Shown here: positions 1-64,000 of the stretch, in pieces
How the letters are laid out: each line of letters begins with the position of its first letter
How positions within the stretch are numbered: the first letter of the stretch is position 1
From: a virus
Lineage: Duplodnaviria > Caudoviricetes
IMG/VR virus record: IMGVR_UViG_3300005323_000042
Location: 17,433-81,432 of that record
DNA length: 64,000 bases
Reading direction: 5' to 3' (one strand)
The notes under the pieces: model-generated
Database searches by the model: none
Told to the model about the DNA's origin: nothing
Seen by the model: the letters and a program-made list of their open reading frames with translations, nothing else
Translations under genes and position numbers: made by a program

Positions 1-3000
1 CTGGCAAACCATGCTCCCGATGACCAGTCTTTTCTTTCGTCTTTATCATCTTTGCTATTTGTAGAATAACTTACAGCAATATTTGTATAGACATCACGGT
101 AATCAGCGCGCATGTTGTTACTGATAAGATTCGTTTCTGATGTGACTTGAAAATAATTTCTGAAACTACGAAGTGTATTTAATCTTGGAGTTTCTGCGGC
201 TTCCACTATCTCTTCAGCTCTTAATAATTTATCTCTGTTTGTATTGTATTTCTGCAAATTATTCACTGCCATACTGCTGAAAGTATTGCTAATACTATTT
301 AAAGGAGAATACAGATTCAAACTGTAATCGGTTGCCTGCGCAAGATATTGATATCCATTTTTAGCATAATCAGTATATGCTTCAACTATACGTCTTGCGG
401 CTTCTACCTTTGGGTTGTTAAGCGACTCACGCAACTTGAACATTTCATTCGCAGTTACCGACCGGCAGAAATAAGGACTATCTGGAGGACCAAAGAATAG
501 TGTATTTCTCATATCAAACGGAAGTACTTTTGCAACATATCCAGGATACCTGTATGTCATTTCCTGAATCATATCCCAGCATGTCAGTCTGTATATCATA
601 TAAGTCAGATTCACTCCATTGTATATTTCACCCAATGGATTTTTGATAAACGACCAGATAGTGCTTAAGGGACTTTCAACAAGTTTATTTAATTCTGTAT
701 ATATGCCTTCAAGGTTTGATTCATTCGGGGCCATAATATTAAGATCACCCTCGTTCTTTGCCCATGTCCAGACTAATTGTTTTCTTCCATCAGGTCGTAT
801 CTTTGAATAATAACCAAGGAGATTCACACCGGAAGTACCTTCGCTGAATTGCAGGTTGGATGCATTATTAAGTTTCCATCTGCCGAAATGCATTATCTCC
901 GGTTGTGTAATACACCAGTTTATTATTTCTTTTGTCTCTGCATTAAGAGTTGTTATATCATCGGGTTCCTCTTTCATCTTGATATCGTAAACAAGTTCAG
1001 CACCAAAACTCTGACAAATCATTTCAAACTCATGATTATGCCCATCGATTGCTGTTACTTGGCCATTGAACACGGTATTCAGTTCGTTAATATTATTACT
1101 ATAACCCATACGGCACTGTATTGTCGTACCTTCTTGTAGCATGATGCCACGTAACGGATTTTCAAGTTCAGTATCGCGTACGACAGTATCTTTATTCTCT
1201 GTGTTCGGTGTAGGCTTATACCGTGCAGAAGTAAATTTTCCGGTCAGATCTATAAACCTTATTGTAATTACATCAATAGGCTGATCGCTATGTTGTACCA
1301 GTCTGATTTCCTGTATTGCATTAAGACCAAACATTTCATTGAGATCCTGTTGCCGTAACGGATAAAGCTTTTCGGTTGTATCTTCTTCGATAATATAGAT
1401 TTTATAAACAGGAAAACATCTTGTCATGTCGAACATTCGTTCAACAGAGGAATTTGCAGCAGCTCTGCGTTTAAACAGAGTTGAGACAAAAGTGTCATCT
1501 TCAGAATATGAAAGATAGTTTTCCGACTGACCATTTTTAAACATCTGTACGTTTATGGAATTCTCAATTCGTCTATCACTACTGTCCGCAAGATTGGGAT
1601 ATATATTATTGACCTGAAATTTTTTATTCAGTGCCGTGGACTTATTTGCTACAGTCTGGGAAATTTCATGTGTAAGATTATGTGCAGTCTTTGATGTATA
1701 CGGTGTACTGCCATTGTTATCGACATAGAACTTCATAGAATCTACACTACTGTCGTTGCCGATAAGTGCTTTGATTATGTTGTCGTTATTGGTAGAATAA
1801 CTATATGTACTTAACTGTTTTGTATACTGCTGAAAACGTTCAACTATTTTTTCTACTTCTTTTTTATGGCGTAGTTCTTTTTTCTGATTGCTATAGGAGT
1901 CAAAATATTTACGTGGCTGATAAAAATAATAATCCGGAGTAATTGTCGGAGGCAACTGAAAATCCATATATGCCGACTGTTTGATCGTTCCGATCTCAGC
2001 TTTGATTTCTGCAGGATATAATTTCTGAATAGACGGAAAATATTTATAAAGTATTTCTGAATATTTTGAAACCCATAATTTCAAAACTTCATACAATTGC
2101 ATACCTGTTTTATTATCGTTGATTACTTTCTGCACATCGGCATTAAGATGTATGTTTATTCCATAAACGTCTTTCTGACCAGATTTCCAGTATATATCAG
2201 AAATATTCTCGAGTTCATCAATCAGTTTCAGGATACAATCTTTTACCTGTAACTCTTTTGCTTCTTCTACGTCGGTATGAGTATTTGTATTTGTAGCGCA
2301 GGTGCTGTCCTTGTATTTATTAGCAATCCACCGTACAGTTTTATAATTATCATCAAGAGCAGATGCAACTTCACCGCGTATGGCATTGGCAGCCTCTGAA
2401 AGATGTATTGCATAACTCGGTGTACCGATACTTGTGCCATCTGTTGATGGTGGGGTGACTGTATTTGTAAGTTTACGGTCTTCAAGCCAGGCTGAAATTT
2501 TAAATGAAGACTTGCTAAAAACGAGTTGCAACAGGTCTTTATAATATCCTTCTATGGTTAAGTTTTCCTGTCCAAATCCGAAGGCTTCGTTCATCTTTTC
2601 ACGTACCTGTGTAAAATCGGTCATTGCAATACTTACCAAAGAAGCACCTGGAATTTCGGGACTTGTTTGAATGTTTACGTTATCGACAATAAATCTATTG
2701 CCACCCTGAACAACATTTATATAACCATGCTTGATGCCAAGTCCGTCAACAGACGCTACTTCTCCGAATCTTATCGTATTATCAGATATAATATTGAGTA
2801 TCTGTTGAAGCTTTATAAGTTGCGCATCGCCTGCCTCTCCATTAATACTTATATTCATATTGACTTTTTCGACATGTCCTCCAAGCCATTGATGTGTTGC
2901 ATATTTATAACCTGACAATGGTATCCGCGGAATTTCGTTATAACCGACATTACTCAAATATGCAATCTGAAAATTCGTATTTGTCTTTAAGTCAACGGTC

Positions 3001-4814
3001 CATTTATGTGCAATACGTACATAAATAGTATCTGTATATACATTGGGCCTCAGTATATCAAAACTACCGGCGGGGAGTGAATTTAAAAAATTCTGCACTT
3101 CCTTTGTTTTCTTTGATTCAGTATCATTTAATACGACAACAGTTTCAGTCATCTTCTCTTTTGACACTGCAGAAACATTTACTTCCGGCAAAACATTTGG
3201 ATTCGCAACATTGATATTATCATTGTCCGGAATGCCCATATTATAACCTTTGTAATAGGTAGTAGATTTTTTACTGGTTGCTGTTTGTTCTTCTTTCTGA
3301 GTCTTGACAATTTCTTCAAGTTCTTTTCTTGACTTGGCTGCTGTTTGGTAAGATGTGGTGTCAAAGATATATTTTTCGGGATCCTGTCTCGTACCATGAT
3401 ATATTACTTCATAGTGCAGATGTATGCCGGTTGAATCGCCTGTACTTCCGGTATTGCCTATATTCTGTCCTTTAACAACCTTCTGTCCGGAATTTACAGC
3501 AAAGGAAGACATATGTGCATAGAATGTCTTATAACCTGATCCATGGTCGATCTCAATACAGTTGCCGTAACCTCTTCTGGAACCAACAAAAGAAATGATT
3601 CCCGCAGCTGCAGCCGATATAACTTTCGGACTTCCGGTTGCAATATCTATTCCTGTATGCATTTTATATGTCTTGTGTATAGGATGTAGTCTCATGCCGA
3701 ATTTACTAGTTATCTTTCCACTTACAGGTTTAATGGAAGGGGTAGTATCAAGACTGTCTGCTATAATAACTTCATCAATAGCTCCTTTTGGAGTGTTTGC
3801 CATGAAATCTTTTACAATTACTTTTGAAGTCTGGTCCGCAGTCAGATACTTTAATTTTAATTCGAGATATGTAAAATACTGGAATTCAATACTATTATTA
3901 TTAAGATCATGATTGTATTCGTTTAATACAAAACCATTATCGGATATACGTCTTTCAAGTGTCTTATATTCTTTTGCAAAGAACTCATAGAAGGCTTTGC
4001 TTTTACCTGTAGTAAATACAGCCGATGACGGACTGAATATTTTTCCGTTGACGGCATTCGGATGACGAAGTATAATTGTATTGTCACCATCTTTGCCTAA
4101 AGGACCACGTTTATAATCGCCGACAAAAACAACTCTATCCATAAACGGCAGGTAGTTAAACAACAAAAAATCAAATGTAACGCGTATGATTTCAGGAGAT
4201 TCAGGATCTGTCTCCATCTGATGGGATTGATATGTAAGCATTATTTCAATGTCTTCGTTATCTTCAATCTGATCTCCTGTCACTTCTATGGCGGCTGCAA
4301 CGAGGCGTTTGCGCAAGTATTCATTTCTCACATGGCAGAAAGGCATTGTCCTTAATTGTGTAAGCAGTGGAATGAGTTTATAACGGATTTCATCACTTAG
4401 TGTAACCGGTTTATTTTTGATATTAACAAGAGGATTTGCAGTAAACAACAGCGAGATACGAACTGAAATTTCTCCATGTCCGGTATCAAGTTTAACAGAA
4501 TGCTTGCTTCTTATCTGTGGTATATCTATAGAGTTATTATTAATACTTACCGCAATGTCCTGTGGCGGTATTGTAAACCAGATATCATTTATTAACATTG
4601 CCCCCGGTTGACTGGAAGCTTTAGCCGCAAGTGTATTATTATATTTTTTGTAATTAGCCACAAAAGAATCTGACCGAAGATAAGTCTGCAGGTCATTGTC
4701 AAATATTCCTTTCTCTGCATTTGACGTATATAAATATTTGCATACTTCCTTGTACCAGGTGTCTTCAAGTTGTAGAATAGATGAAGGAGCATTTTGTGAT
4801 TTGGTAGTGGACAT
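1..4814 (-). CDS. Very large (>1600 aa, partial) tail/baseplate hub-like protein with an internal M23 (LytM) peptidase domain
   Basis: ATG at 4814 with SD AGGAG upstream. The frame runs off the left edge, so it is absent from the ORF track. M23 motifs HTGIDIA, GYGNCIEIDH, YAHM and GDSTGIHLHYEV lie at about 3390-3720. The distal part (CRMGYSNNINELNTVFNGQVTAI, TCWDMIQEM) resembles hub proteins. Confidence 0.75.
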   Translation of the reverse strand, partial: MSTTKSQNAPSSILQLEDTWYKEVCKYLYTSNAEKGIFDNDLQTYLRSDSFVANYKKYNNTLAAKASSQPGAMLINDIWFTIPPQDIAVSINNNSIDIPQIRSKHSVKLDTGHGEISVRISLLFTANPLVNIKNKPVTLSDEIRYKLIPLLTQLRTMPFCHVRNEYLRKRLVAAAIEVTGDQIEDNEDIEIMLTYQSHQMETDPESPEIIRVTFDFLLFNYLPFMDRVVFVGDYKRGPLGKDGDNTIILRHPNAVNGKIFSPSSAVFTTGKSKAFYEFFAKEYKTLERRISDNGFVLNEYNHDLNNNSIEFQYFTYLELKLKYLTADQTSKVIVKDFMANTPKGAIDEVIIADSLDTTPSIKPVSGKITSKFGMRLHPIHKTYKMHTGIDIATGSPKVISAAAAGIISFVGSRRGYGNCIEIDHGSGYKTFYAHMSSFAVNSGQKVVKGQNIGNTGSTGDSTGIHLHYEVIYHGTRQDPEKYIFDTTSYQTAAKSRKELEEIVKTQKEEQTATSKKSTTYYKGYNMGIPDNDNINVANPNVLPEVNVSAVSKEKMTETVVVLNDTESKKTKEVQNFLNSLPAGSFDILRPNVYTDTIYVRIAHKWTVDLKTNTNFQIAYLSNVGYNEIPRIPLSGYKYATHQWLGGHVEKVNMNISINGEAGDAQLIKLQQILNIISDNTIRFGEVASVDGLGIKHGYINVVQGGNRFIVDNVNIQTSPEIPGASLVSIAMTDFTQVREKMNEAFGFGQENLTIEGYYKDLLQLVFSKSSFKISAWLEDRKLTNTVTPPSTDGTSIGTPSYAIHLSEAANAIRGEVASALDDNYKTVRWIANKYKDSTCATNTNTHTDVEEAKELQVKDCILKLIDELENISDIYWKSGQKDVYGINIHLNADVQKVINDNKTGMQLYEVLKLWVSKYSEILYKYFPSIQKLYPAEIKAEIGTIKQSAYMDFQLPPTITPDYYFYQPRKYFDSYSNQKKELRHKKEVEKIVERFQQYTKQLSTYSYSTNNDNIIKALIGNDSSVDSMKFYVDNNGSTPYTSKTAHNLTHEISQTVANKSTALNKKFQVNNIYPNLADSSDRRIENSINVQMFKNGQSENYLSYSEDDTFVSTLFKRRAAANSSVERMFDMTRCFPVYKIYIIEEDTTEKLYPLRQQDLNEMFGLNAIQEIRLVQHSDQPIDVITIRFIDLTGKFTSARYKPTPNTENKDTVVRDTELENPLRGIMLQEGTTIQCRMGYSNNINELNTVFNGQVTAIDGHNHEFEMICQSFGAELVYDIKMKEEPDDITTLNAETKEIINWCITQPEIMHFGRWKLNNASNLQFSEGTSGVNLLGYYSKIRPDGRKQLVWTWAKNEGDLNIMAPNESNLEGIYTELNKLVESPLSTIWSFIKNPLGEIYNGVNLTYMIYRLTCWDMIQEMTYRYPGYVAKVLPFDMRNTLFFGPPDSPYFCRSVTANEMFKLRESLNNPKVEAARRIVEAYTDYAKNGYQYLAQATDYSLNLYSPLNSISNTFSSMAVNNLQKYNTNRDKLLRAEEIVEAAETPRLNTLRSFRNYFQVTSETNLISNNMRADYRDVYTNIAVSYSTNSKDDKDERKDWSSGAWFA

Positions 4815-4832
4815 TATTTTTCTCCTGTGGTT

Positions 4833-7800
4833 TTATCTAGACCAGGAATTGTATTTCTCTTCTTTATTAAGATTATTGATATGTTCTTCATCGGCAGATT
4901 GGTTTCGGTTAATGAAAGTATTCTGATTAATAAATCCCATTTTACCTAACTGCATTCTGATTGTCTGTGCATTACTGGAAACCGGAACAGTACCACGTAT
5001 ACTGTGTTTGAAACCTGTGCCTCTCGGCTGATACACGGCGCCTGTTGGCGGATCAATTGCTTCTGCGCCCTGTGGAATCTGTTTTTGTGATTCTTCACGT
5101 ACTTCCTGTTGCTGCATGGCATTATCTCTTGGTCGCAAGAGATAACCGGCAGCCAAAGCTCCACCCGCGATAAGTTGAAATGTTCTGTTCTTTAAAACCC
5201 TTGGAGCCGTCTCGGCAATCACATCACCAAGAGTATTGGATGTTCTGCGGAATGAATTGTCTACAGGCGTTATATCGTGCAGTGCGTTTACCTGGGCATT
5301 ACTTATCGGTATAGACCCGATATCATTCATCCGCCCATGAATCCTGTTTACCTGATCGACATTATGAACCTGTTTGGTAGCATATTTTAAATAATCTGCA
5401 TAATCAATTTTGACTTTATCTCCGGACTTTAACCAGTTCTTAACATCATCTATCGTCGTAAAGTCATTGAATATATTACCTAATTTTCCATTGAATTCAA
5501 CATCAAGGGCGCCACGTTCACCGGGAAGATGCTCGTTCATCTTTGCAGTGTACTGCATAAACTTTTCGGCCCTGTTCTCAAGCTTTCCTGAAGCAGAGTC
5601 AAAAACACTAAGATAGTCAGCTGCATCCACTTCGTTTGTGAAGAGTTTACCGCCGATAAACATTTCAGGAGTCGACACTGCCATATGGTCAAAAGCCCGT
5701 GCTTTTTCCCAGACTCCTATTCCGGTATTATCAAAAGCCTCTGCGAGTTTTGAATTGAAACGCATCGAATATGGATATGTTTCATTATATCCTTTTGCAA
5801 TGTTTCCGGACTCAGTAAAGGCAGATTCAATATAACTCGATATATTCTTGCTCATTCCTTTGACTGTTGACTTTTTGTTCAGGTATGTCTGTCTTATAAG
5901 TGGAACGGCAACAGAGTCGGATTCCTCGATCATCTTTGCGCGCAATGCTTCACTCTTTGGTGTCAGTCCAAGCACAGGATCAAAATCCTTGTCAAGCATT
6001 GCTTTAGACTGTACGGGATCACTTACATGTACGGTAAGATCGTCTATAGCCCCATGAACAATCGACCGAACATTTTCATCATATACACCGCCGCTTGTCA
6101 TCATAAGATCTTTCATAAGCGCTTCTTCATCTATTGCCCTGGCAACAGTAACACCCTCTGTTCCGTAGGCGGGATGTCTTGTTACAACTTGTGGAATACC
6201 CTTACGCATAGCTGTCTCGCGCAACTCTGCGCCCTGCAACCCGCCTTTTTTAAGTTGTTCATACAATTCTGTCTGTTCAAGTATCTGTGTGAAATTCTTA
6301 CTTGAGTATCCGGCAAGATCTTTATTCACAACACTGTCTATTGTAAGTCCATATCTGGAAAGTGTTTTCTGTACGGCGCCCGGAGAACCCTCCTTGGCTA
6401 TAAGCGTTTCAAGAAGGCCCTTATCAAATACACCTCTGCCGCGATAAACTTTCATTGTCGCATCTGACATTGCAGAAGTTAAATTAACATGTTGACCAAG
6501 AACATTAACCCACGACTGCTTAAGGTCGTTATATAATTCTTGCTGACCATCCCATCCTTTGGAAGCGGCCATCAGATAATCACGCGTGGTTTTTGAAAGT
6601 AGTTTTCTTATTGGTTCATCCTGAGATGCAAAGCCTTTATTGCTTACAATGTTTGTCCAGTGAGATTCTGTTGTAGAGAGGGGAACATTATTGCCATTGA
6701 TAGTGGTATAAAATGCGGCATTGTCAGGAATAGGTTTGTTTTTCCATTCAGTCATACCCTGAGCTATCTGCATCGCTCTGTTTCTTGCAACCTTTGTACT
6801 GGTTGATGTAAGTTCTTCAATTGTTTCTGTGCCGCTGATGTCCGCCCAATTAAGCTTAATATGTCGTCCCTCAATAGGCTTATTAAGAACCGGCATAAAC
6901 TCATTGTATAATTCATGCATTACCTTCTTATTATAATTAAAATGACTACGCACGAAATCTGCAGCAGCATTCTGTTTTGATACACTCAGTGTATTTTCCA
7001 GAATTGAGTTTACCTGCACTTTATTGGATGGATCAATACCCATCAGTATTGGACTCTTGTCGGTTGTATAAATATCAGTATTTATACTTGCCATACCGCC
7101 TGTCTTCTGTTCGTCTTCACTTAGCAATCTCATATAAGGTGCAAGGGCAGGATTTTTTTCTGCAGATGCTAAAGTTTCAGCGTTGGTCAAAGACCGTATA
7201 CGGTTAAAACTATCGCCACCTTTTCTTATGCCTTCCTTCAGAACCCTAAAATCACTATCAAGCATTGTATTTAGTTCTTTATGGAATTCCGGTCTTACTG
7301 TTTTATGTTTGCTTATCATATTATCAAGCATTTCGGTTGCGCGGGCAGCTGCAACCTTGTTTTTGCTTGATGTTGTATTTATTAATTTTATTGCCGACTC
7401 TGCATTAATATCACCGGACTGTATTACATCTTCGAGCACCATTCTGGCAGTAACGAGTCTTCTCATATGTTCCTGTCTTAACCGCATTGAATAGATTGAT
7501 TTAACAGTGCCCCAGTTTTTACCAACCATCCCAACTTTACTTCTGAATGTAGTATCAAGTCTGATACCTTCGTTTGTCAAAGAAATATCGTTCAGCAATA
7601 CCCTTCCTCGTCCGACCCGAACTTTGCCGGTAGTTGTTTCGAGAATAGTGCCATTATCAAACATATCCTTTAGCGCTATGCCATTCTTGAAACCTCTTGC
7701 ATCCGAATACTGCTGAAGAATTTCCGGCATATTGCCCTGGCGTATCATGTATTTAAGTTTTTGTCCGCGTGTAGCATTTGCAGCAAGCGAAGCATGAGAC

Positions 7801-9116
7801 TTGTTTCCCATCTTCTCATAGTAAAAATCGAACAGGTCATCGAAAAATGACACCGTCTTCTTCGGCATTATAGCATCTTCCAGTTTTAGTGTTATCGGAT
7901 GATTGCTTAATACTGTTTTACTTGCAAGTGATTTATTAATCCATACATCTTCTTTTCCAAGGTGTGGCATTGCAACACCGCCAACATCATATCCGGAATC
8001 AGTCAGCGCATCAAAGATTGCATCGTTTGCGCTTAACCGCAGAGTAGGTACCGGAATGGCATTTGTATTATTCAGGAGGTCCAGTGCGAATCTATTTGGA
8101 GCAGCGCCCTCTATTCTGGCAGATTTATTTAACATCTGGTGCAGGGCATGATTACCTTCTGCGACACTTATCTCTTTGGCAATACCAAGATCAAGATCAG
8201 GAATATTGAGCCTTGCGCTTGCAACCGCGTCAACTGATTTTAAAAATGTCGGGGAAGTTTTTCCTCCGTATGTTTCGAAATTTCTATTAAAGTTCTCAAC
8301 ATATCTTTTTCTTTCCCTGCTATTTTTCAGACCGTTTGGTATTACGGTATTCATATGTGCTTTGGTAATATAACCGCTTGGAGTCATATCCGGTTCATGA
8401 AGAACATATTTGTTTATATCCATATTGAGTTTTTTAATCTCTTTTTTCTTCTGATATGTCTTCATTGGGGAACTGAGAATTTCATTTACTTTATATAGTT
8501 TATAAGTATTGAAATCCATCGCATTTGAACGTACGAAAGAAGTAATGTCGCCTGAAACTTCATTGTTTAATATTGCCCTGGTGGCATCTTCCGGCAGGAA
8601 GAACTGCGGTACATAATATTGATGACCGGCATTCGTAGATGCAATCCGGATAGCACCATTGTCAGAAACAAAACCTAATGAGATACCATGTTTTTTCTTT
8701 CCGGTGTGCATAACAATTTCTTTGGCGCCATTCTCATATATTTTCACACCAAAGTGAAACTCATTATTTGTTAAGGACTGAGTATATTCAATAACATTCT
8801 GAAAACTTTTATTACCCGCCTCACCATATATTAATTGATTCAGTTTTTTTACATCTGTAACTTTTAAATACTGACCATCAATAACGGCATCTGCAAAACC
8901 AACATCTGCTATATTGGACATCTGCGTTGCAAGACTCTCATCAGGCACAAGAGGTGTATCTATCCAACTTTTATGACTGGACCCCATCCTGTCTTTGCGT
9001 CCTTTAATATCCTGATAGGTACGGTACAATTCCTTGGCGGCTATACCGCCGGCCCCGATCATTCCGAGAAGACCTATATTAGCGCCTATTGATGATGTGT
9101 ATTGGGATTCTGACAT
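4833..9116 (-). CDS. Large virion protein (1427 aa), possibly an internal/ejected protein with degenerate two-barrel RNAP-like motifs
   Basis: Long intact ORF in the structural operon. Contains TRHP...DKDFD and GKNWGTVK motifs. Function is inferred only. Confidence 0.6.
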   Translation of the reverse strand: MSESQYTSSIGANIGLLGMIGAGGIAAKELYRTYQDIKGRKDRMGSSHKSWIDTPLVPDESLATQMSNIADVGFADAVIDGQYLKVTDVKKLNQLIYGEAGNKSFQNVIEYTQSLTNNEFHFGVKIYENGAKEIVMHTGKKKHGISLGFVSDNGAIRIASTNAGHQYYVPQFFLPEDATRAILNNEVSGDITSFVRSNAMDFNTYKLYKVNEILSSPMKTYQKKKEIKKLNMDINKYVLHEPDMTPSGYITKAHMNTVIPNGLKNSRERKRYVENFNRNFETYGGKTSPTFLKSVDAVASARLNIPDLDLGIAKEISVAEGNHALHQMLNKSARIEGAAPNRFALDLLNNTNAIPVPTLRLSANDAIFDALTDSGYDVGGVAMPHLGKEDVWINKSLASKTVLSNHPITLKLEDAIMPKKTVSFFDDLFDFYYEKMGNKSHASLAANATRGQKLKYMIRQGNMPEILQQYSDARGFKNGIALKDMFDNGTILETTTGKVRVGRGRVLLNDISLTNEGIRLDTTFRSKVGMVGKNWGTVKSIYSMRLRQEHMRRLVTARMVLEDVIQSGDINAESAIKLINTTSSKNKVAAARATEMLDNMISKHKTVRPEFHKELNTMLDSDFRVLKEGIRKGGDSFNRIRSLTNAETLASAEKNPALAPYMRLLSEDEQKTGGMASINTDIYTTDKSPILMGIDPSNKVQVNSILENTLSVSKQNAAADFVRSHFNYNKKVMHELYNEFMPVLNKPIEGRHIKLNWADISGTETIEELTSTSTKVARNRAMQIAQGMTEWKNKPIPDNAAFYTTINGNNVPLSTTESHWTNIVSNKGFASQDEPIRKLLSKTTRDYLMAASKGWDGQQELYNDLKQSWVNVLGQHVNLTSAMSDATMKVYRGRGVFDKGLLETLIAKEGSPGAVQKTLSRYGLTIDSVVNKDLAGYSSKNFTQILEQTELYEQLKKGGLQGAELRETAMRKGIPQVVTRHPAYGTEGVTVARAIDEEALMKDLMMTSGGVYDENVRSIVHGAIDDLTVHVSDPVQSKAMLDKDFDPVLGLTPKSEALRAKMIEESDSVAVPLIRQTYLNKKSTVKGMSKNISSYIESAFTESGNIAKGYNETYPYSMRFNSKLAEAFDNTGIGVWEKARAFDHMAVSTPEMFIGGKLFTNEVDAADYLSVFDSASGKLENRAEKFMQYTAKMNEHLPGERGALDVEFNGKLGNIFNDFTTIDDVKNWLKSGDKVKIDYADYLKYATKQVHNVDQVNRIHGRMNDIGSIPISNAQVNALHDITPVDNSFRRTSNTLGDVIAETAPRVLKNRTFQLIAGGALAAGYLLRPRDNAMQQQEVREESQKQIPQGAEAIDPPTGAVYQPRGTGFKHSIRGTVPVSSNAQTIRMQLGKMGFINQNTFINRNQSADEEHINNLNKEEKYNSWSR

Positions 9117-9174
9117 AATTTTTTCTTATATTTAATCGTGGACTCGTAAAATTGCTGTGAAGTAAGTGAGTGTG

Positions 9175-9195
9175 CCCGGCGAAAGCCGGGTTTTT
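9175..9195 (+). terminator. Rho-independent terminator-like hairpin oriented for the + strand
   Basis: CCCGGC-GAAA-GCCGGG followed by TTTTT on the + strand. Confidence 0.6.
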
Positions 9196-9196
9196 A

Positions 9197-12100
9197 TTAA
9201 TAGTGAAACAATCCCATATCGCGCATTTTCTCGCGTATATCTTTCTTATTATTTTGCTTACCTTGAAAGTCTATAACAGAAGATCCTCTTATGGGAGTAG
9301 AAATTATCCTGGCATCATGCATACCAAGGTTTGTAAGATAATTCTGTATATCATTTTTCGAAGTTATTGAACTGGAACTGGGAACAGGTGTTGGCATATC
9401 TCCGTAAAGATCTGTCGTTGCGTCGAGTATTTGTGCCTGCCGTTCGTCTTGCCGCCAGAGATCAAAGTCACGAATATTCTTGCCAAGATTATTGGCTACC
9501 TTAACTTTGAAAGCATTGAGATTAACGTCGGGAGCGTAACCTATAAAATTTCTATCAGGTACATTATTTCCGAGTACAACCGGTTCCGTAGTAGTTTGAA
9601 CAGGCGCCATATTGCTTTCTAATTGTTTTGCAACATCCAGATCATGCATTGTCATTGCATCACTGTGTGCCCAGTGGGCATTTAACACCTGTGCTGTCTG
9701 AGGATTAATTGTTTGTAATATCTGACTGCGTTTATCAGTTTCTGTTTCGCCTGCAAAAGCAGCGAAGAATCTTTGTTCTCTTTTTGGAAGCAGACCAATT
9801 GCATTGGATATATTGGCCAACGGGTTAGAACCCTCAAGTGCCGCACGCTTACCGGACCTGTAATATGCCGCGGCTTCAAACTCGCCTTGCTCGGATGCGA
9901 CATTGGCTTTTTCCTCAAGTAGTCTGTTTTTCGCAAATTGCATTGCCGAAAAGTAACTGTCCAGTTCCGCATTTTCTGCAGTTTCCTTTGGAATAAAATT
10001 ACCAAAGGTAAGGATGTTCATTGTTTTATTGATGGCAGGTTTAATAAAATCCTTGTAAGGATGTTCCCATGATTTAAATGATTTGTCGAGCAATACCATA
10101 GATTTATATTCTGTCATAGGATCTACCGGACCTGAAAACTTGTGCATAGGTGCAATTGGATAGAGAGATTCTGTCGGAAGCATTCTGCCTGCTTTCTTTA
10201 CGGCAAGCCAATAAGCACCGAGTGGACCGCTGCCGGTATCGAATCTTGTATCATTTTTTACTTCCTCTTCTCTGCGTAAGGTTTCCTGGTAGAGATTCAC
10301 ACCGGCCTGATTAAGCTGGTTATTTATTATCTGACTTTCAACTGCGTTTCTGAACATATGATATTCAGCAGAATACGGGGCAACATCGGAAAGAATCTGC
10401 ATTTTATGTACAGCAGGGTAGTCGTCTGGATTCAATCCGCTCAGGTAAGGATACAAAGTTTCATAACCTCTACCAGGCAATCTCAATTCACCATTTTCAA
10501 TAATCGAGAAAGGGTCACCGTACTTAAGATCTTCACGTCCTATCCATTCGGGCATTTTGTTTCTGATAGCTGCATGAACATATTCGGTATCATAATCTCT
10601 GTCTGGGTTTAATCTTCTATACCATTCGTTTAATCCGGCCAGATCTCCAACGTTCTGATCCCAATAAGAACGTTGTGCAGACATGATTCTACCGGAAGAT
10701 TCATAACGCATGGAAGGAATTATGAACGATTGTCCACTAGCCATCGTATCTTTGACAGACCTTAATGCAAAACCCTGTAAGCCAAAGGTATCAGTCAATG
10801 ATTTGCCAAGTTCAGATGCATAGCCCTGAACAGTTGACGGGGAAGTAATCGTCGGATAAATTCCCTTTGTACTTATTGCATCGATTCCATTTATAGATTC
10901 CGGTATATCCGCTGTAATCTGTGGCTCCTGTGCCGGATGTAATTTGCCGGCTGTCTCCGGATGTGCAAGAACAGTTGGCTTCAATACCTGCTTTAAAGGA
11001 CTGAATAGTTTTTCGGGTAACCCTGCACCATAGTCTGTTGGCCCCCAGTAAGCATAAGGCCGTTCCTCATCAAGCGCACGTTCCATATAATATGGATCAA
11101 ACAATCTTTTTATAAAACGCTTAACAGGTTTATTATAATATTCTTCAGGCATGATGCCTTTTTCACGGGCGTCAGTTTTTGCCCGGACAGTCCAATGCGG
11201 TTGATAATAATCTATTTCTCCGCCTTCAAACGGAGTATTACCCATAGTCCAGAACCGTCCTCTGCGGACAGGTATCCATTCTTCACCATGATAAATTTTA
11301 TTAAGTTCTTCGGGCGTCTTATTGGATCCAAGGGAACCAAGCAAGAATGGAGTAATGACAGCAGCGCCAATTGCAGCACCGGTCATGGCGAACGCGCCAA
11401 CACGACCTTTGCCGGTAAGATTAGCAAGACGTGCCGCTTTGCCGGAGATACCACCTAAACTTTCTGCCTTATAAGCAAAATCAAAGAACCATTTTGGTGC
11501 GGCCATTTTTCCATTCAATGGCGCCCTGCCGACATTAGACAGTCCTGCAATAGTACCGCCTGCAATAGCGCCGGTCAGTAGCACCGCAAGAAGCCCCGTA
11601 AACTTATGTGTACCAGGAGCTTTCTCTTCCTGGTATTTATTCAGAGCAGTAAGTCCTGTTTTCTCAGAGACATGGGAATATAATTTTGTTACATCCTGGT
11701 AAGCCTGTGCGGCTATACCTTTTGCATCAGTACCAAGGACTGATTTTAATACTGCATTACTTATTTTCCATGCAGCTATACCGGCAATGATTTTTGGGAA
11801 TCCATGTGTAATATGGCGTTTCCATAATCTTGCTGTATTACCACGAAGATAATTTGCACCACCTACACCAAGCTGGTCGCGAAAATATTTATTGTATAAC
11901 GATCCGACTTTCTTAAATGTTCTTCCACCAAGACCCTGGTCAGCTTCAAGTGCCCGGTACCACTTGGTCTTTGACAGGTTGCCGAATAACTCCATAGGGT
12001 TATCAAGCAAGCGCATATAATTTTGTGTTGCAACAGTTGTCCATGCAGAAGCGGTTTCGCCGAATGCCCGAAGTTTTGATGTACCACCGGTTATTACAAA

Positions 12101-12703
12101 ATCACTGTCAGGAATATGCAGATTATATTGTTCATATAATGCTTTGGTAAACCTCGACATTCTGTTTCCGGGACCGGTTTTGCCCGGGACGACTTTTGCA
12201 TATTTGAGCAATATATCGTCAATTCCGGATTGGTTCTGATAAAGGAGTTTGCCATTCTGAAAACGCATTCTGCCGGATTGCAGATGCGCATTAGTAATTT
12301 TTCCACCGGAAATCTGCTTTAAGTAATCGCCTTGTTTGGTAAGCCACTCTGGTTTCAGATTGATGGCAAGATTAGAATAAACCCTGGCGCCGTATATACT
12401 CGATGCAGAAAATGCGCGCGGCATTTTGAATAACTGTTCTTCGGCAACAGCCATTGCATTCCATATCAGATCTCTTACAGTTGCAGTCTTTGCGGTACGG
12501 TATGTGTGCCAAACGTCGCCGTTGATAGTAAACTTATCTGCATACCGGAGTTTTGTAATATCTATCTTTGTTGGAATCTTACCAAGAACATAATTCAAAC
12601 CAACAACAGCAGCACCCTTCCAGGCCATAGATATGGTTGTCTCGAAGGGTGACTTTTTGTAAGACTCGTTCTGTGAAGAATATGTGGCGTTTTTAAGATT
12701 CAA
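9197..12703 (-). CDS. Probable tail tape measure / large virion protein (1168 aa)
   Basis: Lies directly downstream of a tail-chaperone-like gene. Has Gly/Ala-rich hydrophobic segments. Assignment rests on synteny. Confidence 0.5.
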   Translation of the reverse strand: MNLKNATYSSQNESYKKSPFETTISMAWKGAAVVGLNYVLGKIPTKIDITKLRYADKFTINGDVWHTYRTAKTATVRDLIWNAMAVAEEQLFKMPRAFSASSIYGARVYSNLAINLKPEWLTKQGDYLKQISGGKITNAHLQSGRMRFQNGKLLYQNQSGIDDILLKYAKVVPGKTGPGNRMSRFTKALYEQYNLHIPDSDFVITGGTSKLRAFGETASAWTTVATQNYMRLLDNPMELFGNLSKTKWYRALEADQGLGGRTFKKVGSLYNKYFRDQLGVGGANYLRGNTARLWKRHITHGFPKIIAGIAAWKISNAVLKSVLGTDAKGIAAQAYQDVTKLYSHVSEKTGLTALNKYQEEKAPGTHKFTGLLAVLLTGAIAGGTIAGLSNVGRAPLNGKMAAPKWFFDFAYKAESLGGISGKAARLANLTGKGRVGAFAMTGAAIGAAVITPFLLGSLGSNKTPEELNKIYHGEEWIPVRRGRFWTMGNTPFEGGEIDYYQPHWTVRAKTDAREKGIMPEEYYNKPVKRFIKRLFDPYYMERALDEERPYAYWGPTDYGAGLPEKLFSPLKQVLKPTVLAHPETAGKLHPAQEPQITADIPESINGIDAISTKGIYPTITSPSTVQGYASELGKSLTDTFGLQGFALRSVKDTMASGQSFIIPSMRYESSGRIMSAQRSYWDQNVGDLAGLNEWYRRLNPDRDYDTEYVHAAIRNKMPEWIGREDLKYGDPFSIIENGELRLPGRGYETLYPYLSGLNPDDYPAVHKMQILSDVAPYSAEYHMFRNAVESQIINNQLNQAGVNLYQETLRREEEVKNDTRFDTGSGPLGAYWLAVKKAGRMLPTESLYPIAPMHKFSGPVDPMTEYKSMVLLDKSFKSWEHPYKDFIKPAINKTMNILTFGNFIPKETAENAELDSYFSAMQFAKNRLLEEKANVASEQGEFEAAAYYRSGKRAALEGSNPLANISNAIGLLPKREQRFFAAFAGETETDKRSQILQTINPQTAQVLNAHWAHSDAMTMHDLDVAKQLESNMAPVQTTTEPVVLGNNVPDRNFIGYAPDVNLNAFKVKVANNLGKNIRDFDLWRQDERQAQILDATTDLYGDMPTPVPSSSSITSKNDIQNYLTNLGMHDARIISTPIRGSSVIDFQGKQNNKKDIREKMRDMGLFHY

Positions 12704-12706
12704 TTA

Positions 12707-13321
12707 TTAAAGTTCTTTTAATCTTTTGTTTTCTTTTTCAAAATCAACTGATGGTTTTTCTTCTTTTTCCCCGATAGCGAATGGTACACTAGGAACATTG
12801 TTTGTCATGAGTAGTTCTGTTTGTGCGATAAGTTTTGTCAGTTCAGGCCATTCCATATTATCAAAGGTGCCTGCATCTACCTTAAGTGCTGCGGCAACAT
12901 AATTTATAATTCTTCTTTCAATATCTGTTTCGGCATCAACTCGCATTGCTTCGATATCTTCAAATATCTTTTGAGGATATGCCGCTCCTGACATTGCAAC
13001 AATGGCACTATATACATTCTCTATTGATCCAGCAGGAATGATTTGCATAAGTTCTTCAATAGATATATATCCATTTGCAATATCTGTCGGAGTCAATTCG
13101 CCTCTCTTGTATAATGCAAAAGGACACGCATATTCAATAACACATTGCTCAAATAACATATCCTTAATGTCTTCCTCCATATTGGAAAACACTGTAAGCA
13201 GATTTCTGAACGACTTAAATTCACCCCAAGGTATAATATGAAAAACGACCGCATGGCCGTCTTCAGTATTTATAAGGTATAGATTTCTATGTTGTTGTTT
13301 GGCTTGTAAAATGGAGTTCAT
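12707..13321 (-). CDS. Tail assembly chaperone-like protein (paralogue of 19431..19934)
   Basis: Shares the pattern LFEQCVIEY...AGSIENVYSAI with LFNNCVLYP...AGTVDAVAFQI. Lies upstream of the TMP candidate. Confidence 0.55.
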   Translation of the reverse strand: MNSILQAKQQHRNLYLINTEDGHAVVFHIIPWGEFKSFRNLLTVFSNMEEDIKDMLFEQCVIEYACPFALYKRGELTPTDIANGYISIEELMQIIPAGSIENVYSAIVAMSGAAYPQKIFEDIEAMRVDAETDIERRIINYVAAALKVDAGTFDNMEWPELTKLIAQTELLMTNNVPSVPFAIGEKEEKPSVDFEKENKRLKEL

Positions 13322-15129
13322 AAGGTATTGAGATCAATATTGATAAAAGACTCATTGAAATCCAGAGACAGTACGGAGGAATTAAAATCATATATAACTT
13401 CAGATCCAGTCTCTCCCGGAAGATAATATCTTGTATGTTTGGTTGCAGGCTGTTGCCTGTTATCGTAACGCTCTACCTTTACGCCAGGTATTGTGGATTT
13501 TGTATTTAATGTTTTCTGTGTCAGTTTATGAATAGCAACTTCACTGCTCCATTCAGAACTATTAGATTCACCGAAGATAGCCTTGTACCTGAATTTATAT
13601 ATATCTGTTCGTGGAACTGTATAAATATTAGAGGTAAGATTTTTCCAGGTTTTATTCTCATAAACCTGCGTAACGTAATCTACAGCATATTTAACTTCAT
13701 CATAATCTATTATAATTTTGTCATGGTAAGGCCGTAAGGTTATATTCCCGATAGTACCGTAATCGACTTCTGCTGATACAGTTGCAGACCAGGATGTCTC
13801 TTCCAGTTCGTCAAATACATTTGTGTATTGCGCCTTGTATCTGAATGTGTATGTCCCGGGCGCAGGTGCCGTATAACTCTGACCACAACTTATATATCCG
13901 TCTCCGCCATCTACCTGAACTACATATGCAGAGGCATTTGTAACGGTTGAATATGATACATTTATTACATCGTTAGTAATAGTCAATTGTATTGTACCTA
14001 CTGTTCCTATATGATCTGTAATTTCTATAGTTGATATTTCACTATAATCAGTTTCTGATGTGGCATTTAAAGCTTTATAACGAAAAGAATAAGTCCCAGT
14101 AATTAAAACCGTAACTGGACTTATTACTGCAACCCAATTACCATTTATATATTGTTCAATTATATAAGAAGTAGCGCAATCAACTAAATCATAAGCTATT
14201 GTAATTATTTTATTATTTGAAGATAGATATATAGAGCCAATTTGACATATTGTTTCTAATCCCTCTATTATTTTAATTGCAAAACTTTCGAGCCTGCTTA
14301 AATTTCCTGATGCATCTTGTGTATAGAAAGAAAATGTTTCACTTCCCGTTACGTTACTATGCCATGTATAAGTTTCCAGCGTGCCATCGTAAATAATAGT
14401 GCCGTCACTTTTCTTTATAACAGTTGAATTAAACGCTGACTGCAAATAGTTTTTCCATGTAAAAGTAACCGATTGATTGTCTCCAGCTTTTATAGCAACG
14501 ACTTCTAATGGTGGATGTAGTGGCAATGTACTTGAATAACCATTATCGGTTTTCCCATATCCTCCATTTTCAATCCAACCCGTTCCCCAAAAACTACTTG
14601 ATCTAAATAATCTTATCCATAAGTCATAAACATTTTCAGTTTGATAGGCACTTTTAAGTAAAGCATAATAACCCGCAACCATTGGTGTAGCCCAACTTTC
14701 CTCTGTAGCGTTTTCAACAGTACAGGAAAATAAATCCAACCCGGGACCATAACTTCTTTCATTTACACTAACTCCACCGCCGATACATCTTGTTCCTTTC
14801 ATTAAGAAAGCAGGAGAAGATAAATAAATATGAGAGTTACTGCCATGCGCATTAAATACTGCAATCCCATATTCTAAAGCATGTTCCCATTCCAATTTAT
14901 AGGAATAAACTCCGGAATAACTTCTTATAATTATTTGATAATTATTATCTATTGCATATTGCACACAAGCAGCTATCGATTTTTGATAAGTAACAATATT
15001 ACCAGCAGGTGTACCCGTCCCAATTTCAGCTATATGGCAGTCCCAAGTGGCTACCTTTTCTAAAAATACAAGTCTTACACTTTCTTCATGCGATTCATAT
15101 CCAACTGTTCCTATTACTAATGCTTTCAT
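13318..15129 (-). CDS. Degenerate subtilase (S8)-like domain followed by Fn3-like repeats
   Basis: EESWATPMVAGYYALLK matches the S8 catalytic-Ser motif. AHGSN and SYGPGLDL are also S8-like. Repeats of the form TYSFRYKA / TYTFRYKA / IYKFRYKA follow. Confidence 0.65.
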   Translation of the reverse strand: MKALVIGTVGYESHEESVRLVFLEKVATWDCHIAEIGTGTPAGNIVTYQKSIAACVQYAIDNNYQIIIRSYSGVYSYKLEWEHALEYGIAVFNAHGSNSHIYLSSPAFLMKGTRCIGGGVSVNERSYGPGLDLFSCTVENATEESWATPMVAGYYALLKSAYQTENVYDLWIRLFRSSSFWGTGWIENGGYGKTDNGYSSTLPLHPPLEVVAIKAGDNQSVTFTWKNYLQSAFNSTVIKKSDGTIIYDGTLETYTWHSNVTGSETFSFYTQDASGNLSRLESFAIKIIEGLETICQIGSIYLSSNNKIITIAYDLVDCATSYIIEQYINGNWVAVISPVTVLITGTYSFRYKALNATSETDYSEISTIEITDHIGTVGTIQLTITNDVINVSYSTVTNASAYVVQVDGGDGYISCGQSYTAPAPGTYTFRYKAQYTNVFDELEETSWSATVSAEVDYGTIGNITLRPYHDKIIIDYDEVKYAVDYVTQVYENKTWKNLTSNIYTVPRTDIYKFRYKAIFGESNSSEWSSEVAIHKLTQKTLNTKSTIPGVKVERYDNRQQPATKHTRYYLPGETGSEVIYDFNSSVLSLDFNESFINIDLNTL

Positions 15130-15341
15130 ATAGGTTTATCATTCTCACGATCAACAATAATCTCTATTACATCTGTACATCCTTTAATCAATCTTCTTGT
15201 ATTTGTATCTGTATTATCTATTTCCTTTAATAAAGAACTGGTTATAAACAAATCTTTTATAGTTAAATTATTTTCAGTTACTATGTTTTTTAATTCATAG
15301 CATTCATCATACTGCTTTTTTAGTTTTATCTTAACTTTCAT
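15126..15341 (-). CDS. Hypothetical protein (71 aa)
   Basis: ORF coupled to both neighbours by 4-nt ATGA overlaps. Confidence 0.6.
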   Translation of the reverse strand: MKVKIKLKKQYDECYELKNIVTENNLTIKDLFITSSLLKEIDNTDTNTRRLIKGCTDVIEIIVDRENDKPI

Positions 15342-16852
15342 TCATTTGCACCAATAACAGTTAATGAACCTTGAGCATTGTAATAAAACAATTTCTGAAT
15401 ACCCATATCCTCACCTCTGAATAGTGTACAATTATAATTACCATATACAGCTGTGGCATCGGTAAAATCCACAGAGGTATTTTCATCACTAAAGAAATCT
15501 TCGATTCTATTATATCTGAAAAAGCTACTTATAGTACAGTAACCAAAACCTGAACCAACAGTATTATGATTAAAACCCTCGCTTATAGAATGATGCTCAA
15601 AACTCTGCCCAATTGTATTATATTGGAAGTCTTTACCTATACAATTTTCATTACAATTGTATCCTATACTATTGTAGGCAAAAGCTCTTCCAACAAAGTT
15701 TAAATTAAATCCTAAACCTATAACATTATTTTGGGTGGATAAAGCTAAAGAAACATCACCCATAACATTACAATAAAAATCACCTAAAATAATGTTATCA
15801 TTAAAATTGGTAAGTGTATTTAGATAACAATTATTCCCAAAAGTATTATGATTAAAACTAAAACCGGTAGAATTTCGACTAAAACCATTTCCTAAAGAAT
15901 TGCTATAAAAATTGTTTGCATTAAGTGTATTATCAGTAAAACCACGCCCTATTTTATTATCATATACAATAGTTCCAAAAAATACACTATTGCATTTACT
16001 TAAAATATCAAATGAAGAATTGTTCAACTCTGGTTTTATAATATTATTATAAATTGTTGTATAAGAAGACTCAACGCCACTAATTGTAGGTGCAGTTGAA
16101 AACATTTTATAATCCATATAAAGAGAGGTGGTATTAACCGTAACAGGCCAGAAATTCCCATTAAGTTCCCAATTACCTTCAGTTGTACTTACATAAGATA
16201 AATCAGTCCATTCAAATTTTTTCCAACTTGATTTATTAGAAAATTGCTGTGCTCCTAAATCATTTAATTTTATATATATTTCAGTAGTATTAGTTTTTTT
16301 AACTACAGTACCTCTACCATAATCATGATCAGCTCCAGTAGCATCAAGACTTGATGGTGAAATCTGCCATCTACGAAATTTTACATTTCTGAAATCGAAT
16401 GGTATATCATTATTCTTTGCAGTATCTATCCTGCGATAGATATAACCTTTAGTACAACCTGGAACTACCACTTGATCACTTGTAACTTCATAATAAATTA
16501 TATCTTCAGGAAAACTTGCACTATATGCTTCGGGAGCAAGTTTATTAACTGCGATTGCAGTAACTATCAATGGTTCTACTGCCGGAGTATTGATATCAGA
16601 TGTTCTCGGAATTGTATGTACAGAAGCATAATCTGTAATTCTGTATCTACGTCCTATTATTAATCCCGAACTATTTATCAATGCAGTTAAAGTGGCATAA
16701 GTAATGTTTTGAATATTTGCTTCATAAAAATCTTTTTCAGTTTCGTCAATATTGACAGTAATACAGTTTTTCGTTTTATCGATAAAAATTTCACCATCCT
16801 TGAGCGATCCTTTATCGGTTGTTGTTCCTCTTCTTAATTGTAATGTGCCCAT
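15338..16852 (-). CDS. Tail fibre/spike-like protein with an Mtd-type N-terminal domain and a beta-solenoid C-terminus
   Basis: N-terminal LQLRRGT...L.DGEIFID motif. The C-terminal half has 9-residue N-x-(I/V)-G-x-x-F repeats. Confidence 0.65.
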   Translation of the reverse strand: MGTLQLRRGTTTDKGSLKDGEIFIDKTKNCITVNIDETEKDFYEANIQNITYATLTALINSSGLIIGRRYRITDYASVHTIPRTSDINTPAVEPLIVTAIAVNKLAPEAYSASFPEDIIYYEVTSDQVVVPGCTKGYIYRRIDTAKNNDIPFDFRNVKFRRWQISPSSLDATGADHDYGRGTVVKKTNTTEIYIKLNDLGAQQFSNKSSWKKFEWTDLSYVSTTEGNWELNGNFWPVTVNTTSLYMDYKMFSTAPTISGVESSYTTIYNNIIKPELNNSSFDILSKCNSVFFGTIVYDNKIGRGFTDNTLNANNFYSNSLGNGFSRNSTGFSFNHNTFGNNCYLNTLTNFNDNIILGDFYCNVMGDVSLALSTQNNVIGLGFNLNFVGRAFAYNSIGYNCNENCIGKDFQYNTIGQSFEHHSISEGFNHNTVGSGFGYCTISSFFRYNRIEDFFSDENTSVDFTDATAVYGNYNCTLFRGEDMGIQKLFYYNAQGSLTVIGANE

Positions 16853-16870
16853 TGTTATTTTTCCTTATAG

Positions 16871-17050
16871 TTATTTGTTCAAATCAATATTTCGATCGTA
16901 CATCACTAAGTCGATATCTTCATACGTATCATTTAAGTCGATGTTTGTTGAAGTGGTGGAACTTGCGGTTTGTCGTGCCGGATTTTTTATTCTCTCTATT
17001 TCACCATAATAGACAAAAACTCCAGGCAAGTTATTGTATGTATTGTACAT
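16871..17050 (-). CDS. Small protein (59 aa) starting with a copy of the tail-sheath N-terminal peptide; not in the ORF track
   Basis: GGAG SD 7 nt before the ATG at 17050, TAA at 16871-16873. MYNTYNNLPGVFV compared with sheath MYNQYHNLPGVYV. Confidence 0.75.
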   Translation of the reverse strand: MYNTYNNLPGVFVYYGEIERIKNPARQTASSTTSTNIDLNDTYEDIDLVMYDRNIDLNK

Positions 17051-17111
17051 AACATTACTCCGTTGTTATTTGATTGTATTGTGTTGTATTAAATCCCTGG
17101 TCCCGAAGAAA

Positions 17112-17519
17112 TTAGAATGTATTTATTATAGATGCTTTTAATGCTGTAGTCCCTTCATTAAAACAGGCAGCAGATGCATAGATATTTTGATTGTTAGTTG
17201 TGAATGTTTCCCATTTGCCGATACTGCCGACAGAACAATAACAATCTTCATATACCACTATCGGTACATGGTTTATTATCAAGTTGCTGAAGATCTTTAT
17301 TTGCATATCTCCGTGCTCGTCTTTTGCGGCAATGGAAACAAAGAATGGTTTATATGGTTTTAATCTGTCACTTAACTCTTCAAATATTATTTTGCATCCC
17401 CACTTGCCGTTGATGACATTATCTGATTGGCCATATCTCTGACATTGATGCTCACAGGCTATTGTATTAATTTTTGCAATGAAATCTGAGGAATTCGAAT
17501 GTCTCTTTTGGATCGTCAT
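17112..17519 (-). CDS. Hypothetical protein
   Basis: Co-oriented ORF in the accessory insert; the start is uncertain. Confidence 0.55.
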   Translation of the reverse strand: MTIQKRHSNSSDFIAKINTIACEHQCQRYGQSDNVINGKWGCKIIFEELSDRLKPYKPFFVSIAAKDEHGDMQIKIFSNLIINHVPIVVYEDCYCSVGSIGKWETFTTNNQNIYASAACFNEGTTALKASIINTF

Positions 17520-17793
17520 TACATATCCACGTAACCATGTTGTTGGTTTTTTCTAGTAGTTCGACATTAATCTTTTTATTACCAACATTTAATTCGTACT
17601 CACATTTTTCCTGCAGTTGATTATTATTAGTTTCTATCATTCCAGTAAGAACGTACTTTGGTTTGGGTTGTTGTTCCTTCATTACATAAATAGATCCCAT
17701 TTCTCTTGTTCTTCTAAGAATAAACGACATTTTTGTAACAGGAATATCTCCCAGTGTTATTTTAAGTGTATCATTTGATAATATTGTATTCAT
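17467..17793 (-). CDS. Hypothetical protein
   Basis: Co-oriented ORF tightly packed with its neighbours. Confidence 0.6.
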   Translation of the reverse strand: MNTILSNDTLKITLGDIPVTKMSFILRRTREMGSIYVMKEQQPKPKYVLTGMIETNNNQLQEKCEYELNVGNKKINVELLEKTNNMVTWICNDDPKETFEFLRFHCKN

Positions 17794-17795
17794 TA

Positions 17796-18101
17796 TTAAT
17801 CCGCATCTACTATATTTAATTTGTTAAGTAGGTTCTCGTATTCTTCATCTGTATTAATAATTCCGAAATCTTTTGATTTGACATATTCTTCGAAGACGAA
17901 TGTTTCACCTTTCTGTACATCACTGTTAGCATTAAAGAATAACATTACTTTATTGCCGGTAAGTCTCATCTGGTGTGCAAATGATTTTATCAAAGATATA
18001 TTATGTTTTTTAAGTCCGTTACTTATTGGCTGGGAACTCATTGTACCATTATCATAATAGTAAGAGATCATATGATCTCTTACGTGAATAAGTATATTCA
18101 T
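17796..18101 (-). CDS. Hypothetical protein
   Basis: Co-oriented ORF with a 4-nt overlap to the upstream gene. Confidence 0.6.
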   Translation of the reverse strand: MNILIHVRDHMISYYYDNGTMSSQPISNGLKKHNISLIKSFAHQMRLTGNKVMLFFNANSDVQKGETFVFEEYVKSKDFGIINTDEEYENLLNKLNIVDAD

Positions 18102-18526
18102 TGTTTTTTATTCCCAATAAATTCGGGTAATTCACCACCTTCAATAACAACAGGGGCATTCTTGTGTGTAATTGCCAAATCAATGTTAAGCGCTTCAATA
18201 TTATCCTGTAAGTATTTCGATATTTTGATAAAGCCTTTCTCTTCTATTTTGTTGTCAAACCCGCGGAATTTTACTCTTGCAGGATATATATTGCAACCCT
18301 CATGAATTAATCGCAGTCTTTGTATAATTGAGTCGAGACGTTCTTTATCTTCTATTGTTGTGGCAGATAACATCTTACCTAATTCTTGTAGTTCTTCATT
18401 TGGATTTTCGATATTATCGTAATCAAATACGATTGCCCAGCCAAAGAGATGGAGCGCCCTATTGGTCCACCAATTTAAACCGGTCGCCCGGAATTCTTCC
18501 CAGTTTCTTCTTTCTACCATTTTCAT
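18098..18526 (-). CDS. Hypothetical phage protein (WEEFR..GL.WW.N..LH.FGWAIV)
   Basis: Strong SD (AAGGAAGGG) and an intact ORF. Confidence 0.7.
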   Translation of the reverse strand: MKMVERRNWEEFRATGLNWWTNRALHLFGWAIVFDYDNIENPNEELQELGKMLSATTIEDKERLDSIIQRLRLIHEGCNIYPARVKFRGFDNKIEEKGFIKISKYLQDNIEALNIDLAITHKNAPVVIEGGELPEFIGNKKQ

Positions 18527-18538
18527 TTTATCCCTTCC

Positions 18539-18952
18539 TTAAAATTTATTGTCAAGCATTACATTGTTAATCCCGGTAGCAATCATGTCTATTTGGTCTT
18601 CGTTCAACGCTTTATCCATCTTGAACTTTTCACAGATCCCGTGCATAACTTCATGCCAGATTGTTTGCCAGATATCTTCCTTGGTTCTGTCTTTAACATA
18701 TACTCTTATTGTGCTTGTCCAATAGTCTATTTGTCCCCAGTAAGCTTCGCGTTGATGGACATCTACATCGCAAGGATTATTGACGTACAATATTTTATAA
18801 GTGGTATCCAGTATTTTAACACTGGGCGGAAATTGACTTAACTTAATCTTCCTGCTGGGTTTCTGACCAGAAGGATTAATATTTGGCTTGGGTGTAATTG
18901 GCGGTGTATTTACATTACCACGATGTTCTTTATTCGGTATTAGTGTTTTCAT
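18539..18952 (-). CDS. HExxH metallopeptidase-like protein
   Basis: GQIDY...IRVY...QTIWHEVMHGI motif; SD AAGGGAAGGG. Confidence 0.65.
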   Translation of the reverse strand: MKTLIPNKEHRGNVNTPPITPKPNINPSGQKPSRKIKLSQFPPSVKILDTTYKILYVNNPCDVDVHQREAYWGQIDYWTSTIRVYVKDRTKEDIWQTIWHEVMHGICEKFKMDKALNEDQIDMIATGINNVMLDNKF

Positions 18953-18970
18953 TTACCCTTCCCTTGAATG

Positions 18971-19420
18971 TTATTTTAATAAAGTGATGCCACCGAATGT
19001 ATATTTGATAGTTCTTATAACGACAAGATCATCAACAGATATGCCCGATTCTTCTCCTATATAAGTAAGCCCGTAGAATTTTTTGGTAGCTTTATGTCCA
19101 AACTCATCAGCGAAGCATAATTCTATTTCATTGATAGATTCGAGATCATGCTCTTCTGTTGTAGTGAGATCTACAAGCCGTATCTCACGTGCGCCACCAG
19201 GATAGTTTTTCCAGCTAATAGTTTGTGCAAACCCGTAGTCTTTACCATCAATTCTTAAGCTTACATCAGAACCACTGAAAATCACAGTACCTGTTGATTT
19301 TGGTGCAGTTACATACTCTATAGGCAAAGAAGGTTTTACCTTCTTGCCTTTGAACAGAGCGATTAGCTTTTTAATTAGCTTCTTTATGTCAGTATATAAT
19401 GTATCCGGATAGTTATTCAA
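18971..19420 (-). CDS. Shortened tail-tube paralogue
   Basis: FSGSDV..., QTISW and ADEFG...GISVDDLV align with tube FGGSDI..., QAISW and ANEYG...GVSVDDLV. TTG start with SD GAGGTG. Confidence 0.65.
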   Translation of the reverse strand: MNNYPDTLYTDIKKLIKKLIALFKGKKVKPSLPIEYVTAPKSTGTVIFSGSDVSLRIDGKDYGFAQTISWKNYPGGAREIRLVDLTTTEEHDLESINEIELCFADEFGHKATKKFYGLTYIGEESGISVDDLVVIRTIKYTFGGITLLK

Positions 19421-19430
19421 TCGTCACCTC

Positions 19431-19934
19431 TTATAACTTTTGAATTAAATCAACGAGCATTGCTTCAGGTAAATAGTTAGAAGCATACTTAATTTGAAAT
19501 GCAACAGCATCCACTGTACCTGCGCCGATTGTTGCTTTTAATTCATCACTGACAGTCGGGTATAGCACACAGTTATTAAATAACAGTTCATTAAACAATT
19601 CGTCTATCTGCGCCTGTGTAGTATTCTTTGGAAGCTGTTTCGATATCTTTTTAACTTCGGGTCTTGTAACGTACCTATAAATAAATATTTCATTGGGGCT
19701 GAAACGTGTAGCATATACCTGATCGCCATACATATCCTTCCACTGATCGACCGTTTCCTTACTAGGGCCACCCTCCTGTACGATAATATCCATCATGGTG
19801 GTTGTATTATTTTCTTTATCTTTGTTTATTTCATTGGTTGCATCTTCAATGGTCTTGTCATCTATATCCATTTGGTTTGCTACCTGTGACTGTAGTGCGA
19901 TCATCTGATTTGTAAAGTCTTTTTTATTAGACAT
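19431..19934 (-). CDS. Tail assembly chaperone
   Basis: WKDMYG..VY....FIYR...R.E.K...LFNNCVLYP pattern; follows the tube genes. Confidence 0.6.
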   Translation of the reverse strand: MSNKKDFTNQMIALQSQVANQMDIDDKTIEDATNEINKDKENNTTTMMDIIVQEGGPSKETVDQWKDMYGDQVYATRFSPNEIFIYRYVTRPEVKKISKQLPKNTTQAQIDELFNELLFNNCVLYPTVSDELKATIGAGTVDAVAFQIKYASNYLPEAMLVDLIQKL

Positions 19935-19953
19935 GTTTTATTCCTTTTGTTTT

Positions 19954-20622
19954 TTAAATTAGTACCTTTGCTATGAATTCATAACCGACAGATACGGGTG
20001 CCGCCGATGACTCTCTTGTCGTTTGCTGTGTGCGTATGAATGCATCTATAAATACCTTCTCTTCATAATCTGTCGAATCGGCATAACTGCCGATTCTGAA
20101 ATCGCGTATTTTTATTTGTAACGGACCTATAAATTCCGGATGAACAGGAGTGCCTTCGTCGGGACATTTCCAATATGTGTTCTTTAATGTCTTAATCGTT
20201 TCTGCATCAACTTCCTGTGCATACAGAAGTGTTTCCATATTATTGTAACTTGTTGAGAAATCTGTCAGGGGTTGAAAGTATTCGCCGGTCGCGTTTGGCA
20301 AATTTGTTTCGTTAGGCAGATGTACTCTTGTTGAACTAAGAGCTTCTTCAACAGTCTTGTCCTCTGAATTCTTTTGTTCTTTTGCTTTATTAATGTGGGC
20401 AAGGATATAACCATTGTTTGTGTAATTAACTGTAAATGTGCCATTGGCTATTGCTTTGCCCATAATAACAGTATCAAAATGATAACTCTTATATCCATAT
20501 ATCGGTATTTGTCCCGCAGTATATATTCCCATAATAGATGTCACTTCTGCAAGCGGCATATCGTTTATGTATATAACTGCTTGCGATCCGGTAAAGTACT
20601 GTGTTGTAAGTCTTGAACTCAT
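19954..20622 (-). CDS. Tube-fold baseplate/tail initiator protein
   Basis: YFTGSQAVIYI...PIYGY.SY.FD.V..GK.I.NGTFTVNY resembles the N-terminal half of the tube. Confidence 0.6.
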   Translation of the reverse strand: MSSRLTTQYFTGSQAVIYINDMPLAEVTSIMGIYTAGQIPIYGYKSYHFDTVIMGKAIANGTFTVNYTNNGYILAHINKAKEQKNSEDKTVEEALSSTRVHLPNETNLPNATGEYFQPLTDFSTSYNNMETLLYAQEVDAETIKTLKNTYWKCPDEGTPVHPEFIGPLQIKIRDFRIGSYADSTDYEEKVFIDAFIRTQQTTRESSAAPVSVGYEFIAKVLI

Positions 20623-21428
20623 TACATAAACCTCAGTCTGTCCTGTTTAATCTGTTCTATTGCAGTATTATAATCTTCAACTGTCAGTTTCGAAGAGTTA
20701 ATGCCATTGTTGTTTATTGAATTAATTAATTCTGTCGATGTAACAGAACGCATAGGGGAGACGTGTCTGGCGAGATAGTTAACAGAATTTTCAGTGATAA
20801 GATCATTTACAGAGTGGACCTGCCCTTCATTCATAAAATCCACGCCGTAGATGCCGAGTCTTGACATATTACCAAGTTCATTTTCAAAGACAACGAGTAT
20901 ATCAAGTGGAGGCAACTGGTCAATACGATATAGTTTACTGTCAACTGCTTCAGCAGATTCATATGCAAGAGCATAATCAAAAAGTTCATGCAATATGCGG
21001 TCTTTCATAACGGTAAAAATCATTGTACCGGCTATTGTCACATTACCGCGTGTAAAACCTCTGGCCGCAGTATAACCAAGAGATCTTACTGCTTCCTTGT
21101 CCCTGTAAACAGAATAACTTAATGTTTGTATTTCATCCAGTTCAATTATGGTCCTTGATACTGTAAGATTATCCCATGCTTTTTTAAGTTTATCCGCTTC
21201 TTCTGCAAAGTTTGTAATCTCAACACCGTTATCAATATCAGAAGATTCATCAGCCAAATCCTGAAGACTTTTGACCTGATCTTTGTATTCCTGCATAACG
21301 CTGTTTACATTTGACATGATTGCATATACCTTAACATCGGTTCCGGCATATGAAACGCTGTCATTATATTTGAGCGTTTTATTTTCTATATCTATAACAG
21401 TTGTCGATAGAACTTCTGTTTCAGCCAT
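20622..21428 (-). CDS. Tube-fold baseplate/tail initiator protein
   Basis: SYAGTDV, IQTLSYSVYRDK, GFTRG..TIAGTMIF and ENELG...NEGQVHSVNDL match tube motifs. Confidence 0.7.
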   Translation of the reverse strand: MAETEVLSTTVIDIENKTLKYNDSVSYAGTDVKVYAIMSNVNSVMQEYKDQVKSLQDLADESSDIDNGVEITNFAEEADKLKKAWDNLTVSRTIIELDEIQTLSYSVYRDKEAVRSLGYTAARGFTRGNVTIAGTMIFTVMKDRILHELFDYALAYESAEAVDSKLYRIDQLPPLDILVVFENELGNMSRLGIYGVDFMNEGQVHSVNDLITENSVNYLARHVSPMRSVTSTELINSINNNGINSSKLTVEDYNTAIEQIKQDRLRFM

Positions 21429-21484
21429 CAGTTTCTCTTGAAATTAATATTGCAAATGTTGGAACAGAGATTTGTCAAATCAAC

Positions 21485-21525
21485 AAAAAAAATCCCCTTA
21501 TCCTGTAGAATCAGGAAAGGGGATT
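21485..21525 (-). terminator. Rho-independent terminator after the tail tube gene
   Basis: On the minus strand: AATCCCCTT-TCCTG-loop-CAGGA-T-AAGGGGATT followed by a T run. Confidence 0.75.
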
Positions 21526-21547
21526 GTATAATCGATTTTACTATTTA

Positions 21548-22207
21548 TTAAGTTGAGGTTACAACCGGCGTTCCGCCTGCTCTTGTAAGCCTTAACCATT
21601 GTGTCATTGAACGTGCAATATAGGTGTACTGTTCTTCCATAACGAGATCGTCAACTGATACCCCGCCACCCTCGTTGAGGATTTCAAGGCCAACAATGAC
21701 TTTCTTCATGGACTGACCGTATTCATTTGCAGCAATCATATTTACATCGAAAGGTAAAATCTGATCGCCATACCAAGCCTCGACGTTCTTTCTGGAGAAT
21801 GTTGAATTATCCGCATCATAAGGTGAATAATCAACATCATTAACGCCGTCTTCAAATAACTGATCTAATGTGACCGCACCCTCGCCAGGATCGGTTGCTC
21901 TCCAATCGGTTGTATTAGCCCAGAATTTTCGGCTCTCGGCAGGAATATCGTTTAAGAAAGCCTGTCTGTCTATTGTAATGAAAACAAGTGATCCTGCAAT
22001 TGCCCGTTTACCTCTTGCGAATGCAAGCGGATCTGCAGACTGCCTCATAGTATATATCGGACCTTTCTCTCTTTGAACAGACCACGAAATTGCCTGTAGA
22101 GTGCCAAGCATTTTGTTTCCTACAACAGCAATGATATCAGAGCCGCCAAAGGACACATAGGCACCTTTTTCCATGTCTTGAGTATTATAACCTGTACTAA
22201 CTGCCAT
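21548..22207 (-). CDS. Major tail tube protein
   Basis: Directly follows the sheath gene. Motifs LQAISWSVQREK.P.Y, FARGKRAIAGSLVF and NEYG...GVSVDDL. Strong RBS and a downstream terminator. Confidence 0.8.
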   Translation of the reverse strand: MAVSTGYNTQDMEKGAYVSFGGSDIIAVVGNKMLGTLQAISWSVQREKGPIYTMRQSADPLAFARGKRAIAGSLVFITIDRQAFLNDIPAESRKFWANTTDWRATDPGEGAVTLDQLFEDGVNDVDYSPYDADNSTFSRKNVEAWYGDQILPFDVNMIAANEYGQSMKKVIVGLEILNEGGGVSVDDLVMEEQYTYIARSMTQWLRLTRAGGTPVVTST

Positions 22208-22230
22208 TTTGTGGACTCCTATTTATTTTA

Positions 22231-24432
22231 TTATTTACTTAACTTTGTATAGATTGTTAATCGTCTCATCTCACTCGCTGTAACAATTTCAAGTTTCAGA
22301 GCGGCTTCACCCCTGATTTCCATAGCACGTGTAGCTTTGATTGTGGCATTACCACCAAGGATATATGGTGATGTGCCTTCTGCAAAGCGTTTCAGCAATG
22401 AACGTATCTCTTCCTGAAGGGACAATCTTATATTTGAATTTGTAAGTGAACCGATATATTTTTCAGCGATCTTGCGGATGGACTCAAGTATTACAGCTGC
22501 TACTCTGCAGGTTGATCTGCGGGACCAGTCTGATGTTGACAGGGCGCCTGTCGGGGCATCTACTACTTTTACATAACCATCGGTATTCGTGTCATATATT
22601 ATATAACCAGCGCCAACGAGGGCATCTTTGGATACTTTTGGAAGTGTGAACGGCAGTCTTGCTTTGATAGAAACTGTTTTGCCGGTTGCAGGTATATTAG
22701 GATCTAGTTTCATTATCAAACCAGCGTATACGCCAGCACCAGGTGTCAGATAGCCAGATGTGGTTCCGTCATAGGATGTGTTAACAATAAGCGGATGAGC
22801 TATAACATCAACGTACCTTCCGATATCGGCGACCTGTCCATTATCAGTATCAACGATTGGCGTTCCATCAACATATCCGTTGTCTGTTCTAAACAAACCT
22901 GCGGAAACGTTTCTTGAACCAACTCTAAATTTATAACCCAACAGACCTGTTCCTGAACGTGTAATTGTACCAGACGTTATATCATATGTCGGGGCTTTGC
23001 CGATCCAGGTTGTAACTGCAGGTTTAGAATAGTTTTTAGGACCAACCATTGCGATAACACCGGAAGCCTCATTGGAGTTGGTGCTCAGACTGTCACAGTA
23101 AACGGCGAGCTGATGACCGAAGTTTGCTTCGTTAAAAGAAATATCAGGAGCGGCTATTGCTGTTGTAATGCCTGCATCTGAGGTACATGTCAAAACTTTT
23201 TCAATTGACAACTTGCCGGTTGCAAAAGCTTTAGCTGCAAAACCATCTATACCAAGTTCATAAGCTGAAGGTAAGGCATCAGCGGTATCTATATTGACGT
23301 CAAATGCATTTTTGAATGCAAAGAACAACTGTCCATTGAATGTAAATTCATATATCTTACCGAGAAAATCGCCTGTAGGACTTACATAATTAGGACTGTC
23401 TGTTTCATCATATTTACAGAAACCATCGTTGTCAACAACATTGGGAGCGTTGAAATAAACACCGGTAGGATAAACCATATCAATATTTGCTGCTTCAAGA
23501 TCCCAGTAAGCCCTTTGTAAAGCTGCAAACTTTTCATTGTAAGTAAGATCAAGGCCGTCATTGGCGGCAACAAATTTAATTTTATGTTGTGCCGTACCTG
23601 CTTCTGCGCCGCCGGTTATTGTCCAGTTTTCAGCGTTAGTTACTGTAACAACGCCGTCTGCATATGTAAGCTTTTTTGATACTGTGACTGTATATGTAGA
23701 ACTGTTCAATGTTACATAGTCAATTATATATACACCGTCGCCAGCTGTACCAGTTGTCTGTGCAAGTTCAACTACCTGGCCGGCCTTAAAACTGTTGTCT
23801 GAAGTTGTGAATGTTTTACTGTCTGTTACAAATGCAATGGTTTTTGTCGAACCAACATTGTAAGAAGAATTAGTGAAATTCTTCAGATCTGCAAAACTTG
23901 GACAACTTGCCAATGTTGACGAACTGCCTATTGTAATATTGGATGCTGTAAGGGTTGCGTCGCCATATACTAAAAATTCGCCATTATCAATTCCTGCTGC
24001 ACTATCAAAAAGAATTTCACCGGTTGTTGCATCGAGTATTCTTATTGTTTCTGCTGAGGTTGAAGTATTATAATTGTAATATAATTTATATTCTGTTCCC
24101 GCTCCATCGTATGCTTTCTTTGTTACGATTGTATGACCGTTTACAAAGTCAAGCATGACAGGTGTAGCACCAATTCTATAAGCAGCAACATATTTTGCAC
24201 CACTTTCAAGAACCTCGTAAATACCTTTCATTAAAGTGCCTTCTTTGGTTCCATCAGGATCGTATAAATATTCTGCAGCCATAGTATCAGTAACTAGATA
24301 CAGTGAGTTCGGTCCGTCAGGAGCAGTTCCCAAGACCAAAGTCACTTCGCCAGGTATGCTTTCGATAACACTTAAGTTACCGTCCTCTTTGTTAACATAA
24401 ACGCCTGGAAGATTATGGTACTGATTGTACAT
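22231..24432 (-). CDS. Tail sheath protein
   Basis: 733 aa with the N-terminal LPGVYV motif and a C-terminal sheath-like region (STCRVAAVILESIRKIAEKYIG). Lies upstream of the tube. Confidence 0.85.
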   Translation of the reverse strand: MYNQYHNLPGVYVNKEDGNLSVIESIPGEVTLVLGTAPDGPNSLYLVTDTMAAEYLYDPDGTKEGTLMKGIYEVLESGAKYVAAYRIGATPVMLDFVNGHTIVTKKAYDGAGTEYKLYYNYNTSTSAETIRILDATTGEILFDSAAGIDNGEFLVYGDATLTASNITIGSSSTLASCPSFADLKNFTNSSYNVGSTKTIAFVTDSKTFTTSDNSFKAGQVVELAQTTGTAGDGVYIIDYVTLNSSTYTVTVSKKLTYADGVVTVTNAENWTITGGAEAGTAQHKIKFVAANDGLDLTYNEKFAALQRAYWDLEAANIDMVYPTGVYFNAPNVVDNDGFCKYDETDSPNYVSPTGDFLGKIYEFTFNGQLFFAFKNAFDVNIDTADALPSAYELGIDGFAAKAFATGKLSIEKVLTCTSDAGITTAIAAPDISFNEANFGHQLAVYCDSLSTNSNEASGVIAMVGPKNYSKPAVTTWIGKAPTYDITSGTITRSGTGLLGYKFRVGSRNVSAGLFRTDNGYVDGTPIVDTDNGQVADIGRYVDVIAHPLIVNTSYDGTTSGYLTPGAGVYAGLIMKLDPNIPATGKTVSIKARLPFTLPKVSKDALVGAGYIIYDTNTDGYVKVVDAPTGALSTSDWSRRSTCRVAAVILESIRKIAEKYIGSLTNSNIRLSLQEEIRSLLKRFAEGTSPYILGGNATIKATRAMEIRGEAALKLEIVTASEMRRLTIYTKLSK

Positions 24433-24456
24433 TGTTGATCTCCTATGTTTGTAGTT

Positions 24457-25152
24457 TTATTTTTTAATTAATTCAATAGCAAGAGTTTCAAGTGTTTTTT
24501 CATAAACAAGTTTGATAGCCTGAGTTCTGACAAGGTAGACAAGCGGGCATGAGTACCATGTGAAATTTGATATCTCATTGAATTTATCTTCGTCGCGGCC
24601 TTCGAACCTTAATTGCAGTAATCCTTTTGCACGAAAAATATATCTATACGTATCAAGGATATCTTCAAGTTTATATGCAAATTTGTCTGCATCTCTGTAG
24701 TTTTTTGACCAGGCGCCGAGTCGTATTGTGTTGTCGTAGAATTTTGAAAAAACAAGAACTTTATAGCCGGGATTTAGTTTGTCTTCCACAATGTCACGAA
24801 GATTCCATCTTGAATCTTTGCGGCCTTCATGGGGTTTCATGCCTTTTTCTGTCGTAGCGTAACTGCGTGCAATTACACTATAACGCAGTGCATTCTGCTC
24901 ATCCTTTATATCCGTGCCCCATGCATGTTCCGGCTTAAACGTAAAGGATTTAAATTCCTGGGTTGAACTTTGTAACTTGTTCAGCAGATCATACAGGTCG
25001 TCTATAAATTCCGGCAGATCATAACCCCTTATAAAATTGCCGACAGATACCTCTTCATCGGGCATTGTAATCGGACCAATATTGTCAACCATATTAACTA
25101 TGATTGAATTGATTTCAGGATCTGTATGCTGAGGCTCAAAAAATCTTGACAT
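24457..25152 (-). CDS. Probable tail terminator/completion protein
   Basis: Lies between the neck genes and the sheath (synteny). Confidence 0.5.
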   Translation of the reverse strand: MSRFFEPQHTDPEINSIIVNMVDNIGPITMPDEEVSVGNFIRGYDLPEFIDDLYDLLNKLQSSTQEFKSFTFKPEHAWGTDIKDEQNALRYSVIARSYATTEKGMKPHEGRKDSRWNLRDIVEDKLNPGYKVLVFSKFYDNTIRLGAWSKNYRDADKFAYKLEDILDTYRYIFRAKGLLQLRFEGRDEDKFNEISNFTWYSCPLVYLVRTQAIKLVYEKTLETLAIELIKK

Positions 25153-25676
25153 TATTTTTGTACCTCACAGATACACTGATAAAATTCTATCCTTCCATCA
25201 TCGGAACACATTTCATTAACTCTGATAATTGTCATTTCAAGCTCTGCGGTAACAGGATTGATTACATTACCTGTTTCATCTATGGAGATCAGGATAATAT
25301 TGTCGTGGTATTCGACATGGTGTTTTGATGGTACATAAATAGTCTCTTTAATCGGCGATTCAGGACTGGCTTCTCCAACTAATTCATCCTGACGCATTCT
25401 TAGCGGAGTACTCTTTATGCGTATTAGGCGTTCGGTGCAAAGAAATCCATTTCTTGTCGTGGCAAAACCCCTGTCTTTGTCCTTGCCTTCGCCGGTAACT
25501 TTATATGTATCGCTGCTGCGGAGAGAAGTGCCATTGTTGTCTTTTATAATACTCTGCCATACGGCCCAACGTCCGCGCGATTTCTCGTCGCCACTACCAT
25601 ATATCATCGCGTCAAATCCGGAACGCAGATCTATATCTGTATAGATATTAAATGTGTCTGTTGCTAAATAACTCAT
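25152..25676 (-). CDS. Probable head closure/neck protein
   Basis: Synteny. C-terminal DDGRIEFY..ICE resembles head-closure proteins. Confidence 0.5.
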   Translation of the reverse strand: MSYLATDTFNIYTDIDLRSGFDAMIYGSGDEKSRGRWAVWQSIIKDNNGTSLRSSDTYKVTGEGKDKDRGFATTRNGFLCTERLIRIKSTPLRMRQDELVGEASPESPIKETIYVPSKHHVEYHDNIILISIDETGNVINPVTAELEMTIIRVNEMCSDDGRIEFYQCICEVQK

Positions 25677-27031
25677 AAGTATGTTATTGTATCATGCCAG
25701 GTGAATGCATCGAATCCTTCCCAGCCGAGTATATATTTTGAATCTTCATAAAAACGACTGTTGACACCTGGATTATATCTGTCCCACATTCTGCCAATGT
25801 CACTGTTGATATGATTGGAACTGCGCTTGAAGAAAGGATTGGCATAACCGTACGCAAGAAGCGATTTGATTTTTGCAATACTATCTTTTGTATCCTTTAC
25901 AAGACTGTTGTAAAGTTTAATTCTCTCTTTACTGGAGACTGCAAGTGAAAAATCACCGAGTTCTTTTTTAACATAATCGTGTATACCAGAGAAGGCATAA
26001 TTATTTACGAGTATATTGTACAGCGCTGTATAAAGTGTAAGTTTCTGACGTAGAATTGTTCTTCTTTTTTCATCAGGAACCCTGTTACCAACTGTCTGAT
26101 ATGCCTCTTCTGAAGCATAATAAATCGAGAGCGCAAGTGCGATATCGGTAATACCTGTTAAAACCGTGCCTGCAACAAGTCTTAATAATTTTGTTGACGA
26201 ATAATATGGATCAAGTTTTGCAACATAACTGAATGCATAATCATTTGGCATCAAACTTCCGTTTTCTGACGCGAAACCCTTTTTTATAAAAATTGATATA
26301 ACTACATTCCCAAGTTCTATATCGTCAGGAAGAACTATATCAACCGTTTTATCATCAACAGAGTTAATCGAAATGTCAGCATCAACAACCGTCGGCTGTT
26401 CATCAGACAATATGTTACCTGCATAGACAATTATCTTCGACAGCGATTGTGCACTTACATCAAGACTGAATGTTACTGATATATCTTTTCCTGTTATAAG
26501 AAACGAGTCGGCTTTTGGCGATGTGGATTCAACGTACATACCTGCCGTTGTAATATCTGTATCGTTTGCAAATACGACATTACTGCCAATAATAGAGACT
26601 GTTGTTGTTGGAATCGGCACTACAATTTCTTCTGTCATATCCTCTTCTCTTGTTGTAAAAGAGAATACGGCTATCTTTGCAGGCATATTGCCGGCAGTGT
26701 CAGCTATTGTATTTGAAATACTCACCGTGTATAAGGTATTAGACTGTAGTTTTGATGTGGGTTTAAAAGTAAGAGTGCAGTCGTCTGTAGTGATTTTTCC
26801 CTGTACGATTCCGGTAAAGGCATCTGTAAAAAAATCATCCGTTGCAAATACACCTTCAGGCTGAGGGATAGTATCCTTTATAACCAGTATGTTCGTCTTG
26901 TTAGTAGATAAGGTAACAGACGAATCATCAACAGTATTTGCATCGATTGTTTTGTCAAATACTATTTTGATTTCCGGAAGCAAAGAAACAAGTGTTGCGC
27001 CGGACAGAGGTATTGTAGATACGACTTGCAT
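25673..27031 (-). CDS. Neck/head-tail adaptor with N-terminal Ig-like (SbsA/Big_5-type) domains
   Basis: IKIVFDKTID..TV...SV.L and LTFKPTSKLQSNTLYTVSIS.TIADTAGN Ig motif. C-terminal KKELGDFSL adaptor-like segment. Confidence 0.6.
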   Translation of the reverse strand: MQVVSTIPLSGATLVSLLPEIKIVFDKTIDANTVDDSSVTLSTNKTNILVIKDTIPQPEGVFATDDFFTDAFTGIVQGKITTDDCTLTFKPTSKLQSNTLYTVSISNTIADTAGNMPAKIAVFSFTTREEDMTEEIVVPIPTTTVSIIGSNVVFANDTDITTAGMYVESTSPKADSFLITGKDISVTFSLDVSAQSLSKIIVYAGNILSDEQPTVVDADISINSVDDKTVDIVLPDDIELGNVVISIFIKKGFASENGSLMPNDYAFSYVAKLDPYYSSTKLLRLVAGTVLTGITDIALALSIYYASEEAYQTVGNRVPDEKRRTILRQKLTLYTALYNILVNNYAFSGIHDYVKKELGDFSLAVSSKERIKLYNSLVKDTKDSIAKIKSLLAYGYANPFFKRSSNHINSDIGRMWDRYNPGVNSRFYEDSKYILGWEGFDAFTWHDTITYL

Positions 27032-27037
27032 TATATC

Positions 27038-27652
27038 TTATTCGCTTTTCGTCATTAAACCAATTTGGTTAATCGGTATTGATATTTTGTTGATTAATTC
27101 AATCCTGCCGGTAATGAGATTTATAACAGATGCGCGTGCTTTTTTTTCTTTTCGGTTTTCGACTTCGAGCATTGCATTTAACAGTGTCATATCATCGATG
27201 CCGGGATTTACAATATTGTCAATTAAGGCGTTGTCTTCAGTTTTATTTTTACCAATTATCTTGTTGATTTCGACAACGGTTTTACTTAATATTTCTTCTG
27301 CTTCAGCGAGATATGCTTTGTACTTAATTTCTCTTTGCACATCTCTTGATACTGGAACAGCTTCCTGTTTTTTCTCTTCTCGTATCTCAGTTGTCTTAGT
27401 TAATCTCTGGATAGTTTCGTAAATAATATTTTCATTACTGTCAGTGGTAATAAGTCCTTTTGATAAACCAAGTTTTATTTCGCGGAGTGTATTCAAACTA
27501 AGTTTGTCAAGTTCAATTTCCATCGAAGTTTTATCTCCACCAAGATGCAGCGTCTTGTCCGTGGTAAACCAGAAAGGAACCAGTATAGGCTCTTTTGACA
27601 ATGTGTTTTTTATTTCACCAAGTGATATTTTAATCTTCATTCCCTTCCTCAT
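27038..27652 (-). CDS. Hypothetical virion-associated protein
   Basis: Intact ORF with SD, downstream of the major capsid gene. Confidence 0.6.
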   Translation of the reverse strand: MRKGMKIKISLGEIKNTLSKEPILVPFWFTTDKTLHLGGDKTSMEIELDKLSLNTLREIKLGLSKGLITTDSNENIIYETIQRLTKTTEIREEKKQEAVPVSRDVQREIKYKAYLAEAEEILSKTVVEINKIIGKNKTEDNALIDNIVNPGIDDMTLLNAMLEVENRKEKKARASVINLITGRIELINKISIPINQIGLMTKSE

Positions 27653-27666
27653 AAAATTTAATCACA

Positions 27667-27682
27667 GGGGCCTTACGGCCCC
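27667..27682 (-). terminator. GC-rich hairpin after the major capsid gene (weak terminator or 3' stabiliser)
   Basis: GGGGCC-GTAA-GGCCCC on the minus strand (GNRA loop); no clean U tract. Confidence 0.45.
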
Positions 27683-27697
27683 CATGTTTATTCATTG

Positions 27698-28954
27698 TTA
27701 TCCATTACTATGTTTAGTTCCATCAGCATTTAATATCTGATTGGAAGTAGACTGGGTTATCGGTGTGAAAGTAGAGATAGTAGGCTGTACTGGTACGACT
27801 AACTTGTTAGGTGTAATCTTAACGTTTTTAAATACGCCTACCGCGGCACCCTCATTATAAGGGACAACCTGATAACGTTCTCTTATTTTCAGAAAATGCA
27901 AATCCCTGACTCTGTCAGGTACTTCTTCCATAGTTGCCTCTTCATCAACTATCAGTGCTCCCAAGTTGTTTGTATCAACTAAGAAGATATTAGCTAATTT
28001 GGAAACAGGGTTATAAGGAATGTACGGACATACAATAACCTGAAGTGGGAATCCAATGTATCCAGGAAGTTTTGGAGCGCCCTGGCCGTTGTATTCAGGA
28101 AGATTAGCAACAGTGTTTGACTGGTTGCTTGTGCCAGGACCTGCTTTGCTCATTATGCCTCTGTCGAAAGGATAAGAGTTTAATGGATTGCCGGACCAGC
28201 CGTTAAACCATGATCCACCGCCATGATTAAGAGCGAAAGCTCTCAACTGAGGATCGGTAAGAAACATAGTGTAGGTGAGAGGATGAACTAAAAGTGCGTT
28301 TGGAACGAAACCATTCTGTAACAACTGACCATATGCCTGATAGATATCGTCGATTGTCAAAGAACCATTTGCAGTACCGTCTACGTCATAACCATTGGTA
28401 TTACCAAAGATCGAGCTGGAGGGTGCAACGTTATCATGAGTAACTACGCCCATTCTTGTCAACATTGAAAAGATTTTCTTTTCTTTGTGACGGGCTAAAG
28501 CCTGACCCATTTTTTTAACGTATAAACCTAACTGATCATAAAGGCTGTAGCGTCTCCATTCATCGGAGAATTTCATGGCGATACCAGCTTTCCCGATGGT
28601 GATACCCTGAGCGCCAGGCCCAAAGTTCACACTGACTTCCGGATACTCACCAGACTCGTCAATATCATCCGCTACAAATGCACCAATAGCGCCATATGAC
28701 ATCTGCATTCCAGGTTTATACTGGATTCTCTCTAAGAGAGTAGCGCCGATTAGTTGCGGCTCAATGGCTTCTCTTACCAAGTTTTCAATAGTTATCTGGA
28801 AAAATTGGGTTGAATTAGGATGAGAAAGAGCATCTTCCATTTCGATTGGATAGGATTCGCCACTTGTTTCATCGATAAATAAACCGTTATTTTTCCACAC
28901 AGAACTATATTGTTCTTGGCTTAAATCTTTCATGTCTTTTAATTTGAAAGGCAT
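27698..28954 (-). CDS. Major capsid protein (HK97-like)
   Basis: 418 aa with A.DI.ESGEYPE and IGKAGIAMKFSDE...MGQALARHKEKK motifs. Follows the protease and decoration genes. Confidence 0.85.
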   Translation of the reverse strand: MPFKLKDMKDLSQEQYSSVWKNNGLFIDETSGESYPIEMEDALSHPNSTQFFQITIENLVREAIEPQLIGATLLERIQYKPGMQMSYGAIGAFVADDIDESGEYPEVSVNFGPGAQGITIGKAGIAMKFSDEWRRYSLYDQLGLYVKKMGQALARHKEKKIFSMLTRMGVVTHDNVAPSSSIFGNTNGYDVDGTANGSLTIDDIYQAYGQLLQNGFVPNALLVHPLTYTMFLTDPQLRAFALNHGGGSWFNGWSGNPLNSYPFDRGIMSKAGPGTSNQSNTVANLPEYNGQGAPKLPGYIGFPLQVIVCPYIPYNPVSKLANIFLVDTNNLGALIVDEEATMEEVPDRVRDLHFLKIRERYQVVPYNEGAAVGVFKNVKITPNKLVVPVQPTISTFTPITQSTSNQILNADGTKHSNG

Positions 28955-29016
28955 TGTGTGGACTCCTTGTGTTTATTAATTGTTTGTGTTTTTTGTAAGT
29001 TTTTTAAAAGCAGGTA

Positions 29017-29061
29017 CTTCCCCACAAGAGCCGGCGTCAACCGAACTCTTGCGGAGGGAAG
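29017..29061 (-). promoter_or_regulatory. Long RNA hairpin in the 5' leader of the major capsid gene
   Basis: CTTCCC/GGGAAG, CGCAAGAG/CTCTTGTG and CGG/CCG stems. G-U pairs work only on the minus strand. Confidence 0.55.
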
Positions 29062-29068
29062 GGGGGGA

Positions 29069-30154
29069 TTATATAATCACGTTGATTCTAACTACTTTAG
29101 CGTTTGTAGCTGTGGTAATGCCGGCATAAGTAATATTATCCGGTAAACCAGCAGTTGCAGTTCCCGGAGCTTTATCAAGCGCAGTTAAACTGGTAACATT
29201 TGGTAAATATGTTTTAACATATTCAAGAAAATCTTTAGGGAAGGTAGAGTCGATAAAGAGAACCTTACCTAATACACTGCCCAATGTATTATTTACATAT
29301 GATTCAACTAAATCAATCTTTGCATTGACATTAGTTGCCATAGAGGCTAATAATGTATCAACAGCACCGGAGACCCTGTCAAATTCAGCTTTAAGTTCTG
29401 CATCTGTAGGAGCGCCACCCGTGCCAGCTGCAAAAGCTGATGCGGTAATATTTGCAGGATCGGAAATTGCAGAAATACTCATCGCTGACAACGGACAGAA
29501 GTTACTGTTTTTGTTAAATGTAACAAGTCCGTAAGATGGTGTTCCTTCAAATACAGTCATACCCGGGAGGATAAGACCCGACGTATTTGCAACAACCGGT
29601 AACTCGATGAAATAACGGGTTAATATTGATGCGCCTGTCTGCAGGTTATAGTTAGTGTAGGTATAATCGATTGGATTGCCATCCTGTCCGGCGCCTGAAC
29701 CTTTCCAAACGTCATAAGGAGCAATACCTGTTGGTTTACCAATCGGGTTATTTAAAGTTGAAGCAGCATTGTAACTTGCGAAGAAGGATGCAACTACAGG
29801 TTCATTTACCGTTACTGCATCGCCTGCAAAGTTTTTCTTGCCATCATCAACATCATTTTGTGTATAAACATTGCCGAAGTTTGCTTTGGCTGCAATGAAA
29901 GCGTCTTTATCTGCATATGCATTTGCAATAGCAGTAACAACGTCAATTGCCAAACCGGCAGGAACTAATTTTCCGTTAACATCCTGTGCAACGACTTTAC
30001 CGTAACTGATTACTTTCCAGTCGCCGACTTTATTGTCAAATCGAACGTTTGGAAGATAAGCAGCAGGCACATAGTGTTGTGCGGGACGGATGCCTTCGCT
30101 TCTCTCTATGTTAGGAGTGGTAGAAGCATACATCAAATTTGCTTTTTTAAACAT
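29069..30154 (-). CDS. Capsid decoration / major head-associated protein
   Basis: Lies between the prohead protease and MCP. Has the same strong RBS as MCP and tube. Confidence 0.6.
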   Translation of the reverse strand: MFKKANLMYASTTPNIERSEGIRPAQHYVPAAYLPNVRFDNKVGDWKVISYGKVVAQDVNGKLVPAGLAIDVVTAIANAYADKDAFIAAKANFGNVYTQNDVDDGKKNFAGDAVTVNEPVVASFFASYNAASTLNNPIGKPTGIAPYDVWKGSGAGQDGNPIDYTYTNYNLQTGASILTRYFIELPVVANTSGLILPGMTVFEGTPSYGLVTFNKNSNFCPLSAMSISAISDPANITASAFAAGTGGAPTDAELKAEFDRVSGAVDTLLASMATNVNAKIDLVESYVNNTLGSVLGKVLFIDSTFPKDFLEYVKTYLPNVTSLTALDKAPGTATAGLPDNITYAGITTATNAKVVRINVII

Positions 30155-30175
30155 GTGTGGACTCCTGTGTTTTAG

Positions 30176-32107
30176 TTATTCTGATTTTACTTTTTTCTTA
30201 AGGTCTTGTATTTTGATATTTTGCGTCTTCTTGAAATTTTCAGCAACACGCAAATCTTTGGTTCTTAGTTTGAGATAAGTTTTTTCCGTTTGTTCTTCCA
30301 GCTTTGTAATCTGTTCAGGTGTAACTTCATTGTCTTCTGAATTTACAACGAACTGATTGGTCGTATTTCGTACAACTGCCGGGACAAAGTCTTTATTGAA
30401 TATTGCGGAGAAGTTTTTATATGTAGCCTTAAGTTCTACTAATGATTGACTTTTAAAAGAGTCTCTCATTTTTTCTATATCAACCTTTGGATCTTCCTTA
30501 TCCTGGAAACTCAAAATATTATTGATATAATTTTCTTTTAATTCATCTGTCATCTCGGCAACGAGGTTATTTAATGATGTCTCGTTGTCCTTCCACAGAT
30601 CAAATTCTTTTTTATAGTTGTTTATTCTGCCTTCAAATTCTGTAATCTGATCTTTATTTAATTCTGCAACTATATTGTCTTTAGTATCAGAATTAAGTTC
30701 AAGAATTTTATTAATTATAGGCAGAGCATCGCCGCCTTTTGCATATAATGAAAGAAGCAATTCAAGAATAGCTTTTTCTTTTTCTGCATCCGGTCCTTCC
30801 GGTTGTTTCCAACCTGAAGCGGATATTGAAAATGAGTAATAAACTTCATCTGTATTTTCAGTTACAGATGTATTGGTATTTGTGTTGTCGGTTGAAGTCG
30901 GTGTTCTTTCTGCAATAAAACCAAGTAATTCGGTTTTTTCTTCACAATCTTCAACGGTTTCAATTAGTTGTTTTACGGCAGCAATATATGCATCGTTCGG
31001 TACCGGAAAGTTTCTTCCGCGACCAAGAAACATTTTGTCTTCAAGTTTTTTAATCTCTTCAAAGGCAAGTCTCTGATCTTCAGAAACAGATTCCGTAATC
31101 TTTGCATGCAATTCCTGCGCATCAAGTGCATATAAGTCTTGTAATTTCATGCCTGATATATCTCCATTGTTTTTGTATTCAGTGTCTTGTGAAATAAAAG
31201 TGTCGTTGTTATTGTCGTAGTAGTATAACTGCAGGTCACTTACAGGTGTGTTTTCGGGATTTGTTATAAGAAGAGAATCCTGTGCAACTGCTGCAACAAC
31301 AAGGGATGATCTTTCAAAGGTGGATTTTGCTTTCTGTAAATTATCGGCCAGCGACATATTTACCTGTATTGCAAATTTCTTTATCTCTTCATTTGCAGCG
31401 ATGGAATCTGCCGGTTCATTGACATATGAGTACTCGTCATAGGTCATGTCGCCGAATATCAGAAACATTGGTCCTGAACCGTAACTCTTTCCTTTGATAT
31501 GTTCGCATACGTCACTTTTTACCCAGTCGGTAAAACATTCGGAACATATCAAAGAGTCGGTACCATAACCTATACTTATCGTATGGTATCTGCCGTCGAT
31601 TATTTTTTCAATTGCAGCCGGATCAGTAATATTAGCTACTGTCTGTATATAACCAAGCCCTTCAAATCGCTTGTCATAAAGGAATGGTTTGATTTTTTTG
31701 ATATACTGAAGGGTTTTTTTGTTATGTTCTGATGTATTTATAATCTGATCATATAAAGATTGGGGAATCATAGGGTGGGGAGTTTCGATATAACTTGCGC
31801 GTTTAACTCTTCCTATCGGGTCTTTCTTATCTTCATGATGTATCAGGGCAGGTTTTTCGTAGGGGTTTGTAAAACTGTCTTTGCCGTTCTTAACAAAATA
31901 AGGGGCGTAGTAATGCCAGTGTCCGGTAAGACGAGCGGCATGTGTTACTCTTGCCTTTACCTGCAAACCCTGTATAGTATCTCCGGATACTTCATCTTTC
32001 TGTCTTTCTATACTTGAAAGAATCGTATCAAGAAATTGATTACGTCTGTCTCTTTCAACCTGGTATTGTCTGAGACTGATATAATCAGTAAATAATGGTT
32101 GGCTCAC
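30176..32107 (-). CDS. Prohead protease / scaffold fusion
   Basis: IIDGRYHTISIG...ICSEC...CEH motif and a coiled-coil C-terminus. The likely start is GTG at 32107 after GGAGATCCAC, in frame with the ORF-track start at 32122. Confidence 0.75.
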   Translation of the reverse strand: MSQPLFTDYISLRQYQVERDRRNQFLDTILSSIERQKDEVSGDTIQGLQVKARVTHAARLTGHWHYYAPYFVKNGKDSFTNPYEKPALIHHEDKKDPIGRVKRASYIETPHPMIPQSLYDQIINTSEHNKKTLQYIKKIKPFLYDKRFEGLGYIQTVANITDPAAIEKIIDGRYHTISIGYGTDSLICSECFTDWVKSDVCEHIKGKSYGSGPMFLIFGDMTYDEYSYVNEPADSIAANEEIKKFAIQVNMSLADNLQKAKSTFERSSLVVAAVAQDSLLITNPENTPVSDLQLYYYDNNNDTFISQDTEYKNNGDISGMKLQDLYALDAQELHAKITESVSEDQRLAFEEIKKLEDKMFLGRGRNFPVPNDAYIAAVKQLIETVEDCEEKTELLGFIAERTPTSTDNTNTNTSVTENTDEVYYSFSISASGWKQPEGPDAEKEKAILELLLSLYAKGGDALPIINKILELNSDTKDNIVAELNKDQITEFEGRINNYKKEFDLWKDNETSLNNLVAEMTDELKENYINNILSFQDKEDPKVDIEKMRDSFKSQSLVELKATYKNFSAIFNKDFVPAVVRNTTNQFVVNSEDNEVTPEQITKLEEQTEKTYLKLRTKDLRVAENFKKTQNIKIQDLKKKVKSE

Positions 32108-32130
32108 GGTGTGGATCTCCAAAAAATTAG

Positions 32131-33909
32131 TTAGTCGAGCGATTCAAGCAGTGCTATTGTCTTTTTGACTAAGAGGTCGGTTGCGGATTCTGGCGAAATA
32201 ATCCCTTTGTTAATTCTTGTATAGGCATCATTAACATAGTCGTCAATATGCAGTATAATACGATAGCAATTATCGGGACTGAGATTTGCCAGGTCAAGTG
32301 AAAAAATGTGATTTATTAGTCTTATTTTTGTAGAATCAATGTCATAAATCGTCAGATTGTCCAAAAATAGTCTTAAAGTCCCCTCTTCTGAGGAAATAGA
32401 TGACTTTCTCTTTGTCGGACCAAGCGACTTACCATGTTGATTGGTCGGTTGCTGTCTGTTCTTGGCTATGTTCTTTGCCTTACTTGAAGAAGAAGATGTA
32501 GAACTGGTTGTTTTTGGTTTTGAGGCATTGATTTCTTTTGCGGATTCAGTTTCAAAACGAATCTTTTCCTTTTCGTACTTATGCAGATATAACTTCTCAC
32601 GCTCTTCGTCATCATCGATGACCGGTTGGCGGTTTCTATGACGCATTTCATCTTCAGTTAAACTGTTCATTGAATACATAAGAGCGTTGTGATTCTCGGT
32701 CTTCATCATTGACTCAAGATCAATTTCGTTAAAGTCTATCATTACAATATTTTGATCATCAAGACATGTGATATTATATCTTTCAAGAAGAAGTTCGTTC
32801 AGGATTTCGAAATTAAACTGGTATTCAAATTCCTGCTGATAATCTTTCACATCATCAATAAGAATGCGTGATGCATTATCCGCTGTACTACGGTTCATAC
32901 CATCACCTTCGCCCATATCAAGCGAAGAAACACCGGCTGACGTATAAGCTCTGCGTTTGAAGTGATCGAGATATTTTTCAACAGGAAGTATTTTATCAAA
33001 ACCAAGAGTATCAAATTTCAATCTGTGGCTCACAACAATACCACCTGACACAGGCATCTCATTGATCTTTGACGTCCATAGATCAACTTCATTTGTATTG
33101 TCCTGATAGATTTCGGTAGGAAAATCGTCTGTGCCGATTGTAAGTATGAAAAGAGGGAAGAGATATTGTTCTATAAGAAGTTCGACGTTTTCTTCTATGC
33201 GCCTTAAAGCACGGATGTCATCGATAGCTGGCTGAAGTCCGGGAGCGGCAAAGATAAATCCTGCACGTTTGTTAAATACAAAATGAACAACATCATCTGC
33301 TACATATTCCTTTGACCTACCGTCTGGCATTTCCTGCATATACCAGGTAGGGTTCCCGTATTTATCTGTCTTGACAAGCATTGTCTCCGGAGCAACTCTG
33401 AAGTAAGCACATACCGGCTGAAGATCTTTCTCGCCATTATAGGTTCTAACTCTTCTCGTTTTGCCACCGGAATTCTTCTTGTCACGCAGTTTTATCCAGA
33501 ACGCATTATGATACCTTACCAAATCACCAAGTGTATCTTTGACAAGCAGTCTGAATGGATAATTCTGTGCAATTTCAATCTGTTTAAGTCGCTGACTTAC
33601 ATATGCAACAGTTGCATTATTTTTGCCAATCAATTCCCAGCCCTGTTTTACACTTAAGGCTCTTTTCTTTTTAATAGCCTGCCGTATAATACCGTCTGCA
33701 TCCTCAGCTGTACTGATTTCATAGAGATTGTATTCCGGAATCTGATATTCTTCTTCGGTAAAGTTATACTTGCGGAAGTTGAATACATTCTTACGTTTTA
33801 CCGGCAGTGTTTTCAATGGAACACTTATCGGTTTGCCTGAACCTGCCACACCTGGCAGTTCAAGCACATTTAAATCATTTAGATTAATAAAATCTGATTG
33901 AATATTCAT
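32131..33909 (-). CDS. Portal protein
   Basis: 592 aa with VAPETM, DDVVHF and IDDIRALRRIEENVE motifs. Lies upstream of the protease. Confidence 0.85.
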   Translation of the reverse strand: MNIQSDFINLNDLNVLELPGVAGSGKPISVPLKTLPVKRKNVFNFRKYNFTEEEYQIPEYNLYEISTAEDADGIIRQAIKKKRALSVKQGWELIGKNNATVAYVSQRLKQIEIAQNYPFRLLVKDTLGDLVRYHNAFWIKLRDKKNSGGKTRRVRTYNGEKDLQPVCAYFRVAPETMLVKTDKYGNPTWYMQEMPDGRSKEYVADDVVHFVFNKRAGFIFAAPGLQPAIDDIRALRRIEENVELLIEQYLFPLFILTIGTDDFPTEIYQDNTNEVDLWTSKINEMPVSGGIVVSHRLKFDTLGFDKILPVEKYLDHFKRRAYTSAGVSSLDMGEGDGMNRSTADNASRILIDDVKDYQQEFEYQFNFEILNELLLERYNITCLDDQNIVMIDFNEIDLESMMKTENHNALMYSMNSLTEDEMRHRNRQPVIDDDEEREKLYLHKYEKEKIRFETESAKEINASKPKTTSSTSSSSSKAKNIAKNRQQPTNQHGKSLGPTKRKSSISSEEGTLRLFLDNLTIYDIDSTKIRLINHIFSLDLANLSPDNCYRIILHIDDYVNDAYTRINKGIISPESATDLLVKKTIALLESLD

Positions 33910-33926
33910 TTTAGGGCTCGTGTATT

Positions 33927-35867
33927 TTATCGGCTGGTTATCTTGTTAATCCAAGCTTCAACTTGTTCCTGAGAGTATTCTTCAAGGCCATATGCATTTA
34001 TGCATGACTTGAAATCGAGAAATAGTTTTGGATGTTTTGTAATTTGTGATGTAGAATTTGTAACTGATACCCGTTTTGCAAGAATACTTTTTGCTTTATT
34101 TATTTTTGTAATTGTTTTTTTATAGGTGTCGATCTTTTTCTGATCAAGTTGATAAATATTCGCACCCTGTTCAAGTGATATTTTATAATCAACATCGTCT
34201 TTGATGTCTTGTAGAACAGAATTATCAAGGATATTAACAGAGTCATCATCAAAGAAATCGTCAGGGATTGAAACGTCAACTATTACGGCTACATTAACAG
34301 ACTTAACTAAATTTCCAGGCACCGTGTTTGTTACAACCGCAGTCTGGGCAGACTTTGTATCTGCTTCTTCGTCGTTATAAAGAGAATCAAGTTCATCCTG
34401 AAGGACATCGTTTAAGTCATCTATATACGTAAGCCATGGTTTTGTGGAATATGCTGCTGCGCATATTGCAGTCTTAACTTTTGAAAAATATTCACTTAGT
34501 TTTGCGCGCGATTTGATAGATCCAATATTTTTCCCGGCCTCATACATTTCATATATCAAACTGGCCCAGTTGCCAAGTTGTTCGAGTTCCACAAGCATGC
34601 TTATCATTTCGCCTTCGCTTGTTACGGAAAGTTGAGTGGCCTTTTCTATCTCAGATGTTATTCCACCAACATATGATTTTATACTTCTTGAACCGGTGCG
34701 CATGATATTAACAAACTCTGTTTGCAGATTCTGTATGTTGTTTGCTGTTTTCGATATAGTAAGGTCAACCGTATCTGCACTGACGTTTACCTTTATAAGT
34801 TGTGCTTCAAGTGCATCTGCAATACAATCTATTGCAGAGAATACAGTGCCTACAAGATTTGTAATAATCGACAACAACGCATCAAGTGCGCCTGTTATAA
34901 AAATATTAAGACTTCCTGCTGGCAATGATAATTGATATGCATATTGAATAAAAAGTTTTCTTGATTTCTCCTGCATAAAGTTCAGCATGCTCAAGATACC
35001 AGCTAAATCAGGCAGACATACAAAATTCATCAACCCTTCTATTATCGAACATACATTTGACATCAGATGCAGTCCTGCCAGATGGGTCTTCAGATCAATA
35101 AGCGTTGACAGCGAAGCAAGCAGGCTGCCATAGTAATGATTAACAAAATCCTTGAACGGCTGTATTTTTTTAAACCTTTCAATTGAATAAAGAATGCGCG
35201 CATCACACGGGATACAATCTTCATACAGTTTTTTAAGTTTATTCTTAAACTCGTCGTCGTCAGACTGGATTGTATTACTTAAGTTTTGTATCGCGTCGTA
35301 ATTAGAATTAAGTTGCGCTATATGATCGACTATTATATCGGTAACAAAAAAATCTTCTGCTCCCTTATCGATAAGAAATTTTCTGTACCTGTCTTTTATT
35401 ATTGCTGTAGAATGCAATACAGGATTACTGGGTACACTGGTATCTTTCAGTGATGAATCCAGTTTATCCTGGAGAACTGCATTCGACACCTCTGCGGCGG
35501 CGATAGACTTCTCAAGTTTTAAGAGATCTGTATATTGACCATATGTAAATTCAGTCAACTGTGCACCATACAAAGATTGTACAGCATTTATCAGCACAGA
35601 GTCATCAATACTGATTGGCATATTAAGATCAAGCATAGCCGAACGCGCTGTCAATACATTGAGTATCTTGATATAATCTTTGACAAGACTCTGAGTAGCG
35701 GATGAAAACGTATCAAGTTCAGTTATAAAATTATTATATTGTTCTTCCGGAGAGTCATTACTGTTTGTAATTTCATTTATATAAGTCGCCGCTTCAACGG
35801 TCGGCTCGTCACGCCGAATGACAGGTTGCTTAAATAATTTATTTGAATCTTCTTTTGATATGCTCAT
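33927..35867 (-). CDS. Hypothetical virion protein (646 aa)
   Basis: Long intact ORF between the terminase and portal genes. Confidence 0.65.
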   Translation of the reverse strand: MSISKEDSNKLFKQPVIRRDEPTVEAATYINEITNSNDSPEEQYNNFITELDTFSSATQSLVKDYIKILNVLTARSAMLDLNMPISIDDSVLINAVQSLYGAQLTEFTYGQYTDLLKLEKSIAAAEVSNAVLQDKLDSSLKDTSVPSNPVLHSTAIIKDRYRKFLIDKGAEDFFVTDIIVDHIAQLNSNYDAIQNLSNTIQSDDDEFKNKLKKLYEDCIPCDARILYSIERFKKIQPFKDFVNHYYGSLLASLSTLIDLKTHLAGLHLMSNVCSIIEGLMNFVCLPDLAGILSMLNFMQEKSRKLFIQYAYQLSLPAGSLNIFITGALDALLSIITNLVGTVFSAIDCIADALEAQLIKVNVSADTVDLTISKTANNIQNLQTEFVNIMRTGSRSIKSYVGGITSEIEKATQLSVTSEGEMISMLVELEQLGNWASLIYEMYEAGKNIGSIKSRAKLSEYFSKVKTAICAAAYSTKPWLTYIDDLNDVLQDELDSLYNDEEADTKSAQTAVVTNTVPGNLVKSVNVAVIVDVSIPDDFFDDDSVNILDNSVLQDIKDDVDYKISLEQGANIYQLDQKKIDTYKKTITKINKAKSILAKRVSVTNSTSQITKHPKLFLDFKSCINAYGLEEYSQEQVEAWINKITSR

Positions 35868-36472
35868 TAGGAGTTCCCGTTATTGACATATTCATTATCA
35901 CCTGTATCAACTGTAGATTCATCAACATCAAATGGTCTGTATTTGGATGCATTGCTGAACTCTTCGGAAACACTTAAAACGGGGGAGAATTCTTTAGCGG
36001 TTTTTCTAGGATTCCTGTGTTTCATTGATTTAGTATAGTTGCTGGTTTCGGCGACATAATCCTGTTCACCGGTGTTGTGTGCTTTAGGTTGTGTTGAGAA
36101 TGTATCTGCGGATTCTATAGTTGTAGATGCTATAGTTGAGTCTGTACCACCTTTGTGTGTATTAGGAAGAACCTGTACGGTATGTGAATGCGATTTTAAG
36201 GCACTGTCTATACTTTCAATACTTTTATTTGTCTTTTCAAACTCTTTCTTTATTTCATCCTTTATATCTTTAGCCCACAACTCAAGATCGTCTTTATGAA
36301 CGTATTCGCTTGCGATAAAAGGGTAGAGGAGTATATATAGCTGTATTAACTGATCCTTGGTTACTTCTACAGGCGACAAGTTGAATGTCTGAAGCTTTTT
36401 AATATCACCGGCAAGCCTTACTGCCCAACTGCCAATTGTGGTAATGTCATCATTTAATTTCTGTTCAGCCAT
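35867..36472 (-). CDS. Hypothetical protein (201 aa)
   Basis: TAATG coupling to both neighbours. Confidence 0.65.
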   Translation of the reverse strand: MAEQKLNDDITTIGSWAVRLAGDIKKLQTFNLSPVEVTKDQLIQLYILLYPFIASEYVHKDDLELWAKDIKDEIKKEFEKTNKSIESIDSALKSHSHTVQVLPNTHKGGTDSTIASTTIESADTFSTQPKAHNTGEQDYVAETSNYTKSMKHRNPRKTAKEFSPVLSVSEEFSNASKYRPFDVDESTVDTGDNEYVNNGNS

Positions 36473-37437
36473 TAGAATTTATTCCATGTGTTGACGTGTT
36501 CGCTGTAGGTTAAAGGAGTGGTAAATAAGGCAAGTGTATGAAGATTCCCCTTGAAGTCGCTTCCGCCAATTACAATATTGCCATCTATTGACAGGTCTAC
36601 TGCTTCTTCGGGAACATCAACCAATGCCGCGACATTGCCATTGACAGATATGATTATATCGTCTGTTGATGTAAGTGAGACCCCGAATGTGTAAACTTCA
36701 TTATAATCTTCAGCAGAAACGTCAGCCTTAACGGTACTTGCGCCAAGTCTCACAAACGGTTCACGTGCCGCAGTTAAACCAAATGCAAAGCCACTCGTGC
36801 TGCATATTACCTGTTCTGTGTCAACTTCATCAACCAGGACTTTAACGAATAATGTCATAGCTGACAGACCGCCATTTAGTGGAAACGTTACCAAATCGGA
36901 CGAATCCTTGAAAGAGACGATACCGCAACCAAACATCATCTGGGTATCAGATAATGTTCCTGATGTAGATGAAATATCTGTATAAGAACTTGTTGTTGTC
37001 AAAGAACCTTTTGTTTCTGTAAATTCAAATAATGCTTCAAGATCTGAAGTTGTAAAATGGGCACTGGTATATGTGACATCAAGAGCAAAGTTAGTATAAT
37101 CGATTATTACATCTCCTGTCTGTTCGACTATAATGTGCAGATAGACCGATTCATTTGGTAAAATCGTTTTTAATGCATTATTTGTTGTATAACTGTGAAC
37201 AACACCGGCAACTGTACTGGTTGGTAAAAGCACAGAATCTGATGTGGCGGACCTTACATATGCGGGAGTTCCGGTCGAAGTAATTATAACATTATTAAGA
37301 ATCATCTTTGATTCATTCTTTATTGCGATAACAGTATGTCCGTATCTCTGTTTATCAAGAATTACCGGAATACTCTCTGTCTTTATGGGCAGGAAACAAT
37401 TGTTGTTTATATCAAAGACGTATAATTTTAATTCCAT
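36472..37437 (-). CDS. Virion protein with a C-terminal LamG/ConA-like domain
   Basis: MTLFVKV...QVICS...FGVSL...ISVNG...IVIGG..FKGNL..LALF pattern. Confidence 0.55.
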   Translation of the reverse strand: MELKLYVFDINNNCFLPIKTESIPVILDKQRYGHTVIAIKNESKMILNNVIITSTGTPAYVRSATSDSVLLPTSTVAGVVHSYTTNNALKTILPNESVYLHIIVEQTGDVIIDYTNFALDVTYTSAHFTTSDLEALFEFTETKGSLTTTSSYTDISSTSGTLSDTQMMFGCGIVSFKDSSDLVTFPLNGGLSAMTLFVKVLVDEVDTEQVICSTSGFAFGLTAAREPFVRLGASTVKADVSAEDYNEVYTFGVSLTSTDDIIISVNGNVAALVDVPEEAVDLSIDGNIVIGGSDFKGNLHTLALFTTPLTYSEHVNTWNKF

Positions 37438-37445
37438 ATGAATAA

Positions 37446-39422
37446 TTAGATTTGTTTTCTGAAATTTGTATTATTAAGGGGTTTTCTCCGGATGATCCTT
37501 ATAGGAACGCTTTGTCTACGCTGTACAGTCCCGTTTTCAGGATTTGGTTTTAAAGACGATGTGGCATGTGAATTTAACCATATCTCACGTTCGCGTTCCT
37601 TGTCTCTCTGGAGTGCCTGGTCTTGCGGAGACAATTTTGGTTTGTTTGTTTTGCCTGCGATATGACCGAACTCTTTATTCTCAATAAACCGTATAGCATC
37701 TTGTATATGCGGCTTGCCAAGTGATGAATATTCCATATGGAAGCCGAACAAAGCCAGGATAAGCGCATCAAGACGGTGATCTCCCAGTTTGGGATCTCCG
37801 ACATACACAGGAAGCCCTTTGGGTGTTACATGATCTATTGCATAACCATGTAACTGTTTAATTAGTATTTCATCTTCATCACTGATTTCAATAAGACCGT
37901 TTTCAAACACACGGACCGCATTGTTAACCATATAAGGTTTACCAGGTTTCTTAACTACCTGCTTTGTCCATGGATCTCTTATCTCTACCATAGACGAGAA
38001 GTTAATTGCCTTTGCTTTCAATAGCATTTTATCTACTGAGTTAGGTTGTGCTTTTAACCCCATCTCATGAATATTTTCAATCTGACCGGCGCCATGTCCA
38101 TAATCGACATATATAAATGAGCATCTCCATTTTCTATTGAGTTCGCGTATTTTACGTACGGCCATTGTCTGTGTCCAGCCTTCAACTGATATTGACGCCT
38201 GGTCAACAATGCGGTATTTTTGTCTTGTAGTATCAAAACCCAGAACATATATCTGGGTGCCGTTCTGTGTGTCATTCCAGTCAACACCAACACCATACAC
38301 CCAGCCGGCAGCAACCTGTTGTGTTATGTAGGCATATTCTTCAATTGCCAGTTCAACAAACTGAGACTGAAATACTCCTTCGCCATCGGCAGAGAAGTCG
38401 GCAAGAACTTCATGCCTGTAACCGGCGTCTGTAAGCTGACTGCGGAAAGTCTGTTCCATTTCATAAGACCAATTCGGATGGAACCTGTCGGTAGGGAAGT
38501 AGAAACTAACAAAGTCAGGATCAAAACAACGGTCATAGAAATAGTCCTTCATACCTTTAGGTGTTGATGATACCACAAGTTCTACATTATTGTTTTCTGC
38601 AAGCAGGGCAATTACACTATCGATATCATATGAGTCGAGATATGAAGCTTCATCAAGAATAAGAATGTCAGCAGGCTGACCGCGTATAGCATCGGAACCG
38701 GAAACAAAACCCTTGATTGTAACGCCATTGGTAAGCTCAAGCATATCGTGCGGACTTTTACGCGTAGGTATTTTATTACCGACAACCATTTCCATCAGTT
38801 TTGGATTGCCATCAATAAGCAGTTCAACCATTTTAAATATTAAATCTATTTGCGATTGATTAGGTGTGAACAGTACAATATTAAATGCCGGTGATGTTGT
38901 GCTATACCAGGTGAATGCCCGATGAATAATCCTAACTGCCATCGATAATGTTTTTCCGATACGACGACCAGCACGAAATGCTATTCTTTTTGAACGGCAG
39001 CGTATCATCTGCGCCTGGTACGGAATTCCTTTTCTGGATGTCCTGCCCTTCCATCCGCCATGTCGTTGTAGAAGATTCTTTTCTGCCCATAAGACCGGAT
39101 CATATATTGACAAAACTTCATCAAGCTGATTATCGTTAAATCTGGTTTTTATCTGTTCGGGCAGAAGTTTTTCATAATACTCCTTACGCGGGTCGACAAG
39201 GAAAGCAGGATCATGCTGCATTGCCTGATAGACCCATTTTTTCTTATTTACTTTAGCCTCGGAAATCTGCTGATCGAATGTAGCCTTCAGAAATTCAGGG
39301 TCGGCATCGACAGACTGGTATTCCTCGATCTTTGCCTCGAGTTGTTCCTCGTCTTTATAGATCTCATAAAAATGACTATATGGATCAACTATAAATTTAT
39401 TTGGCTTTTTTGTTTTTGACAT
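37446..39422 (-). CDS. terL: Terminase large subunit
   Basis: Walker A GRRIGKT, Walker B ILILDEA, coupling motif SSTP, nuclease GVDWN and DHRLDALILA. Confidence 0.92.
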   Translation of the reverse strand: MSKTKKPNKFIVDPYSHFYEIYKDEEQLEAKIEEYQSVDADPEFLKATFDQQISEAKVNKKKWVYQAMQHDPAFLVDPRKEYYEKLLPEQIKTRFNDNQLDEVLSIYDPVLWAEKNLLQRHGGWKGRTSRKGIPYQAQMIRCRSKRIAFRAGRRIGKTLSMAVRIIHRAFTWYSTTSPAFNIVLFTPNQSQIDLIFKMVELLIDGNPKLMEMVVGNKIPTRKSPHDMLELTNGVTIKGFVSGSDAIRGQPADILILDEASYLDSYDIDSVIALLAENNNVELVVSSTPKGMKDYFYDRCFDPDFVSFYFPTDRFHPNWSYEMEQTFRSQLTDAGYRHEVLADFSADGEGVFQSQFVELAIEEYAYITQQVAAGWVYGVGVDWNDTQNGTQIYVLGFDTTRQKYRIVDQASISVEGWTQTMAVRKIRELNRKWRCSFIYVDYGHGAGQIENIHEMGLKAQPNSVDKMLLKAKAINFSSMVEIRDPWTKQVVKKPGKPYMVNNAVRVFENGLIEISDEDEILIKQLHGYAIDHVTPKGLPVYVGDPKLGDHRLDALILALFGFHMEYSSLGKPHIQDAIRFIENKEFGHIAGKTNKPKLSPQDQALQRDKEREREIWLNSHATSSLKPNPENGTVQRRQSVPIRIIRRKPLNNTNFRKQI

Positions 39423-39804
39423 TCGTTCTTTTAATCTTCTTTATAAGTGCGTTCGGTATCTTCAACCATTTGTCTTGTCTCTTAAATTGAATTACAATTT
39501 CCGGCTGACATTGTGTGAGATATGAGAAGAATTGATATATGAATTCAACCTGCAACGTTTTCTTTACGATGCCTATAAACAGGTTTATAAACAGTCCTTC
39601 ATAGCCTGTTATTATCTGATGACATACTTCACATAGTGTTATTCCATTGGTAAGTTCATATACAAGTTTCGGAAAGTCGACTTTGCGTTTTATATGATGG
39701 GCATTTATGGTTCCACGGCAATCACAGAGCTGACATTGAAATTTATCTCGTCTGAAAATCTTGTCGCGCCACCTGATATATGCTTTTGAATTATACTTAA
39801 ACAT
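39397..39804 (-). CDS. HNH endonuclease adjacent to the terminase
   Basis: WR..IF.RD.FQCQLC...NAHHIK...NGITLC..CH. The likely start is ATG 39804, overlapping the PhoH stop. Confidence 0.85.
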   Translation of the reverse strand: MFKYNSKAYIRWRDKIFRRDKFQCQLCDCRGTINAHHIKRKVDFPKLVYELTNGITLCEVCHQIITGYEGLFINLFIGIVKKTLQVEFIYQFFSYLTQCQPEIVIQFKRQDKWLKIPNALIKKIKRTNVKNKKAK

Positions 39805-40546
39805 CCTCGAACCTCTCAAGTATCGGTTCAATCAGTTTGTTACGTACTATATCTGAACTTTTAAAGTTGTTAAAGACGCCAATGCCATCTATATCGCTAA
39901 GTTTTTTTATTGCAAAGAGAAGTCCGTTTTCTTCTTTGCCCCTTTTTCTGTCGCACTGCATCAGATCGCCTGATATGAAATATTTTGTATTCTCGCCTAT
40001 ACGTGTAAGAAATGTTTTCATCTGTCCTTTTGTGCAGTTCTGCGCTTCTTCAAAGATGACAATAGCATTGTCAATATTAAGTCCTCTCATATATGCAAGA
40101 GGAACAACCTGAAGCAGACCACGTTCTCTGAGCTTGTTTACTTTCTTTTCACCAAGAATTTTTGAGAACAGGTAGACAGTTGAATATATATATGGGGCCA
40201 TCTTTTCATCGACATCGCCAGGTAGGAATCCAAGTTCTTCTTCTGATTCGACCGCTGGAGTTAATATTATTATCTGCTTGTATGGAGAGTTTTCTTCTCC
40301 GAATAATTCAATTGCTTTCCAGACCGATAAAAAAGATTTACCCGTACCCGCAGGACCAGCGCAAAGTGTGATTTCATTTTCTGACATTAGTTCCCAGAAT
40401 TTTTTCTGAGATTCATTGCGAAACTGTATGTTAACTCTCCTTATTTTTAATGACTTTTTTAAATCATCGTTTGATATATTTACTGATAAACGTTCGTCTA
40501 TTGGCTGCATTTCTCTGGGTGCAGCATTTCTTTTAGCTTTAGCCAT
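39797..40546 (-). CDS. phoH: PhoH-like ATPase
   Basis: GPAGTGKS, LGFLPGD, PLAYMRG, EEAQN, LTRIGEN and GDLMQCD motifs. Confidence 0.9.
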   Translation of the reverse strand: MAKAKRNAAPREMQPIDERLSVNISNDDLKKSLKIRRVNIQFRNESQKKFWELMSENEITLCAGPAGTGKSFLSVWKAIELFGEENSPYKQIIILTPAVESEEELGFLPGDVDEKMAPYIYSTVYLFSKILGEKKVNKLRERGLLQVVPLAYMRGLNIDNAIVIFEEAQNCTKGQMKTFLTRIGENTKYFISGDLMQCDRKRGKEENGLLFAIKKLSDIDGIGVFNNFKSSDIVRNKLIEPILERFEDV

Positions 40547-40587
40547 TGATTGTAGTCCGAAGTTGTGAGTGGAGGGCAGTATTTTTA

Positions 40588-41346
40588 TTAATACATACCG
40601 TAGTTAAGATTCCAGGCTTCGTTGCCCAGAGTGGAGCGAACATTGAATTGAGAGGTGCGGATTGCATTTAAAGATCGGGCGCGCATTGTCATTGCTGCCT
40701 CGCTGTCCTTGAAGTGTCCACCTACATCAGGAATAGACCATCGCCTACCGATCTTTGCCATCTTTAATGGAACATCTATTGCAAATCCGCCGATTACTCC
40801 GCCGACTGCTCCGCCGACAAAACCGCCGACGCTTGAACCGATTCTATACCCTAATGATGCGCCGACTTCACGGGCCATACCGACGCCTATACCGCCAAGT
40901 CCTCTCTGCTGCATCTCCTGATTTACAGACAGCAACATAAAAGCGCTCTGAGCAGATGGTGTTGCCATCTTTGTTCCGGCTTTTGTCATTATACTTTTTT
41001 TAGTGCCATTGATCATCTGCTCTTCGTATTCAGATGCAACGACATTATGTTTCGGCCATAATATTCCATGTATAGTCTCATCCCATTCGTTTGCAAGGCG
41101 TGTTCTTCCCGGCCTGTAACCGCGGATTTCTTCTTTGAGATTATTGAATATGGATTGGCGTTTACCTTTTAGTCCGGGCTTGATTTTATGTTTGTCGTAA
41201 AAATTTCTGACAGATTCATAGTTATTATAATAGAACTTTTCTTCTCGTTTCAGAAGAGACCTGCCAAGATAATATCCACCAAGACCAAGAGCGCCATAAC
41301 CAAACATTTTCCCGTAATTGACATTATCTTCTTGTGACATATACAT
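40588..41346 (-). CDS. Gly-rich hypothetical virion protein
   Basis: Intact ORF with glycine-zipper segments. Confidence 0.65.
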   Translation of the reverse strand: MYMSQEDNVNYGKMFGYGALGLGGYYLGRSLLKREEKFYYNNYESVRNFYDKHKIKPGLKGKRQSIFNNLKEEIRGYRPGRTRLANEWDETIHGILWPKHNVVASEYEEQMINGTKKSIMTKAGTKMATPSAQSAFMLLSVNQEMQQRGLGGIGVGMAREVGASLGYRIGSSVGGFVGGAVGGVIGGFAIDVPLKMAKIGRRWSIPDVGGHFKDSEAAMTMRARSLNAIRTSQFNVRSTLGNEAWNLNYGMY

Positions 41347-41349
41347 TGT

Positions 41350-42066
41350 TTATGCCTTTCTTCCGTATGTACTGGCAATTTTTCTAAATGGTCTTGCATA
41401 GCTAAGTCCGGCCCTGCGATATACACCCATGGCGACACCGCCCATTACTGCGCCTTTAAATGCGCCGCCAAACATTGATTCTCTTTCGCTGAAAGCACCG
41501 TAACCCGCACCAATCACAGCTCCACCAATAGCACCATGACCTGCACCACGTACAAATGCACTCATATTATTCGATAATGTTGCCGGAATTTTAGAATTCA
41601 TAGCATCCTGTGCACGCCGCATGTAATATGCCGTATCTCCCATCTGATAAGTATAAACGGTATTAACAGCGGAATCAAAAGCTGAGTTTGCATAGCCGGT
41701 AGCCCTTCCCGTGCTAAAAGCTTTATTATAGTTTTTATCTGCATTGGAAAAGAAATCACCAGCCTTACTAAAGGAGTTTTTAAAGCTAAAAGACCCAAAA
41801 TTTTTACCCAGATTGAGAGTAGGACTACCAGCAGCCTTGTAAGCATTGCCTACATTCTTAAATGTCCTACCGGCTTTTAATCCTATAGCAGCACCTGCGC
41901 CGATAAGGAATCCGGTTCCCAGCGAATAATTATCGTCACCAGCTTTATTAACGGCATAAGTGCCGCCCGCACCGAGTACGCCTCCGACAATACCTTGTCT
42001 TAGAACTTTTCCGCCGATTGGCAGAAGGTCTTTCCCAAATTTTGACCAACCACTGACACTAGGCAT
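41350..42066 (-). CDS. Glycine-zipper hypothetical protein
   Basis: SD AAGGAGG and multiple GxxxG hydrophobic segments. Confidence 0.7.
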   Translation of the reverse strand: MPSVSGWSKFGKDLLPIGGKVLRQGIVGGVLGAGGTYAVNKAGDDNYSLGTGFLIGAGAAIGLKAGRTFKNVGNAYKAAGSPTLNLGKNFGSFSFKNSFSKAGDFFSNADKNYNKAFSTGRATGYANSAFDSAVNTVYTYQMGDTAYYMRRAQDAMNSKIPATLSNNMSAFVRGAGHGAIGGAVIGAGYGAFSERESMFGGAFKGAVMGGVAMGVYRRAGLSYARPFRKIASTYGRKA

Positions 42067-42081
42067 ATATGCCTCCTTACA

Positions 42082-43008
42082 TTATATTATGTTTGTTTCT
42101 GTTGTTAAATACTTTTTTATACCATTGTGTTTTAATTGAGTGTACCGATCTATTTTTAAACGTAACTAACAACTTTTCATTTGAATCACTATGCGGATCT
42201 ATTTGTTTTAATAACTCAAGTTCTTCTTGTGACCAATAATTAACTTTAGATGGAATAATAGTTTTTCTTTTACGTTCAAGGTATGTTGTGTTATTTTTGT
42301 ATAAGTAATTTTGAATAGCAATTACATTATTGATTGAATTGTATTCGAGCCTGAAATGCTTCCATTAGTTGTTATTTGTTTATGTATAATACCGACTTCT
42401 GTTGAGAGTATATAATTAAGTCTTTCAATAAACGGTTTGCTTGCAGATACAATTACAAAATGTACCCCGGTTTTAGTCCCCAAATATCCATCACCGTCAA
42501 AATATCCAAGTATAAAACTGTGCCAAAACTGTTGTGGAATTTTATCAAAAACCTGTTCACTTAATGTTTTAGTTTTATTGGGGGTAATATGTTTGTTGAT
42601 TATGTCTTCATATAGTTGGGCGCATAAAATATTAATATAACAAGCACTGTTGTTTGTTGTTATCGATTTGTTAAACAGTTTGCCAAACTTAGACAAATGA
42701 TCACAGTCCTTGATTGCCAGACGTATATTGACAGATTTTCTTTTACTATGAAGACTTCCATCGGCAGCAATAAACCCTAATCAATATGCTTTTTCATTTG
42801 TATCAATTGTAGAGAAGTAATTGTTGTTGTATCTATTTAACCTTGGCGCACCTACTCCAGTTGGTTTTAATCCATATTTCTTTAACACAGATTCTGCTAC
42901 AAACGGCGTAATATTAAGTTGTTTAGCAATGTGGTTTGCGACTGTAATTCCACTTTTATATAAAGCTATTATTTCATTATTTCTTGATATAGTATTGAGT
43001 TTTTTCAT
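42082..43008 (-). pseudogene. Free-standing LAGLIDADG homing endonuclease pseudogene
   Basis: EKAY*LGFIAADG has TGA at 42781-42783 in place of the usual Trp. The second motif is FILGYFDGDG. A 1-nt frameshift at about 42355 precedes FRLEY...NYLYKN...LERK and a Myb-like WS.EE.ELL tail. Confidence 0.85.
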
Positions 43009-43014
43009 AAATAA

Positions 43015-45693
43015 TTACATTAGATGGTGTTGGTTGTGTTGTGACCAGATTTGAAGTCCTATACCTTGTGTAGATGTCATAACCTGTTCCCGCTTCTCTT
43101 TTATTCTTCTATAACCTTCGCCGCTTGTAGGCATGCCTCTCTTTATCGTGCGAAGATACGACATCTCCTCACTGAAAATTTTCCTATTCTCGTCAAGCTG
43201 TAATGCCATCTCTTCCAATGATGGTTTGTCTTTTTCATATGCCTGGAGTGTTTCAAGACCTGCTGTTTTGGGCAAAGATGATTTATCAAGTATTCCGCGC
43301 GCAATATCGTTTTCAACTCTTGCTCTTGTGCGTTCTACTTTTGCAATGAGAGATTCGTATTGACGAGGATTATAATTGACAATAAATGTTTTCTGTTGTT
43401 TCAAATTATCACGACTGATATACTGCAGATAACCACGCTCTGTACCGGTGTTGCCAAGATAAAATTGCATCTGTGCAACATGCTGTGGTTTTGGTTTTCC
43501 TTCTCTCTGAATGGCATTAAAAATTCCGCCCGAAACAGTTTTATAATCACCTATACCTTGGGCGGTTTTTATATCCATATGACCGGAAATACCGTGCTGA
43601 TAATTAACAGTAAGAACTTCTGCATTTGATGCAGTCCCGTTTGTAAGTTCCTGTGCCTGTAAATACTGATGCAATGCAGTACCGGCCTGTGCTGATGCTG
43701 CAACGTATTCGCTTGGCTCTTTATCTTCTTCTGTCATGTACTTGTATAGATCTGCGTCTGACAATCCGATCTTTGAAGCACGGACCATCTGATAGCGGTA
43801 TATATCTTCAGCTTCATTATATGAAGGGTTAAGTTGCGGATTTGGTCCTTGATAACCTGATCCAAAATCAGTCATCTTCTTTATATTAAATTTATTAACG
43901 GAACCAGGACCAGCATTAGGATGCAACCCCTCTATGGTATTGTATGAATCATCTTTGGCAGATATTCTATTCGAAACAGGCAACAGGCCAACCAGCAATT
44001 CGCCTGCAGAATAACCACCGAATGCAGCCATTGCATATTGCATTTTATCTGAGTTTAGAATATTCTTTATTTTGAGCAGTGTTTGATTTTGTGTTTTTGC
44101 TCTTTTTAAATATGCATTTATACCAAGGATAGCAGCATCGTCTGCAAATGAGAGTGCAAAATTAACAAGACCGTTTCTTTTATCTTCCTCACCGTTTTTC
44201 TTATCAGCGTATTTTTTAGCCGCACCAACAAAAGCTCCGAGAGTAAACGCAGTATACTTACCATTCCACCCTGAACCGAAATCAGTCATAGACTGAATAT
44301 TTGTTTTGTTAACGCCTCCGCCAGGATGCAAACCTTCGATAGTATTATAAGTGTCATCTTTGGATGAGATTCTTCCGGGTGGGGGAGCGTTATATCCTGA
44401 AGACAACTCACTATATAACATAGCAGCGCCTACTATACTGGCAGTGATACCGGCAGGTTTAAGCCACTTTTTATTTCTGCTTATCCATCCAAAGCCGTCC
44501 ATTGCAGCAGACCCCGATGATCCTGCTATGGACTTAATAATTCTGTCTTCTGCTTTCTTATTTCTGTTTAATATTTCTACTTCTATATCGCCGAAACTCT
44601 GTCCAGCATTGCGCATCTGTCTTACTTCATTTTCAAACCGGTTGAACCTGGAAGTATATTCGGCATTTGTATAACCATACTTGGTTCTCTTGATGCCGCC
44701 GAATTTATTCGATGCAAACACCTCATCAAGCGTATCCATGTATATTTGTTTACCCTTGATGTTTTTCTTTTTAGTTCCGCCCGGAACAGCATATAATCTT
44801 TTTTTACCTTTCTCTTCGCGTTTAACTTTATTAAAAGCCATATCGAGAAGAGAATTGTCTACCGACTGATGTGCCCATGTAGTTTGTTGTGAAGCAATCT
44901 TTTTAAATACATCAAGCCTGTTATCGCGAAGTGTTCCCTGTGTATCAAGTTCATGCAGCGAAGATGTAAGAAAATCATATACATGTTTATTCAAAGCAAC
45001 GTCACTGGCATCATGTAACTGTTCTCCAAGTCCAAGAGCCGCACCGAAGAAATTCATCTTTGTGCCGGTTATATAATCTCCTTTGAAATCAGTAAGTATA
45101 TTCTTTTCTTCAAGAATACTAAACGCATACTGTGCAAGATCTCTGGTATCGACGACGGCAACCTTGCCGACTTTCAGTCGTTGATTTATCTTGCTGATAT
45201 AGGATCTATATCCTTCATGGTTGATTTTAGATCTGTTTAACCTGACAGCGGTTGATAGTTTGCCTTTTGTAACACCGAACGCCGCCCTTAGTTCGCTGAC
45301 GGTTTCTTCCGGAAGTTCCTGTGATATTGCTGCTAAATCAAATCCAATATTATGGCCAATTATCAGCCCGCCACCTTTAAGGTGCGGGACAATGTCAGAC
45401 ATCAGAGACTCGGAGATACTCGATGTAAACTGACTGGACTTTATGTTGTCTTTATTGAACTGGTTAAGAACTTCAGAATAACCCTGTTTGCTGTAAACAG
45501 ACCACTTGGACATATCAGGGTTACTAAGATATTTAGCATTCAGACTTCCTGACTTGGCATTATACGGCAACGAAGCATATGAATATATTCTATGCTTCTT
45601 AAGCAGACCTCCGGTTTCGGTATCAAAGAAAATACCTCTATCCTTGGCAACTGCATTTAATTCTGCTATGTTAACCGGATATGGATTATTCAT
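43015..45693 (-). CDS. Fusion of a DnaQ-like 3'-5' exonuclease, a repeated linker and a PD-(D/E)xK nuclease (892 aa)
   Basis: FFDTETGG, IGHNIGFD and LHDASD at the N-terminus. GTALHQYLQ, GHMDI, DYKT and HVAQMQFY at the C-terminus. Two copies of RIS.KDD.YNTIEGLHP...MTDFGSG. Confidence 0.75.
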   Translation of the reverse strand: MNNPYPVNIAELNAVAKDRGIFFDTETGGLLKKHRIYSYASLPYNAKSGSLNAKYLSNPDMSKWSVYSKQGYSEVLNQFNKDNIKSSQFTSSISESLMSDIVPHLKGGGLIIGHNIGFDLAAISQELPEETVSELRAAFGVTKGKLSTAVRLNRSKINHEGYRSYISKINQRLKVGKVAVVDTRDLAQYAFSILEEKNILTDFKGDYITGTKMNFFGAALGLGEQLHDASDVALNKHVYDFLTSSLHELDTQGTLRDNRLDVFKKIASQQTTWAHQSVDNSLLDMAFNKVKREEKGKKRLYAVPGGTKKKNIKGKQIYMDTLDEVFASNKFGGIKRTKYGYTNAEYTSRFNRFENEVRQMRNAGQSFGDIEVEILNRNKKAEDRIIKSIAGSSGSAAMDGFGWISRNKKWLKPAGITASIVGAAMLYSELSSGYNAPPPGRISSKDDTYNTIEGLHPGGGVNKTNIQSMTDFGSGWNGKYTAFTLGAFVGAAKKYADKKNGEEDKRNGLVNFALSFADDAAILGINAYLKRAKTQNQTLLKIKNILNSDKMQYAMAAFGGYSAGELLVGLLPVSNRISAKDDSYNTIEGLHPNAGPGSVNKFNIKKMTDFGSGYQGPNPQLNPSYNEAEDIYRYQMVRASKIGLSDADLYKYMTEEDKEPSEYVAASAQAGTALHQYLQAQELTNGTASNAEVLTVNYQHGISGHMDIKTAQGIGDYKTVSGGIFNAIQREGKPKPQHVAQMQFYLGNTGTERGYLQYISRDNLKQQKTFIVNYNPRQYESLIAKVERTRARVENDIARGILDKSSLPKTAGLETLQAYEKDKPSLEEMALQLDENRKIFSEEMSYLRTIKRGMPTSGEGYRRIKEKREQVMTSTQGIGLQIWSQHNQHHLM

Positions 45694-45695
45694 TA

Positions 45696-46055
45696 TTAGC
45701 TGTGCAGGTACATTGTCTCAAGTGAATCTGAAGTGAAAGCAAATTTTCTGCGCCCGCATGCATATTGGCTGGCATTTTTAATTATAATTATATGCTGTTT
45801 ATGTTCGTCTTCGTAGGTATCTTTTATAATAGTTATATCAATTCTACTACCGATAGGCAGTGTGTTGATGAGACTTAATTGTAACTCACCACCTATATGA
45901 TCGTTATATATGTCAAGCCGTATGGATTTGGCGCGAACCTCATTGTCATTGAACTTGACAACAATCTCACATCCTTCGTATAGAGTACATGTAGAAATAT
46001 ATTCAACTGACAGACATTGCATAGAGTTACTGATGTTTGATTTTTTTAACTTCAT
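45696..46055 (-). CDS. Hypothetical protein
   Basis: Co-oriented ORF. Confidence 0.55.
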   Translation of the reverse strand: MKLKKSNISNSMQCLSVEYISTCTLYEGCEIVVKFNDNEVRAKSIRLDIYNDHIGGELQLSLINTLPIGSRIDITIIKDTYEDEHKQHIIIIKNASQYACGRRKFAFTSDSLETMYLHS

Positions 46056-46224
46056 GAAGCAACACAGAGTTTAATGCAGGTATGAGTTTTTCAATATATT
46101 CCTGAGACAGATATCCATCCTCAACTATAAAAGTCATCACAACTTTTTTAATCTTGCCGACAGTTAAAGATGCACCATCTTCACGGTCAACTGTCACCCT
46201 GTATTTTATTTTGTCTTTCTTCAT
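46027..46224 (-). CDS. Hypothetical protein
   Basis: Co-oriented small ORF. Confidence 0.55.
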   Translation of the reverse strand: MKKDKIKYRVTVDREDGASLTVGKIKKVVMTFIVEDGYLSQEYIEKLIPALNSVLLHEVKKIKHQ

Positions 46225-46237
46225 CTTGATTTTTCAC

Positions 46238-46522
46238 TTATCCAAAAAAGCCACTCTCACACATTGAAATGATGAGGCGTTTCTTGATAATTTCTTGATT
46301 ATATATTTCTTCAGTATCCATTATATATCTAAGCAAATCATACGCTATCTGTGCATGTTCTTCGGTCTCAAAGAAACTGTTAAATAATTTGCTACTTGAT
46401 TCATAAAGAGATATGAAATTTGTTATTGTCAGCATTGCTGCCAGATGCATTTTAAATTTATATTCATCATAGCATGCCGGACGTTCCAAAACGTATTCTT
46501 TTGGAATGTTTATCTGATACAT
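46238..46522 (-). CDS. Hypothetical protein
   Basis: TAATG coupling to the upstream gene. Confidence 0.6.
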   Translation of the reverse strand: MYQINIPKEYVLERPACYDEYKFKMHLAAMLTITNFISLYESSSKLFNSFFETEEHAQIAYDLLRYIMDTEEIYNQEIIKKRLIISMCESGFFG

Positions 46523-47385
46523 TATTTCTTCCCGTCTTCCTCTTCTACATAGGGAATCTCTGTAGCGTTGGCTATAGCTTCCTTTATTTCCCTAACAAAA
46601 CTTATATAGCTTTGTGTATTTTCTTTTTCGTTGTGTTTGCTACTTTGTTTTGACTTCCTTGTCGCCATAAGCAAATCTAAAATTTTTATTCTTTTCGCTT
46701 TTATTTTATCTTTAACACCGAGAGCCCAGTGCTCAACTTCTTCTTCTATTACTTCGCCGTCAGGTGAAAACTTGGTACGAAAACCCATCAACGTTGCATT
46801 CTCAGGTTTTGCAAGAGTGTTATTCAGCCTCATCTCATAGATAATTAGCTCTGATAATTCCTGGACCAGCATAAGTTCAGTATGATTTGTCGGATCGACA
46901 TCAAGTTCTTCCATAAATCTTTTTGTGTGGAATGCCAGTAAATCATATTCAACCAGACATCTTCTGCCAATCGGCGCCTTGCCGTGCTCATAATACCAAC
47001 AATCGTTATTGAACGGGCATTTCTCTGCAGTACATATCAACGGAACCACTGAGTTGACACCTGTGGCTAAGTTCCTATATGATAAAGAAAGACTAGTTGC
47101 TTCCTCCCTGGTAAGGACTATATCCTTGTACTTTTCTCTGTTAATAGTAAGATTTTCAAAAAAACCCGTTCTTGTTAACTGTCCCTCGGTTGTAAGTGCC
47201 ATATCGTTGAGATTTACAAGTGCCACACTGCCATATTCTGAACTGTCCTGCCTGGGCAATGTCTTCTTCAGACTCTCTTCAGGATGTTCTTCATTTTCAA
47301 GATTATTCTTTTTTATAGCTTCATTAACTTTTCTTGCAAATGCGGCAAAGTCATCGTTAAATATATTATTGTCTGCTTCGTTCAT
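46522..47385 (-). CDS. Putative terminase small subunit-like protein
   Basis: Cys cluster (C...KCPF...C...APIG..C..E) followed by helical segments; near the start of the operon. The likely start is ATG 47385 (GGAAG upstream). Function is inferred. Confidence 0.4.
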   Translation of the reverse strand: MNEADNNIFNDDFAAFARKVNEAIKKNNLENEEHPEESLKKTLPRQDSSEYGSVALVNLNDMALTTEGQLTRTGFFENLTINREKYKDIVLTREEATSLSLSYRNLATGVNSVVPLICTAEKCPFNNDCWYYEHGKAPIGRRCLVEYDLLAFHTKRFMEELDVDPTNHTELMLVQELSELIIYEMRLNNTLAKPENATLMGFRTKFSPDGEVIEEEVEHWALGVKDKIKAKRIKILDLLMATRKSKQSSKHNEKENTQSYISFVREIKEAIANATEIPYVEEEDGKK

Positions 47386-47593
47386 TCTCTTCCAGTATCT
47401 GTTTAATAATGCCAATCAGCTTATCATATTCGCCAGATTCATAAAATATTGTTTCAGCCTTGCGTACATAGGCACAGGAATCCGGATTTTCGTGCTTTAA
47501 TCGTTTTATCTTGACTAGACCATAGAAAGCTTCCAGATACGAACCCTTTACGGTATCCAGTAACTTCAGTATAGATTCTGATGTGAATTTCAT
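47366..47593 (-). CDS. Hypothetical protein, first gene of the leftward operon
   Basis: Co-oriented ORF next to the divergent intergenic region. Confidence 0.55.
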   Translation of the reverse strand: MKFTSESILKLLDTVKGSYLEAFYGLVKIKRLKHENPDSCAYVRKAETIFYESGEYDKLIGIIKQILEENERSRQ

Positions 47594-47815
47594 TAAATAC
47601 TATTATCGTTAAATATGAGCAGCAATAAAAAGACAGGTAAATGTATAATCAACAGGGAATTGCGTAGAATAACGTATCATACTAGATAAGAATCAGTTAA
47701 ATCGATTATACTATGTTGTTTTTAAGAAAAGATCGAGTATAGGCTTATAATAAAGTATCGAATTGATTATCTCTTTTTTACTTATTATATTTTACCCGAG
47801 TTTAACGGGAGTTAT

Positions 47816-48613
47816 ATGAAAAGGTTACTTGTACTATCACTTATTTTTCTCAATTCGCTATTATTTTCACAGGAGCCGAAGCTCTTAATGTCAACTATTG
47901 AAGAAAGTAATTATTCTATCGATCTTCTTCATGATATAAACAATATTGTTGTTGGTTATTATGAATTCAATAAAGTGACAGGTGTACTAGAGGTTTATAA
48001 TATTAATACTCTGGAAACTATTTATTTAAAAACATTTCCATCCGGCGATTTAATCAGCGGAATTCAGTTGATAAAGATCGATAATAATGATGTTTTGGTT
48101 CTTCGCGCAACAAGAGACGGAAGTCCAAATGTAGCATATACTTCATTGATAAATATTACAACGAACAAGATTATAAAAGAATGGCTGGCTATAGATAAAA
48201 GCTATAATGGTTATTCTTGTATCACGGATGATAACAGAATATTATTGTATATGTGGATATACAGATATACTGCAAATGATGTTCTTTCTGATACTGAGAT
48301 ATATGAACTTGGCAAGGCAACAACATCAGTAGCCAAGAATAATAATCCGGATGGGTATTCTCTTAAACAGAATTATCCGAATCCTTTTAACAGTATGACA
48401 AGAATAGATTATGAAATTTCTGTGCCGGGTGAGTATATGATTAATATCTTTGACGCAACAGGTAAGACAATAGAATCTTTAAAGATCCATGCTGAGGCAG
48501 CGGGCAGTTACAGTTATATGTGGCAGGCGAAAAATCTTTCGAGCGGCGTTTATTTTTATCAATTGGAAGGAGAACAAAACAGATCAACTAAGAAGATGAT
48601 TTACTTAAAGTAA
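47816..48613 (+). CDS. Secreted protein with an N-terminal signal peptide and a T9SS type-A-like C-terminal sorting domain
   Basis: Signal peptide MKRLLVLSLIFLNSLLFSQ. CTD motif LKQNYPNPFN..T.I.Y...NLSSGVYFYQL...TKKMIYLK. Confidence 0.85.
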   Translation: MKRLLVLSLIFLNSLLFSQEPKLLMSTIEESNYSIDLLHDINNIVVGYYEFNKVTGVLEVYNINTLETIYLKTFPSGDLISGIQLIKIDNNDVLVLRATRDGSPNVAYTSLINITTNKIIKEWLAIDKSYNGYSCITDDNRILLYMWIYRYTANDVLSDTEIYELGKATTSVAKNNNPDGYSLKQNYPNPFNSMTRIDYEISVPGEYMINIFDATGKTIESLKIHAEAAGSYSYMWQAKNLSSGVYFYQLEGEQNRSTKKMIYLK

Positions 48614-48809
48614 TTATTGAACTTTATAAGTTGCATCGAGGCGTAAGCTAAAAGACAGGAGTTTTCAATTTGGCTTCGAATAAAACTAAGGGCGAGACAA
48701 CATGCCACGCTAACAGATTGTGATACCCCCCATCACGATCTTATTCCCCCGCGAAGTCTGATTGTTATTTTTCCTCTTGTGAAATTCGATGGCTTAAAAC
48801 TATAGAGAA

Positions 48810-48852
48810 AAGCTGAATGCGTTCGTTAACCTTAGACGTGTTCGGCTTTTTT
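48810..48852 (+). terminator. Rho-independent terminator
   Basis: 13-bp stem AAGCTGAATGCGT/ACGTGTTCGGCTT with G-U pairs, followed by a T run. Confidence 0.7.
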
Positions 48853-48879
48853 ATTGACAATTAACAGGAAGTTGACAAT

Positions 48880-49080
48880 ATGAAACTAATTTCTCTTGAT
48901 ACGACTGAATATGAAGTCACGAATCCTTATCTGCTCATCAGTGGATGTAACATTATAGATTGTTTTCCTACACGTTTGGCTGCCGTAAGATTTGCCGAGA
49001 AGGATGGGATAAAAGAATATACTCTTTATACACGCAAACAGTATAAAAAGTATTTGCAGAAAATAAAAAGCCCGGTATAG
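48880..49080 (+). CDS. Hypothetical protein (66 aa)
   Basis: SD AGGA and a plausible protein sequence. Confidence 0.6.
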   Translation: MKLISLDTTEYEVTNPYLLISGCNIIDCFPTRLAAVRFAEKDGIKEYTLYTRKQYKKYLQKIKSPV

Positions 49081-49088
49081 TCCGGGCT
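49065..49088 (-). terminator. Terminator between convergent genes
   Basis: AGCCCGG-N6-CCGGGCT with a T run on the minus strand. Confidence 0.65.
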
Positions 49089-49093
49089 CATAC

Positions 49094-49762
49094 TTAATAA
49101 TTTGACACAAAAAGTGCCTGTTGTATATTTGGAAGATAGGGATTGATCCTCTCGCAAAATCGAATCAGGTCATCCTTAAACGCCGTAACACCACTTCCCA
49201 GCAATATAATTTTTAATATAGCACCTACAGCCAGCCCATAAGACTGTTCATAACCAACCGCGCTGTATGCCCCTCCTTCACTTATCACAATACTTCCCCC
49301 GGCATAATTAACAGTAAAAGATTTTTTGACTGCCTTGAAAATTTTTGAACATGAATTATACGAATTCAGCAATTTTACGGGCCATGTTGCTTCAGGTATA
49401 TCTGCATGTATATAAAGAATAAAAATAAATGTCTGAAGTAATTTTTCTTCATATAGAAACTGAATTGTACTATTTGGACCTGGAAAAATAGTTCTCTCAT
49501 ACTTCAATGCGGGGCAGTCAATACAATGTCCTTGCGCCCGCAGCAAGGCATAGTTTTCAGGAAAAAATATAGAAGGATTCACCTGTAGTACATCAGCAAT
49601 AGAATTAAGTTGTGAATATCTAGGTTCTCTTTCACCCGTTAAAAACCTTGTTAAATCACTTTCTGCTATTGCGGCGCTGGAAGAGAGTTCTTTTTGGCTT
49701 ATCCTTTTTTCCTTAATAAGCATAAGTAGAATATCGGAGAATTTTTCTGTTTCGCTTTTCAA
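49094..49762 (-). CDS. XRE-family HTH regulator with CxxC and a cupin-like C-terminal domain
   Basis: ISQKELSS...I.ESDLTRFLTGEREP HTH and CIDC. TTG start with SD GAGGT. Confidence 0.8.
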   Translation of the reverse strand: MKSETEKFSDILLMLIKEKRISQKELSSSAAIAESDLTRFLTGEREPRYSQLNSIADVLQVNPSIFFPENYALLRAQGHCIDCPALKYERTIFPGPNSTIQFLYEEKLLQTFIFILYIHADIPEATWPVKLLNSYNSCSKIFKAVKKSFTVNYAGGSIVISEGGAYSAVGYEQSYGLAVGAILKIILLGSGVTAFKDDLIRFCERINPYLPNIQQALFVSNY

Positions 49763-49891
49763 AACGACCTCGTTGAAAAATGTAAAAAATCCGTTATTTA
49801 ATATCCAACTATAAGTCCCTCCCCTTAGATATATCTAAGGAACCGAAATATAAATGAGATTAAATAAACATGTCAATGGTTTTGGAAAATA

Positions 49892-50515
49892 TTATTTCTG
49901 TTTTGGAAATTTCTCCAAAATCTTTTTCGGATTTGTTGCCATTAGATCGACAAGTCGCGGTACATTTTCGCCGGTGCCGAATACAAATAATCTTGTATTG
50001 TCTTTGTAAGATATAACATTTGCATCGCCTGAATTTACGTATGCAAAACTTCCGGGGGCCAGTGATACAAGTGGTCCGCCCTTATTGGAATACGAAACAC
50101 CCCCTTTAATACAGAAAACAAAAAAGTTAATTAAGAACTTCTTCGATAGACGACTTGTAACCGGCGGTTCGTTCATTATAGAATCAATATACAGCAATAG
50201 TGCAACACATTTATGTTGCTTGTCATAGAATAATAACTGAAAACGAAACGGATATTGAGCACTAATAGGTTTATTATACTCGTATCCGCATTGTGGGCAA
50301 TTGATATTGTTACTACTCATTAGGTCCAAAGGAAAAAACGACTCAACCTGCAGATTGAATGTGCGCATAATATCTATCAATTGGTCGTACTTTGGTTGTT
50401 TCCCCTGATTGAGCATTTTTGAAAGCTCACTATTTGAAATTCTTAATAAAGCGGCAGCGTCTTTCTGTGGTATATTAAGATTATCAATAGCACTCTGTAG
50501 GTACTTACTAAACAC
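49892..50515 (-). CDS. XRE-family HTH regulator with CxxC and a cupin-like C-terminal domain
   Basis: IPQKDAAALLRISNSELSKMLNQGKQP HTH and CPQC. GTG start with SD GAGGG. Confidence 0.8.
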   Translation of the reverse strand: MFSKYLQSAIDNLNIPQKDAAALLRISNSELSKMLNQGKQPKYDQLIDIMRTFNLQVESFFPLDLMSSNNINCPQCGYEYNKPISAQYPFRFQLLFYDKQHKCVALLLYIDSIMNEPPVTSRLSKKFLINFFVFCIKGGVSYSNKGGPLVSLAPGSFAYVNSGDANVISYKDNTRLFVFGTGENVPRLVDLMATNPKKILEKFPKQK

Positions 50516-50812
50516 TATATTCCCTCACTTTTAAAGTTCCCTAAAGAATAAACAAAATATTTCTCTTGCGGAATGGAAATATTAATTTCTAAAATGGCAA
50601 TCTAATTTATTAATATTCTTTGTCATTATCAATAGTTAAAGTGACATATAGCAAGGAGTAATATCTATCTCTTCTACTTGCGCGCGAAAGCGCCTACCTG
50701 CCAACTGGCCCGCCTAAATCCTAAATCCCATAAATAATATTTTATAATTTCAAAATTTGAATCGCTGAAATGAAAACCAAAAGTTTAAAATTAGACCGAG
50801 GCACCGGGTTAT

Positions 50813-50824
50813 CAATTTAAATTG
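50813..50824. promoter_or_regulatory. Palindromic operator candidate CAATTTAAATTG (copy 1)
   Basis: Perfect 12-bp palindrome overlapping TTGACT. Confidence 0.6.
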
Positions 50825-51050
50825 ACTGAAAACCAGTCTAAACAAGAATAAATTTCTCCTCAAAAAATCACAAGAATAGTATTAAAAAACTGTAATAACC
50901 GACTTGTTTATATAGCATTTGTAGAGTATTTACAGACGAAAGACCGGGTATTAAAAGATGGTTAGTATGGATGTTAATTGATATCCGTTGCGAGCCACCT
51001 AGGGTTCCGGTCTCTAGCAAAACTATTCACCATATATAAGGAGAAACAAT

Positions 51051-51320
51051 ATGGAAGCGAAAGAACTGCTTCATATGAACATTGCAGACTGTCTTCCAGA
51101 TCCGGATTTAGAATTCGGCTGGATGACACAGAATGAAGGGGTCAGATACTTGGCATACGTAACCGCAGCCGGTATGTATGCAGATATTGACAGCAGAGAT
51201 ATGTATCAATCTTTGCTGGACGTAGCTGCAGTTGCAAGGTTTCAGAACGTTGCTCAGACACCTGAAGTAGAATTTATACTTATTAACGATGTTATTGAAC
51301 ATTTAATCCGCACAAACTAA
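51051..51320 (+). CDS. Hypothetical protein (89 aa)
   Basis: Strong SD AAGGAG. Confidence 0.75.
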   Translation: MEAKELLHMNIADCLPDPDLEFGWMTQNEGVRYLAYVTAAGMYADIDSRDMYQSLLDVAAVARFQNVAQTPEVEFILINDVIEHLIRTN

Positions 51321-51385
51321 TCTAATCTAACTAATCACATAAACCTACCTTTTTAACCACTTAATCGTGGCTTGGGATAAGTGTG

Positions 51386-51427
51386 CAATTTAAGTTGACA
51401 ACCTACCCAATATTGCAATTTAAATTG
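51386..51427. promoter_or_regulatory. Tandem operator candidates (CAATTTAAGTTG at 51386, CAATTTAAATTG at 51416) upstream of the RNAP-like gene
   Basis: Two copies 30 bp apart; the first overlaps TTGACA. Confidence 0.65.
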
Positions 51428-51483
51428 ATTTCATTGAGCCAATTTATTAAACATTTTTACAAACAAATTTATAGGAGTAACTC

Positions 51484-54114
51484 ATGTTATATTCAATTTG
51501 GGCTCTTTTAACATTGCTCTTAGTAAGTCCTTCAATAGAGAAGGCAAAAGAGCTTCTCGTTATTGTTCACAATGGATATCTAGGTAAAAGCATCAGATTA
51601 TACTGGTATTATATCAGCATAGATGCTGTAGACAAGGCTAAGGAGATAATCCAAAAGCTAAATCATAATACAATCATTAGACAGATAATAAATCACAGCA
51701 AACTGGTAGAAGATTTACCGGTTGTTGTGGCTTATGATAATAAATACAGGCCAATCTGGTATTTATCGAAGAGAAAAGCGTACACGCAAACCATAATAGA
51801 TAAGGATGGAAATGAGGTAAAGGTTACGATTCCGCCAGTCTATCAAAGACCACAACTATTTCCGGAAGTTCTGGAAATGGTATGGAACATCATCGAGAAA
51901 GGAAAGAATATTGGGCAATCAGTCGGCATTAATTGGACCGACAAGAAAGGCCGGAAAAGATATAATACAATCGTATTGAAACCAGAAGAAAAGATCACGG
52001 TGAAAAGCCGTGAGTATATGTTAATTGCCAGTGGTAAAAATAAGACCTTCTACTGGCCAACAGATGTTCCGATTCCTTCTGAATTGAAACCTTGGATTGA
52101 ATCTAAAAACATTCAGTCCAAGAATGATTTTGTAGCTGGCCTGAAAAGGCATGGCCACACAGAATACATCAAAGACATTGATATTACTGTTCAGGAAGAA
52201 CATCAGTTCGATCTTGGAGCTGTAGTACTTCCAAGAGAGGTAGTTAAACAACTGTCGAAGAGATTTGGATTCGATGTGAATCTATCTCAAATCACTATAT
52301 GGTTCGAAGACGGAACATTCTTTAAGGGGACTGTTGAGTCCGATGAGTTCTCGAAAATGCCGGTTGGCTATTATGGTGGATTAAAATCCGCCATTAGCAA
52401 ATATGATGGTAAAAATAAGGTAAAGGCGCTAAAAATCGGCGCAAGAGCGATTAGAATGAACGTATTGTCTAATTATAGAGTGCAACCCTGGGAGGCAACC
52501 GCAAATCATCAGCAATTCACCTATACTGGCAATAAAATGCCAGTTGTAGTTGAACCGGTTAACAATGAGTTACTTGCAAAAATATGTCTTGGTGAGCCGG
52601 GCATCACTATGCAAGCCCAACAAGAATTCTTGTCCAATATCTCACGTGCTTTACATAAATTTAATGTATCTGGCTATGCGGGCCAGATTGGTGCATATTG
52701 CGATACGTCCTCTGCAAACTTTATTATCTTCACAAGCGACCGTAAACTCAAGAATCAGATCAAAGAATTCACATTTCTTTGGTCGCCATTCTTACCAGTG
52801 CATACTGACCTTATGAAGGTGCTGGTGAAATTTATGTATAAACCAGATTACGATGGTGTGATCTGTTTGAACACAAATGAACAAAATATGGAATGGATAG
52901 ATAGATGGTTTATCCAATACGCAGGTCGTGACTGCGACGGTGATGGGATTGTGATTACTGATGATCCAAGAATCATATCGCTTGCAAAGAATGTACCTGA
53001 GATTCAGTGGTACAACACAGTGCAATTCAAAGGCGAAACGCCAGTTGACTGTACTAATAGCCATCTTGCATTAATGATGTCTTATAGTAACATAATTCTA
53101 CATTCAGGAATCGTCGGAACATTCGACAACTTTGCCAGAAGAATAATAACCGAGAGGCCAGCACTTATGACCTGGGAATTAAGAGTAAGACTAACCAAGA
53201 TCATACAAATGGGTATAAGTTCGGTCAAGAAACACGTTGACGATGAGGATTTAAATAATCCGTTTATCATTTATAAGATTCTTGGTCTTGACTATAAGAC
53301 TAATGAATGGCTCAGGAAGTCAACAATAGATTTCAAAAAAGAAGTCGTTGAGGTTGTAAAGAAACTGAATGGAACAGTGCAGAAATTAATGTTCATTAAG
53401 GAAGGACAAGATCCTGAAGTGTTCAAATTAGAAATAACTGAACTCTATCAAAACCTACACGAAAAGTTGGATAAAATTGAACTAGCCGATCCAAAAGCAG
53501 TTAAGGCTTTCACCTCTGCGGTGGAAGCGGCGCAGGAGTTCACTTGCGAACGTTCTGCATACTTCAACATGAAAAATATCGGCAAGTCATTATTGGCAGA
53601 AGCAAAAGCTGTTGACATCTTGGCAGCAGAAATATTGCTAGCTGAGATCAAAGATCTCTGGTACAGAAAAGACGATGAATCTCAATCTATTGCCGAGGAA
53701 ATCGGCTTAGATTTCAATGAAATCAAAGACTTAATAGAATACCAGATAGAAACATCAGAGATAGAACCAAGAGCTTTATTTGGTGTTCTCTTATCAAATC
53801 TATCTTCAAGATTTCTTACCTCTATCATTTCAATGGAGCAAATGCTTCAACTTGATAGATTATCAGGACAGAATATGTACTGCTCATATTCCATTCCTGT
53901 TAAGAATAACACATTGCATGTTGGGCAGAGATTAACATTCGGCCAACTGTCAGCAAGAGTTCCAATGTCTCAGTTGTTGGCAGAAATGCCAATTTGTGAT
54001 TATTTGATTAAAGACATTAAGCAGGCTCAATATTACAATTGGGCCAGCAAAACAGGTAATATTCAGCAGTCAAATTATCTGTTGAAACTAGTACCTGTAT
54101 TGGACAATAATTAA
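51484..54114 (+). CDS. YonO/RdRP-like single-subunit two-barrel RNA polymerase (876 aa)
   Basis: Catalytic AGRDCDGD at 52921-52944. FDLGAVV...SQI...FKG upstream. GVICLN before the motif and ITDDPRII after it. Downstream GTFDNFA...QMGISSVKK matches the order of RdRP-family motifs. Confidence 0.7.
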   Translation: MLYSIWALLTLLLVSPSIEKAKELLVIVHNGYLGKSIRLYWYYISIDAVDKAKEIIQKLNHNTIIRQIINHSKLVEDLPVVVAYDNKYRPIWYLSKRKAYTQTIIDKDGNEVKVTIPPVYQRPQLFPEVLEMVWNIIEKGKNIGQSVGINWTDKKGRKRYNTIVLKPEEKITVKSREYMLIASGKNKTFYWPTDVPIPSELKPWIESKNIQSKNDFVAGLKRHGHTEYIKDIDITVQEEHQFDLGAVVLPREVVKQLSKRFGFDVNLSQITIWFEDGTFFKGTVESDEFSKMPVGYYGGLKSAISKYDGKNKVKALKIGARAIRMNVLSNYRVQPWEATANHQQFTYTGNKMPVVVEPVNNELLAKICLGEPGITMQAQQEFLSNISRALHKFNVSGYAGQIGAYCDTSSANFIIFTSDRKLKNQIKEFTFLWSPFLPVHTDLMKVLVKFMYKPDYDGVICLNTNEQNMEWIDRWFIQYAGRDCDGDGIVITDDPRIISLAKNVPEIQWYNTVQFKGETPVDCTNSHLALMMSYSNIILHSGIVGTFDNFARRIITERPALMTWELRVRLTKIIQMGISSVKKHVDDEDLNNPFIIYKILGLDYKTNEWLRKSTIDFKKEVVEVVKKLNGTVQKLMFIKEGQDPEVFKLEITELYQNLHEKLDKIELADPKAVKAFTSAVEAAQEFTCERSAYFNMKNIGKSLLAEAKAVDILAAEILLAEIKDLWYRKDDESQSIAEEIGLDFNEIKDLIEYQIETSEIEPRALFGVLLSNLSSRFLTSIISMEQMLQLDRLSGQNMYCSYSIPVKNNTLHVGQRLTFGQLSARVPMSQLLAEMPICDYLIKDIKQAQYYNWASKTGNIQQSNYLLKLVPVLDNN

Positions 54115-54128
54115 CAATATTAATAAAC

Positions 54129-54160
54129 TTAGCCCTGCTAGCAGTAACTAGCAGGGCTAA
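54129..54160. terminator. Perfect 13-bp inverted repeat after the RNAP-like gene
   Basis: TTAGCCCTGCTAG-N6-CTAGCAGGGCTAA; no U tract on the + strand. Confidence 0.5.
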
Positions 54161-54180
54161 AACTATAGGAGTAGATCAAT

Positions 54181-54525
54181 ATGCTACACATCAATCTACC
54201 ATTGAAATCTACGATTTCTTTGGTAATAAGTCAAGCAGAGGATAATCCGATTGTCCAGGCTGCTAAAGAAAAATTTGGTCCAGAAGCTATCGTCCTATGC
54301 GGTGGCAGAGTGCTGCACAACAAGATTAGTCCTGTTGTCGGTATCAGGGCCGATGCATCTAAATTTCCGGTCCTTAAATATATGGGACAGGGAGGCTATC
54401 TGTCATTAAAGTGGAATAATATTCCACAGACAATACCAGATAACCATTATATAGTTGACTCATTCGAATCTGGGTCAAGCACTTATTTAACACTGCTACC
54501 AATCCCTACAATGGAGGAAAACTAA
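54181..54525 (+). CDS. Hypothetical protein
   Basis: SD AGGAG and an intact ORF. Confidence 0.7.
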   Translation: MLHINLPLKSTISLVISQAEDNPIVQAAKEKFGPEAIVLCGGRVLHNKISPVVGIRADASKFPVLKYMGQGGYLSLKWNNIPQTIPDNHYIVDSFESGSSTYLTLLPIPTMEEN

Positions 54526-54526
54526 T

Positions 54527-55186
54527 ATGCAAAAAAGAAAAACTTATCAGATAGTAAAACAGAATGAACAATACCCAGCCAATCGTGTTGGGTATTTTGC
54601 TAATGTGACCTGGGATGAAGTCCAGGTGTTAAGAATGAAATTAGGTCTGGTTAATGGATACCAGATAAACAGCATTATCGGCACTGGCGAAGGGAAGTTA
54701 TTAAATCCTACCATCGAACATGCAACAGCACCACAAATGACAGTTGCAGAGAATACAGATAAAAGACCTATAATGTCCTTGTCAGTTGATGCCTGGACAA
54801 GCGGTAACCCAGGCATGGGTGGATGCCGATTAGTAGGCGAATATAAAGGACAGGTAAAAGAGTTGTCCACATATACATCTAAAGCTCCTCACTCCAATAA
54901 TTTATTTGAGCTTGTAGCTGTGCTAATCGCACTGAGATGGGCAAGTAAAGAAGAAAATAGAATGGGCAGTGAAATCTATTCTGACAGCAAAACTGTTTTG
55001 GCCTGGATTACAAAGGCAATGGAAGGCAATAAGAAGATACTGGGACCAAAGGTCAATGAACGTGAATTGATTGAAAATACTCTATTGGATATCAAACTTC
55101 TAATGGAGCAAACGAAAGTCAAATTAATTAAATGGAACACAGAACTGTGGGGCGAAATCCCGGCAGATTTTAACCGTAAAAAATAA
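54527..55186 (+). CDS. rnhA: Ribonuclease HI with a degenerate N-terminal hybrid-binding domain
   Basis: SVDAWTSGNPG, SNNLFELVA, IYSDSK and C-terminal W.TE.WGEIPADF.RK. Confidence 0.85.
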   Translation: MQKRKTYQIVKQNEQYPANRVGYFANVTWDEVQVLRMKLGLVNGYQINSIIGTGEGKLLNPTIEHATAPQMTVAENTDKRPIMSLSVDAWTSGNPGMGGCRLVGEYKGQVKELSTYTSKAPHSNNLFELVAVLIALRWASKEENRMGSEIYSDSKTVLAWITKAMEGNKKILGPKVNERELIENTLLDIKLLMEQTKVKLIKWNTELWGEIPADFNRKK

Positions 55187-55197
55187 GGAATATAACA

Positions 55198-56499
55198 ATG
55201 GATATTAAAGAAACATTAAAAATCTTCTCATTCCTGCCGGCTGTTCATGCAGTCGGCGGATGTGTCCGCGATTGGCTTATGGATATTCCATACCATGACA
55301 TTGATCTTGCAACAGCGGCAAAACCGGAAGAAGTTATCAGTTTATGTACCGAACACGACATCGGTACAGTCAATACTGGAATAAAATCCGGCACTATTAC
55401 CGCTTATGTTGATGGTATTGGCTACGAAATAACAACGTTCCGTTCTGACCATAATCAGGATGGGAGGCATGCTGATGTTAATTATGTTTCCACTATTGAA
55501 GAAGACCTGGCACGCAGAGATTTTACAATCAATGCAATAGCAATAGATACTGACGGTAATGTCATTGATCCTTATGGCGGGGTCAATGATATAGCGTTCT
55601 TTAAGAGAATCAGGGCAGTCAGAGATCCAATCCAGAGATTCAGAGAAGACTATCTCAGAACTCTCAGAGCTGCACGATTTGCCGCAAGATTCGGATTCAG
55701 GATAGACCCAAGAACACTAAATGCCATGACATGTTTATCATGGCGGATTCAGAAGTTTGTTTCTCCAGAACGGGTAAAAATGGAGTTCGATAAGGCTTTT
55801 CAGGACAGCCACCCCGACAAGTTTATCGATATACTATTCAAAACAAGAATTCTACAACAGATATTTCCTGAATATTCTACAGCAGATAGACTCACCCACA
55901 ACCACGAATATCATCCTGAAGGGCCGTTACTTGAACACATAAAAGTTGTAGTCTGTCGTGCCGTTCCAGAATGCAGATGGGAAGCATTTCTGCATGACAT
56001 TGGGAAAACTATTACGTTCAACCAGAGTGTAAATGGTGAATACTACAATTACTATGACCACGCTGAAATCGGTGAGGTATTGGTAAACGATATTGCAGAC
56101 AGATTAAAATTTAGCAACATACTTAGAGCCTCTTGTGTTGCAGCAACGAAATACCACATGATGCCGGCTATGATAATGAATGCCGATTGTAAACACGAAA
56201 GAGCAATCAGAAGATTTCAGAATATTGCTGGAGAATATTTGGATATGTTGCATCGTCTCTGCTACGCAGACTTAATAGATAGAAAGTCATACGACAAAGA
56301 ACTATTCGACAAAATCTTTACACCACTACAACCTAAACCGAAACCAATAGTATCTGGCAAACAAATCCTCGCAAGAGGATATAAACCAGGACCAGAGATT
56401 GGCAAAATTCAACGCATCTGTCAACAGTATTACATAGAAACAGGCATTGATGATCCCGGGATTTTACTTGATGCAGTTATAAGTGGCAATTTAAATTGA
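55198..56499 (+). CDS. cca: CCA-adding tRNA nucleotidyltransferase with an HD domain
   Basis: VGGCVRD, DIDLAT, EITTFR, DLARRDFTINA, EDYLR.LRAARFAAR and LHDIGK motifs. Confidence 0.9.
   Translation: MDIKETLKIFSFLPAVHAVGGCVRDWLMDIPYHDIDLATAAKPEEVISLCTEHDIGTVNTGIKSGTITAYVDGIGYEITTFRSDHNQDGRHADVNYVSTIEEDLARRDFTINAIAIDTDGNVIDPYGGVNDIAFFKRIRAVRDPIQRFREDYLRTLRAARFAARFGFRIDPRTLNAMTCLSWRIQKFVSPERVKMEFDKAFQDSHPDKFIDILFKTRILQQIFPEYSTADRLTHNHEYHPEGPLLEHIKVVVCRAVPECRWEAFLHDIGKTITFNQSVNGEYYNYYDHAEIGEVLVNDIADRLKFSNILRASCVAATKYHMMPAMIMNADCKHERAIRRFQNIAGEYLDMLHRLCYADLIDRKSYDKELFDKIFTPLQPKPKPIVSGKQILARGYKPGPEIGKIQRICQQYYIETGIDDPGILLDAVISGNLN
56487..56498. promoter_or_regulatory. Operator candidate CAATTTAAATTG at the end of cca
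   Basis: Perfect palindrome overlapping TTGACA, at the start of the non-coding region. Confidence 0.6.
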
Positions 56500-56569
56500 C
56501 AGACTTTAAACTGATCAGACATTATTTTTAGACCTACCAAAAATTACAACATTCTAAGCTTCCACATAT

Positions 56570-57710
56570 TCAACTCCGCTCCGTTTCCGGGTCTTCGGAA
56601 ACTGCCGGGGTCTTCCGGCAAAGCAGTAGACTGCTTGGAGCTTCGTCTGGTCTTGGTCTGGTCAGGTCTGTCCACGGGCGATTGATTGCTGTTATCCAGA
56701 ATGGCAATCCGCTGACACCGTAGATGTCTTTACTCCTATAATTTATCATTACAGGCTCCGTCCCCACCGTGGCATCCCTATGTCACATATGTGAGCCAGA
56801 AGAATTAAAGGGAGCACTCCCACAGTCAGTCAATGACGTGTGCTCCTTATTCCTCTTTGGTCAGGTCGGGTCTGCCAAGGGGTGAAAGTCGGATTGGCGA
56901 CTATAAATAGTGCATCAGGCCAATCGCGTTGACATTTGTCAGGTTGCAATGCTCAACGTTGCAGGTTCTGCGGAGAACCCAAAAGTCCGAGCCAGCCGTA
57001 ACAAAGCAGGGATGGTGTTCAACTTAAATTGTTGTCAAAACAGGCCATCGAAGACCTACATTCTATTACCCTATTACGGTTTCTTCTTGTAAGTGTAAAA
57101 AGACTGGATAGACAGATGTGAAAACACCATCTGCGGTCAGGTAAGACAGAGAGCCTGACCTTGAAAATAAGAACGACTGTCAGTACTTCACTGTTGCTAT
57201 GTCCCTTGAGCAAGGAATGCAAATGCAGTGATTAAAGATATGAAATTCAAGGAAGGAAAAGTTTATCCATATCGGCGAAGTCCCTTAACGAACACCGGGT
57301 ATGACACCCTGGCTATTAGGCGCAGTAATGAACGGCGCGTTCCCAGAACAAGTAGATTCTACGAATGTAATGCGGTGTATGTGACTAATACATTATAGGC
57401 ATTCGTGCGGAGACTGTACCTAAAAATTCAGTTGGCGGGTTCACTGCCAGTAAAGTGTTGAACACTCTAATAGCAGGAGTGAGTATGTTATGCATTGAAA
57501 ACTTAGTAGCAATGCGATCACGGCGAAAAGCGTTAAAGCTATCCATTGTGGTATGCCAAGACCTAACAGCACAGCAATAAGACTGTTAGCGAGCGATTAC
57601 AATGACGATAAGGTGGCTCTTAAGGTGCAAATACAGCACCCGTCGGGCAACGGACTATGAGTTTTTGTCTTGTTTACGAGAACCGGCACGCCCCGATTTG
57701 ATTCCAAATG
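56570..57710 (+). ncRNA. Hairpin-dense, apparently non-coding region (candidate large structured RNA and/or origin)
   Basis: More than 15 short stems visible by eye, raised GC and no convincing ORFs. The strand is tentative. Confidence 0.4.
57020..57031. promoter_or_regulatory. Operator candidate CAACTTAAATTG (reverse complement of the 51386 copy)
   Basis: One mismatch from the perfect palindrome; adjacent to TTGACA on the minus strand. Confidence 0.5.
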
Positions 57711-57716
57711 ATTATA

Positions 57717-57861
57717 ACCGATACCTCTGCGGCGCGAAAGTTTTGACCTATTATTTACCAGACCCAATAAGGCAGCACGCCTGAACAGTCTGGATAAGAA
57801 CGGCCAAACCTGCCGCAGGGGATACGGATTTAAGAGAGTTCGAATCTCTCTATCGGTCCCA
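57717..57861 (+). ncRNA. 145-nt tRNA-like RNA (acceptor stem, T-arm and CCA; a long rod replaces the D and anticodon arms)
   Basis: ACCGATA/TATCGGT 7-bp stem, GAGAG-TTCGAAT-CTCTC T-arm, then C-CCA. Inner CCTCTGCGGC/GCCGCAGGGG and CCAGAC/GTCTGG helices. Confidence 0.7.
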
Positions 57862-57879
57862 ACTAAATATGGGCATTTT

Positions 57880-58197
57880 ATGTCTATTAATAGTCTCATT
57901 GTAAGGTTTCCAATCTGCGAAGAATTAAACAATTTCAGAATTAGTCCCGAAGTTGCAAAAGAAGTTTTAATACAATCAAAAAAAGGAGATGATCTCTCTA
58001 TTATTCCTTGCTTTGGCAGGGAAGAACGGACCCTTGCAATAGATTCATATTGCAGAATCGGCAAGATTCCTAACCAAAACAAGTACCTCATCGTAATGGA
58101 TGATGGATGGCACATCGAATGGTGGAAACACTGGCAAAAAAGACTTGCCTGCATACTTGCTGACTATGTGGAAAGCAAACTAAATCCATCATCTTAA
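57880..58197 (+). CDS. Hypothetical protein
   Basis: Intact ORF co-oriented with the early region. Confidence 0.6.
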   Translation: MSINSLIVRFPICEELNNFRISPEVAKEVLIQSKKGDDLSIIPCFGREERTLAIDSYCRIGKIPNQNKYLIVMDDGWHIEWWKHWQKRLACILADYVESKLNPSS

Positions 58198-58303
58198 ACC
58201 AAAACATACGGAGTGCAATACCGGTTTCAGGACACCAATCCTGATTCGAGAGTTGCGGTGACTCTCCGCTTCACAAATACATATTTAAATTCAAGGAGCA
58301 TAT

Positions 58304-58513
58304 ATGGCGGGCGGCAAAAAAAGATTTGCAACTGTTGACTGTGCCAAACACGGTACAGTTGACTTCAGAAAAGGAATTCAATCAGACATCAGACGTGTAA
58401 AGGTATCAATTCCGAATACCAAAAAAAGAAGGTTATACGGTGGCTGTCCGAAATGTAAAGCCGAGGCTATTGCAGCCAAACGTTTAGCAGAAATAATAGT
58501 ACAGGAGGTTTAA
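58304..58513 (+). CDS. Small zinc-ribbon protein
   Basis: SD AAGGAG; DCAKHG...GCPKCK. Confidence 0.7.
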   Translation: MAGGKKRFATVDCAKHGTVDFRKGIQSDIRRVKVSIPNTKKRRLYGGCPKCKAEAIAAKRLAEIIVQEV

Positions 58514-58866
58514 TGTCAGGATACATAGAATTCTTTGAAGAGGACGTTAAATGTCCTCAATGTAAAACAACTTTCAAAGCTCCGGCCATCACAGATGACG
58601 AATGCCGACAAGATAACAATCGGGTTACACACGGACTCTGCGGCGGAAAGGCCAAATGTCCACAATGCAATGCAACTGCCACAGATGCAAACATAATAGT
58701 ATCAGATCCAATTGATCAACACCTAAAAACAATGTTAGAATCAGCTTCTAAATTAATTGACCTATTACAGAACAAGGAAGATGGGTTATTCACCTGGTGG
58801 GGATATCTATCAGAAAGATATAAGGAAATTAAAATAGCAGCAGAAGCTATCGGACTACATAAATAA
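58513..58866 (+). CDS. Cys-rich zinc-finger hypothetical protein
   Basis: SD AGGAGG; CPQC and CGGKAKCPQC; TAATG coupling. Confidence 0.7.
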   Translation: MSGYIEFFEEDVKCPQCKTTFKAPAITDDECRQDNNRVTHGLCGGKAKCPQCNATATDANIIVSDPIDQHLKTMLESASKLIDLLQNKEDGLFTWWGYLSERYKEIKIAAEAIGLHK

Positions 58867-58883
58867 AACAAACCGGTAATCCA

Positions 58884-59078
58884 ATGAATCAAACGTTAGG
58901 ACCACGCAACGGCGTACGTCACACGGGCGAATTCACATATATTTTTCGTAACGGACAGTTAATCCATAAAATTAAAGATACTCCGTTACCAGATATTGAT
59001 CCGCGTGAAAATAAAAGATTTGACAATTCAATAAAAGCACTAATCGCGCACGAAATGCGCAGAGGAAGAAAGCATTGA
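58884..59078 (+). CDS. Hypothetical protein
   Basis: Co-oriented small ORF. Confidence 0.55.
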   Translation: MNQTLGPRNGVRHTGEFTYIFRNGQLIHKIKDTPLPDIDPRENKRFDNSIKALIAHEMRRGRKH

Positions 59079-59287
59079 GTTTATTAGCAGCATTTGGCAA
59101 GGGCATAAATGCCTTTGTAAAGGAAGCTGGAATTGATCAAAAGATCAAAACCGGCGCGAACTGGTTAGCCCAGAAATCACAAAAAATAGCAGACAACATT
59201 CAGGTAGAAACAAATGCCGGTAAAGACCAAGAGACAACGAATACAGTTCCGAGCAACAACTCGGAGCAAGCAAGATTACGCAACTAG
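59075..59287 (+). CDS. Hypothetical protein
   Basis: TTG start overlapping the upstream stop, with SD GAGGA. Confidence 0.55.
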   Translation: MSLLAAFGKGINAFVKEAGIDQKIKTGANWLAQKSQKIADNIQVETNAGKDQETTNTVPSNNSEQARLRN

Positions 59288-59432
59288 TGCATATACTCCA
59301 TTACAGGCAATAAGATACCTACAATGGAAATACAATGCACAGATCAACGATTTATTCTGGTTTAAAAATAAAGAATGGTCAAGAGTTCCCGGCCGCCTAT
59401 GGAGTTCTAATGTACAATATACAAAGATATAG
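59214..59432 (+). CDS. Hypothetical protein
   Basis: Protein-like, aromatic-rich ORF that overlaps both neighbours. Confidence 0.45.
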   Translation: MPVKTKRQRIQFRATTRSKQDYATSAYTPLQAIRYLQWKYNAQINDLFWFKNKEWSRVPGRLWSSNVQYTKI

Positions 59433-60078
59433 AAAACAACTCTTTGACCTGATTAAAAAAAAGAAAGAAGGTCAACAAGTAACTGTAATACAATCAAATA
59501 TAAGATTCTTCGCCGACAGACATAGAAATGGTTTTGAAGTGTCTGATATACCACACGAATATTACGAATGCTGTATGGCATGCGACCACACAATAGCTGA
59601 ATGCACAATCCAAGATGGCAAATATATCGACAGCCAGGGCCAAACAATCGGCACAGTTAAAACAATATATAGTATTGAAGCAGAATCAGCAGTTACACTT
59701 ATTGCCTGGTATAACCATATGAACAGAAGATCCCAAGCGATGAGACCATTTAAATCATTTCAATTAATGGGAAAGGAAATTGAAGAAGCAGGTTTTGAGG
59801 AAGAAAGTTCGCATACCGATCAGCAAACGTCCGGGCCGTCTAATGACATTGAGCAAGCGGCTAACCAACCGGCAAGACCGCAAGTCGATTCGTCAACGTT
59901 TGAAACGCTTCAACCAAGCATAAGCGACTATATCCGAACTGCAATGAACAACGCACAAAACGGTATACAGGCAGACGAACGATCGACTCCAGGCGCATTT
60001 CATTACACAATGCCACGAACCAATACTATTAATTTCAGACCAGACTACTTCGAGCCAAATCCAGAACTCGAACTCTAG
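59410..60078 (+). CDS. Hypothetical protein
   Basis: The likely start is ATG 59410 after GGAG, in frame with ORF 59335..60078. Confidence 0.65.
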   Translation: MYNIQRYRKQLFDLIKKKKEGQQVTVIQSNIRFFADRHRNGFEVSDIPHEYYECCMACDHTIAECTIQDGKYIDSQGQTIGTVKTIYSIEAESAVTLIAWYNHMNRRSQAMRPFKSFQLMGKEIEEAGFEEESSHTDQQTSGPSNDIEQAANQPARPQVDSSTFETLQPSISDYIRTAMNNAQNGIQADERSTPGAFHYTMPRTNTINFRPDYFEPNPELEL

Positions 60079-60146
60079 AAATAGCCCCAAAGGATATAGA
60101 TACAAAACAATATTTAAACTAGAAATAGCCCCGAAGGAGGGTAAAA

Positions 60147-60527
60147 ATGGCAAAAGAGAGAAAAAACAAAAAAGCTGCAGTAGAGCAGAATGTAACAATG
60201 CAGCCTGCCAATGAACAAGCCGACCAGGCATCAGTCCCAAAGGATAAAAAAGCTCCGGCCACAATTAAAAGATACTTAAACCTGACAGGTAAAAAAGATC
60301 CTTCAATTGTAGTATCGGGCATTGAAATTCCTACTACAGCAGACAGAGTAAAGATAAAGATTGAAACAACGCCAAAAGTTCGCGCGTTTGTTGAAAGTCA
60401 ATTATCAGCAGTATTAGGCGAAGGCACAAGCTTTCAGCACGATAATACCAGCACATACACTATTGTTGACTCACCTCTTACAAAGATGGTAAATATTACC
60501 ATTAAAAGAGCAGTACTTCAGGACTAA
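60147..60527 (+). CDS. Hypothetical protein
   Basis: SD AAGGAGG. Confidence 0.7.
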   Translation: MAKERKNKKAAVEQNVTMQPANEQADQASVPKDKKAPATIKRYLNLTGKKDPSIVVSGIEIPTTADRVKIKIETTPKVRAFVESQLSAVLGEGTSFQHDNTSTYTIVDSPLTKMVNITIKRAVLQD

Positions 60528-60534
60528 CCGGGAA

Positions 60535-60768
60535 TTGTTTCTAACAAAAATCTGCGAGGCACGTCTGGGTTCTGATAAGCTAATTCGCTCTTTGACAAGC
60601 ATTAATCATATAATGTCTCTATTATTCTTTATAATAGCAATAATAACATTAGGTATACATGGCCTAATTATCTATCTAGCCTTCTCGGTTATAATATTTA
60701 TCATATATTGCTGGGGCATATTTATAACTCCTATAGCTAAAATAATACGTATTTATCTTAAGGAATAA
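60535..60768 (+). CDS. Small membrane protein
   Basis: Two hydrophobic stretches; the start is uncertain. Confidence 0.5.
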   Translation: MFLTKICEARLGSDKLIRSLTSINHIMSLLFFIIAIITLGIHGLIIYLAFSVIIFIIYCWGIFITPIAKIIRIYLKE

Positions 60769-61000
60769 AAGGTTCGAAAAATCGATAAAAACAAAGATTC
60801 GATGGGCCGTTCCCGAGAAAAACCAGGTCTTCTATTTTTCATTCTATATTTCATACATCCAATATATCCCTAATATAACAAAGTTTTACGTCGCAATATC
60901 CATAAAATGGCCTAAATTCTAAACATTCACCATGTTGTTTGGGCCATTAGATATACGACACAGGGATGTAAACATCCGACATTTAGCAAAAGGGTAAAAG

Positions 61001-61537
61001 ATGGAGATATTTGCAATTATATTCTTTGTACTTATTCTCTTTATAGACTAGTTATGGATTGAATCAATCCAACAAGCTATAAAGAAAAAGTATGTAGATA
61101 AGCATAAACTATTACAAAATTCATTACTTGTGATTTATTATGAAGTTGAAGTTAGTGAAGACAATGAATATAAGCTGGAATTAAAAAGAGTTTCAAAGTT
61201 AGCTCTTATAAGGCTTATATTTTTAGAAATTGGCATAGCGCTGTTGCTATGGCGCTTGGCACCACGAGGATTTATAGTTAAAGAATTCATAGAGATGACA
61301 ACTTTATGGATATTCAAATTAATAGTTATTGCTGTAGTAATTTTAATACTATTCTATGTATTTAAGTTTATAGCTTTTATATGTACAAAGATTATTAAGT
61401 TTATGAATTTATGGATAGGTTCTCCTAATATTATATTTAGTAAAGAGACAATACAAAAGATAAGGGTTAAATTCCGGCGCAAAAAAAATAACAAATTATC
61501 TATTGAAGATACTATACAAGAGCTCTGGAAAAAGTAA
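61001..61537 (+). pseudogene. Membrane protein gene interrupted by an in-frame TAG (61049-61051), or a CDS starting at GTG 61130
   Basis: ATG 61001 is in frame with ORF 61130..61537: MEIFAIIFFVLILFID*LWIES... Confidence 0.45.
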
Positions 61538-61869
61538 TGAAGAAAATTGATATTGAAAAATCTTTGGCAGAGGCAAAATGTCCAGAGAATAAATTATCAA
61601 TTGTACGAGCAGTTGTAAGATATACATTTCCATTACAAAACGAAGTTGACATTACTATTAGTAATAGTTTAAAGTTTGCAAAAACATTGGGCAATATTAA
61701 TATTGACAATAAATTAAAAATAGAACTTCTACGTGTATGCTTGGCAGTTGCTATGAAAAAATATGGTATCTCCAAAGAAATTAGACAAATTATGCTATTT
61801 TCACCGGAGATTACAACAAAAATAGAAGTTTTACTCTTATATAAGAGAGCAATAATGTCAGAAATATAA
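61537..61869 (+). CDS. Hypothetical protein
   Basis: TAATG coupling. Confidence 0.6.
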   Translation: MKKIDIEKSLAEAKCPENKLSIVRAVVRYTFPLQNEVDITISNSLKFAKTLGNINIDNKLKIELLRVCLAVAMKKYGISKEIRQIMLFSPEITTKIEVLLLYKRAIMSEI

Positions 61870-61874
61870 TAATA

Positions 61875-62084
61875 ATGAAACAAAAAAGTTTTGAAGAAAC
61901 TGCGCAAATATTAATTGAGATATGCAGAGATATTAAAGAATATGATCAAAATGTAATCTCAAGAATAGAAAAATTAATAAAAACTGATAGAAGAAAATTT
62001 ATTAAAGAGTTTATGAAATATACTGGCGTTAGTCAATGGGATCTCCCTTATATAATATTTACTGAAATCTATTCGGAGAATTAA
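61875..62084 (+). CDS. Hypothetical protein
   Basis: Tightly packed, co-oriented ORF. Confidence 0.55.
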   Translation: MKQKSFEETAQILIEICRDIKEYDQNVISRIEKLIKTDRRKFIKEFMKYTGVSQWDLPYIIFTEIYSEN

Positions 62085-62548
62085 TGCTGCATAGGTTTAG
62101 AGCTATTCCTAAAACAAATAAACTATATTATAAATGTATTAATTGTGATCTTAAAGTAAATAAATACGAATTTGAAAGATTTAAACAATATGAATGTTTA
62201 GAATTTAATAATAAACATATTCATAGTATTTATTCAGGAACAATAGCTATTGAACCTACTTTAAGAATTACTATACCTATATTACATATCCGACGATTGA
62301 AATGTAATATAAGTATAGACAAATTATTTCAGGATAATAAACAATTTAATGAAGGTAATATTTCTTGTTTGTTATTTAACAAGAAAGTAAGATTGTTACT
62401 TTGGCGAACAGGCAATAATTGTTTTGGTATATTACATAATTCAATTAATAGTACAATACACGAAAGAATTATGTCCTTCTATTATGATAAAAAAAACGTT
62501 ACCATAAATACATTTAATTATCCAGGCTATATAGACGATGGATATTGA
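62084..62548 (+). CDS. Hypothetical protein
   Basis: TAATG coupling, SD GGAG. Confidence 0.6.
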   Translation: MLHRFRAIPKTNKLYYKCINCDLKVNKYEFERFKQYECLEFNNKHIHSIYSGTIAIEPTLRITIPILHIRRLKCNISIDKLFQDNKQFNEGNISCLLFNKKVRLLLWRTGNNCFGILHNSINSTIHERIMSFYYDKKNVTINTFNYPGYIDDGY

Positions 62549-62801
62549 TAAGTTTAGAAAACATTATTGTTATACCTGGATAGGTGTTATTTTATTTGCA
62601 GGATTAATTGATATTAATCTACTATTTGGCATGATGGCTTTATCTATAGTGTGTACAATAATAATATTTATACTATTGTATACTGTATTGTTATTTACAT
62701 CACCAAAATTAAAGACTAAGGAAGTGCCCGAAAATATTGTTAAAAACACCGGGCGCGGATGGCAACAGATCATTAAGCATTTGTATATGCTATTTAAATA
62801 G
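62538..62801 (+). CDS. Small membrane protein
   Basis: Two hydrophobic segments. Confidence 0.55.
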   Translation: MDIDKFRKHYCYTWIGVILFAGLIDINLLFGMMALSIVCTIIIFILLYTVLLFTSPKLKTKEVPENIVKNTGRGWQQIIKHLYMLFK

Positions 62802-62808
62802 GAAAATC

Positions 62809-63204
62809 ATGATATTTGCAGCATTCGTAATTGTATGGGCAGGCTGGAACTGGTATACAGAACTCCAGCCGTATCTGAACAGGATGTATAGAATCAAATA
62901 TCATTCGTTTGTTCTGATTGCCGTATTTCAAAGACTGTATTGTTTACTTATCAATACAACCAGATTATTTACCGATGGTAAATATTTTCTGCTCGATGTA
63001 GCCATTACATTTATGTGCGCCGAGACTCTTGGCTTTGGCAAGGGTTTCGAAGGCGGCGTTATGGGTATATTTATATCCAATGTTGTCTCAGCTATTATTC
63101 TTATCATAATGATTAAGAATGGACAACTAGTTGGCGATAGCAAAATAATTAAATTCGTATCAAAGTTTATAAAGAAAAATATTCAACAGAGTTCACAAAT
63201 TTAA
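62809..63204 (+). CDS. Membrane protein
   Basis: ATG 62809 after AGGA, in frame with ORF 62737..63204; hydrophobic segments. Confidence 0.6.
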   Translation: MIFAAFVIVWAGWNWYTELQPYLNRMYRIKYHSFVLIAVFQRLYCLLINTTRLFTDGKYFLLDVAITFMCAETLGFGKGFEGGVMGIFISNVVSAIILIIMIKNGQLVGDSKIIKFVSKFIKKNIQQSSQI

Positions 63205-63220
63205 AGGAAAGGAGCATTTT

Positions 63221-63562
63221 ATGTCAGAAATAAAAGGGTCTAAAATTTCATCAATTCGTAAAATCGCCAATAACATAAACAAAATGGCTGATAAGTTAGA
63301 TAATAAAAAAGCCGAACCGAAAGGCAAGGTAATAATTGCTATTGATCAAATTGGCGGTGGTATTAGATATTTAGGCGTAGCAGCTAAGGATAAAACACTT
63401 GAACTGGCTGAGATATCTCCTGCAGATGCAGGCAGATCATTGAAAAGATTTATTAGCAAGTTCATTAATAAAAAAGTTCCAAAAGTTGATCAGGCAACAA
63501 TAACAAAACTGCTTGAAAATCCGGATTTTATCACATTGATTAAAACATTTCAGGCTGAATAA
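63221..63562 (+). CDS. Hypothetical protein
   Basis: Strong SD AAGGAG. Confidence 0.7.
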   Translation: MSEIKGSKISSIRKIANNINKMADKLDNKKAEPKGKVIIAIDQIGGGIRYLGVAAKDKTLELAEISPADAGRSLKRFISKFINKKVPKVDQATITKLLENPDFITLIKTFQAE

Positions 63563-63622
63563 CAGGCCAAATTAAATTTAATTCATTTCTCATTCATTTC
63601 ATTTACAAGGCAAGGAGAGACT

Positions 63623-64000
63623 ATGTCTCAATCATTAAACGTGCGTATCGTTACTGGTAATTTAGGCAACGACGCAAAGATTAGAACAGTTGGTGAAAAT
63701 AACGTTACAGAATTTTCTGTAGCGGTAACTGAAAGTTACAAAGATAAACAAGGCAACTGGGTAAACAGCGTAAGCTGGGAGCCAGTTGTACTATGGAATC
63801 CTTCTGACTATCAGGTTGCTCATTTAAAAAAGGGAGCTCACATTGAAGTTAGTGGAAGGATTAGACGCAGGACTTACAATGATAAGGATGGCGTTGAAAG
63901 AATGGTAGTTGAAACAATTGCCAATACCGTCCAGATTTTAAAAGAAGCAGGTACAAATGGTTATACGGATAATTCTGCAAGCGCAGGGGCGCACGCAACA
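63623..64000 (+). CDS. ssb: Single-stranded DNA-binding protein (partial; runs off the right edge)
   Basis: SD AAGGAG. MSQSLN..IVTGNLGND...FSVAV.E.YKDK.G.W...W..VV.W...LKKG..IEVSGRI..R.Y.DKDG. Confidence 0.9.
   Translation, partial: MSQSLNVRIVTGNLGNDAKIRTVGENNVTEFSVAVTESYKDKQGNWVNSVSWEPVVLWNPSDYQVAHLKKGAHIEVSGRIRRRTYNDKDGVERMVVETIANTVQILKEAGTNGYTDNSASAGAHAT

Follow-up and report, generated by a model that had tools for sequence, protein, structure and literature searches.

The phage gene analyzed here encodes a 265-aa precursor which carries at its two ends the marks of a type IX secretion system (T9SS) cargo, namely a Sec-type signal peptide at the N-terminus and a type A sorting domain at the C-terminus. 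Since both signals are present, the gene is read as encoding a protein exported by the T9SS of the host, and on the strength of its sequence the phage probably displays this product at the surface of the cell that it infects. The whole reading, considered fairly probable, is that of an accessory ('moron'-type) gene acquired by a member of a large myovirus lineage, most likely from an FCB-group bacterium, with a product exported by the T9SS. Most of what is known of the T9SS itself comes from work on gliding motility, on the degradation of polymers and on periodontal virulence. The window, i.e. the whole stretch of 64,000 nt that was analyzed, corresponds to bases 17433-81432 of an IMG/VR record of 81,432 bp.

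Architecture and sorting signals of the precursor

The open reading frame is intact and agrees in position, strand and length with the one described in an earlier note on this DNA. The cargo protein consists of four parts: the signal peptide (residues 1-18), the passenger (19-175), a low-confidence linker and the terminal domain (187-265). Their coordinates are collected in Table 1 together with those of the neighboring features.

Table 1. Features of the cargo gene, of the slot that holds it and of the PhoH gene (window coordinates)
Feature	Position	Strand	Basis or remarks
75-aa conserved phage gene, left border of the slot	47366..47593	-	orthologs in G001 (L162:15304-15522) and G003
Candidate sigma-70-like promoter, TTAAGA-18-TATAAT	47722..47751	+	consensus scan, 10/12 positions
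Second promoter candidate	47763-47791		consensus scan
Shine-Dalgarno-like GGGAG	47807..47811	+	4 nt before the ATG at 47816; short spacing
Cargo gene	47816..48613	+	intact ORF, 265 aa
Sec-type signal peptide, residues 1-18	47816..47869	+	hydropathy, modelled helix 2-16
Passenger, residues 19-175	47870..48340	+	~157 aa, 17.9 kDa, pI 4.6, one Cys
Low-confidence linker (ELGKATTSVAKNNNPDGYSLKQ)	48311..48373	+	pLDDT <50 at residues 167-183
Type A T9SS C-terminal sorting domain, residues 187-265, and stop codon	48374..48613	+	PF18962, TIGR04183, motifs, model
Terminator-like hairpin, 18-bp stem, A-run/U-run arms	48806..48852	+	~190 nt past the cargo stop codon
66-aa ORF, second gene of the inserted block	48880..49080	+	ORF list; candidate gene
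Terminator of the regulator	49068-49089		consensus scan
XRE/Cro-C1-type HTH regulator, right border of the slot	49094..49762	-	Pfam HTH_26, PHROG regulator families
PhoH-like ATPase gene	39797-40546	-	201 bits

The N-terminus, MKRLLVLSLIFLNSLLFS followed by QEP, combines a basic n-region with a hydrophobic core of 14 residues, and the likely cleavage point lies between LFS and QEP. The call of a signal peptide is heuristic and combines hydropathy, the structural model and a homolog. The peptide reads MKR, 14 hydrophobic residues and then S at the junction with Q. The Kyte-Doolittle mean over 11 residues peaks at 2.3 at the N-terminus vs 1.23 at most anywhere past residue 25, residues 2-16 form a helix in the AF2 model, and an equivalent peptide is present in the bacterial homolog P0180 described below. 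The signal peptide claimed in the earlier note was upheld by these results. No lipobox Cys was found at the N-terminus of the cargo protein.

One public gene call begins at Met25 (241 aa) and hence loses the signal peptide; this alternative start at 47888 is preceded by AGGAG 12 nt upstream. The Met1 form is preferred because a sorting domain would be senseless without Sec export, because P0180 has the equivalent signal peptide and because the JGI/ENA record has 265 aa.

The C-terminal domain was checked with the family models for T9SS sorting domains, and both curated cut-offs were exceeded: Por_Secre_tail (PF18962) matched residues 187-262 of 265 with 43.1 bits (cut-off 27) and TIGR04183 gave 39.1 bits (cut-off 23). 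The type B model TIGR04131 (14.6 bits, cut-off 35) and CHU_C (16.8 bits, cut-off 27) stayed below their thresholds. All invariant columns of an alignment with 19 other domains were kept, i.e. NYPNPFN..T, D..G, G.Y, SG.YFY and the terminal K M ... K. The family scores and the kept motifs bear out the textbook QNYPNPFN...SGVYFY signal pointed out earlier, and, judged by its sequence, the C-terminus of the cargo protein is a genuine T9SS sorting domain of type A. The linker in front of it is the region in which removal of this domain by a PorU-type sortase would be expected from established T9SS biology.

The same domain could also be a generic FlgD-type Ig-like domain that has no sorting role and serves, for instance, in virion decoration or adhesion, an option which the earlier note had named as refuting its own reading. 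FlgD_ig (PF13860) indeed gave a sub-threshold match of 24.0 bits (cut-off 27), and FlgD was the sole solved structure seen by sequence, weakly (3osv, E 0.009). P0180 itself scores higher with FlgD_ig than with Por_Secre_tail. The AF2 model of the domain is a beta-sandwich (pLDDT 71-86) that superposes on the C-terminal domains of Tannerella forsythia mirolase (8qb1, Z 9.4) and P. gingivalis PorU (6za2, Z 9.2) with an rmsd of 2.2-2.3 A, but many other Ig/FnIII-type domains superpose on it equally well, so that the match to an Ig-like fold adds little, the fold being generic. Against a generic role, it is the T9SS models that pass their cut-offs and FlgD_ig that fails. The domain stands at the extreme C-terminus behind a linker in a protein that starts with a signal peptide, unlike virion proteins, and the gene lies outside the structural module and on the other strand. 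Moreover, PF18962 is present in more than 1600 of the domain's relatives in the databases. The generic Ig-like domain is therefore left with only a slight probability.

Like the bacterial type A cargos mirolase and PorU, the phage protein combines a signal peptide, a passenger and an Ig-like terminal domain of about 80 residues with the characteristic motifs. Unlike those domains, it is phage-encoded, shares 17-20 % identity with the solved ones and is known here from its sequence.

Genomic context of the cargo gene

The minus strand between approximately 3 and 47.6 kb of the window carries genes for terminase, portal, major head protein, tail sheath, PhoH, HNH and LAGLIDADG proteins. From 49.1 kb two XRE-type regulators on the minus strand are followed by plus-strand genes, including those for RNase H and a CCA-adding enzyme. 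The cargo gene and the 66-aa ORF form a small plus-strand block between the minus-strand late genes and the regulators. Relatives of the terminase (about 50 % identity) sit on contigs of 110-198 kb, and the carrier is a large uncultured contractile-tailed phage of a very large myovirus lineage.

The slot was compared in related phages, IMG/VR records of 61-188 kb obtained by an alignment-based scan. In G001 the ortholog of the regulator is separated from that of the 75-aa gene by 220 bp with nothing between them, vs 1.5 kb here, and G003 has no opposite-strand gene in that slot. A TIGR04183 match was present in none of five related records (61-188 kb, one of them complete with terminal repeats). 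The cargo gene is thus inserted on the opposite strand between conserved phage neighbors and is absent from the related phages, which are the two traits of a moron or accessory gene.

The 66-aa ORF, for which no Pfam family and no counterpart in the relatives were found, entered the slot together with the cargo gene; just upstream of it lie an AGGAAG site and TTGACA-like boxes, and its end overlaps the terminator of the regulator. Convincing flanking repeats marking the insertion were not found, and the intergenic DNA of the slot could not be aligned by eye to that of G001. The CAATTTAAATTG palindrome does not occur near the cargo gene, no Rfam family was detected in 47400-49200 and no tRNA in the window. 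Since a tyrosine integrase was found neither in the phage record nor in the five relatives, the classic logic of lysogenic conversion is not obviously applicable, and expression during lytic infection is likelier than expression from a prophage.

A 12-kb relative (L282:80-1238, plus strand) carries ORFs of 211 and 167 aa with signal-peptide-like N-termini, both of which sit just upstream of the ortholog of window positions 46522-47415. Further accessory proteins that are exported may thus be encoded at this junction in other phages.

The cargo gene lacks phage relatives, and the record is a linear metagenomic fragment estimated to be 61 % complete. Both facts could also be explained by an assembly chimera, in which a fragment of host DNA was joined into a phage contig. 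The gene is, however, situated 47 kb from the start of the window and is flanked by syntenic phage genes at most 250 bp away on one side and at most 500 bp on the other, and its composition is ordinary for the phage (GC z -1.1, GC3 z -0.3), as is its synonymous codon use (z +0.25, rank 42 of 66). In JGI/ENA data the identical 265-aa protein occurs on three contigs. The longest of these measures 181,523 bp, and the same length is given for the longest contig with the identical terminase and PhoH. A 32-kb Logan contig carries the 241-aa version. The slot comparison, the ordinary composition and the recurrence of the identical protein on several contigs make a chimera or a host flank very unlikely, close to negligible, and the misassembled host fragment that the earlier note had allowed for can be set aside.

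The two promoter candidates lie in the 222 bp that separate the cargo gene from the divergent late operon. They are weak, since the region contains 13 promoter-like sites vs 8.3 +/- 2.5 in shuffles, and a sigma-70 consensus of host type may not count here. The terminator-like hairpin past the cargo gene was missed by the consensus scan because of its long loop; RNA folding gave it -20.6 kcal/mol (z -2.6), a stability matched by 3 of 200 shuffles.

The use of Shine-Dalgarno (SD) sequences was estimated for the phage as a whole. Cores of at least 4 nt precede 48 % of the first start codons and AGGAG-type cores of 5-6 nt precede 23 %, vs 6 and 0.3 %, respectively, at internal start-like codons. 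The strong SD use noted earlier for this phage is therefore real.

The 12-mer AATCGATTATAC, which contains the palindrome ATCGAT, was found at 47699-47711 (+), 21526-21538 (-), 29661-29673 (-) and 37094-37106 (-). The flanks of the four copies are unrelated. One copy is situated 116 nt upstream of the cargo gene, another is intergenic and precedes a terminator-like hairpin, and two are inside ORFs. Its 13-mer form, with up to 2 mismatches allowed, gave 8 matches vs 4.1 +/- 1.6 in shuffles. The element may be a recognition site or a part of phage promoters.

The passenger and its proposed role on the cell surface

AF2 modelling with a 17-row alignment (pLDDT 65 overall, 57-81 in the passenger) folded the passenger as an all-beta, acidic domain of 12 strands arranged in approximately three propeller-like blades. 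A single-sequence AF2 model (pLDDT 47) was discarded. The passenger was matched by VIA-align to three-blade parts of WD40/PROPPIN propellers (KlAtg21, Z 9.6; WIPI2, Z 9.2) and to the clostridial lipoprotein 4l1n (161 residues; Z 9.3 with 125 residues aligned). The ESM Atlas model gave TM values of 0.6-0.7 to propeller parts, and Foldseek agreed. As both the scores and the model are middling, the passenger is described, with low confidence, as probably a propeller-like, non-enzymatic binding module.

A word-based search of 5.8 billion proteins yielded 1609 relatives of the cargo protein. Apart from its own record, most of the best matches listed span only about the last third of it; a few extend further, into LVIVD/Kelch propeller proteins with the same tail, at an identity that is not convincing. 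An exhaustive phmmer search with residues 20-180 against 1.84 billion representatives returned two matches besides the phage's own record, both of them marginal: P0180 (E 2.6e-4, 25 % identity over 132 residues) and an FG-GAP repeat protein. Close whole-protein relatives were found in none of GenBank phages, IMG/VR and PHROGs, and a paralog of the passenger was not found in the phage.

P0180 (MGE5363473.1, 271 aa), annotated as 'FlgD immunoglobulin-like domain containing protein' in a 'Bacteroidota bacterium' MAG, is the one detectable full-length relative of the cargo protein. The two proteins are colinear, with 31 % identity over 226 residues, and agree in size and in how their parts are arranged (signal peptide, beta domain, linker, sorting domain). 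P0180 has a signal peptide of its own, ending in VNA before Q, as well as its own sorting domain; unlike the cargo protein, it is encoded on a 72-kb contig of a bacterial MAG. The existence of a colinear homolog with the same architecture indicates a family of small stand-alone proteins, and at the level of sequence it argues for this family being functional.

The orphan passenger resembles an incomplete propeller, and the gene could thus stem from the recent capture of part of a host surface protein, a few blades with a sorting domain, and travel with the phage as a neutral hitch-hiker of no use to it, whether its product is exported or not. Its absence from all five relatives, the BLAST extensions into LVIVD/Kelch propeller proteins with the same tail and a GC content slightly under the phage mean are in keeping with such an origin. 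Nevertheless, the frame is intact with both sorting signals kept, the codon use is indistinguishable from that of the phage, the same sequence is found on several contigs, and the existence of a homolog that shares its size and architecture at only 31 % identity speaks for a stand-alone family and not for a random truncation. A useless hitch-hiker is thus thought to be unlikely, though not negligible.

The preferred reading remains that of an accessory gene whose product is exported by the host T9SS, and established T9SS biology suggests how this would proceed. The precursor would pass the inner membrane via Sec with removal of the signal peptide, and the cargo would fold in the periplasm. Its C-terminal domain would then be recognized by the host T9SS (SprA/Sov translocon, PorV shuttle) and the protein passed through the outer membrane, after which a PorU-type sortase would cut off the sorting domain. 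The 18-kDa acidic, beta-rich passenger would stay anchored on the surface or be released. There it might alter the surface of the infected cell for the benefit of the phage, e.g. by masking receptors against superinfection or against the loss of progeny on debris. Such a benefit from masking or exclusion is a guess by analogy, made with low confidence.

The analogy is with the phage accessory genes lom and bor of lambda and llp of T5, whose products reach the outer membrane by host export routes and there alter the properties of the surface or obstruct the receptor used by the phage itself. Lom, Bor and Llp use Sec/Lol/Bam in Proteobacteria, not the T9SS, and show no kinship with the cargo protein in sequence or fold; the likeness is to be understood as functional only.

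An alternative role would rest on the sorting domain instead of the passenger. As a decoy or blocker, the active domain could dock on the host T9SS and occupy it, and the passenger would be of little importance. The small size of the passenger and the retention of all conserved motifs in the C-terminal domain are compatible with this. On the other hand, a folded passenger of 157 residues has been retained, in an architecture conserved with P0180, and the candidate host lineages make from 90 to more than 150 such cargos. With so many competing cargos per candidate host, one extra substrate is unlikely to jam the T9SS without special features, and none are visible in it, which renders the decoy decidedly unlikely.

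The accessory-gene reading can also be taken to its most specific form, in which a phage of an Ignavibacteriota-type (non-Bacteroidia FCB) host displays a self-associating, propeller-like protein that shields the receptor, i.e. superinfection exclusion dependent on the T9SS. This form is speculative and rather improbable. If true, it would be among the first functional entry points to the biology of phages and hosts in this poorly studied group.

Candidate hosts and other viral cargos

The taxonomy of the best hits had been proposed in the earlier note as a check on the host. Among the best 80 genome matches to the sorting domain (38-47 % identity), 44 are labelled Ignavibacteria or Ignavibacteriota. 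The others include Balneolales-type bacteria (6), Zixibacteria (3), KSB1 (2) and Neomarinimicrobiota (2), single matches to Kryptoniota, Calditrichia, Chloroherpetonaceae, Chlorobi OLB5 and 'Chitinophagaceae', and genomes with unspecific or odd labels. The expected leaning to Ignavibacteria was thus observed, but at an identity of this order and in the company of several other lineages. SprA scored above its cut-off in all five genomes examined from the lineages with the closest sorting domains. Five other genomes contained from 15 to at least 150 such sorting domains each, the figure of 15 coming from a 1.2-Mb partial genome.

Bacteroidia use little SD, and the strong SD use of the phage had been taken in the earlier note to indicate a non-Bacteroidia FCB host. 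The same crude method was applied to about 40-66 genes per genome to determine how many of the first starts have a core of at least 4 nt. The value for the phage, 48 %, is accompanied by 35-58 % in related phages and approached by Melioribacteraceae (41 %), Calditrichia (42 %) and an Ignavibacteriota MAG (35 %). Zixibacteria, KSB1 and Kryptoniota are intermediate (29-31 %), whereas two Ignavibacteriaceae (20-26 %) and Balneolaceae (19 %) are low; the sample contained no Bacteroidia. The SD use fits some of the candidate lineages and not others, and the argument is weaker than originally stated. The GC content of the phage, 37.5 %, comes near the 39 % of the Ignavibacteriota and Melioribacteraceae samples.

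Host DNA was searched for with 20 kb (32001-52000) of the 81-kb record in 401 genomes from the class to which an Ignavibacteriota MAG belongs; one of them (G379) is unpublished and enters the analysis only as a unit of this tally. Almost all matches listed were short, with 69-97 % identity, and lay over the PhoH gene and two sorting-domain motifs; two other weak short matches were listed, and none of those listed was spacer-like. The core of the PhoH gene (39965-40126) shows 69-83 % DNA identity to many genomes of the Ignavibacteria-class sample. The homologs of the PhoH protein were phage-type sequences and gave no pointer to the host.

The subtype of the sorting domain was matched at E <= 1e-17 by 30 of the 81 genomes of a phylum-level sample, 12 of the 19 genomes that were already in the class sample vs 18 of the 62 others. 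One genome labelled Chitinophagaceae (G413, the genome of L108) had 82 strong matches to the Ignavibacteria-type sorting domain; in view of their number, either this label may be mistaken or the subtype extends beyond the non-Bacteroidia. A direct tie between the phage and a host was not found. By a soft inference, the host is an FCB-group bacterium, probably from outside the classical Bacteroidia, with Ignavibacteriota as the single most likely group.

Phage-encoded T9SS cargo has been known since 2020, when Cryophage was described with three variable genes encoding proteins with T9SS type A sorting domains (Bellas et al. 2020, Nat Commun 11:4403, PMC7468147). Its authors propose that the host T9SS is hijacked for secretion, possibly for competition or control of superinfection (PMC7468147). 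Both cases concern an uncultured phage and an accessory gene product that ends in a type A sorting domain. The cargos of Cryophage are recognizable enzyme or PA14 proteins (endoglucanase, GH39, PA14), whereas the passenger found here is a small orphan beta domain of propeller-like appearance. The present phage is also of a much larger myovirus lineage, and its sorting domain is of the NYPNPFN / SGVYFY type, with the best genome matches listed mainly labelled Ignavibacteria. These features make the present case distinct; since the concept of phage T9SS cargo is already published and recurrent, no new question is opened by it.

The recurrence is seen in IMG/VR, where at least 78 other loci have the same strict type of sorting domain, mostly behind signal peptides, and several of them are on contigs of 160-210 kb. 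The passenger is shared by none of the 78 viral proteins with such a C-terminal domain. Phage genes for T9SS cargo suggest that phages of the FCB group routinely re-dress the surfaces of infected cells. To these the cargo gene adds a case from a very large myovirus, for which the best-matching genomes are labelled mainly outside the named Bacteroidia, and an orphan passenger. The cargo protein might be used to mark the host and, as a test protein, to probe T9SS recognition beyond the model organisms.

Viral proteins of 255-333 aa with a signal peptide and a T9SS domain on IMG/VR contigs of 51-210 kb (L178, L225, L227, L232/L233) share the module 'VELTSF...W.T..E.N..GF.(V/I)ER'. They represent a recurrent type of phage cargo that is unrelated to the passenger of the cargo gene.

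The HNH endonuclease and LAGLIDADG-like genes of the window lie near the terminase gene, at 39397-39831 (-) and 42322-42696 (-). Several homologs of the terminase, of approximately 1050-1110 aa, have LAGLIDADG and intein-type domains, which suggests that inteins occur in the terminase family of this phage.

Follow-up and report, generated by a model that had tools for sequence, protein, structure and literature searches.

An open reading frame at positions 51484-54114 (+) of the window, the whole 64,000-nucleotide stretch of phage DNA analysed here, encodes an 876-aa protein. Its AF2 model shows the fold of a single-chain two-barrel polymerase (eukaryotic-RdRP/phage class), and the protein founds a small, previously unannotated family. 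On balance, the enzyme is probably an early-expressed, repressor-gated, DNA-dependent RNA polymerase (RNAP) of the non-virion type that works with a small partner. Single-chain two-barrel RNAPs (YonO, crAss gp66, P23-45 gp64 and gp96) are minimal relatives of cellular RNAP, and inform reasoning on the origins of transcription and on the escape of phages from dependence on host RNAP. The analysed record covers 81 kb, and the full genome spans at least 181 kb. Three points are new relative to the first-pass annotation of this DNA: the Pro-gate arginine is lost, a conserved small partner gene follows, and integrative elements carry relatives.

The coordinates proposed earlier for the 876-aa frame were exact. 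The frame is intact with zero internal stops, stops are abundant on the opposite strand, and the ATG lies 8 nt past an AGGAG. The gene is the first large gene of a plus-strand block, outside the virion module, and contains the following features.

51484-54114 (+), 876-aa single-chain two-barrel polymerase (P0001); open reading frame, AF2 model and Foldseek/VIA
51694-52083 (+), N-terminal beta-rich slab-like domain, aa ~71-200; model strands 79-192
52111-52149 (+), helix 210-221, candidate DPBB1 auxiliary helix with LKRxG; model helix and conservation
52153-52488 (+), DPBB1, aa 224-335, with D243, Q269-x-T271, K281-G282 and K301; model, VIA and hhalign
52651-52959 (+), DPBB2, the predicted catalytic barrel, aa 390-492; VIA to Rpb1/Pol III and conservation
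52780-52788 (+), non-canonical Pro-gate W433-S434-P435 (canonical R-x-P); 13-member alignment
52924-52947 (+), G-R-D-C-D-G-D-G, aa 481-488, predicted metal-binding Asp triad after the family-specific R482; conservation and hhalign
53059-53154 (+), 32-residue helix after DPBB2, aa 526-557, bridge-helix-like; model and conservation
53203-53232 (+), I-Q-x-x-I-S-S-x-K-K motif, aa 574-583, with I574, Q575, I578 and K582 invariant

Foldseek searches with the AF2 model (pLDDT 79, pTM 0.76) gave probability 1.0 to QDE-1, to RDR2 and to the Thermus phage non-virion RNAPs P32 gp64 and P74 gp62, with E values of 9.6e-10 for QDE-1, 6.5e-8 for P32 gp64 and 7.4e-8 for RDR2. A BFVD search with the same model recovered P23-45 gp64 at 6.5e-8, and the nearest ESM Atlas clusters are annotated as RdRP. 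VIA placed maize RDR2 (Z 15.3), P74 gp62 (15.2) and P32 gp64 (14.9) closest, with 473-528 aligned residues, followed by QDE-1 (~12), gp96 (8.6) and phi14:2 gp66 (8.0). The earlier description of a two-barrel single-subunit polymerase thus holds at the fold level (Foldseek probability 1.0, VIA Z 12-15). Of the structural comparisons proposed with it, those with QDE-1 and phi14:2 gp66 were positive, and a YonO structure was absent among the PDB matches.

The model contains two DPBBs in one chain, with the beta-like barrel first and the beta'-like barrel second. The VIA alignments to QDE-1 and RDR2 start near model residue 70, and the beta-rich N-terminal domain may be the equivalent of the QDE-1 slab. 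Helix 210-221 ends with an invariant K221 and a near-invariant R222, and by position would be analogous to the D1AH of QDE-1, in which R671 contacts product phosphates (PMC9508822). The strand and helix order of DPBB1 in the model is b-b-a-b-b-(a)-b-b, and stand-alone DPBB proteins (aspartate decarboxylase and the p97 N domain) align to aa 224-335 with a VIA Z of ~6. DPBB2 holds the invariant K392, P435, L437 and N463 together with the Asp triad. Rpb1 and the Pol III largest subunit align with residues ~390-600 (VIA Z ~6), and this stretch, DCDGD included, matches the Rpb1 active-site region in the AF2 model, which places the motif within a DPBB. The helix at aa 526-557, which carries the invariant R552 and the near-invariant R553 at its end, lies within the same stretch, aligned to Rpb1 chain residues ~354-1105, and is a candidate bridge-helix equivalent.

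Every motif listed by the first-pass annotation is present in the order given: FDLGAVV (242-248), SQI (268-270), FKG (280-282), W-S-P-F-L (433-437), GVICLN (458-463), AGRDCDGDGIVITDD (479-493) and IQMGISSVKK (574-583). All are conserved in an alignment of 13 distant homologues with 21-31% identity to the 876-aa query, and they are not chance occurrences. Residues that are invariant or at least 90% conserved among the 13 are D243, G245, Q269, T271, K281, G282, Y297, K301, P435, L437, N463, G481, R482, D483, D485, G486, D487, G488, I574, Q575, I578, K582 and K583. D483, D485, G486, D487 and G488 are invariant in 13/13 (DxDGDG), with G481 and R482 kept in at least 90%, and hhalign aligned this stretch with DNDGD of YonO and DYDGD of gp64. 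DxDGD occurs once in the 81-kb record, in the polymerase. D243, the fourth acidic residue, in DPBB1 (QDE-1 D709, Rpb2 D837), is found in at least 90% of members (E replaces it in P0009), and hhalign places it opposite the invariant gp64 D112 in an alignment of low statistical confidence. The lysine of the 'xKG' loop, K281-G282 (QDE-1 K743, Rpb2 K987), is invariant and pairs with gp64 K149-G150. In the proposed mechanism, the DPBB2 triad D483/D485/D487 would carry out catalysis with D243, Q269, K281 and K301 supplied by DPBB1, and product and NTP would be held by K221/R222.

The best structural matches include the RNA-dependent RDR2 and QDE-1, and the RdRP-type glutamine is retained as Q269, the equivalent of QDE-1 Q736, which contacts the product 2'-OH (PMC9508822). 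Both observations would suit an RNA-dependent RNA polymerase that copies phage or host RNA, for example by amplifying or converting the structured RNAs encoded downstream, or by making dsRNA or antisense RNA in host conflict. The position that matches the RdRP-specific QDE-1 R738 is T271, however, the tested prokaryotic and phage relatives are all DNA-dependent, and an RNA replicon or RNAi-like partner genes were not seen; we regard such an activity as decidedly improbable. Every characterised phage member of the clade is a DNA-dependent RNAP, namely YonO (PMC5467207) and gp64 and gp96 (PMC10770324), and the same template and product are expected here.

The closest solved phage relative is gp64/gp62 of P23-45/P74-26. 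Like the polymerase, gp64 of Thermus phage P23-45 (P74-26 gp62, P32 gp64; PDB 8f5m, 8f72) is a two-barrel enzyme in one chain whose gene lies outside the virion module, and at the Z scores of 15.2 and 14.9 the alignments span 515-528 residues, nearly the whole 592-595-residue chain. The two share the collinear motifs D-x-G, Q, (W/F)KG, P-x-L, DxDGD and IQ..(I/V)(S/D)..K(K/R). Sequence-level links of the polymerase to known families are weak (hhalign probability <=5%): the comparison of the polymerase family with the gp64 family reached E 0.008 and probability 5%, and was collinear over 293 columns through all motifs, pairing DLG with GDG, Q269 with Q133, FKG with WKG and the motif at aa 574-583 with IQVAVDRQKR. 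In contrast to the polymerase, gp64 (~616 aa) is without the ~120-aa N-terminal region and the C-terminal beta domain, has no known conserved small partner, and retains the canonical N-R-x-P and Q-x-R arginines, both of which differ in the polymerase (the gp64 family signature also includes WKG and DYDGD). It is also from a phage of a Thermus host and is paired with a tape-measure-fused virion RNAP, whereas the signature of a second, virion two-barrel polymerase was not found in the 81-kb record and no virion-block open reading frame contains DxDGD.

The overall fold of QDE-1 and RDR2 (PF05183) agrees with that of the polymerase model over the slab-like domain and both barrels, which come in the same order. 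The polymerase has candidate equivalents of QDE-1 K743, K767 and the basic residue of D1AH, and shares Q at the position equivalent to K979; it differs in having T271 in place of R738 and W433 in place of the Pro-gate R962. QDE-1 and RDR2 serve RNA silencing, whereas the polymerase belongs to a phage or mobile element. With the threshold relaxed to E 1, the PF05183 HMM still matched none of the 13.

YonO of Bacillus phage SPbeta, similar in size at 839 aa, is likewise a phage single-chain two-barrel enzyme with a DxDGD triad, and has been proven to be a DNA-dependent, processive RNAP that serves late genes (PMC5467207). Its gene and a neighbouring repressor-type gene stand at the start of a long block of genes. 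Unlike the polymerase, which has W433-S-P435, YonO retains R-S-P-H-L and M-x-R..KG, and its family is large, with >4,600 matches, some with PF05183, compared to 16 representatives of the polymerase family. Membership in the YonO family, as claimed earlier, was not upheld: beyond the missing PF05183 match, hhalign of the polymerase family against a 15-member YonO alignment aligned no more than 28 columns, a spurious match. With YonO or gp64 as single sequences, hhalign lined up the catalytic motifs at a probability of 1%. The virion RNAPs phi14:2 gp66 of crAss-like phages (6vr4) and P23-45 gp96 (8h2m) have the two-barrel core in common with the polymerase (VIA Z 8.0 and 8.6), yet they are giant, virion-packaged or tape-measure-fused and encoded in structural modules, while the polymerase is 876 aa long and lies in a non-structural block.

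The Pro-gate of the family is non-canonical. P435 is invariant, and residue 433 is one of W, F, V, P, I and T, never R or K, in 13/13 members, so that the arginine of QDE-1 (R962/P964) and Rpb1 (R446/P448) is absent. In QDE-1, this arginine contacts two 2'-OH groups, one on the incoming NTP and the other at the RNA 3' end (PMC9508822). The counterparts are invariant in YonO (R492-S-P494-H-L496) and in gp64 (R289-x-P291-D-L293), and single-sequence hhalign pairs P435 with gp64 P291 and L437 with L293. Because the arginine is replaced by an uncharged residue, 10/13 members fail the regular expression [RK]xPx{20,100}DxDxD of a published viral survey; the 3/13 that pass do so via unrelated upstream tripeptides. 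The missing arginine is a divergence within the two-barrel fold and no argument against that fold. Its absence from 13/13 members means that RNA-specific synthesis by the polymerase is not assured, and makes the family a natural test of what the 2'-OH-reading arginine is needed for.

The losses of arginine in the Pro-gate and in QxR, both of which the nearest families conserve, could also be read as active-site decay in a polymerase-fold protein that no longer polymerises and has, for example, a nucleic-acid-binding or regulatory role. The Asp triad and its flanking glycines, K281, K301, Q269 and P435 are nevertheless invariant at 21-31% identity to the query, a pattern that points to purifying selection acting on an active site that depends on metal, and the R738 position is not universal, being Ala in Pol II (PMC9508822). 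We consider a non-polymerising protein most improbable.

The polymerase gene is preceded by palindromes and by two regulator genes.

49094-50515 (-), two XRE-type HTH regulator genes (49094-49762 and 49892-50515); HTH_26 8.1e-7, HTH_3 3.8e-5, PHROG transcriptional regulators
50813-50824 (no strand), third palindrome copy, upstream of the 89-aa open reading frame; palindrome scan
51051-51320 (+), 89-aa open reading frame before the polymerase gene; matches no known family
51386-51427 (no strand), tandem 12-bp palindromes CAATTTAAGTTG (51386-51397) and CAATTTAAATTG (51416-51427); candidate operators
56487-56498 and 57020-57031, further palindrome copies, beyond the polymerase gene; palindrome scan

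The tandem operators claimed earlier correspond to real palindromes, with 5 copies observed in the window against 0.88 expected and 0/100 shuffles reaching 5. The tandem copies start 30 bp apart and lie 57-98 nt upstream of the polymerase ATG. This geometry is conserved in the closest relative, L008 (31% identical), where palindromes of the GTCAAT-N4-ATTGAC type start 31 bp apart, 64-110 nt upstream of the polymerase gene. The XRE-type regulators are candidate repressors for the palindromes. Host RNAP would transcribe the polymerase gene early, from a promoter overlapped by the two palindromic operators for these adjacent regulators, and the polymerase and the small partner product would then transcribe phage genes without relying on host RNAP.

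Candidate targets are the minus-strand virion block, the downstream RNA-gene region, or both. The virion block, with sheath, major capsid, portal and TerL matches, ends at 47593. It had been described as a 47-kb late operon; the block is real, but extends over ~60 kb in the whole 81-kb record. It has very few intergenic gaps, and so tightly packed a block would suit a processive enzyme such as YonO. The assignment to a myovirus of an FCB host gained support from the sheath match, an adjoining T9SS sorting domain and integrated relatives in Neomarinimicrobiota MAGs. No convincing shared promoter motif was found among exact k-mers and 14-mers (<=2 mismatches) in all intergenic regions of the 81-kb record, and a sigma-70 scan gave 51 sites, a weak surplus over the 38.8 (sd 5.8) of shuffled sequence that formed no pattern of use. 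The sequence AATCGATT(A/T)xAC was rejected as a promoter; at least 2 copies fall within coding sequence, and a 40-nt stretch common to two copies also reads as a similar peptide. Known relatives differ in the genes they serve, YonO transcribing late genes (PMC5467207) and gp64 early and some middle genes (PMC10770324); transcription of the late operon by the polymerase is conceivable.

Downstream of the polymerase gene lie a hairpin and three genes.

54128-54161 (no strand), 13-bp-stem hairpin between the polymerase and partner genes, without a T-run on the plus strand
54181-54525 (+), 114-aa conserved small partner gene; HMM across loci
54527-55186 (+), RNase H (type 1); PF00075 E 2.4e-8, phrog_531
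55198-56499 (+), CCA-adding tRNA nucleotidyltransferase; PF01743 7.7e-31, PF12627, phrog_2244 1.2e-73

A partner homologue (~100-130 aa) lies directly 3' of the polymerase gene in 11/13 loci, with HMM E values of 1e-19 to 1e-41 and matches that include 4 loci left out of HMM building. The partner profiles of the phage group and the element group matched each other in hhalign with 94% probability (E 9e-8). The fold of the partner was uninformative (model pLDDT 68; best PDB Z 4.0, to ribosomal proteins and NusG domain 2), and a comparison of the partner, as a possible paralogue, with the C-terminal domain of the polymerase was negative. The product may bind the polymerase, and could be the long-sought specificity or processivity factor for single-chain two-barrel RNAPs.

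The other neighbours bear on what the polymerase makes. The CCA-adding enzyme, which also follows the distant polymerase homologue of L015 (255-kb contig), a Pistol ribozyme and a ~1.1 kb ORF-free structured region adjoin the locus, and a second Pistol ribozyme lies just upstream of the homologue P0013; these would also fit the RNA-copying activity considered above. The RNase H gene, two genes downstream of the polymerase and recurring at L008 and faintly at L013, and an SSB gene within the same plus-strand block fit replication priming, in which the polymerase would synthesise RNA primers or R-loops on the DNA of the phage or element, which may be single-stranded as for QDE-1, with RNase H processing or removing the RNA and a DNA polymerase extending it, the whole forming a portable priming cassette. 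In the integrative elements, the fetched flanks contain Gam, Rad52, RadC, DUF932 and a family-A DNA polymerase (PolA) and no recognisable primase, and the 2'-OH-sensing arginine is lost family-wide, so sugar selectivity may differ. However, these flanks are short and a primase may sit elsewhere, the CCA-adding enzyme and RNA genes nearby suit RNA metabolism better, and a length of 876 aa with slab-like and clamp-like regions in the model would resemble processive RNAPs. To our knowledge, none of the characterised single-chain two-barrel enzymes of phages acts as a primase. Priming is therefore rather unlikely, and we favour the DNA-dependent RNAP; as a set, the neighbours in the phage (RNase H and SSB) and in the elements (Gam, Rad52 and PolA) are consistent with replication or recombination as much as with transcription.

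The family is rare, with 16 representatives among 1.84 billion. Searches of Pfam, PHROGs and PDB sequences with the polymerase protein and the 13-member profile gave nothing relevant, tblastn found no match, at E up to 1, among 50,697 GenBank phage records, and a pattern scan of IMG/VR confirmed no relatives. Matches to the C-terminal helical half in sequence searches were coiled-coil noise, and a ZapC_N match was below threshold. The family is thus a lineage that current tools overlook, including Pfam, PHROGs, PDB sequence search and the motif filter of the published survey.

Large phages carry members of the family, and so do Neomarinimicrobiota and Lentisphaeria MAGs, there within integrase-bearing elements. 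A further, quite unlikely reading is that the arginine-less Pro-gate marks a lineage with changed sugar or template selectivity, in which the polymerase and partner would form a portable cassette, common to large FCB-group phages and integrative elements with defence cargo, that primes or copies DNA (single-stranded or incoming) with relaxed NTP/dNTP choice or primase-like synthesis. Such a cassette would be a bacterial counterpart of the RNA/DNA duality between RNAPs and archaeal PolD. The integrase-bearing elements lie next to BREX, RM and Druantia-like genes, and the occurrence of the family in both phages and elements suggests a mobile transcription or priming module.

P0001, the 876-aa polymerase of the window, is encoded by a real and intact reading frame, as called by the first-pass annotation:

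51484-54114, + strand, P0001 polymerase ORF, 876 codons, stop-free, opposite strand closed

The start codon is an ATG with AGGAG eight bases before it, and the protein was found, identical in every residue, on contigs of several independent metagenomes (longest 181.5 kb). Searches of Pfam, PHROGs and PDB sequences with the single protein or the family profile gave no relevant match, nor did tblastn of P0001 against 50,697 GenBank phage records. HMMER was run exhaustively against 1.84 billion cluster representatives and matched only 16 proteins (E up to 1e-3); 12 of these, besides the query, were full-length relatives (21-31% identity to the query), giving a family alignment of 13 sequences. 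Its conserved columns are K221, R222; D243-x-G245; Q269-x-T271; K281-G282; Y297...K301; P435-x-L437; N463; G481-R482-D483-x-D485-G486-D487-G488; R552, R553; and I574-Q575-x-x-I578-x-x-x-K582-K583. The motifs reported from the initial reading were all present, in the order stated, and coincide with these columns. The invariant Asp triad argues against an inactivated polymerase fold, to which we give very little credence.

An AlphaFold2 model of P0001 was built from the 13-sequence alignment (mean pLDDT 79, pTM 0.76; most core blocks, residues 170-580, at least 90). Foldseek against the PDB returned, with probability 1.0, QDE-1 (E 9.6e-10), Thermus phage P32 gp64 and P74 gp62 (E about 1e-7) and plant RDR2 (E about 1e-7); P23-45 gp96 came next (E 1e-3), with no further significant match.

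VIA-align comparison of the P0001 model
Maize RDR2: Z 15.3, 473 aligned residues
P74 gp62: Z 15.2, 515/592 residues aligned
P32 gp64: Z 14.9, 528 aligned residues
QDE-1: Z about 12
P23-45 gp96: Z 8.6
crAss-like phi14:2 gp66: Z 8.0

In VIA-align, residues 224-335 also resembled stand-alone double-psi barrels (aspartate decarboxylase, p97 N domain), ranking below the polymerase matches. Residues about 390-600 resembled the active-site region of the Rpb1 and Pol III largest subunits (Z about 6), which places DCDGD (483-487) in the second barrel; the polymerase assignment had been staked on a double-psi barrel at this site and thus survives. A BFVD search of the model agreed, matching P23-45 gp64, and the nearest ESM Atlas clusters were RdRP-annotated, viral and bacterial. 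Structure prediction is decisive here, and the predicted fold is that of a two-barrel RdRP/phage-type polymerase.

The original description of P0001 as YonO/RdRP-like holds for the modelled fold but not for membership of the YonO family by sequence. Profile similarity between a 15-member YonO alignment and the P0001 family was not detectable with hhalign, and PF05183, the Pfam RdRP family, matched 0/13 members; judged by sequence, P0001 lies outside the YonO family. The hhalign match to the gp64 family was statistically weak (E 0.008, probability 5%) and collinear over 293 columns. This weak alignment pairs every conserved element: DLG with GDG, Q269 with Q133, FKG with WKG, the P-x-L loop, GRDCDGDG with GADYDGD, and IQxxISSxKK with IQVAVDRQKR. 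The closest solved phage relative of P0001 is of the gp64/gp62 type.

Residue equivalences were keyed to the QDE-1 complex structures (PMC9508822). Q269 corresponds to the position of QDE-1 Q736 and Rpb2 K979, which binds the product 2'-OH (PMC9508822), and K281 to K743/K987. K301 is plausibly equivalent to QDE-1 K767, and helix 210-221, ending in K221/R222, to the auxiliary helix of the first barrel with R671. T271 stands at the QDE-1 R738 position; the absence of an R738 equivalent is not alarming, because that arginine is found specifically in RdRPs, and Pol II has alanine there (PMC9508822). The one real anomaly that the alignment indicates is the Pro-gate (R-x-P; 433-435 in P0001). R-X-P has been called conserved, and R962 of QDE-1 hydrogen-bonds two 2'-OH groups, one on the incoming NTP and one on the 3' end (PMC9508822). 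In 13/13 family members the motif reads [W/F/V/P/I/T]-[S/N/F]-P-x-L and lacks the canonical arginine, whereas YonO has an invariant R-S-P-H-L and gp64 an invariant R-x-P-D-L. In a published survey, candidate viral two-barrel RNAPs had to match "[RK]xPx{20,100}DxDxD"; 10/13 members, P0001 among them, fail this filter, and 3/13 pass solely via unrelated upstream tripeptides. R482, a family-specific arginine immediately before the first catalytic aspartate (conserved in at least 90% of members), is a candidate that may substitute for the lost one.

By genomic context, the family divides into three groups.

Genomic contexts of the polymerase family
Large phages: window phage; L008 (closest relative, 31% identical; 197.7-kb contig); L013; L015 (255.8-kb contig); with phage genes, RNase H, CCA-adding enzyme, tRNAs
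Integrase-bearing elements: L009, L011, L012
Bacterial MAGs: L017-L021; Neomarinimicrobiota, Lentisphaeria, plus one contig binned as Chloroflexi
L009 genes: tyrosine integrase adjoining tRNA-Met; two excisionase-type HTH_17; family-A DNA polymerase; 1706-aa DEAD/MZB helicase
L011 genes: type III RM, Fic, Gam, DUF932
L012 genes: BREX genes, RadC, Gam, Rad52, family-A polymerase

Replication priming or R-loop formation would accord with the RNase H, SSB, Gam, Rad52 and PolA genes of these neighbourhoods and with the loss of the 2'-OH-sensing arginine; we consider it unlikely.

Hydrophobic N-terminal segments were seen in the phage subgroup and are lacking in the integrative-element subgroup. 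The first 18 residues of P0001 form a hydrophobic stretch (window 51484-51537, aa 1-18; mean KD 1.8), the L015 homologue P0011 has an N-terminal extension with 2-3 TM-like segments, and in L013 a 114-aa three-TM protein (6338-6682) overlaps the polymerase gene start. These segments may reflect membrane association or a mis-called start.

In 11/13 loci extending downstream, the next gene after the polymerase encodes a protein of one family (about 96-134 aa):

54181-54525, + strand, small partner gene, 114 aa

An HMM from seven partners recovered four held-out ones (E 1e-19 to 1e-32), each of them the next gene after the polymerase, and the phage-group and element-group profiles matched in hhalign (probability 94%, E 9e-8). 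By synteny and homology, polymerase and partner form a conserved two-gene module, and the synteny suggests that the partner binds the polymerase; modelling and structure search of its fold were uninformative. In the integrative elements the module lies at the boundary between defence cargo and the element's Gam/Rad52/PolA genes, directly beside a 1706-aa DEAD/Helicase_C/MZB/DUF559 protein (L009 1-6312), type III RM, Fic and FRG (L011 1-7118), or BREX PglX/PglZ/BrxL and Fic (L012 1-8584).

Further downstream, RNase H occurs in the window phage and L008, and faintly in L013, and a CCA-adding enzyme in the window phage and in L015, where it follows a homologue with 21% identity; an ORF-poor stretch with tRNAs or ribozymes follows. 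This RNA-rich neighbourhood, together with the likeness to RDR2/QDE-1, would suit RNA-dependent synthesis, which we regard as distinctly improbable. An Rfam Pistol self-cleaving ribozyme lies at window 56887-56948 (+; 49.5 bits, gathering score 34.5), in 1.1 kb of ORF-free sequence beyond the CCA-adding enzyme gene, and a second at L014 94-150 (+; 49.1 bits), about 100 nt upstream of the distant homologue P0013.

Upstream of P0001 are two 12-bp palindromes (starts 30 bp apart, 57-98 nt before the ATG), with three further copies at the heads of other + strand units (total 5, 0.88 expected). In L008, too, the polymerase gene is preceded at that distance by a pair of palindromes, which share the CAAT...ATTG half-sites and begin 31 bp from each other; the arrangement has thus been kept although the two proteins are 31% identical. 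Immediately upstream, on the opposite strand, are two XRE-type HTH genes. TTGACA occurs within the first palindrome, as would suit repressor control of a host-type promoter. In the integrated element L009, a set of three palindromic repeats of 25 nt (7013-7145; core TACATATATGTA), some 860 bp upstream of its polymerase homologue, look like candidate operators or iterons.

The best reading, which we favour as probable, is a T7-like logic: host RNAP would make polymerase and partner once repression is lifted, and the pair would then transcribe phage genes independently of host RNAP. YonO (PMC5467207), gp64 and gp96 (PMC10770324) are DNA-dependent precedents. YonO transcribes late genes (PMC5467207) and gp64 early and some middle genes (PMC10770324), so homology does not fix the target class. 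No promoter motif shared between candidate target regions was found in the record's intergenic regions, and the late-operon target proposed in the first-pass annotation therefore remains a guess. Four features set the family apart: it is rare and unannotated, its Pro-gate is non-canonical, its small partner looks obligate, and it spans phages and integrative elements.

Other features of the window were:

47816-48613, + strand, gene with type IX secretion C-terminal sorting domain (Por_Secre_tail, E 5.2e-11)
43015-45693, - strand, 892-aa protein, DnaQ-like exonuclease-type N-terminus (phrog_192) and Cas4/RecB-like PD-(D/E)XK C-terminus (phrog_1706, 1990)
42322-42696, LAGLIDADG-like ORF

The Por_Secre_tail gene, placed between the virion block and the regulators, points to a probable FCB-group host; the 892-aa protein gene starts the minus-strand block. 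A 40-nt element beginning AATCGATT occurs in two copies (about 80% identical), one within gene 36472-37437 (window 37094-37135, -) and the other just upstream of a 1863-aa M23-peptidase gene (record about 16,610-16,650; window -785). The 12-mer AATCGATTATAC has 4 exact copies in the window; it and the 40-nt element could be regulatory or could encode a recurring peptide motif.

Follow-up and report, generated by a model that had tools for sequence, protein, structure and literature searches.

A Pistol ribozyme and a tRNA mimic in a long non-coding gap of a phage genome

Does a gene-free stretch of about 1 kb in an otherwise gene-dense phage genome encode one large structured RNA, or is it assembled from smaller elements? 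The question arose from a first-pass annotation of a window of 64,000 nt (the whole stretch of DNA analysed here), which lies in a viral contig of 81 kb rated 61% complete. Positions 56740-57710 of this window had been described as free of ORFs, packed with hairpins and a candidate for a large ornate RNA, with GOLLD and ROOL as comparisons. In our analysis the flag on this locus was justified in part: the stretch is non-coding and structured RNA is present, but a single large RNA is unsupported. We put a probability of roughly 55% on the reading in which the gap forms an early spacer that is non-coding and transcribed, made up of several small independent elements (Table 1) and not of one RNA.

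Table 1. Features of the gap and of the genes upstream of it, in window coordinates.
Feature	Position	Strand	Description and evidence
RNase H gene	54527..55186	+	Pfam RNase_H 2.4e-08, PHROG 531; second gene ahead of the gap
tRNA nucleotidyltransferase (CCA-adding enzyme) gene	55198..56499	+	PHROG 2244, 1.2e-73; stop codon abuts the gap
Palindrome CAATTTAAATTG	56487-56498	+	operator-like; overlaps the promoter-like site
Promoter-like site	56496-56525	+	TTGACA-18-CATTAT; 10/12 matches in promoter scan
Compact four-way junction	56578..56640	+	closing stem GCUCC/GGAGC, three hairpins
GGTC(T/A) repeat clusters	56649-56669 and 56859-56873	+ only	window-wide maximum of GGTCT density
Pair of stable hairpins 5' of the Pistol	56754-56797 and 56809-56848	+	fold; window z
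Pistol self-cleaving ribozyme (RF02679)	56887..56948	+	62 nt; 49.5 bits, gathering score 34.5
Hairpin pair at the start of the predicted 3' product	56945..56979	+	UGCAAUG/CGUUGCA and GGUUCU/AGAACC; fold of 56944-57090
Palindrome, copy 2	57020..57031	+	one mismatch; inside the gap, 533 bp from the first copy
Unassigned non-coding sequence	57032..57716	+	mean z -0.29; periodicity 0.83; Rfam noise only (E ≤ 10)
tRNA mimic	57717..57861	+	145 nt; 7-bp acceptor, T-arm, encoded CCA; z = -4.1

A non-coding gap and its ribozyme

The reported lack of ORFs was borne out, and the gap proved wider than first noted: it spans 56500-57880 (1381 nt), contains zero ORFs with coding character and is the largest in the window. 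The window is indeed gene-dense elsewhere, the second-largest gap being just 969 nt. The gap 56500-57880 is non-coding. Under a codon model trained on the long genes of the same phage, its small ORFs reach at most 0.08 bits/codon, compared with 0.15-0.33 for genuine phage genes, and its 3-base periodicity is 0.83, where coding chunks have a median of 7.2 and a minimum of 2.4. No protein remnants were returned when all stop-to-stop frames of the gap were searched against Pfam and PHROG at E ≤ 0.1. Small proteins encoded in the gap were ruled out by negative codon scores, found for a 185-aa minus-strand ORF proposed by public gene callers (57597-58154, -0.18 bits/codon) and also for a 31-aa ORF downstream of an AGGAG at 57485. 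A gene hidden by stop-codon reassignment was ruled out as well, reading through a single stop codon opening a frame of at most 173 codons, and so was a decayed gene, given the absent periodicity and the lack of any Pfam or PHROG remnant. The ORF that bounds the gap on the right (57880-58197, 105 aa) is itself doubtful as a gene; it scores 0.076 bits/codon with weak periodicity, and neither a Shine-Dalgarno sequence nor credible relatives were found for it. Because of this weak support, the non-coding stretch may reach to about 58300.

The locus recurs on six further metagenome contigs at 99.9-100% identity, the longest of 181.5 kb, while blastn against phage records found no relatives of it. 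The CCA-adding enzyme encoded upstream matches Pfam PolyA_pol (7.7e-31) and PolyA_pol_RNAbd, and HD weakly, below cut-off. Its nearest relatives, most of them cellular, share 41-47% identity with it; this cluster, being cellular or non-syntenic, is uninformative for the gap, as are the 80 viral CCA-enzyme loci that were compared, each with at most 36% identity. A search of viral contigs with the enzyme's peptide gave no usable relatives. As lineage marker we used the 876-aa RNAP-like protein encoded upstream of the gap, which has one distant homologue, on contig L092, and whose profile, run against viral and metagenome contigs, returned L092 again and nothing else. The RNAP-like and RNase H genes of L092 are separated by two gene-poor gaps (1.1 and 0.5 kb), in a similar position, with zero sequence similarity to the window and zero Rfam matches. 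By these sequence comparisons the phage lineage is an orphan among the collections searched, and because of this no generalisation is drawn yet. The host probably belongs to the Bacteroidota/FCB group, since a sorting domain of type IX secretion (T9SS) is present in the product of a neighbouring gene.

An Rfam scan of the 64 kb at gathering thresholds gave a single match, a Pistol self-cleaving ribozyme that covers the model over its full length (model positions 1-68 of 68; E = 5.1e-06 for the 64-kb window and 1.5e-9 for the contig). We aligned it with 14 further Pistols from 11 unrelated viral contigs (n = 15), which had been found by their core pattern and then confirmed with Rfam. The window copy keeps 27/27 invariant and 5/5 near-invariant columns, with the A-rich linker and the GCGU included in its conserved core, and all 19 tested pairs are formed, namely 5/5 in P1, 4/4 in P2, 4/4 of those tested in P3 and six in the pseudoknot. 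Across the 15 copies, the helices are paired in 100% (P1), 77% (P2) and 95% (P3), with compensatory changes, and 92.9% of cells are paired (P1, pseudoknot, P2 and P3 base), compared with 74% in shuffles and about 40% for slid partners. The pseudoknot, in which the P1 loop pairs with the internal loop between P2 and P3, is 96.7% paired with covariation in five of its six pairs. In the window copy it reads GAUUGG/CCAAUC, a sequence unlike those of the other copies, with complementarity retained by compensation. The GATTGGC/GCCAATC stem of the first-pass annotation is therefore genuine as a pairing and corresponds to this pseudoknot, and its CGTTGA/TCAACG stem is an alternative pairing that would compete with the active Pistol fold. 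Sequence and covariation together identify the element as a complete member of the Pistol class. Its score lies near the bottom of those of the phage copies (47.9-78.5 bits), because P3 is short (5 bp) and one G is inserted after the linker.

Pistol ribozymes cleave at a two-nucleotide junction, usually GU, which separates P3 and P2 (PMC4604425). In the window copy this junction consists of the 2 nt G56943-U56944, and cleavage is predicted at G56943^U56944. Since the cut would fall at the P3-P2 junction, the ribozyme would stay on the upstream product. Near the 5' end of the downstream product, the predicted hairpin UGCAAUG/CGUUGCA competes with ribozyme helix P2, and the GGUUCU/AGAACC hairpin next to it had already been listed by the annotation, as had CGTTGA/TCAACG. 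Cores of permuted Pistol, hammerhead, twister and hatchet ribozymes were not found in the gap by Rfam at E ≤ 10 and motif search. Among the comparison Pistols, nine of 14 lie at most 10 nt from an upstream stop codon and six have the next start no more than about 30 nt away. The window Pistol is located 387 nt past a stop codon and more than 900 nt ahead of the next plausible gene, and simple mRNA punctuation fits it poorly because of this distance from genes.

Other elements of the gap and alternative readings

The right end of the gap is occupied by the tRNA mimic. Its acceptor ACCGAUA/UAUCGGU is a perfect helix of 7 bp with discriminator C and an encoded CCA, its T-arm is canonical (GAGAG-UUCGAAU-CUCUC), and one long rod stands where the D and anticodon arms would be. 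This tRNA-like element is specific: on neither strand of the 81-kb contig does the canonical T-arm motif occur anywhere but here, a perfect acceptor partner lies 117 nt upstream of it, and 0/200 shuffles fold as well. It is not called by ARAGORN in the 81-kb contig nor by RF00005 at E ≤ 10 in the gap. An intron-split tRNA was considered and rejected, since ARAGORN with introns and a lowered threshold gave only implausible calls with kilobase 'introns'. The exact 3' half of the mimic has no match in viral and genome contigs, and a search for long tRNA-like elements by other viral CCA enzymes did not find the same design; the tRNAs near such enzymes on L072 and L031 have D arms and long inserts in the anticodon loop.

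At the left edge, the palindrome CAATTTAAATTG is one of five copies in the window, compared with 0.88 expected, a count that 0/100 shuffles reach. The copies all lie in early-region non-coding DNA, two of them at the gap and the other three ahead of the RNAP-like gene, beside two HTH-repressor genes. By its form the palindrome is a putative operator, and the promoter-like site beside it a putative promoter which would place a transcript start near 56532; shuffled sequence yields promoter-like matches at least as often as this region does. The hexamers are of the sigma-70-type consensus, which may not apply to the probable Bacteroidota/FCB-group host. Further into the gap, two of the three hairpins of the four-way junction share identical GUCU tetraloops, and for the surrounding 56570-56700 the MFE structure equals the centroid (z = -2.3). 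Window 56540-56659 reaches z = -2.9 on the plus and -4.5 on the minus strand. Six copies of GGTCT stand within 330 nt (56560-56890), compared with 0.15 expected (40-fold enriched), with no reverse-complement copies in the same 330 nt. The GGGTCTTC-hairpin pattern was found in viral contigs at unrelated loci only, and judged by their spacing these matches are probably coding tandem repeats. Of the two hairpins 5' of the Pistol, the one at 56809-56848 is the GGAGCAC/GTGCTCC stem noted previously, and 56740-56859 has z = -4.2 on the plus strand compared with -1.0 on the minus strand.

These elements raise the alternative that the gap is mainly a control region at the DNA level, made up of operators, promoters and protein-binding repeats or serving replication or packaging, with the Pistol and the tRNA mimic as passengers. 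The over-representation of the palindrome, its restriction to early-region non-coding DNA and the arrangement of its copies (two 533 bp apart in the gap, three ahead of the RNAP-like gene) argue for such a role, as do the one-strand GGTCT arrays, which resemble iterons, and the region of the four-way junction, which scores at least equally on the minus strand, as a DNA inverted repeat would. However, the GGTCT units follow one another at 5-6 bp and keep to one strand, which better suits a single-stranded nucleic acid than binding sites in a duplex, and the G+C content of the gap is slightly raised above its surroundings, not below them (0.44-0.50 vs about 0.40), with a cumulative GC skew that shows no turn. 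A complete ribozyme and an equally complete acceptor/T-arm/CCA module would moreover be left unaccounted for. As an account of the whole gap we consider this reading unlikely; a DNA-level role for part of it may coexist with a transcribed spacer.

A single large structured non-coding RNA of a new class, closest to what was originally proposed, would have its 5' end made by the Pistol and its 3' end by the tRNA mimic, with a middle of 770 nt whose functional fold escapes thermodynamic prediction. Large phage RNAs exist, and their MFE z-scores can be unremarkable. The largest non-coding gap of a gene-dense phage, its slightly raised G+C content, the two RNA-processing elements that bound it on the same strand and the unusual distance of the Pistol from genes are all in line with such an RNA. 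The folding energies, which the annotation had named as a possible refutation, are not. The 971 nt of 56740-57710 fold with z = -1.46 on the plus strand (about -1.5) and -2.00 on the minus strand, and the mean z of 120-nt windows is -0.50 in this flagged stretch and -0.29 for 56950-57716, no better than coding DNA (three coding regions of this phage give -2.1, -1.06 and +0.25). Only about 56540-56660, 56740-56860 and 57700-57860 have a local z below -3. Both the whole stretch and its middle of about 770 nt thus fold no better than shuffles, and the middle of the gap has no excess structure. Nor is the stretch hairpin-packed in a way that would set it apart. The listed stems exist, and the stretch has 13 perfect stems (6 bp or longer, loops of at most 40 nt), compared with 6.8 ± 2.8 in dinucleotide shuffles (p about 0.025), but this density is ordinary for the genome because equal-sized coding chunks of the same phage carry 10.5 ± 3.6. 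Long-range inverted repeats that would join the ends of the gap are estimated to be at chance level.

The comparison with known RNA families points the same way. The proposed Rfam search did find an RNA, the Pistol, but a permissive cmscan of 56300-58100 at E ≤ 10 added only five chance-level matches to it, and the models of GOLLD, ROOL, HEARO, OLE, raiA, group I/II introns, RNase P, tRNA and tmRNA went unmatched. With GOLLD and ROOL the locus shares a long ORF-free stretch in a phage; it differs from them in having no model match at E ≤ 10, no adjacent tRNA genes, no excess predicted structure and no homologues showing conservation. The tRNA genes that were expected nearby are absent, as ARAGORN finds zero in the 81-kb contig. 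In addition, the second palindrome at 57020 within the stretch suggests subdivision at the DNA level, and the similarly placed gap of L092 is devoid of sequence similarity and of Rfam matches. We hence regard one large RNA as quite unlikely.

A phage that encodes a CCA-adding enzyme usually has tRNA genes too, and the presence of such an enzyme gene directly upstream, yet no tRNA in 81 kb, together with a mid-gap region that has neither coding nor structural signal, could suggest a decayed tRNA array or lost genes, eroded to one tRNA-like relic and junk; this is very unlikely, with not even a weak tRNA-model match (E ≤ 10) and no protein remnants in the gap, with T-arm and 7-bp acceptor perfect and the CCA present, unlike erosion, with the locus 100% identical in contigs of several samples, and with the contig falling short of the full genome (about 181 kb), so that tRNAs may lie elsewhere.

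Transcription and processing of the spacer

We return to the gap as a composite transcribed spacer. The Pistol, the tRNA mimic, the GGTCT repeats and the flanking genes all lie on the plus strand, and no convincing plus-strand terminator was found in 56500-57880, where the lone terminator-like site (57463-57481) has a T-poor tail. It is for these reasons that we favour an early spacer that is transcribed.

Transcription would enter by read-through from the RNase H and CCA-adding enzyme genes and/or from the promoter-like site that the operator-like palindrome overlaps. The nascent RNA would fold the four-way junction and the hairpins, and the Pistol would cut itself at the predicted site, whereupon the upstream RNA would gain a 2',3'-cyclic phosphate and the downstream RNA would be released with a 5'-OH and two hairpins at its start. 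An acceptor/T-arm minihelix is the known recognition unit of RNase P and of CCA-adding enzymes. About 770 nt downstream, the tRNA mimic would present such a minihelix to the host's RNase P and 3'-end enzymes, and the CCA-adding enzyme encoded next door may recognise it as well. A second cut of the transcript would therefore follow from recognition of the minihelix by RNase P and the 3'-end enzymes; it would fall at the mimic, just ahead of small genes, and leave a 145-nt CCA-ended RNA. Transcription itself, both cleavages in vivo and the roles of the released fragments are what we infer here.

Several features of the locus sit uneasily with this course of events. There is a single Pistol in the 81-kb contig and no array, which counts against the composite spacer, and the placement of the Pistol, a promoter known by its consensus only and the doubtful downstream ORF are further points of this kind. 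The middle fragment of about 770 nt is assigned no role in it.

Going beyond the composite spacer, one may picture a non-coding RNA of about 0.9 kb (56944-57861) with a Pistol-made 5' end and a 3' module that RNase P cuts off and the CCA-adding enzyme of the phage keeps CCA-tipped, from which the 145-nt mimic is released as a decoy or sensor. We judge this very improbable. If it were true, it would be a phage counterpart of MALAT1/mascRNA maturation, and the anticodon-less mimic of 145 nt would be the decoy or sensor for host enzymes or defences directed against the 3' ends of tRNAs.

Relation to known systems

The window copy shares with the Pistol class (Weinberg et al. 2015; Harris et al. 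2015, PMC4604425) the helices P1, P2 and P3, the pseudoknot, the linker, the GCGU and the GU junction, and with many of its members the location in a phage. Pistols have been reported near phage genes (PMC4604425), whereas the window copy is buried in non-coding sequence, with no gene directly adjoining it. Self-cleaving ribozymes are thought to cut phage transcripts into shorter units (PMC3088659). As in the phage operons punctuated by hammerheads (Perreault et al. 2011, PMC3088659), a self-cleaving ribozyme stands here in a same-strand run of small genes and would plausibly cut a long transcript; those hammerheads are clustered and flank genes, in contrast to the one ribozyme per 81 kb seen here, 387 nt from the nearest gene end.

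The closest parallel in composition is the tRNA-flanking theta (HDV-like) ribozymes (Kienbeck et al. 2024, PMC10879173), in which ribozyme, tRNA shape and CCA-adding enzyme come together, as they do here. In gut phages with these ribozymes the gene of the CCA-adding enzyme is 250-fold enriched (PMC10879173), and their host phylum, Bacteroidota, is the probable one here too. The differences are equally clear: the ribozyme is of another class and stands about 770 nt upstream of the tRNA-like element, whereas theta ribozymes stand immediately 3', and the tRNA-like element lacks an anticodon arm and has its CCA already encoded.

The solid result is that an orphan phage carries a further Pistol ribozyme; Pistols are common in phages, and the setting of this one is slightly unusual, namely a long non-coding spacer beside the genes of RNase H and a CCA-adding enzyme, upstream of a tRNA mimic without anticodon. 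We know of no established biological role of Pistol ribozymes. For this reason, and because the ribozyme seems to process a non-coding RNA and not an mRNA boundary, the locus has modest value as a test case. A link that ties phage ribozymes to tRNAs and CCA-adding enzymes has been reported, and the locus echoes it; its interest lies in how the elements are combined and in the possibility that ribozyme and tRNA mimic jointly mature a non-coding RNA.

tRNA-like elements and neighbouring reading frames

In the tRNA mimic at the right end of the ORF-free gap (56500-57880), the D and anticodon arms are replaced by a single long rod. The locus of a CCA-adding enzyme lies directly upstream, and the T-arm motif is the only one in the 81-kb contig. 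The minus-strand ORF that public gene callers draw across the mimic is probably spurious, since its codon score (bits per codon, modelled on the long genes of the phage) is negative. For the competing plus-strand ORF, no relatives were found among 1.8 billion representatives.

Tracts of 40-55 nt are inserted in the tRNA-like elements of L072 and L031, two viral contigs that each carry a CCA-adding enzyme gene. Both elements, one of which encodes CCA, look like tRNA genes with inserts in the anticodon loop; ARAGORN returned no call for either.

Coordinates of the features (positions refer to the window unless a contig is named)
Feature	Position	Strand	Remarks
Palindrome CAATTTAAATTG	50813, 51386, 51416, 56487, 57020		5 copies vs 0.9 expected
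CRISPR-repeat-like hairpin, weak	56354-56386	+	CRISPR-DR18, 22 bits vs cut-off 50, E = 0.69
Four-way junction	56578-56640	+	two identical GUCU tetraloops
GGTC(T/A) arrays	56649-56873	+	one strand only, after the junction
ORF across tRNA mimic	57597-58154	-	185 aa; codon score negative
tRNA mimic	57717-57861	+	145 nt; perfect acceptor stem, canonical T-arm, discriminator C, encoded CCA
ORF competing with the 185-aa ORF	57880-58197	+	105 aa; weakly supported
tRNA-like gene	L031:2228-2344	+	normal acceptor, D and T arms; anticodon-loop insert
tRNA-like gene	L072:694-826	+	normal acceptor, D and T arms; anticodon-loop insert
T-arm-like hairpin followed by a Pistol ribozyme	L100:2063-2162	+	hairpin GCGTG-TTCGACT-CGCGC
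Four Pistol ribozymes	L104:4604-6659	+	in 2 kb of one viral contig

Folding signal and gene-poor regions

The first kilobase of the gene for the 876-aa RNAP-like protein (51500-52500, plus strand) displayed a mean z of -2.1 (folding energy against shuffled sequence, 120-nt windows), far more stable than the shuffles, with half of the windows below -2. This signal exceeds that of every part of the gap, of which the first-pass annotation had described 56740-57710 as hairpin-packed. In L092, the only distant relative found for this phage lineage, two stretches poor in genes, 1.1 and 0.5 kb long (10743-12602), separate the RNAP-like from the RNase H gene. They contain CA-rich repeats of low complexity, as well as a motif resembling a T-arm near 12465; they gave no Rfam matches and no similarity to the window. 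Contig positions 1-4800, upstream of the window, contain a single ORF of at least 100 aa in 4.8 kb and may be a further gene-poor or small-gene region. The CRISPR-DR18 match, which falls inside the gene for the CCA-adding enzyme, at its 3' end, is probably due to chance.

Pistol ribozymes and candidate binding sites

In the unrelated viral contig L100, a bona fide Pistol ribozyme begins about 17 nt after the end of the T-arm-like hairpin. Most of the ribozymes in L104 adjoin stop and start codons, and this stretch is a ribozyme-punctuated gene block of the classic type.

All copies of the palindrome are confined to non-coding DNA of the early region, where they often overlap TTGAC(A/T), and two HTH-repressor genes are located nearby (49094-50515, minus strand). 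The copies, with pairs spaced 533-603 bp, resemble an operator set. In the junction and array region, GGTCT is enriched 40-fold with no reverse-complement copies; the four-way junction and its arrays are possibly a site for an RNA- or single-stranded-nucleic-acid-binding protein.

Follow-up and report, generated by a model that had tools for sequence, protein, structure and literature searches.

A 145-nt element on the plus strand (57717–57861), read directly from the sequence, is confirmed as a tRNA mimic without an anticodon arm; it is statistically non-random, and its phage context is unusual. Judging from its anatomy and position, it is tentatively attributed to an RNA processing signal, i.e. 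a mimic of RNase P and CCA-enzyme substrates that would punctuate a long leader transcript; we favour this reading at somewhat less than an even chance. The element lies in a 64,000-nt stretch of viral DNA (the window), which belongs to an 81.4-kb IMG/VR virus record with an estimated completeness of 61% (CheckV). The record is that of a myovirus, with terminase, portal, major head and tail-sheath genes and a GC content of 37.5%. Feature coordinates are collected in Table 1.

Table 1. Features of the element, its surroundings in the window, and counterparts on two related phage contigs (L212 and L219).
Feature	Coordinates	Strand	Basis or detail
876-aa protein with GRDCDGDG motif	51484-54114	+	no Pfam or PHROG match
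CCA-adding tRNA nucleotidyltransferase gene, phage	55198..56499	+	PHROG 2244 at 1e-73; Pfam
Sigma-70-like promoter, TTGACA, 18 nt, CATTAT	56496..56525	+	promoter scan, 10/12 matches; consensus match only
ORF-free leader/ncRNA region, ~1.38 kb, closed by the element	56500..57879	+	ORF lists; stops of all three kinds in six frames
Pistol self-cleaving ribozyme, 770 nt upstream of the element, same gap	56887..56948	+	Rfam RF02679
Acceptor stem 5' strand, ACCGAUA	57717..57723	+	sequence reading and folds
Rod, 98 nt, in place of D and anticodon arms	57724..57821	+	MFE and centroid folds
Single-stranded linker ATACGGATTTAA (= AUACGGAUUUAA), 12 nt, with GG	57822..57833	+	unpaired in all folds
T-arm, 5-bp stem GAGAG/CUCUC, canonical T-loop UUCGAAU	57834..57850	+	sequence and fold
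Acceptor stem 3' strand UAUCGGU, then discriminator C and genomically encoded CCA	57851..57861	+	sequence reading
First downstream ORF, 105 aa, no family	57880..58197	+	ATG 19 nt after CCA
Rod-less 49-nt analogue	L212 6254-6302		closing stem UCCCUGU/ACAGGGA, 7 bp
Twister-like (twister-P5-like) ribozyme candidate closing the L219 gap	L219 5939-5996	+	31.5 bits; gathering score 37.6

The tRNA-like half of the element, described in a preliminary description as a perfect acceptor stem, a canonical T-arm and a C followed by CCA, can be read directly from the sequence in every part. The acceptor stem consists of 7 bp without mismatch, ACCGATA (57717–57723) pairing with TATCGGT (57851–57857), and the 3' tail comprises C at 57858 and CCA at 57859–57861. 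A motif scan of the 81-kb record returned this T-arm and acceptor as the sole strict match to the combination. The long rod and the GG-containing linker, proposed to take the place of D and anticodon arms, are likewise borne out by the sequence and the folds. The basal helix of the rod, CCTCTGCGGC/GCCGCAGGGG, has 10 bp (nine Watson–Crick and one G·U) and is flush with the acceptor stem. Above it, internal loops lead to a 4+6-bp helix that includes CCAGAC/GTCTGG, and the tip is a 4-bp hairpin, AGGC/GCCT, with the 5-nt loop AGCAC. The GTTT/AAAC helix is ambiguous in register, with UUUG/CAAA, shifted by one, as the alternative. The GG of the linker may take the role of a D-loop and touch the T-loop at the elbow; a similar placement of GG is seen in a linker of L212 (6261–6273). 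The 3:70 pair is C:G, confirming that the G3–U70 identity of alanine is absent, the discriminator is C73, and position −1 is A. This combination matches no acceptor-only aminoacylation identity set known to us, and nothing speaks for the suggested aminoacylated adaptor.

RNAfold assigns the element a free energy of −50.5 kcal/mol (z = −3.92), and none of the 200 shuffled sequences was as stable. The explicit tRNA-like drawing lies only 0.4 kcal/mol above the MFE, and the element domain remains the MFE structure inside a 381-nt context. The geometry of the junction was controlled by holding the T-arm and the 3' strand fixed while the upstream sequence was shuffled (n = 20,000). By chance, 7.7% of the shuffled upstream sequences closed the acceptor stem; closure together with a flush rod helix of at least 8 bp ending 6–18 nt before the T-arm occurred in 1 of the 20,000 shuffles. 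The fold z-score, the persistence of the fold in context and this last result together argue that the element is real and not a chance product.

Compared with the tRNA family (RF00005), the element has the 7-bp acceptor stem and the 5-bp T-arm with its T-loop, while sequence and folds contain neither a D-arm nor an anticodon arm with a 7-nt loop. The rod directly abuts the acceptor stem, its terminal loop has 5 nt, and no strand of the element is complementary to ACGGA, the segment preceding the variable position. The element was expected to fail as a standard tRNA, and it did: ARAGORN called 0 tRNAs or tmRNAs in the window and 0 in the whole 81-kb record, it returned 0 genes for the element region with introns of 0–300 nt allowed or with the threshold lowered to 80%, and Rfam gave no tRNA or tmRNA match to the element even at E ≤ 10. 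An ordinary or intron-containing tRNA is excluded by these results. A tmRNA is excluded by the C:G pair at 3:70, the length of 145 nt, and the lack of a standard or permuted ARAGORN call and of an Rfam match; the element also has no tag reading frame and no pseudoknots. Structure and statistics therefore agree with the original assignment to an anticodon-less mimic distinct from both classes. The tRNA-like domain of tmRNA does resemble the element in its acceptor stem, T-arm, 3' CCA, missing anticodon arm and long helix (P2) leaving the junction. However, tmRNA measures ~350 nt and carries G3:U70, a tag frame and pseudoknots, and the single-stranded linker lies on the 3' side of the rod in the element, not on the 5' side as in tmRNA.

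A Y-RNA-like role had been suggested as well and finds no support here. YrlA, a non-coding bacterial Y RNA, combines a T-arm with a D-loop-like partner to imitate the elbow of a tRNA, and it lacks an anticodon (PMC4201824). Its topology is the reverse of that of the element: YrlA begins and ends in the Ro60-binding stem, and its acceptor-like stem is closed, whereas the ends of the element lie at the acceptor stem. Moreover, the 81-kb record, itself a fragment, contains neither a TROVE (PF05731, Ro60) gene nor an RtcB gene. An attP site carrying a host tRNA 3' fragment was also considered. The 5' strand of the acceptor stem is present, so that the element is self-contained, no integrase (PF00589) is encoded in the 81-kb record, and the 24-nt T-arm and acceptor 3' strand matches none of 185,579 species reference genomes exactly; this candidate was discarded. 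A protein gene hidden by a recoded stop is excluded, as all six frames of 56500–57880 hold many TAA, TAG and TGA codons. Metagenome annotators call a minus-strand ORF of 185 aa (57597–58154) that overlaps both the RNA element and the 105-aa plus-strand ORF. The translation of the former is rich in Cys, Leu, Arg and Ser, junk-like and spurious-looking, and the call was rejected; that of the 105-aa ORF is protein-like.

The genomic context, which the preliminary description did not use, places the element at the end of a non-coding leader with a GC content of 46% vs 37.5% for the genome. Immediately upstream of this ORF-free gap, which measures 1,381 bases up to the next ORF, lies the CCA-enzyme gene, whose product has head, RNA-binding and HD domains. 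Its Pfam matches are PolyA_pol, PolyA_pol_RNAbd and HD (weak and below cutoff), and its best NCBIfam matches are CCA-enzyme models, below their cutoffs. The CCA-enzyme gene is preceded by an RNase H gene and the gene of the 876-aa protein. This protein resembles a two-barrel or YonO-type RNA polymerase and has only 15 representatives among 1.84 billion proteins; some of its relatives are found in integrative elements beside Gam, DUF932, DNA pol A or BREX genes. Between the polymerase-like gene and RNase H lies a 114-aa gene, which is tandemly duplicated in a metagenome copy of the same phage (L123, 4638–5328).

The leader transcript probably starts from the sigma-70-like promoter at the beginning of the gap, a site recognised by its match to the consensus. 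The palindrome CAATTTAAATTG (56487–56498) overlaps the −35 hexamer of this promoter. A one-mismatch copy of CAATTTAAATTG is found at ~57020, in the leader downstream of the Pistol ribozyme and beside TTGTCA and TACATT hexamers, and may mark a second, internal promoter under the same control. The promoter scan revealed no promoter-like site from which an RNA could begin at 57717, and the sequence past CCA shows neither a terminator nor another 3'-end signal. Lacking its own promoter and terminator, the element would have to acquire its 5' end by processing, and transcription would continue into the genes downstream.

The Pistol ribozyme scores 49.5 bits, above its gathering score of 34.5. In an alignment with the Rfam consensus linker, the predicted scissile G–U lies at 56943/56944, which we take to correspond to the cleavage position of published pistol biochemistry. 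Just past the predicted cut, 56945–56963 can form a 7-bp hairpin that re-uses the 3' strand of Pistol P2; this hairpin may lock the cleaved state. The region from 56943 to 57716 (plus strand) does not fold with unusual stability (z = −0.96), a result that argues in neither direction. The presence of Pistol in the same gap indicates that RNA-based processing is already a feature of the leader transcript, and a leader with Pistol, a neighbouring CCA-enzyme gene and an ORF following at 19 nt suggests RNA processing as the role of the element, too.

No sequence homologue of the element was found by any search made. Seven contigs with the CCA-enzyme gene (six places shown) represent one and the same phage; those that reach the ORF-free gap all share it at 100% identity, leaving no covariation signal. 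Searching GenBank phages with 2.5 kb by blastn gave nothing useful, and two- and three-motif DNA patterns retrieved only ordinary tRNAs, att fragments and noise from IMG/VR. At 80 other phage CCA-enzyme loci, a custom descriptor and a covariance model (R1) detected only normal or long-variable-arm tRNAs; the nearest homologues of the CCA enzyme itself, at ~44% identity, are cellular genes. The terminase and the polymerase-like protein provided no useful homologue lead in IMG/VR and GenBank phages, the 17 metagenome loci with relatives of the polymerase-like protein are mostly integrative elements lacking such RNAs, and nothing useful was found in more distant relatives (L215–L218).

Two distantly related phage contigs, L212 (13.8 kb) and L219 (197.7 kb), are linked to the window by the 876-aa protein and shared gene order. 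In L212, a rod-less analogue closes a 740-nt ORF-free region 36 nt before a gene. Its 13-nt linker carries GGG, spaced from the T-arm like the GG in the element; the T-arm reads GUGG-UUCGAAU-CCAC, and the tail, CCCAAC, is the same as that of the element. Relative to the element, 5 of the 7 acceptor pairs and 3 of the 5 T-stem pairs differ on both sides with pairing kept. The covariance-model score of 13 bits equals that of background matches in coding DNA, RNAfold favours an alternative extended hairpin by 3.1 kcal/mol, and the analogue is no more than a candidate homologue of the element in the window. Two further L212 segments (11708–11758 and 12076–12121, both +) came from a pairing-based scan; they lie in ORF-free regions, combine a 7-bp closing stem with an internal hairpin, and are enriched over background (P about 1e-5). 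Their T-loops are non-canonical, and they were rejected as tRNA mimics.

In L219, a syntenic ORF-free gap of 1.1 kb follows RNase H and ends with the twister-like ribozyme candidate, which is below the gathering score (E = 6.5e-5 locally) and lies 28 nt before the next gene. In these related phages a tRNA mimic and a self-cleaving ribozyme thus appear to occupy equivalent positions, which supports a processing role for the element. The large gaps of the three phages share only 9–14-mers, i.e. similarity at chance level, and their homology is accordingly one of position. The CCA-enzyme gene of the L219/L220 phage lies ~5 kb from the gap, so its adjacency is not conserved. In L220 (10001–11749 and 13174–15680), the CCA enzyme is fused to an AAA_33 kinase-like domain and is found near Metallophos and RlaP genes, a neighbourhood that, by its gene content, looks like a tRNA-end or RNA-repair module. 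L219 also encodes two real tRNAs ~1.2 kb downstream of the matching gap. One of these (7161–7234, +) scores 52 bits in Rfam and has an irregular anticodon arm, with a CCCC/GGGG stem around the loop CUACUAA; the ARAGORN call is tRNA-???, with an anticodon of two bases, and it could be a suppressor or quadruplet-type tRNA.

An acceptor/T-arm stack, a T-loop elbow and an RCCA tail are the features read by RNase P, 3'-end maturation and CCA-adding enzymes, and both RNase P and CCA enzymes act well on acceptor/T-arm minihelices with a 3' RCCA. The element would offer these enzymes the "top half" of a tRNA: a coaxial acceptor/T-arm stack of 12 bp, the T-loop, the GG linker as a stand-in for the D-loop, and CCA. 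According to the proposed scheme, it would be transcribed as the last part of a leader of ~1.35 kb starting near 56530. Pistol would cleave itself at ~56943/56944, and host RNase P would cut at its predicted site between 57716 and 57717. The two predicted cuts would detach an ncRNA of ~770 nt from the early-gene mRNA that follows. The mimic could then either be trimmed to a free 145-nt RNA ending in CCA, which the phage CCA enzyme could maintain, or be retained on the mRNA as a flush, structured 5' end.

In favour of processing we count a build that tRNA enzymes can read, the location at the end of an ORF-free gap, Pistol, the counterparts in L212 and L219, and the CCA-enzyme neighbour. Against it we count that the rod of 98 nt exceeds the need of a plain signal, suggesting an additional or different function. 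The L212 analogue with its alternative hairpin and background-level score, the variable location of the CCA-enzyme gene and the positional homology of the gaps also weigh on that side.

tRNA mimics serving as processing signals are known from mascRNA (MALAT1, MEN-beta/NEAT1) and from plant mitochondrial t-elements, where a tRNA-like structure ends a long transcript and recruits RNase P and RNase Z. Such signals fix where RNAs end, and a small tRNA-like RNA with a CCA tail can result; the known cases are eukaryotic or organellar. By analogy, we infer that the element works like a processing signal of the mascRNA or t-element type, and like these it is found where a long transcript meets the next functional unit, 19 nt before an ORF. 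In contrast to the element, mascRNA is a 61-nt cloverleaf with an anticodon-like arm. A further difference is that cleavage of the element is a prediction and that Pistol would generate the 5' end of the ncRNA. An extended version of the processing scheme describes a phage counterpart of MALAT1/mascRNA built of RNA catalysts: the ~770-nt ncRNA would owe its 5' end to Pistol and its 3' end to RNase P, and the 145-nt mimic would be a stable RNA whose CCA end is kept by the CCA enzyme of the phage, the rod exerting a second function, e.g. titrating host factors that attack tRNA acceptor ends. We place this extended version on the unlikely side.

The closest known object is RNA C of phage T4 (species 1 RNA), a real and abundant phage RNA of unknown function (PMC3014915, PMC9697503). 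For comparison, the annotated 139-nt rnaC (AF158101, 70908–71046) was folded and set beside the element. Both RNAs are phage-encoded, similar in length (139 vs 145 nt), and built with long hairpins that replace other tRNA arms, and neither is recognised as a tRNA. RNA C carries a canonical T-arm, CCGGG-UUCGAAU-CCCGG, next to an acceptor-like closing stem, and the T-loop UUCGAAU is the same in the element. Conversely, RNA C has two extra arms where the element has one rod, its closing stem contains two U·U mismatches whereas the acceptor stem of the element is perfect, and the annotated record includes no encoded CCA. RNA C is located inside a tRNA gene cluster, whereas the record of the element is devoid of any tRNA gene. 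In the covariance-model comparison, the score reaches 15.5 bits via the T-arm alone, with no other sequence similarity, and no Rfam family exists for RNA C.

As the 98-nt rod is more than a signal needs, a stable RNA acting in trans is kept as the main rival to the processing signal. The element would then be a free 145-nt tRNA-like small RNA operating via its acceptor/CCA end and the rod, either as a decoy or sponge that draws off host factors directed at the 3' ends or elbows of tRNAs (among them acceptor-end toxins of the MenT, CapRel or AbiE type) or as the ligand of a phage protein, and processing would merely be its route of production. Taken together, these variants are considered unlikely. 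Size and build akin to those of RNA C speak for them, as do the encoded CCA and elaborate rod, both beyond the requirements of a cleavage signal, and the adjoining phage CCA-repair enzyme with its HD domain; the kinase-fused CCA enzyme of the relative, near Metallophos and RlaP, hints at a conflict over tRNA ends. A trans-acting RNA is at odds, however, with the missing promoter and terminator, and the rod-less L212 analogue has no effector-like part. The anticodon-nuclease decoy put forward in the preliminary description is disfavoured in particular: with its 5-nt loop AGCAC on a 4-bp stem, the tip of the rod offers no 7-nt loop of the anticodon type, making this particular function unlikely.

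Two other readings have to be weighed. The element might have no RNA function and derive from a decayed phage tRNA gene, an att-type tRNA 3' fragment or chance stems, which we regard as improbable. Such a reading would fit the single phage genotype with its 100% identical gap copies and the frequent occurrence of partial tRNA 3' halves as attachment sites in viral contigs, and the two real tRNAs ~1.2 kb past the L219 gap make a tRNA ancestor plausible. This reading is difficult to reconcile with 12 of 12 perfect acceptor and T-stem pairs, a canonical T-loop and an intact CCA, or with the stability (z = −3.9) and the flush 10-bp rod helix, a geometry met once in 20,000 shuffles. It is further disfavoured by the lack of an integrase in the 81-kb record and of an exact genome match to the 24-nt strand, by the presence of the 5' strand and by the analogous element in L212. 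More improbable still is a 3'-terminal tRNA-like structure of a long ncRNA of ~918 nt that extends from the Pistol cut at ~56944 to the CCA at 57861 and is left uncut by RNase P. Akin to the 3' tRNA-like structures of plant RNA viruses, its CCA end would be kept by the phage CCA enzyme and protect the RNA from 3' exonucleases. The encoded CCA at the very end of the ORF-free region, the upstream Pistol site on the same strand and the adjacent CCA-enzyme gene would suit this arrangement. Still, bacterial RNase P is known to cleave readily any accessible acceptor/T-arm stack bearing a 5' leader, and escape from it would require special protection. Neither a terminator nor a 3'-end signal is present past CCA, and the matching place in L219 is held by a ribozyme candidate, not by a tRNA-like structure.

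tRNA mimicry is well known in RNA viruses, tmRNA, Y RNAs and the processing of eukaryotic lncRNAs. For DNA phages, RNA C and RNA D of T4 are, to our knowledge, the only long-known case, unexplained after ~50 years. The element is a clean, minimal example in which the half of the tRNA that serves processing and 3'-end enzymes is kept and the decoding half is dropped, and its context is telling: around it are found the CCA enzyme of the phage, a ribozyme that cleaves itself, a leader that is long and structured, and an operon of early genes. Should the free RNA act in trans, it could represent an anti-defence decoy of a new kind. If the phage counterpart of MALAT1/mascRNA proves true, it would give pistol ribozymes and RNAs of the T4 RNA C type their first biological role. 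If the element is processed as proposed, phages would use RNase P punctuation and small ribozymes interchangeably to shape their non-coding transcripts, and the system would offer a tractable handle on the roles of pistol and twister ribozymes in phages.
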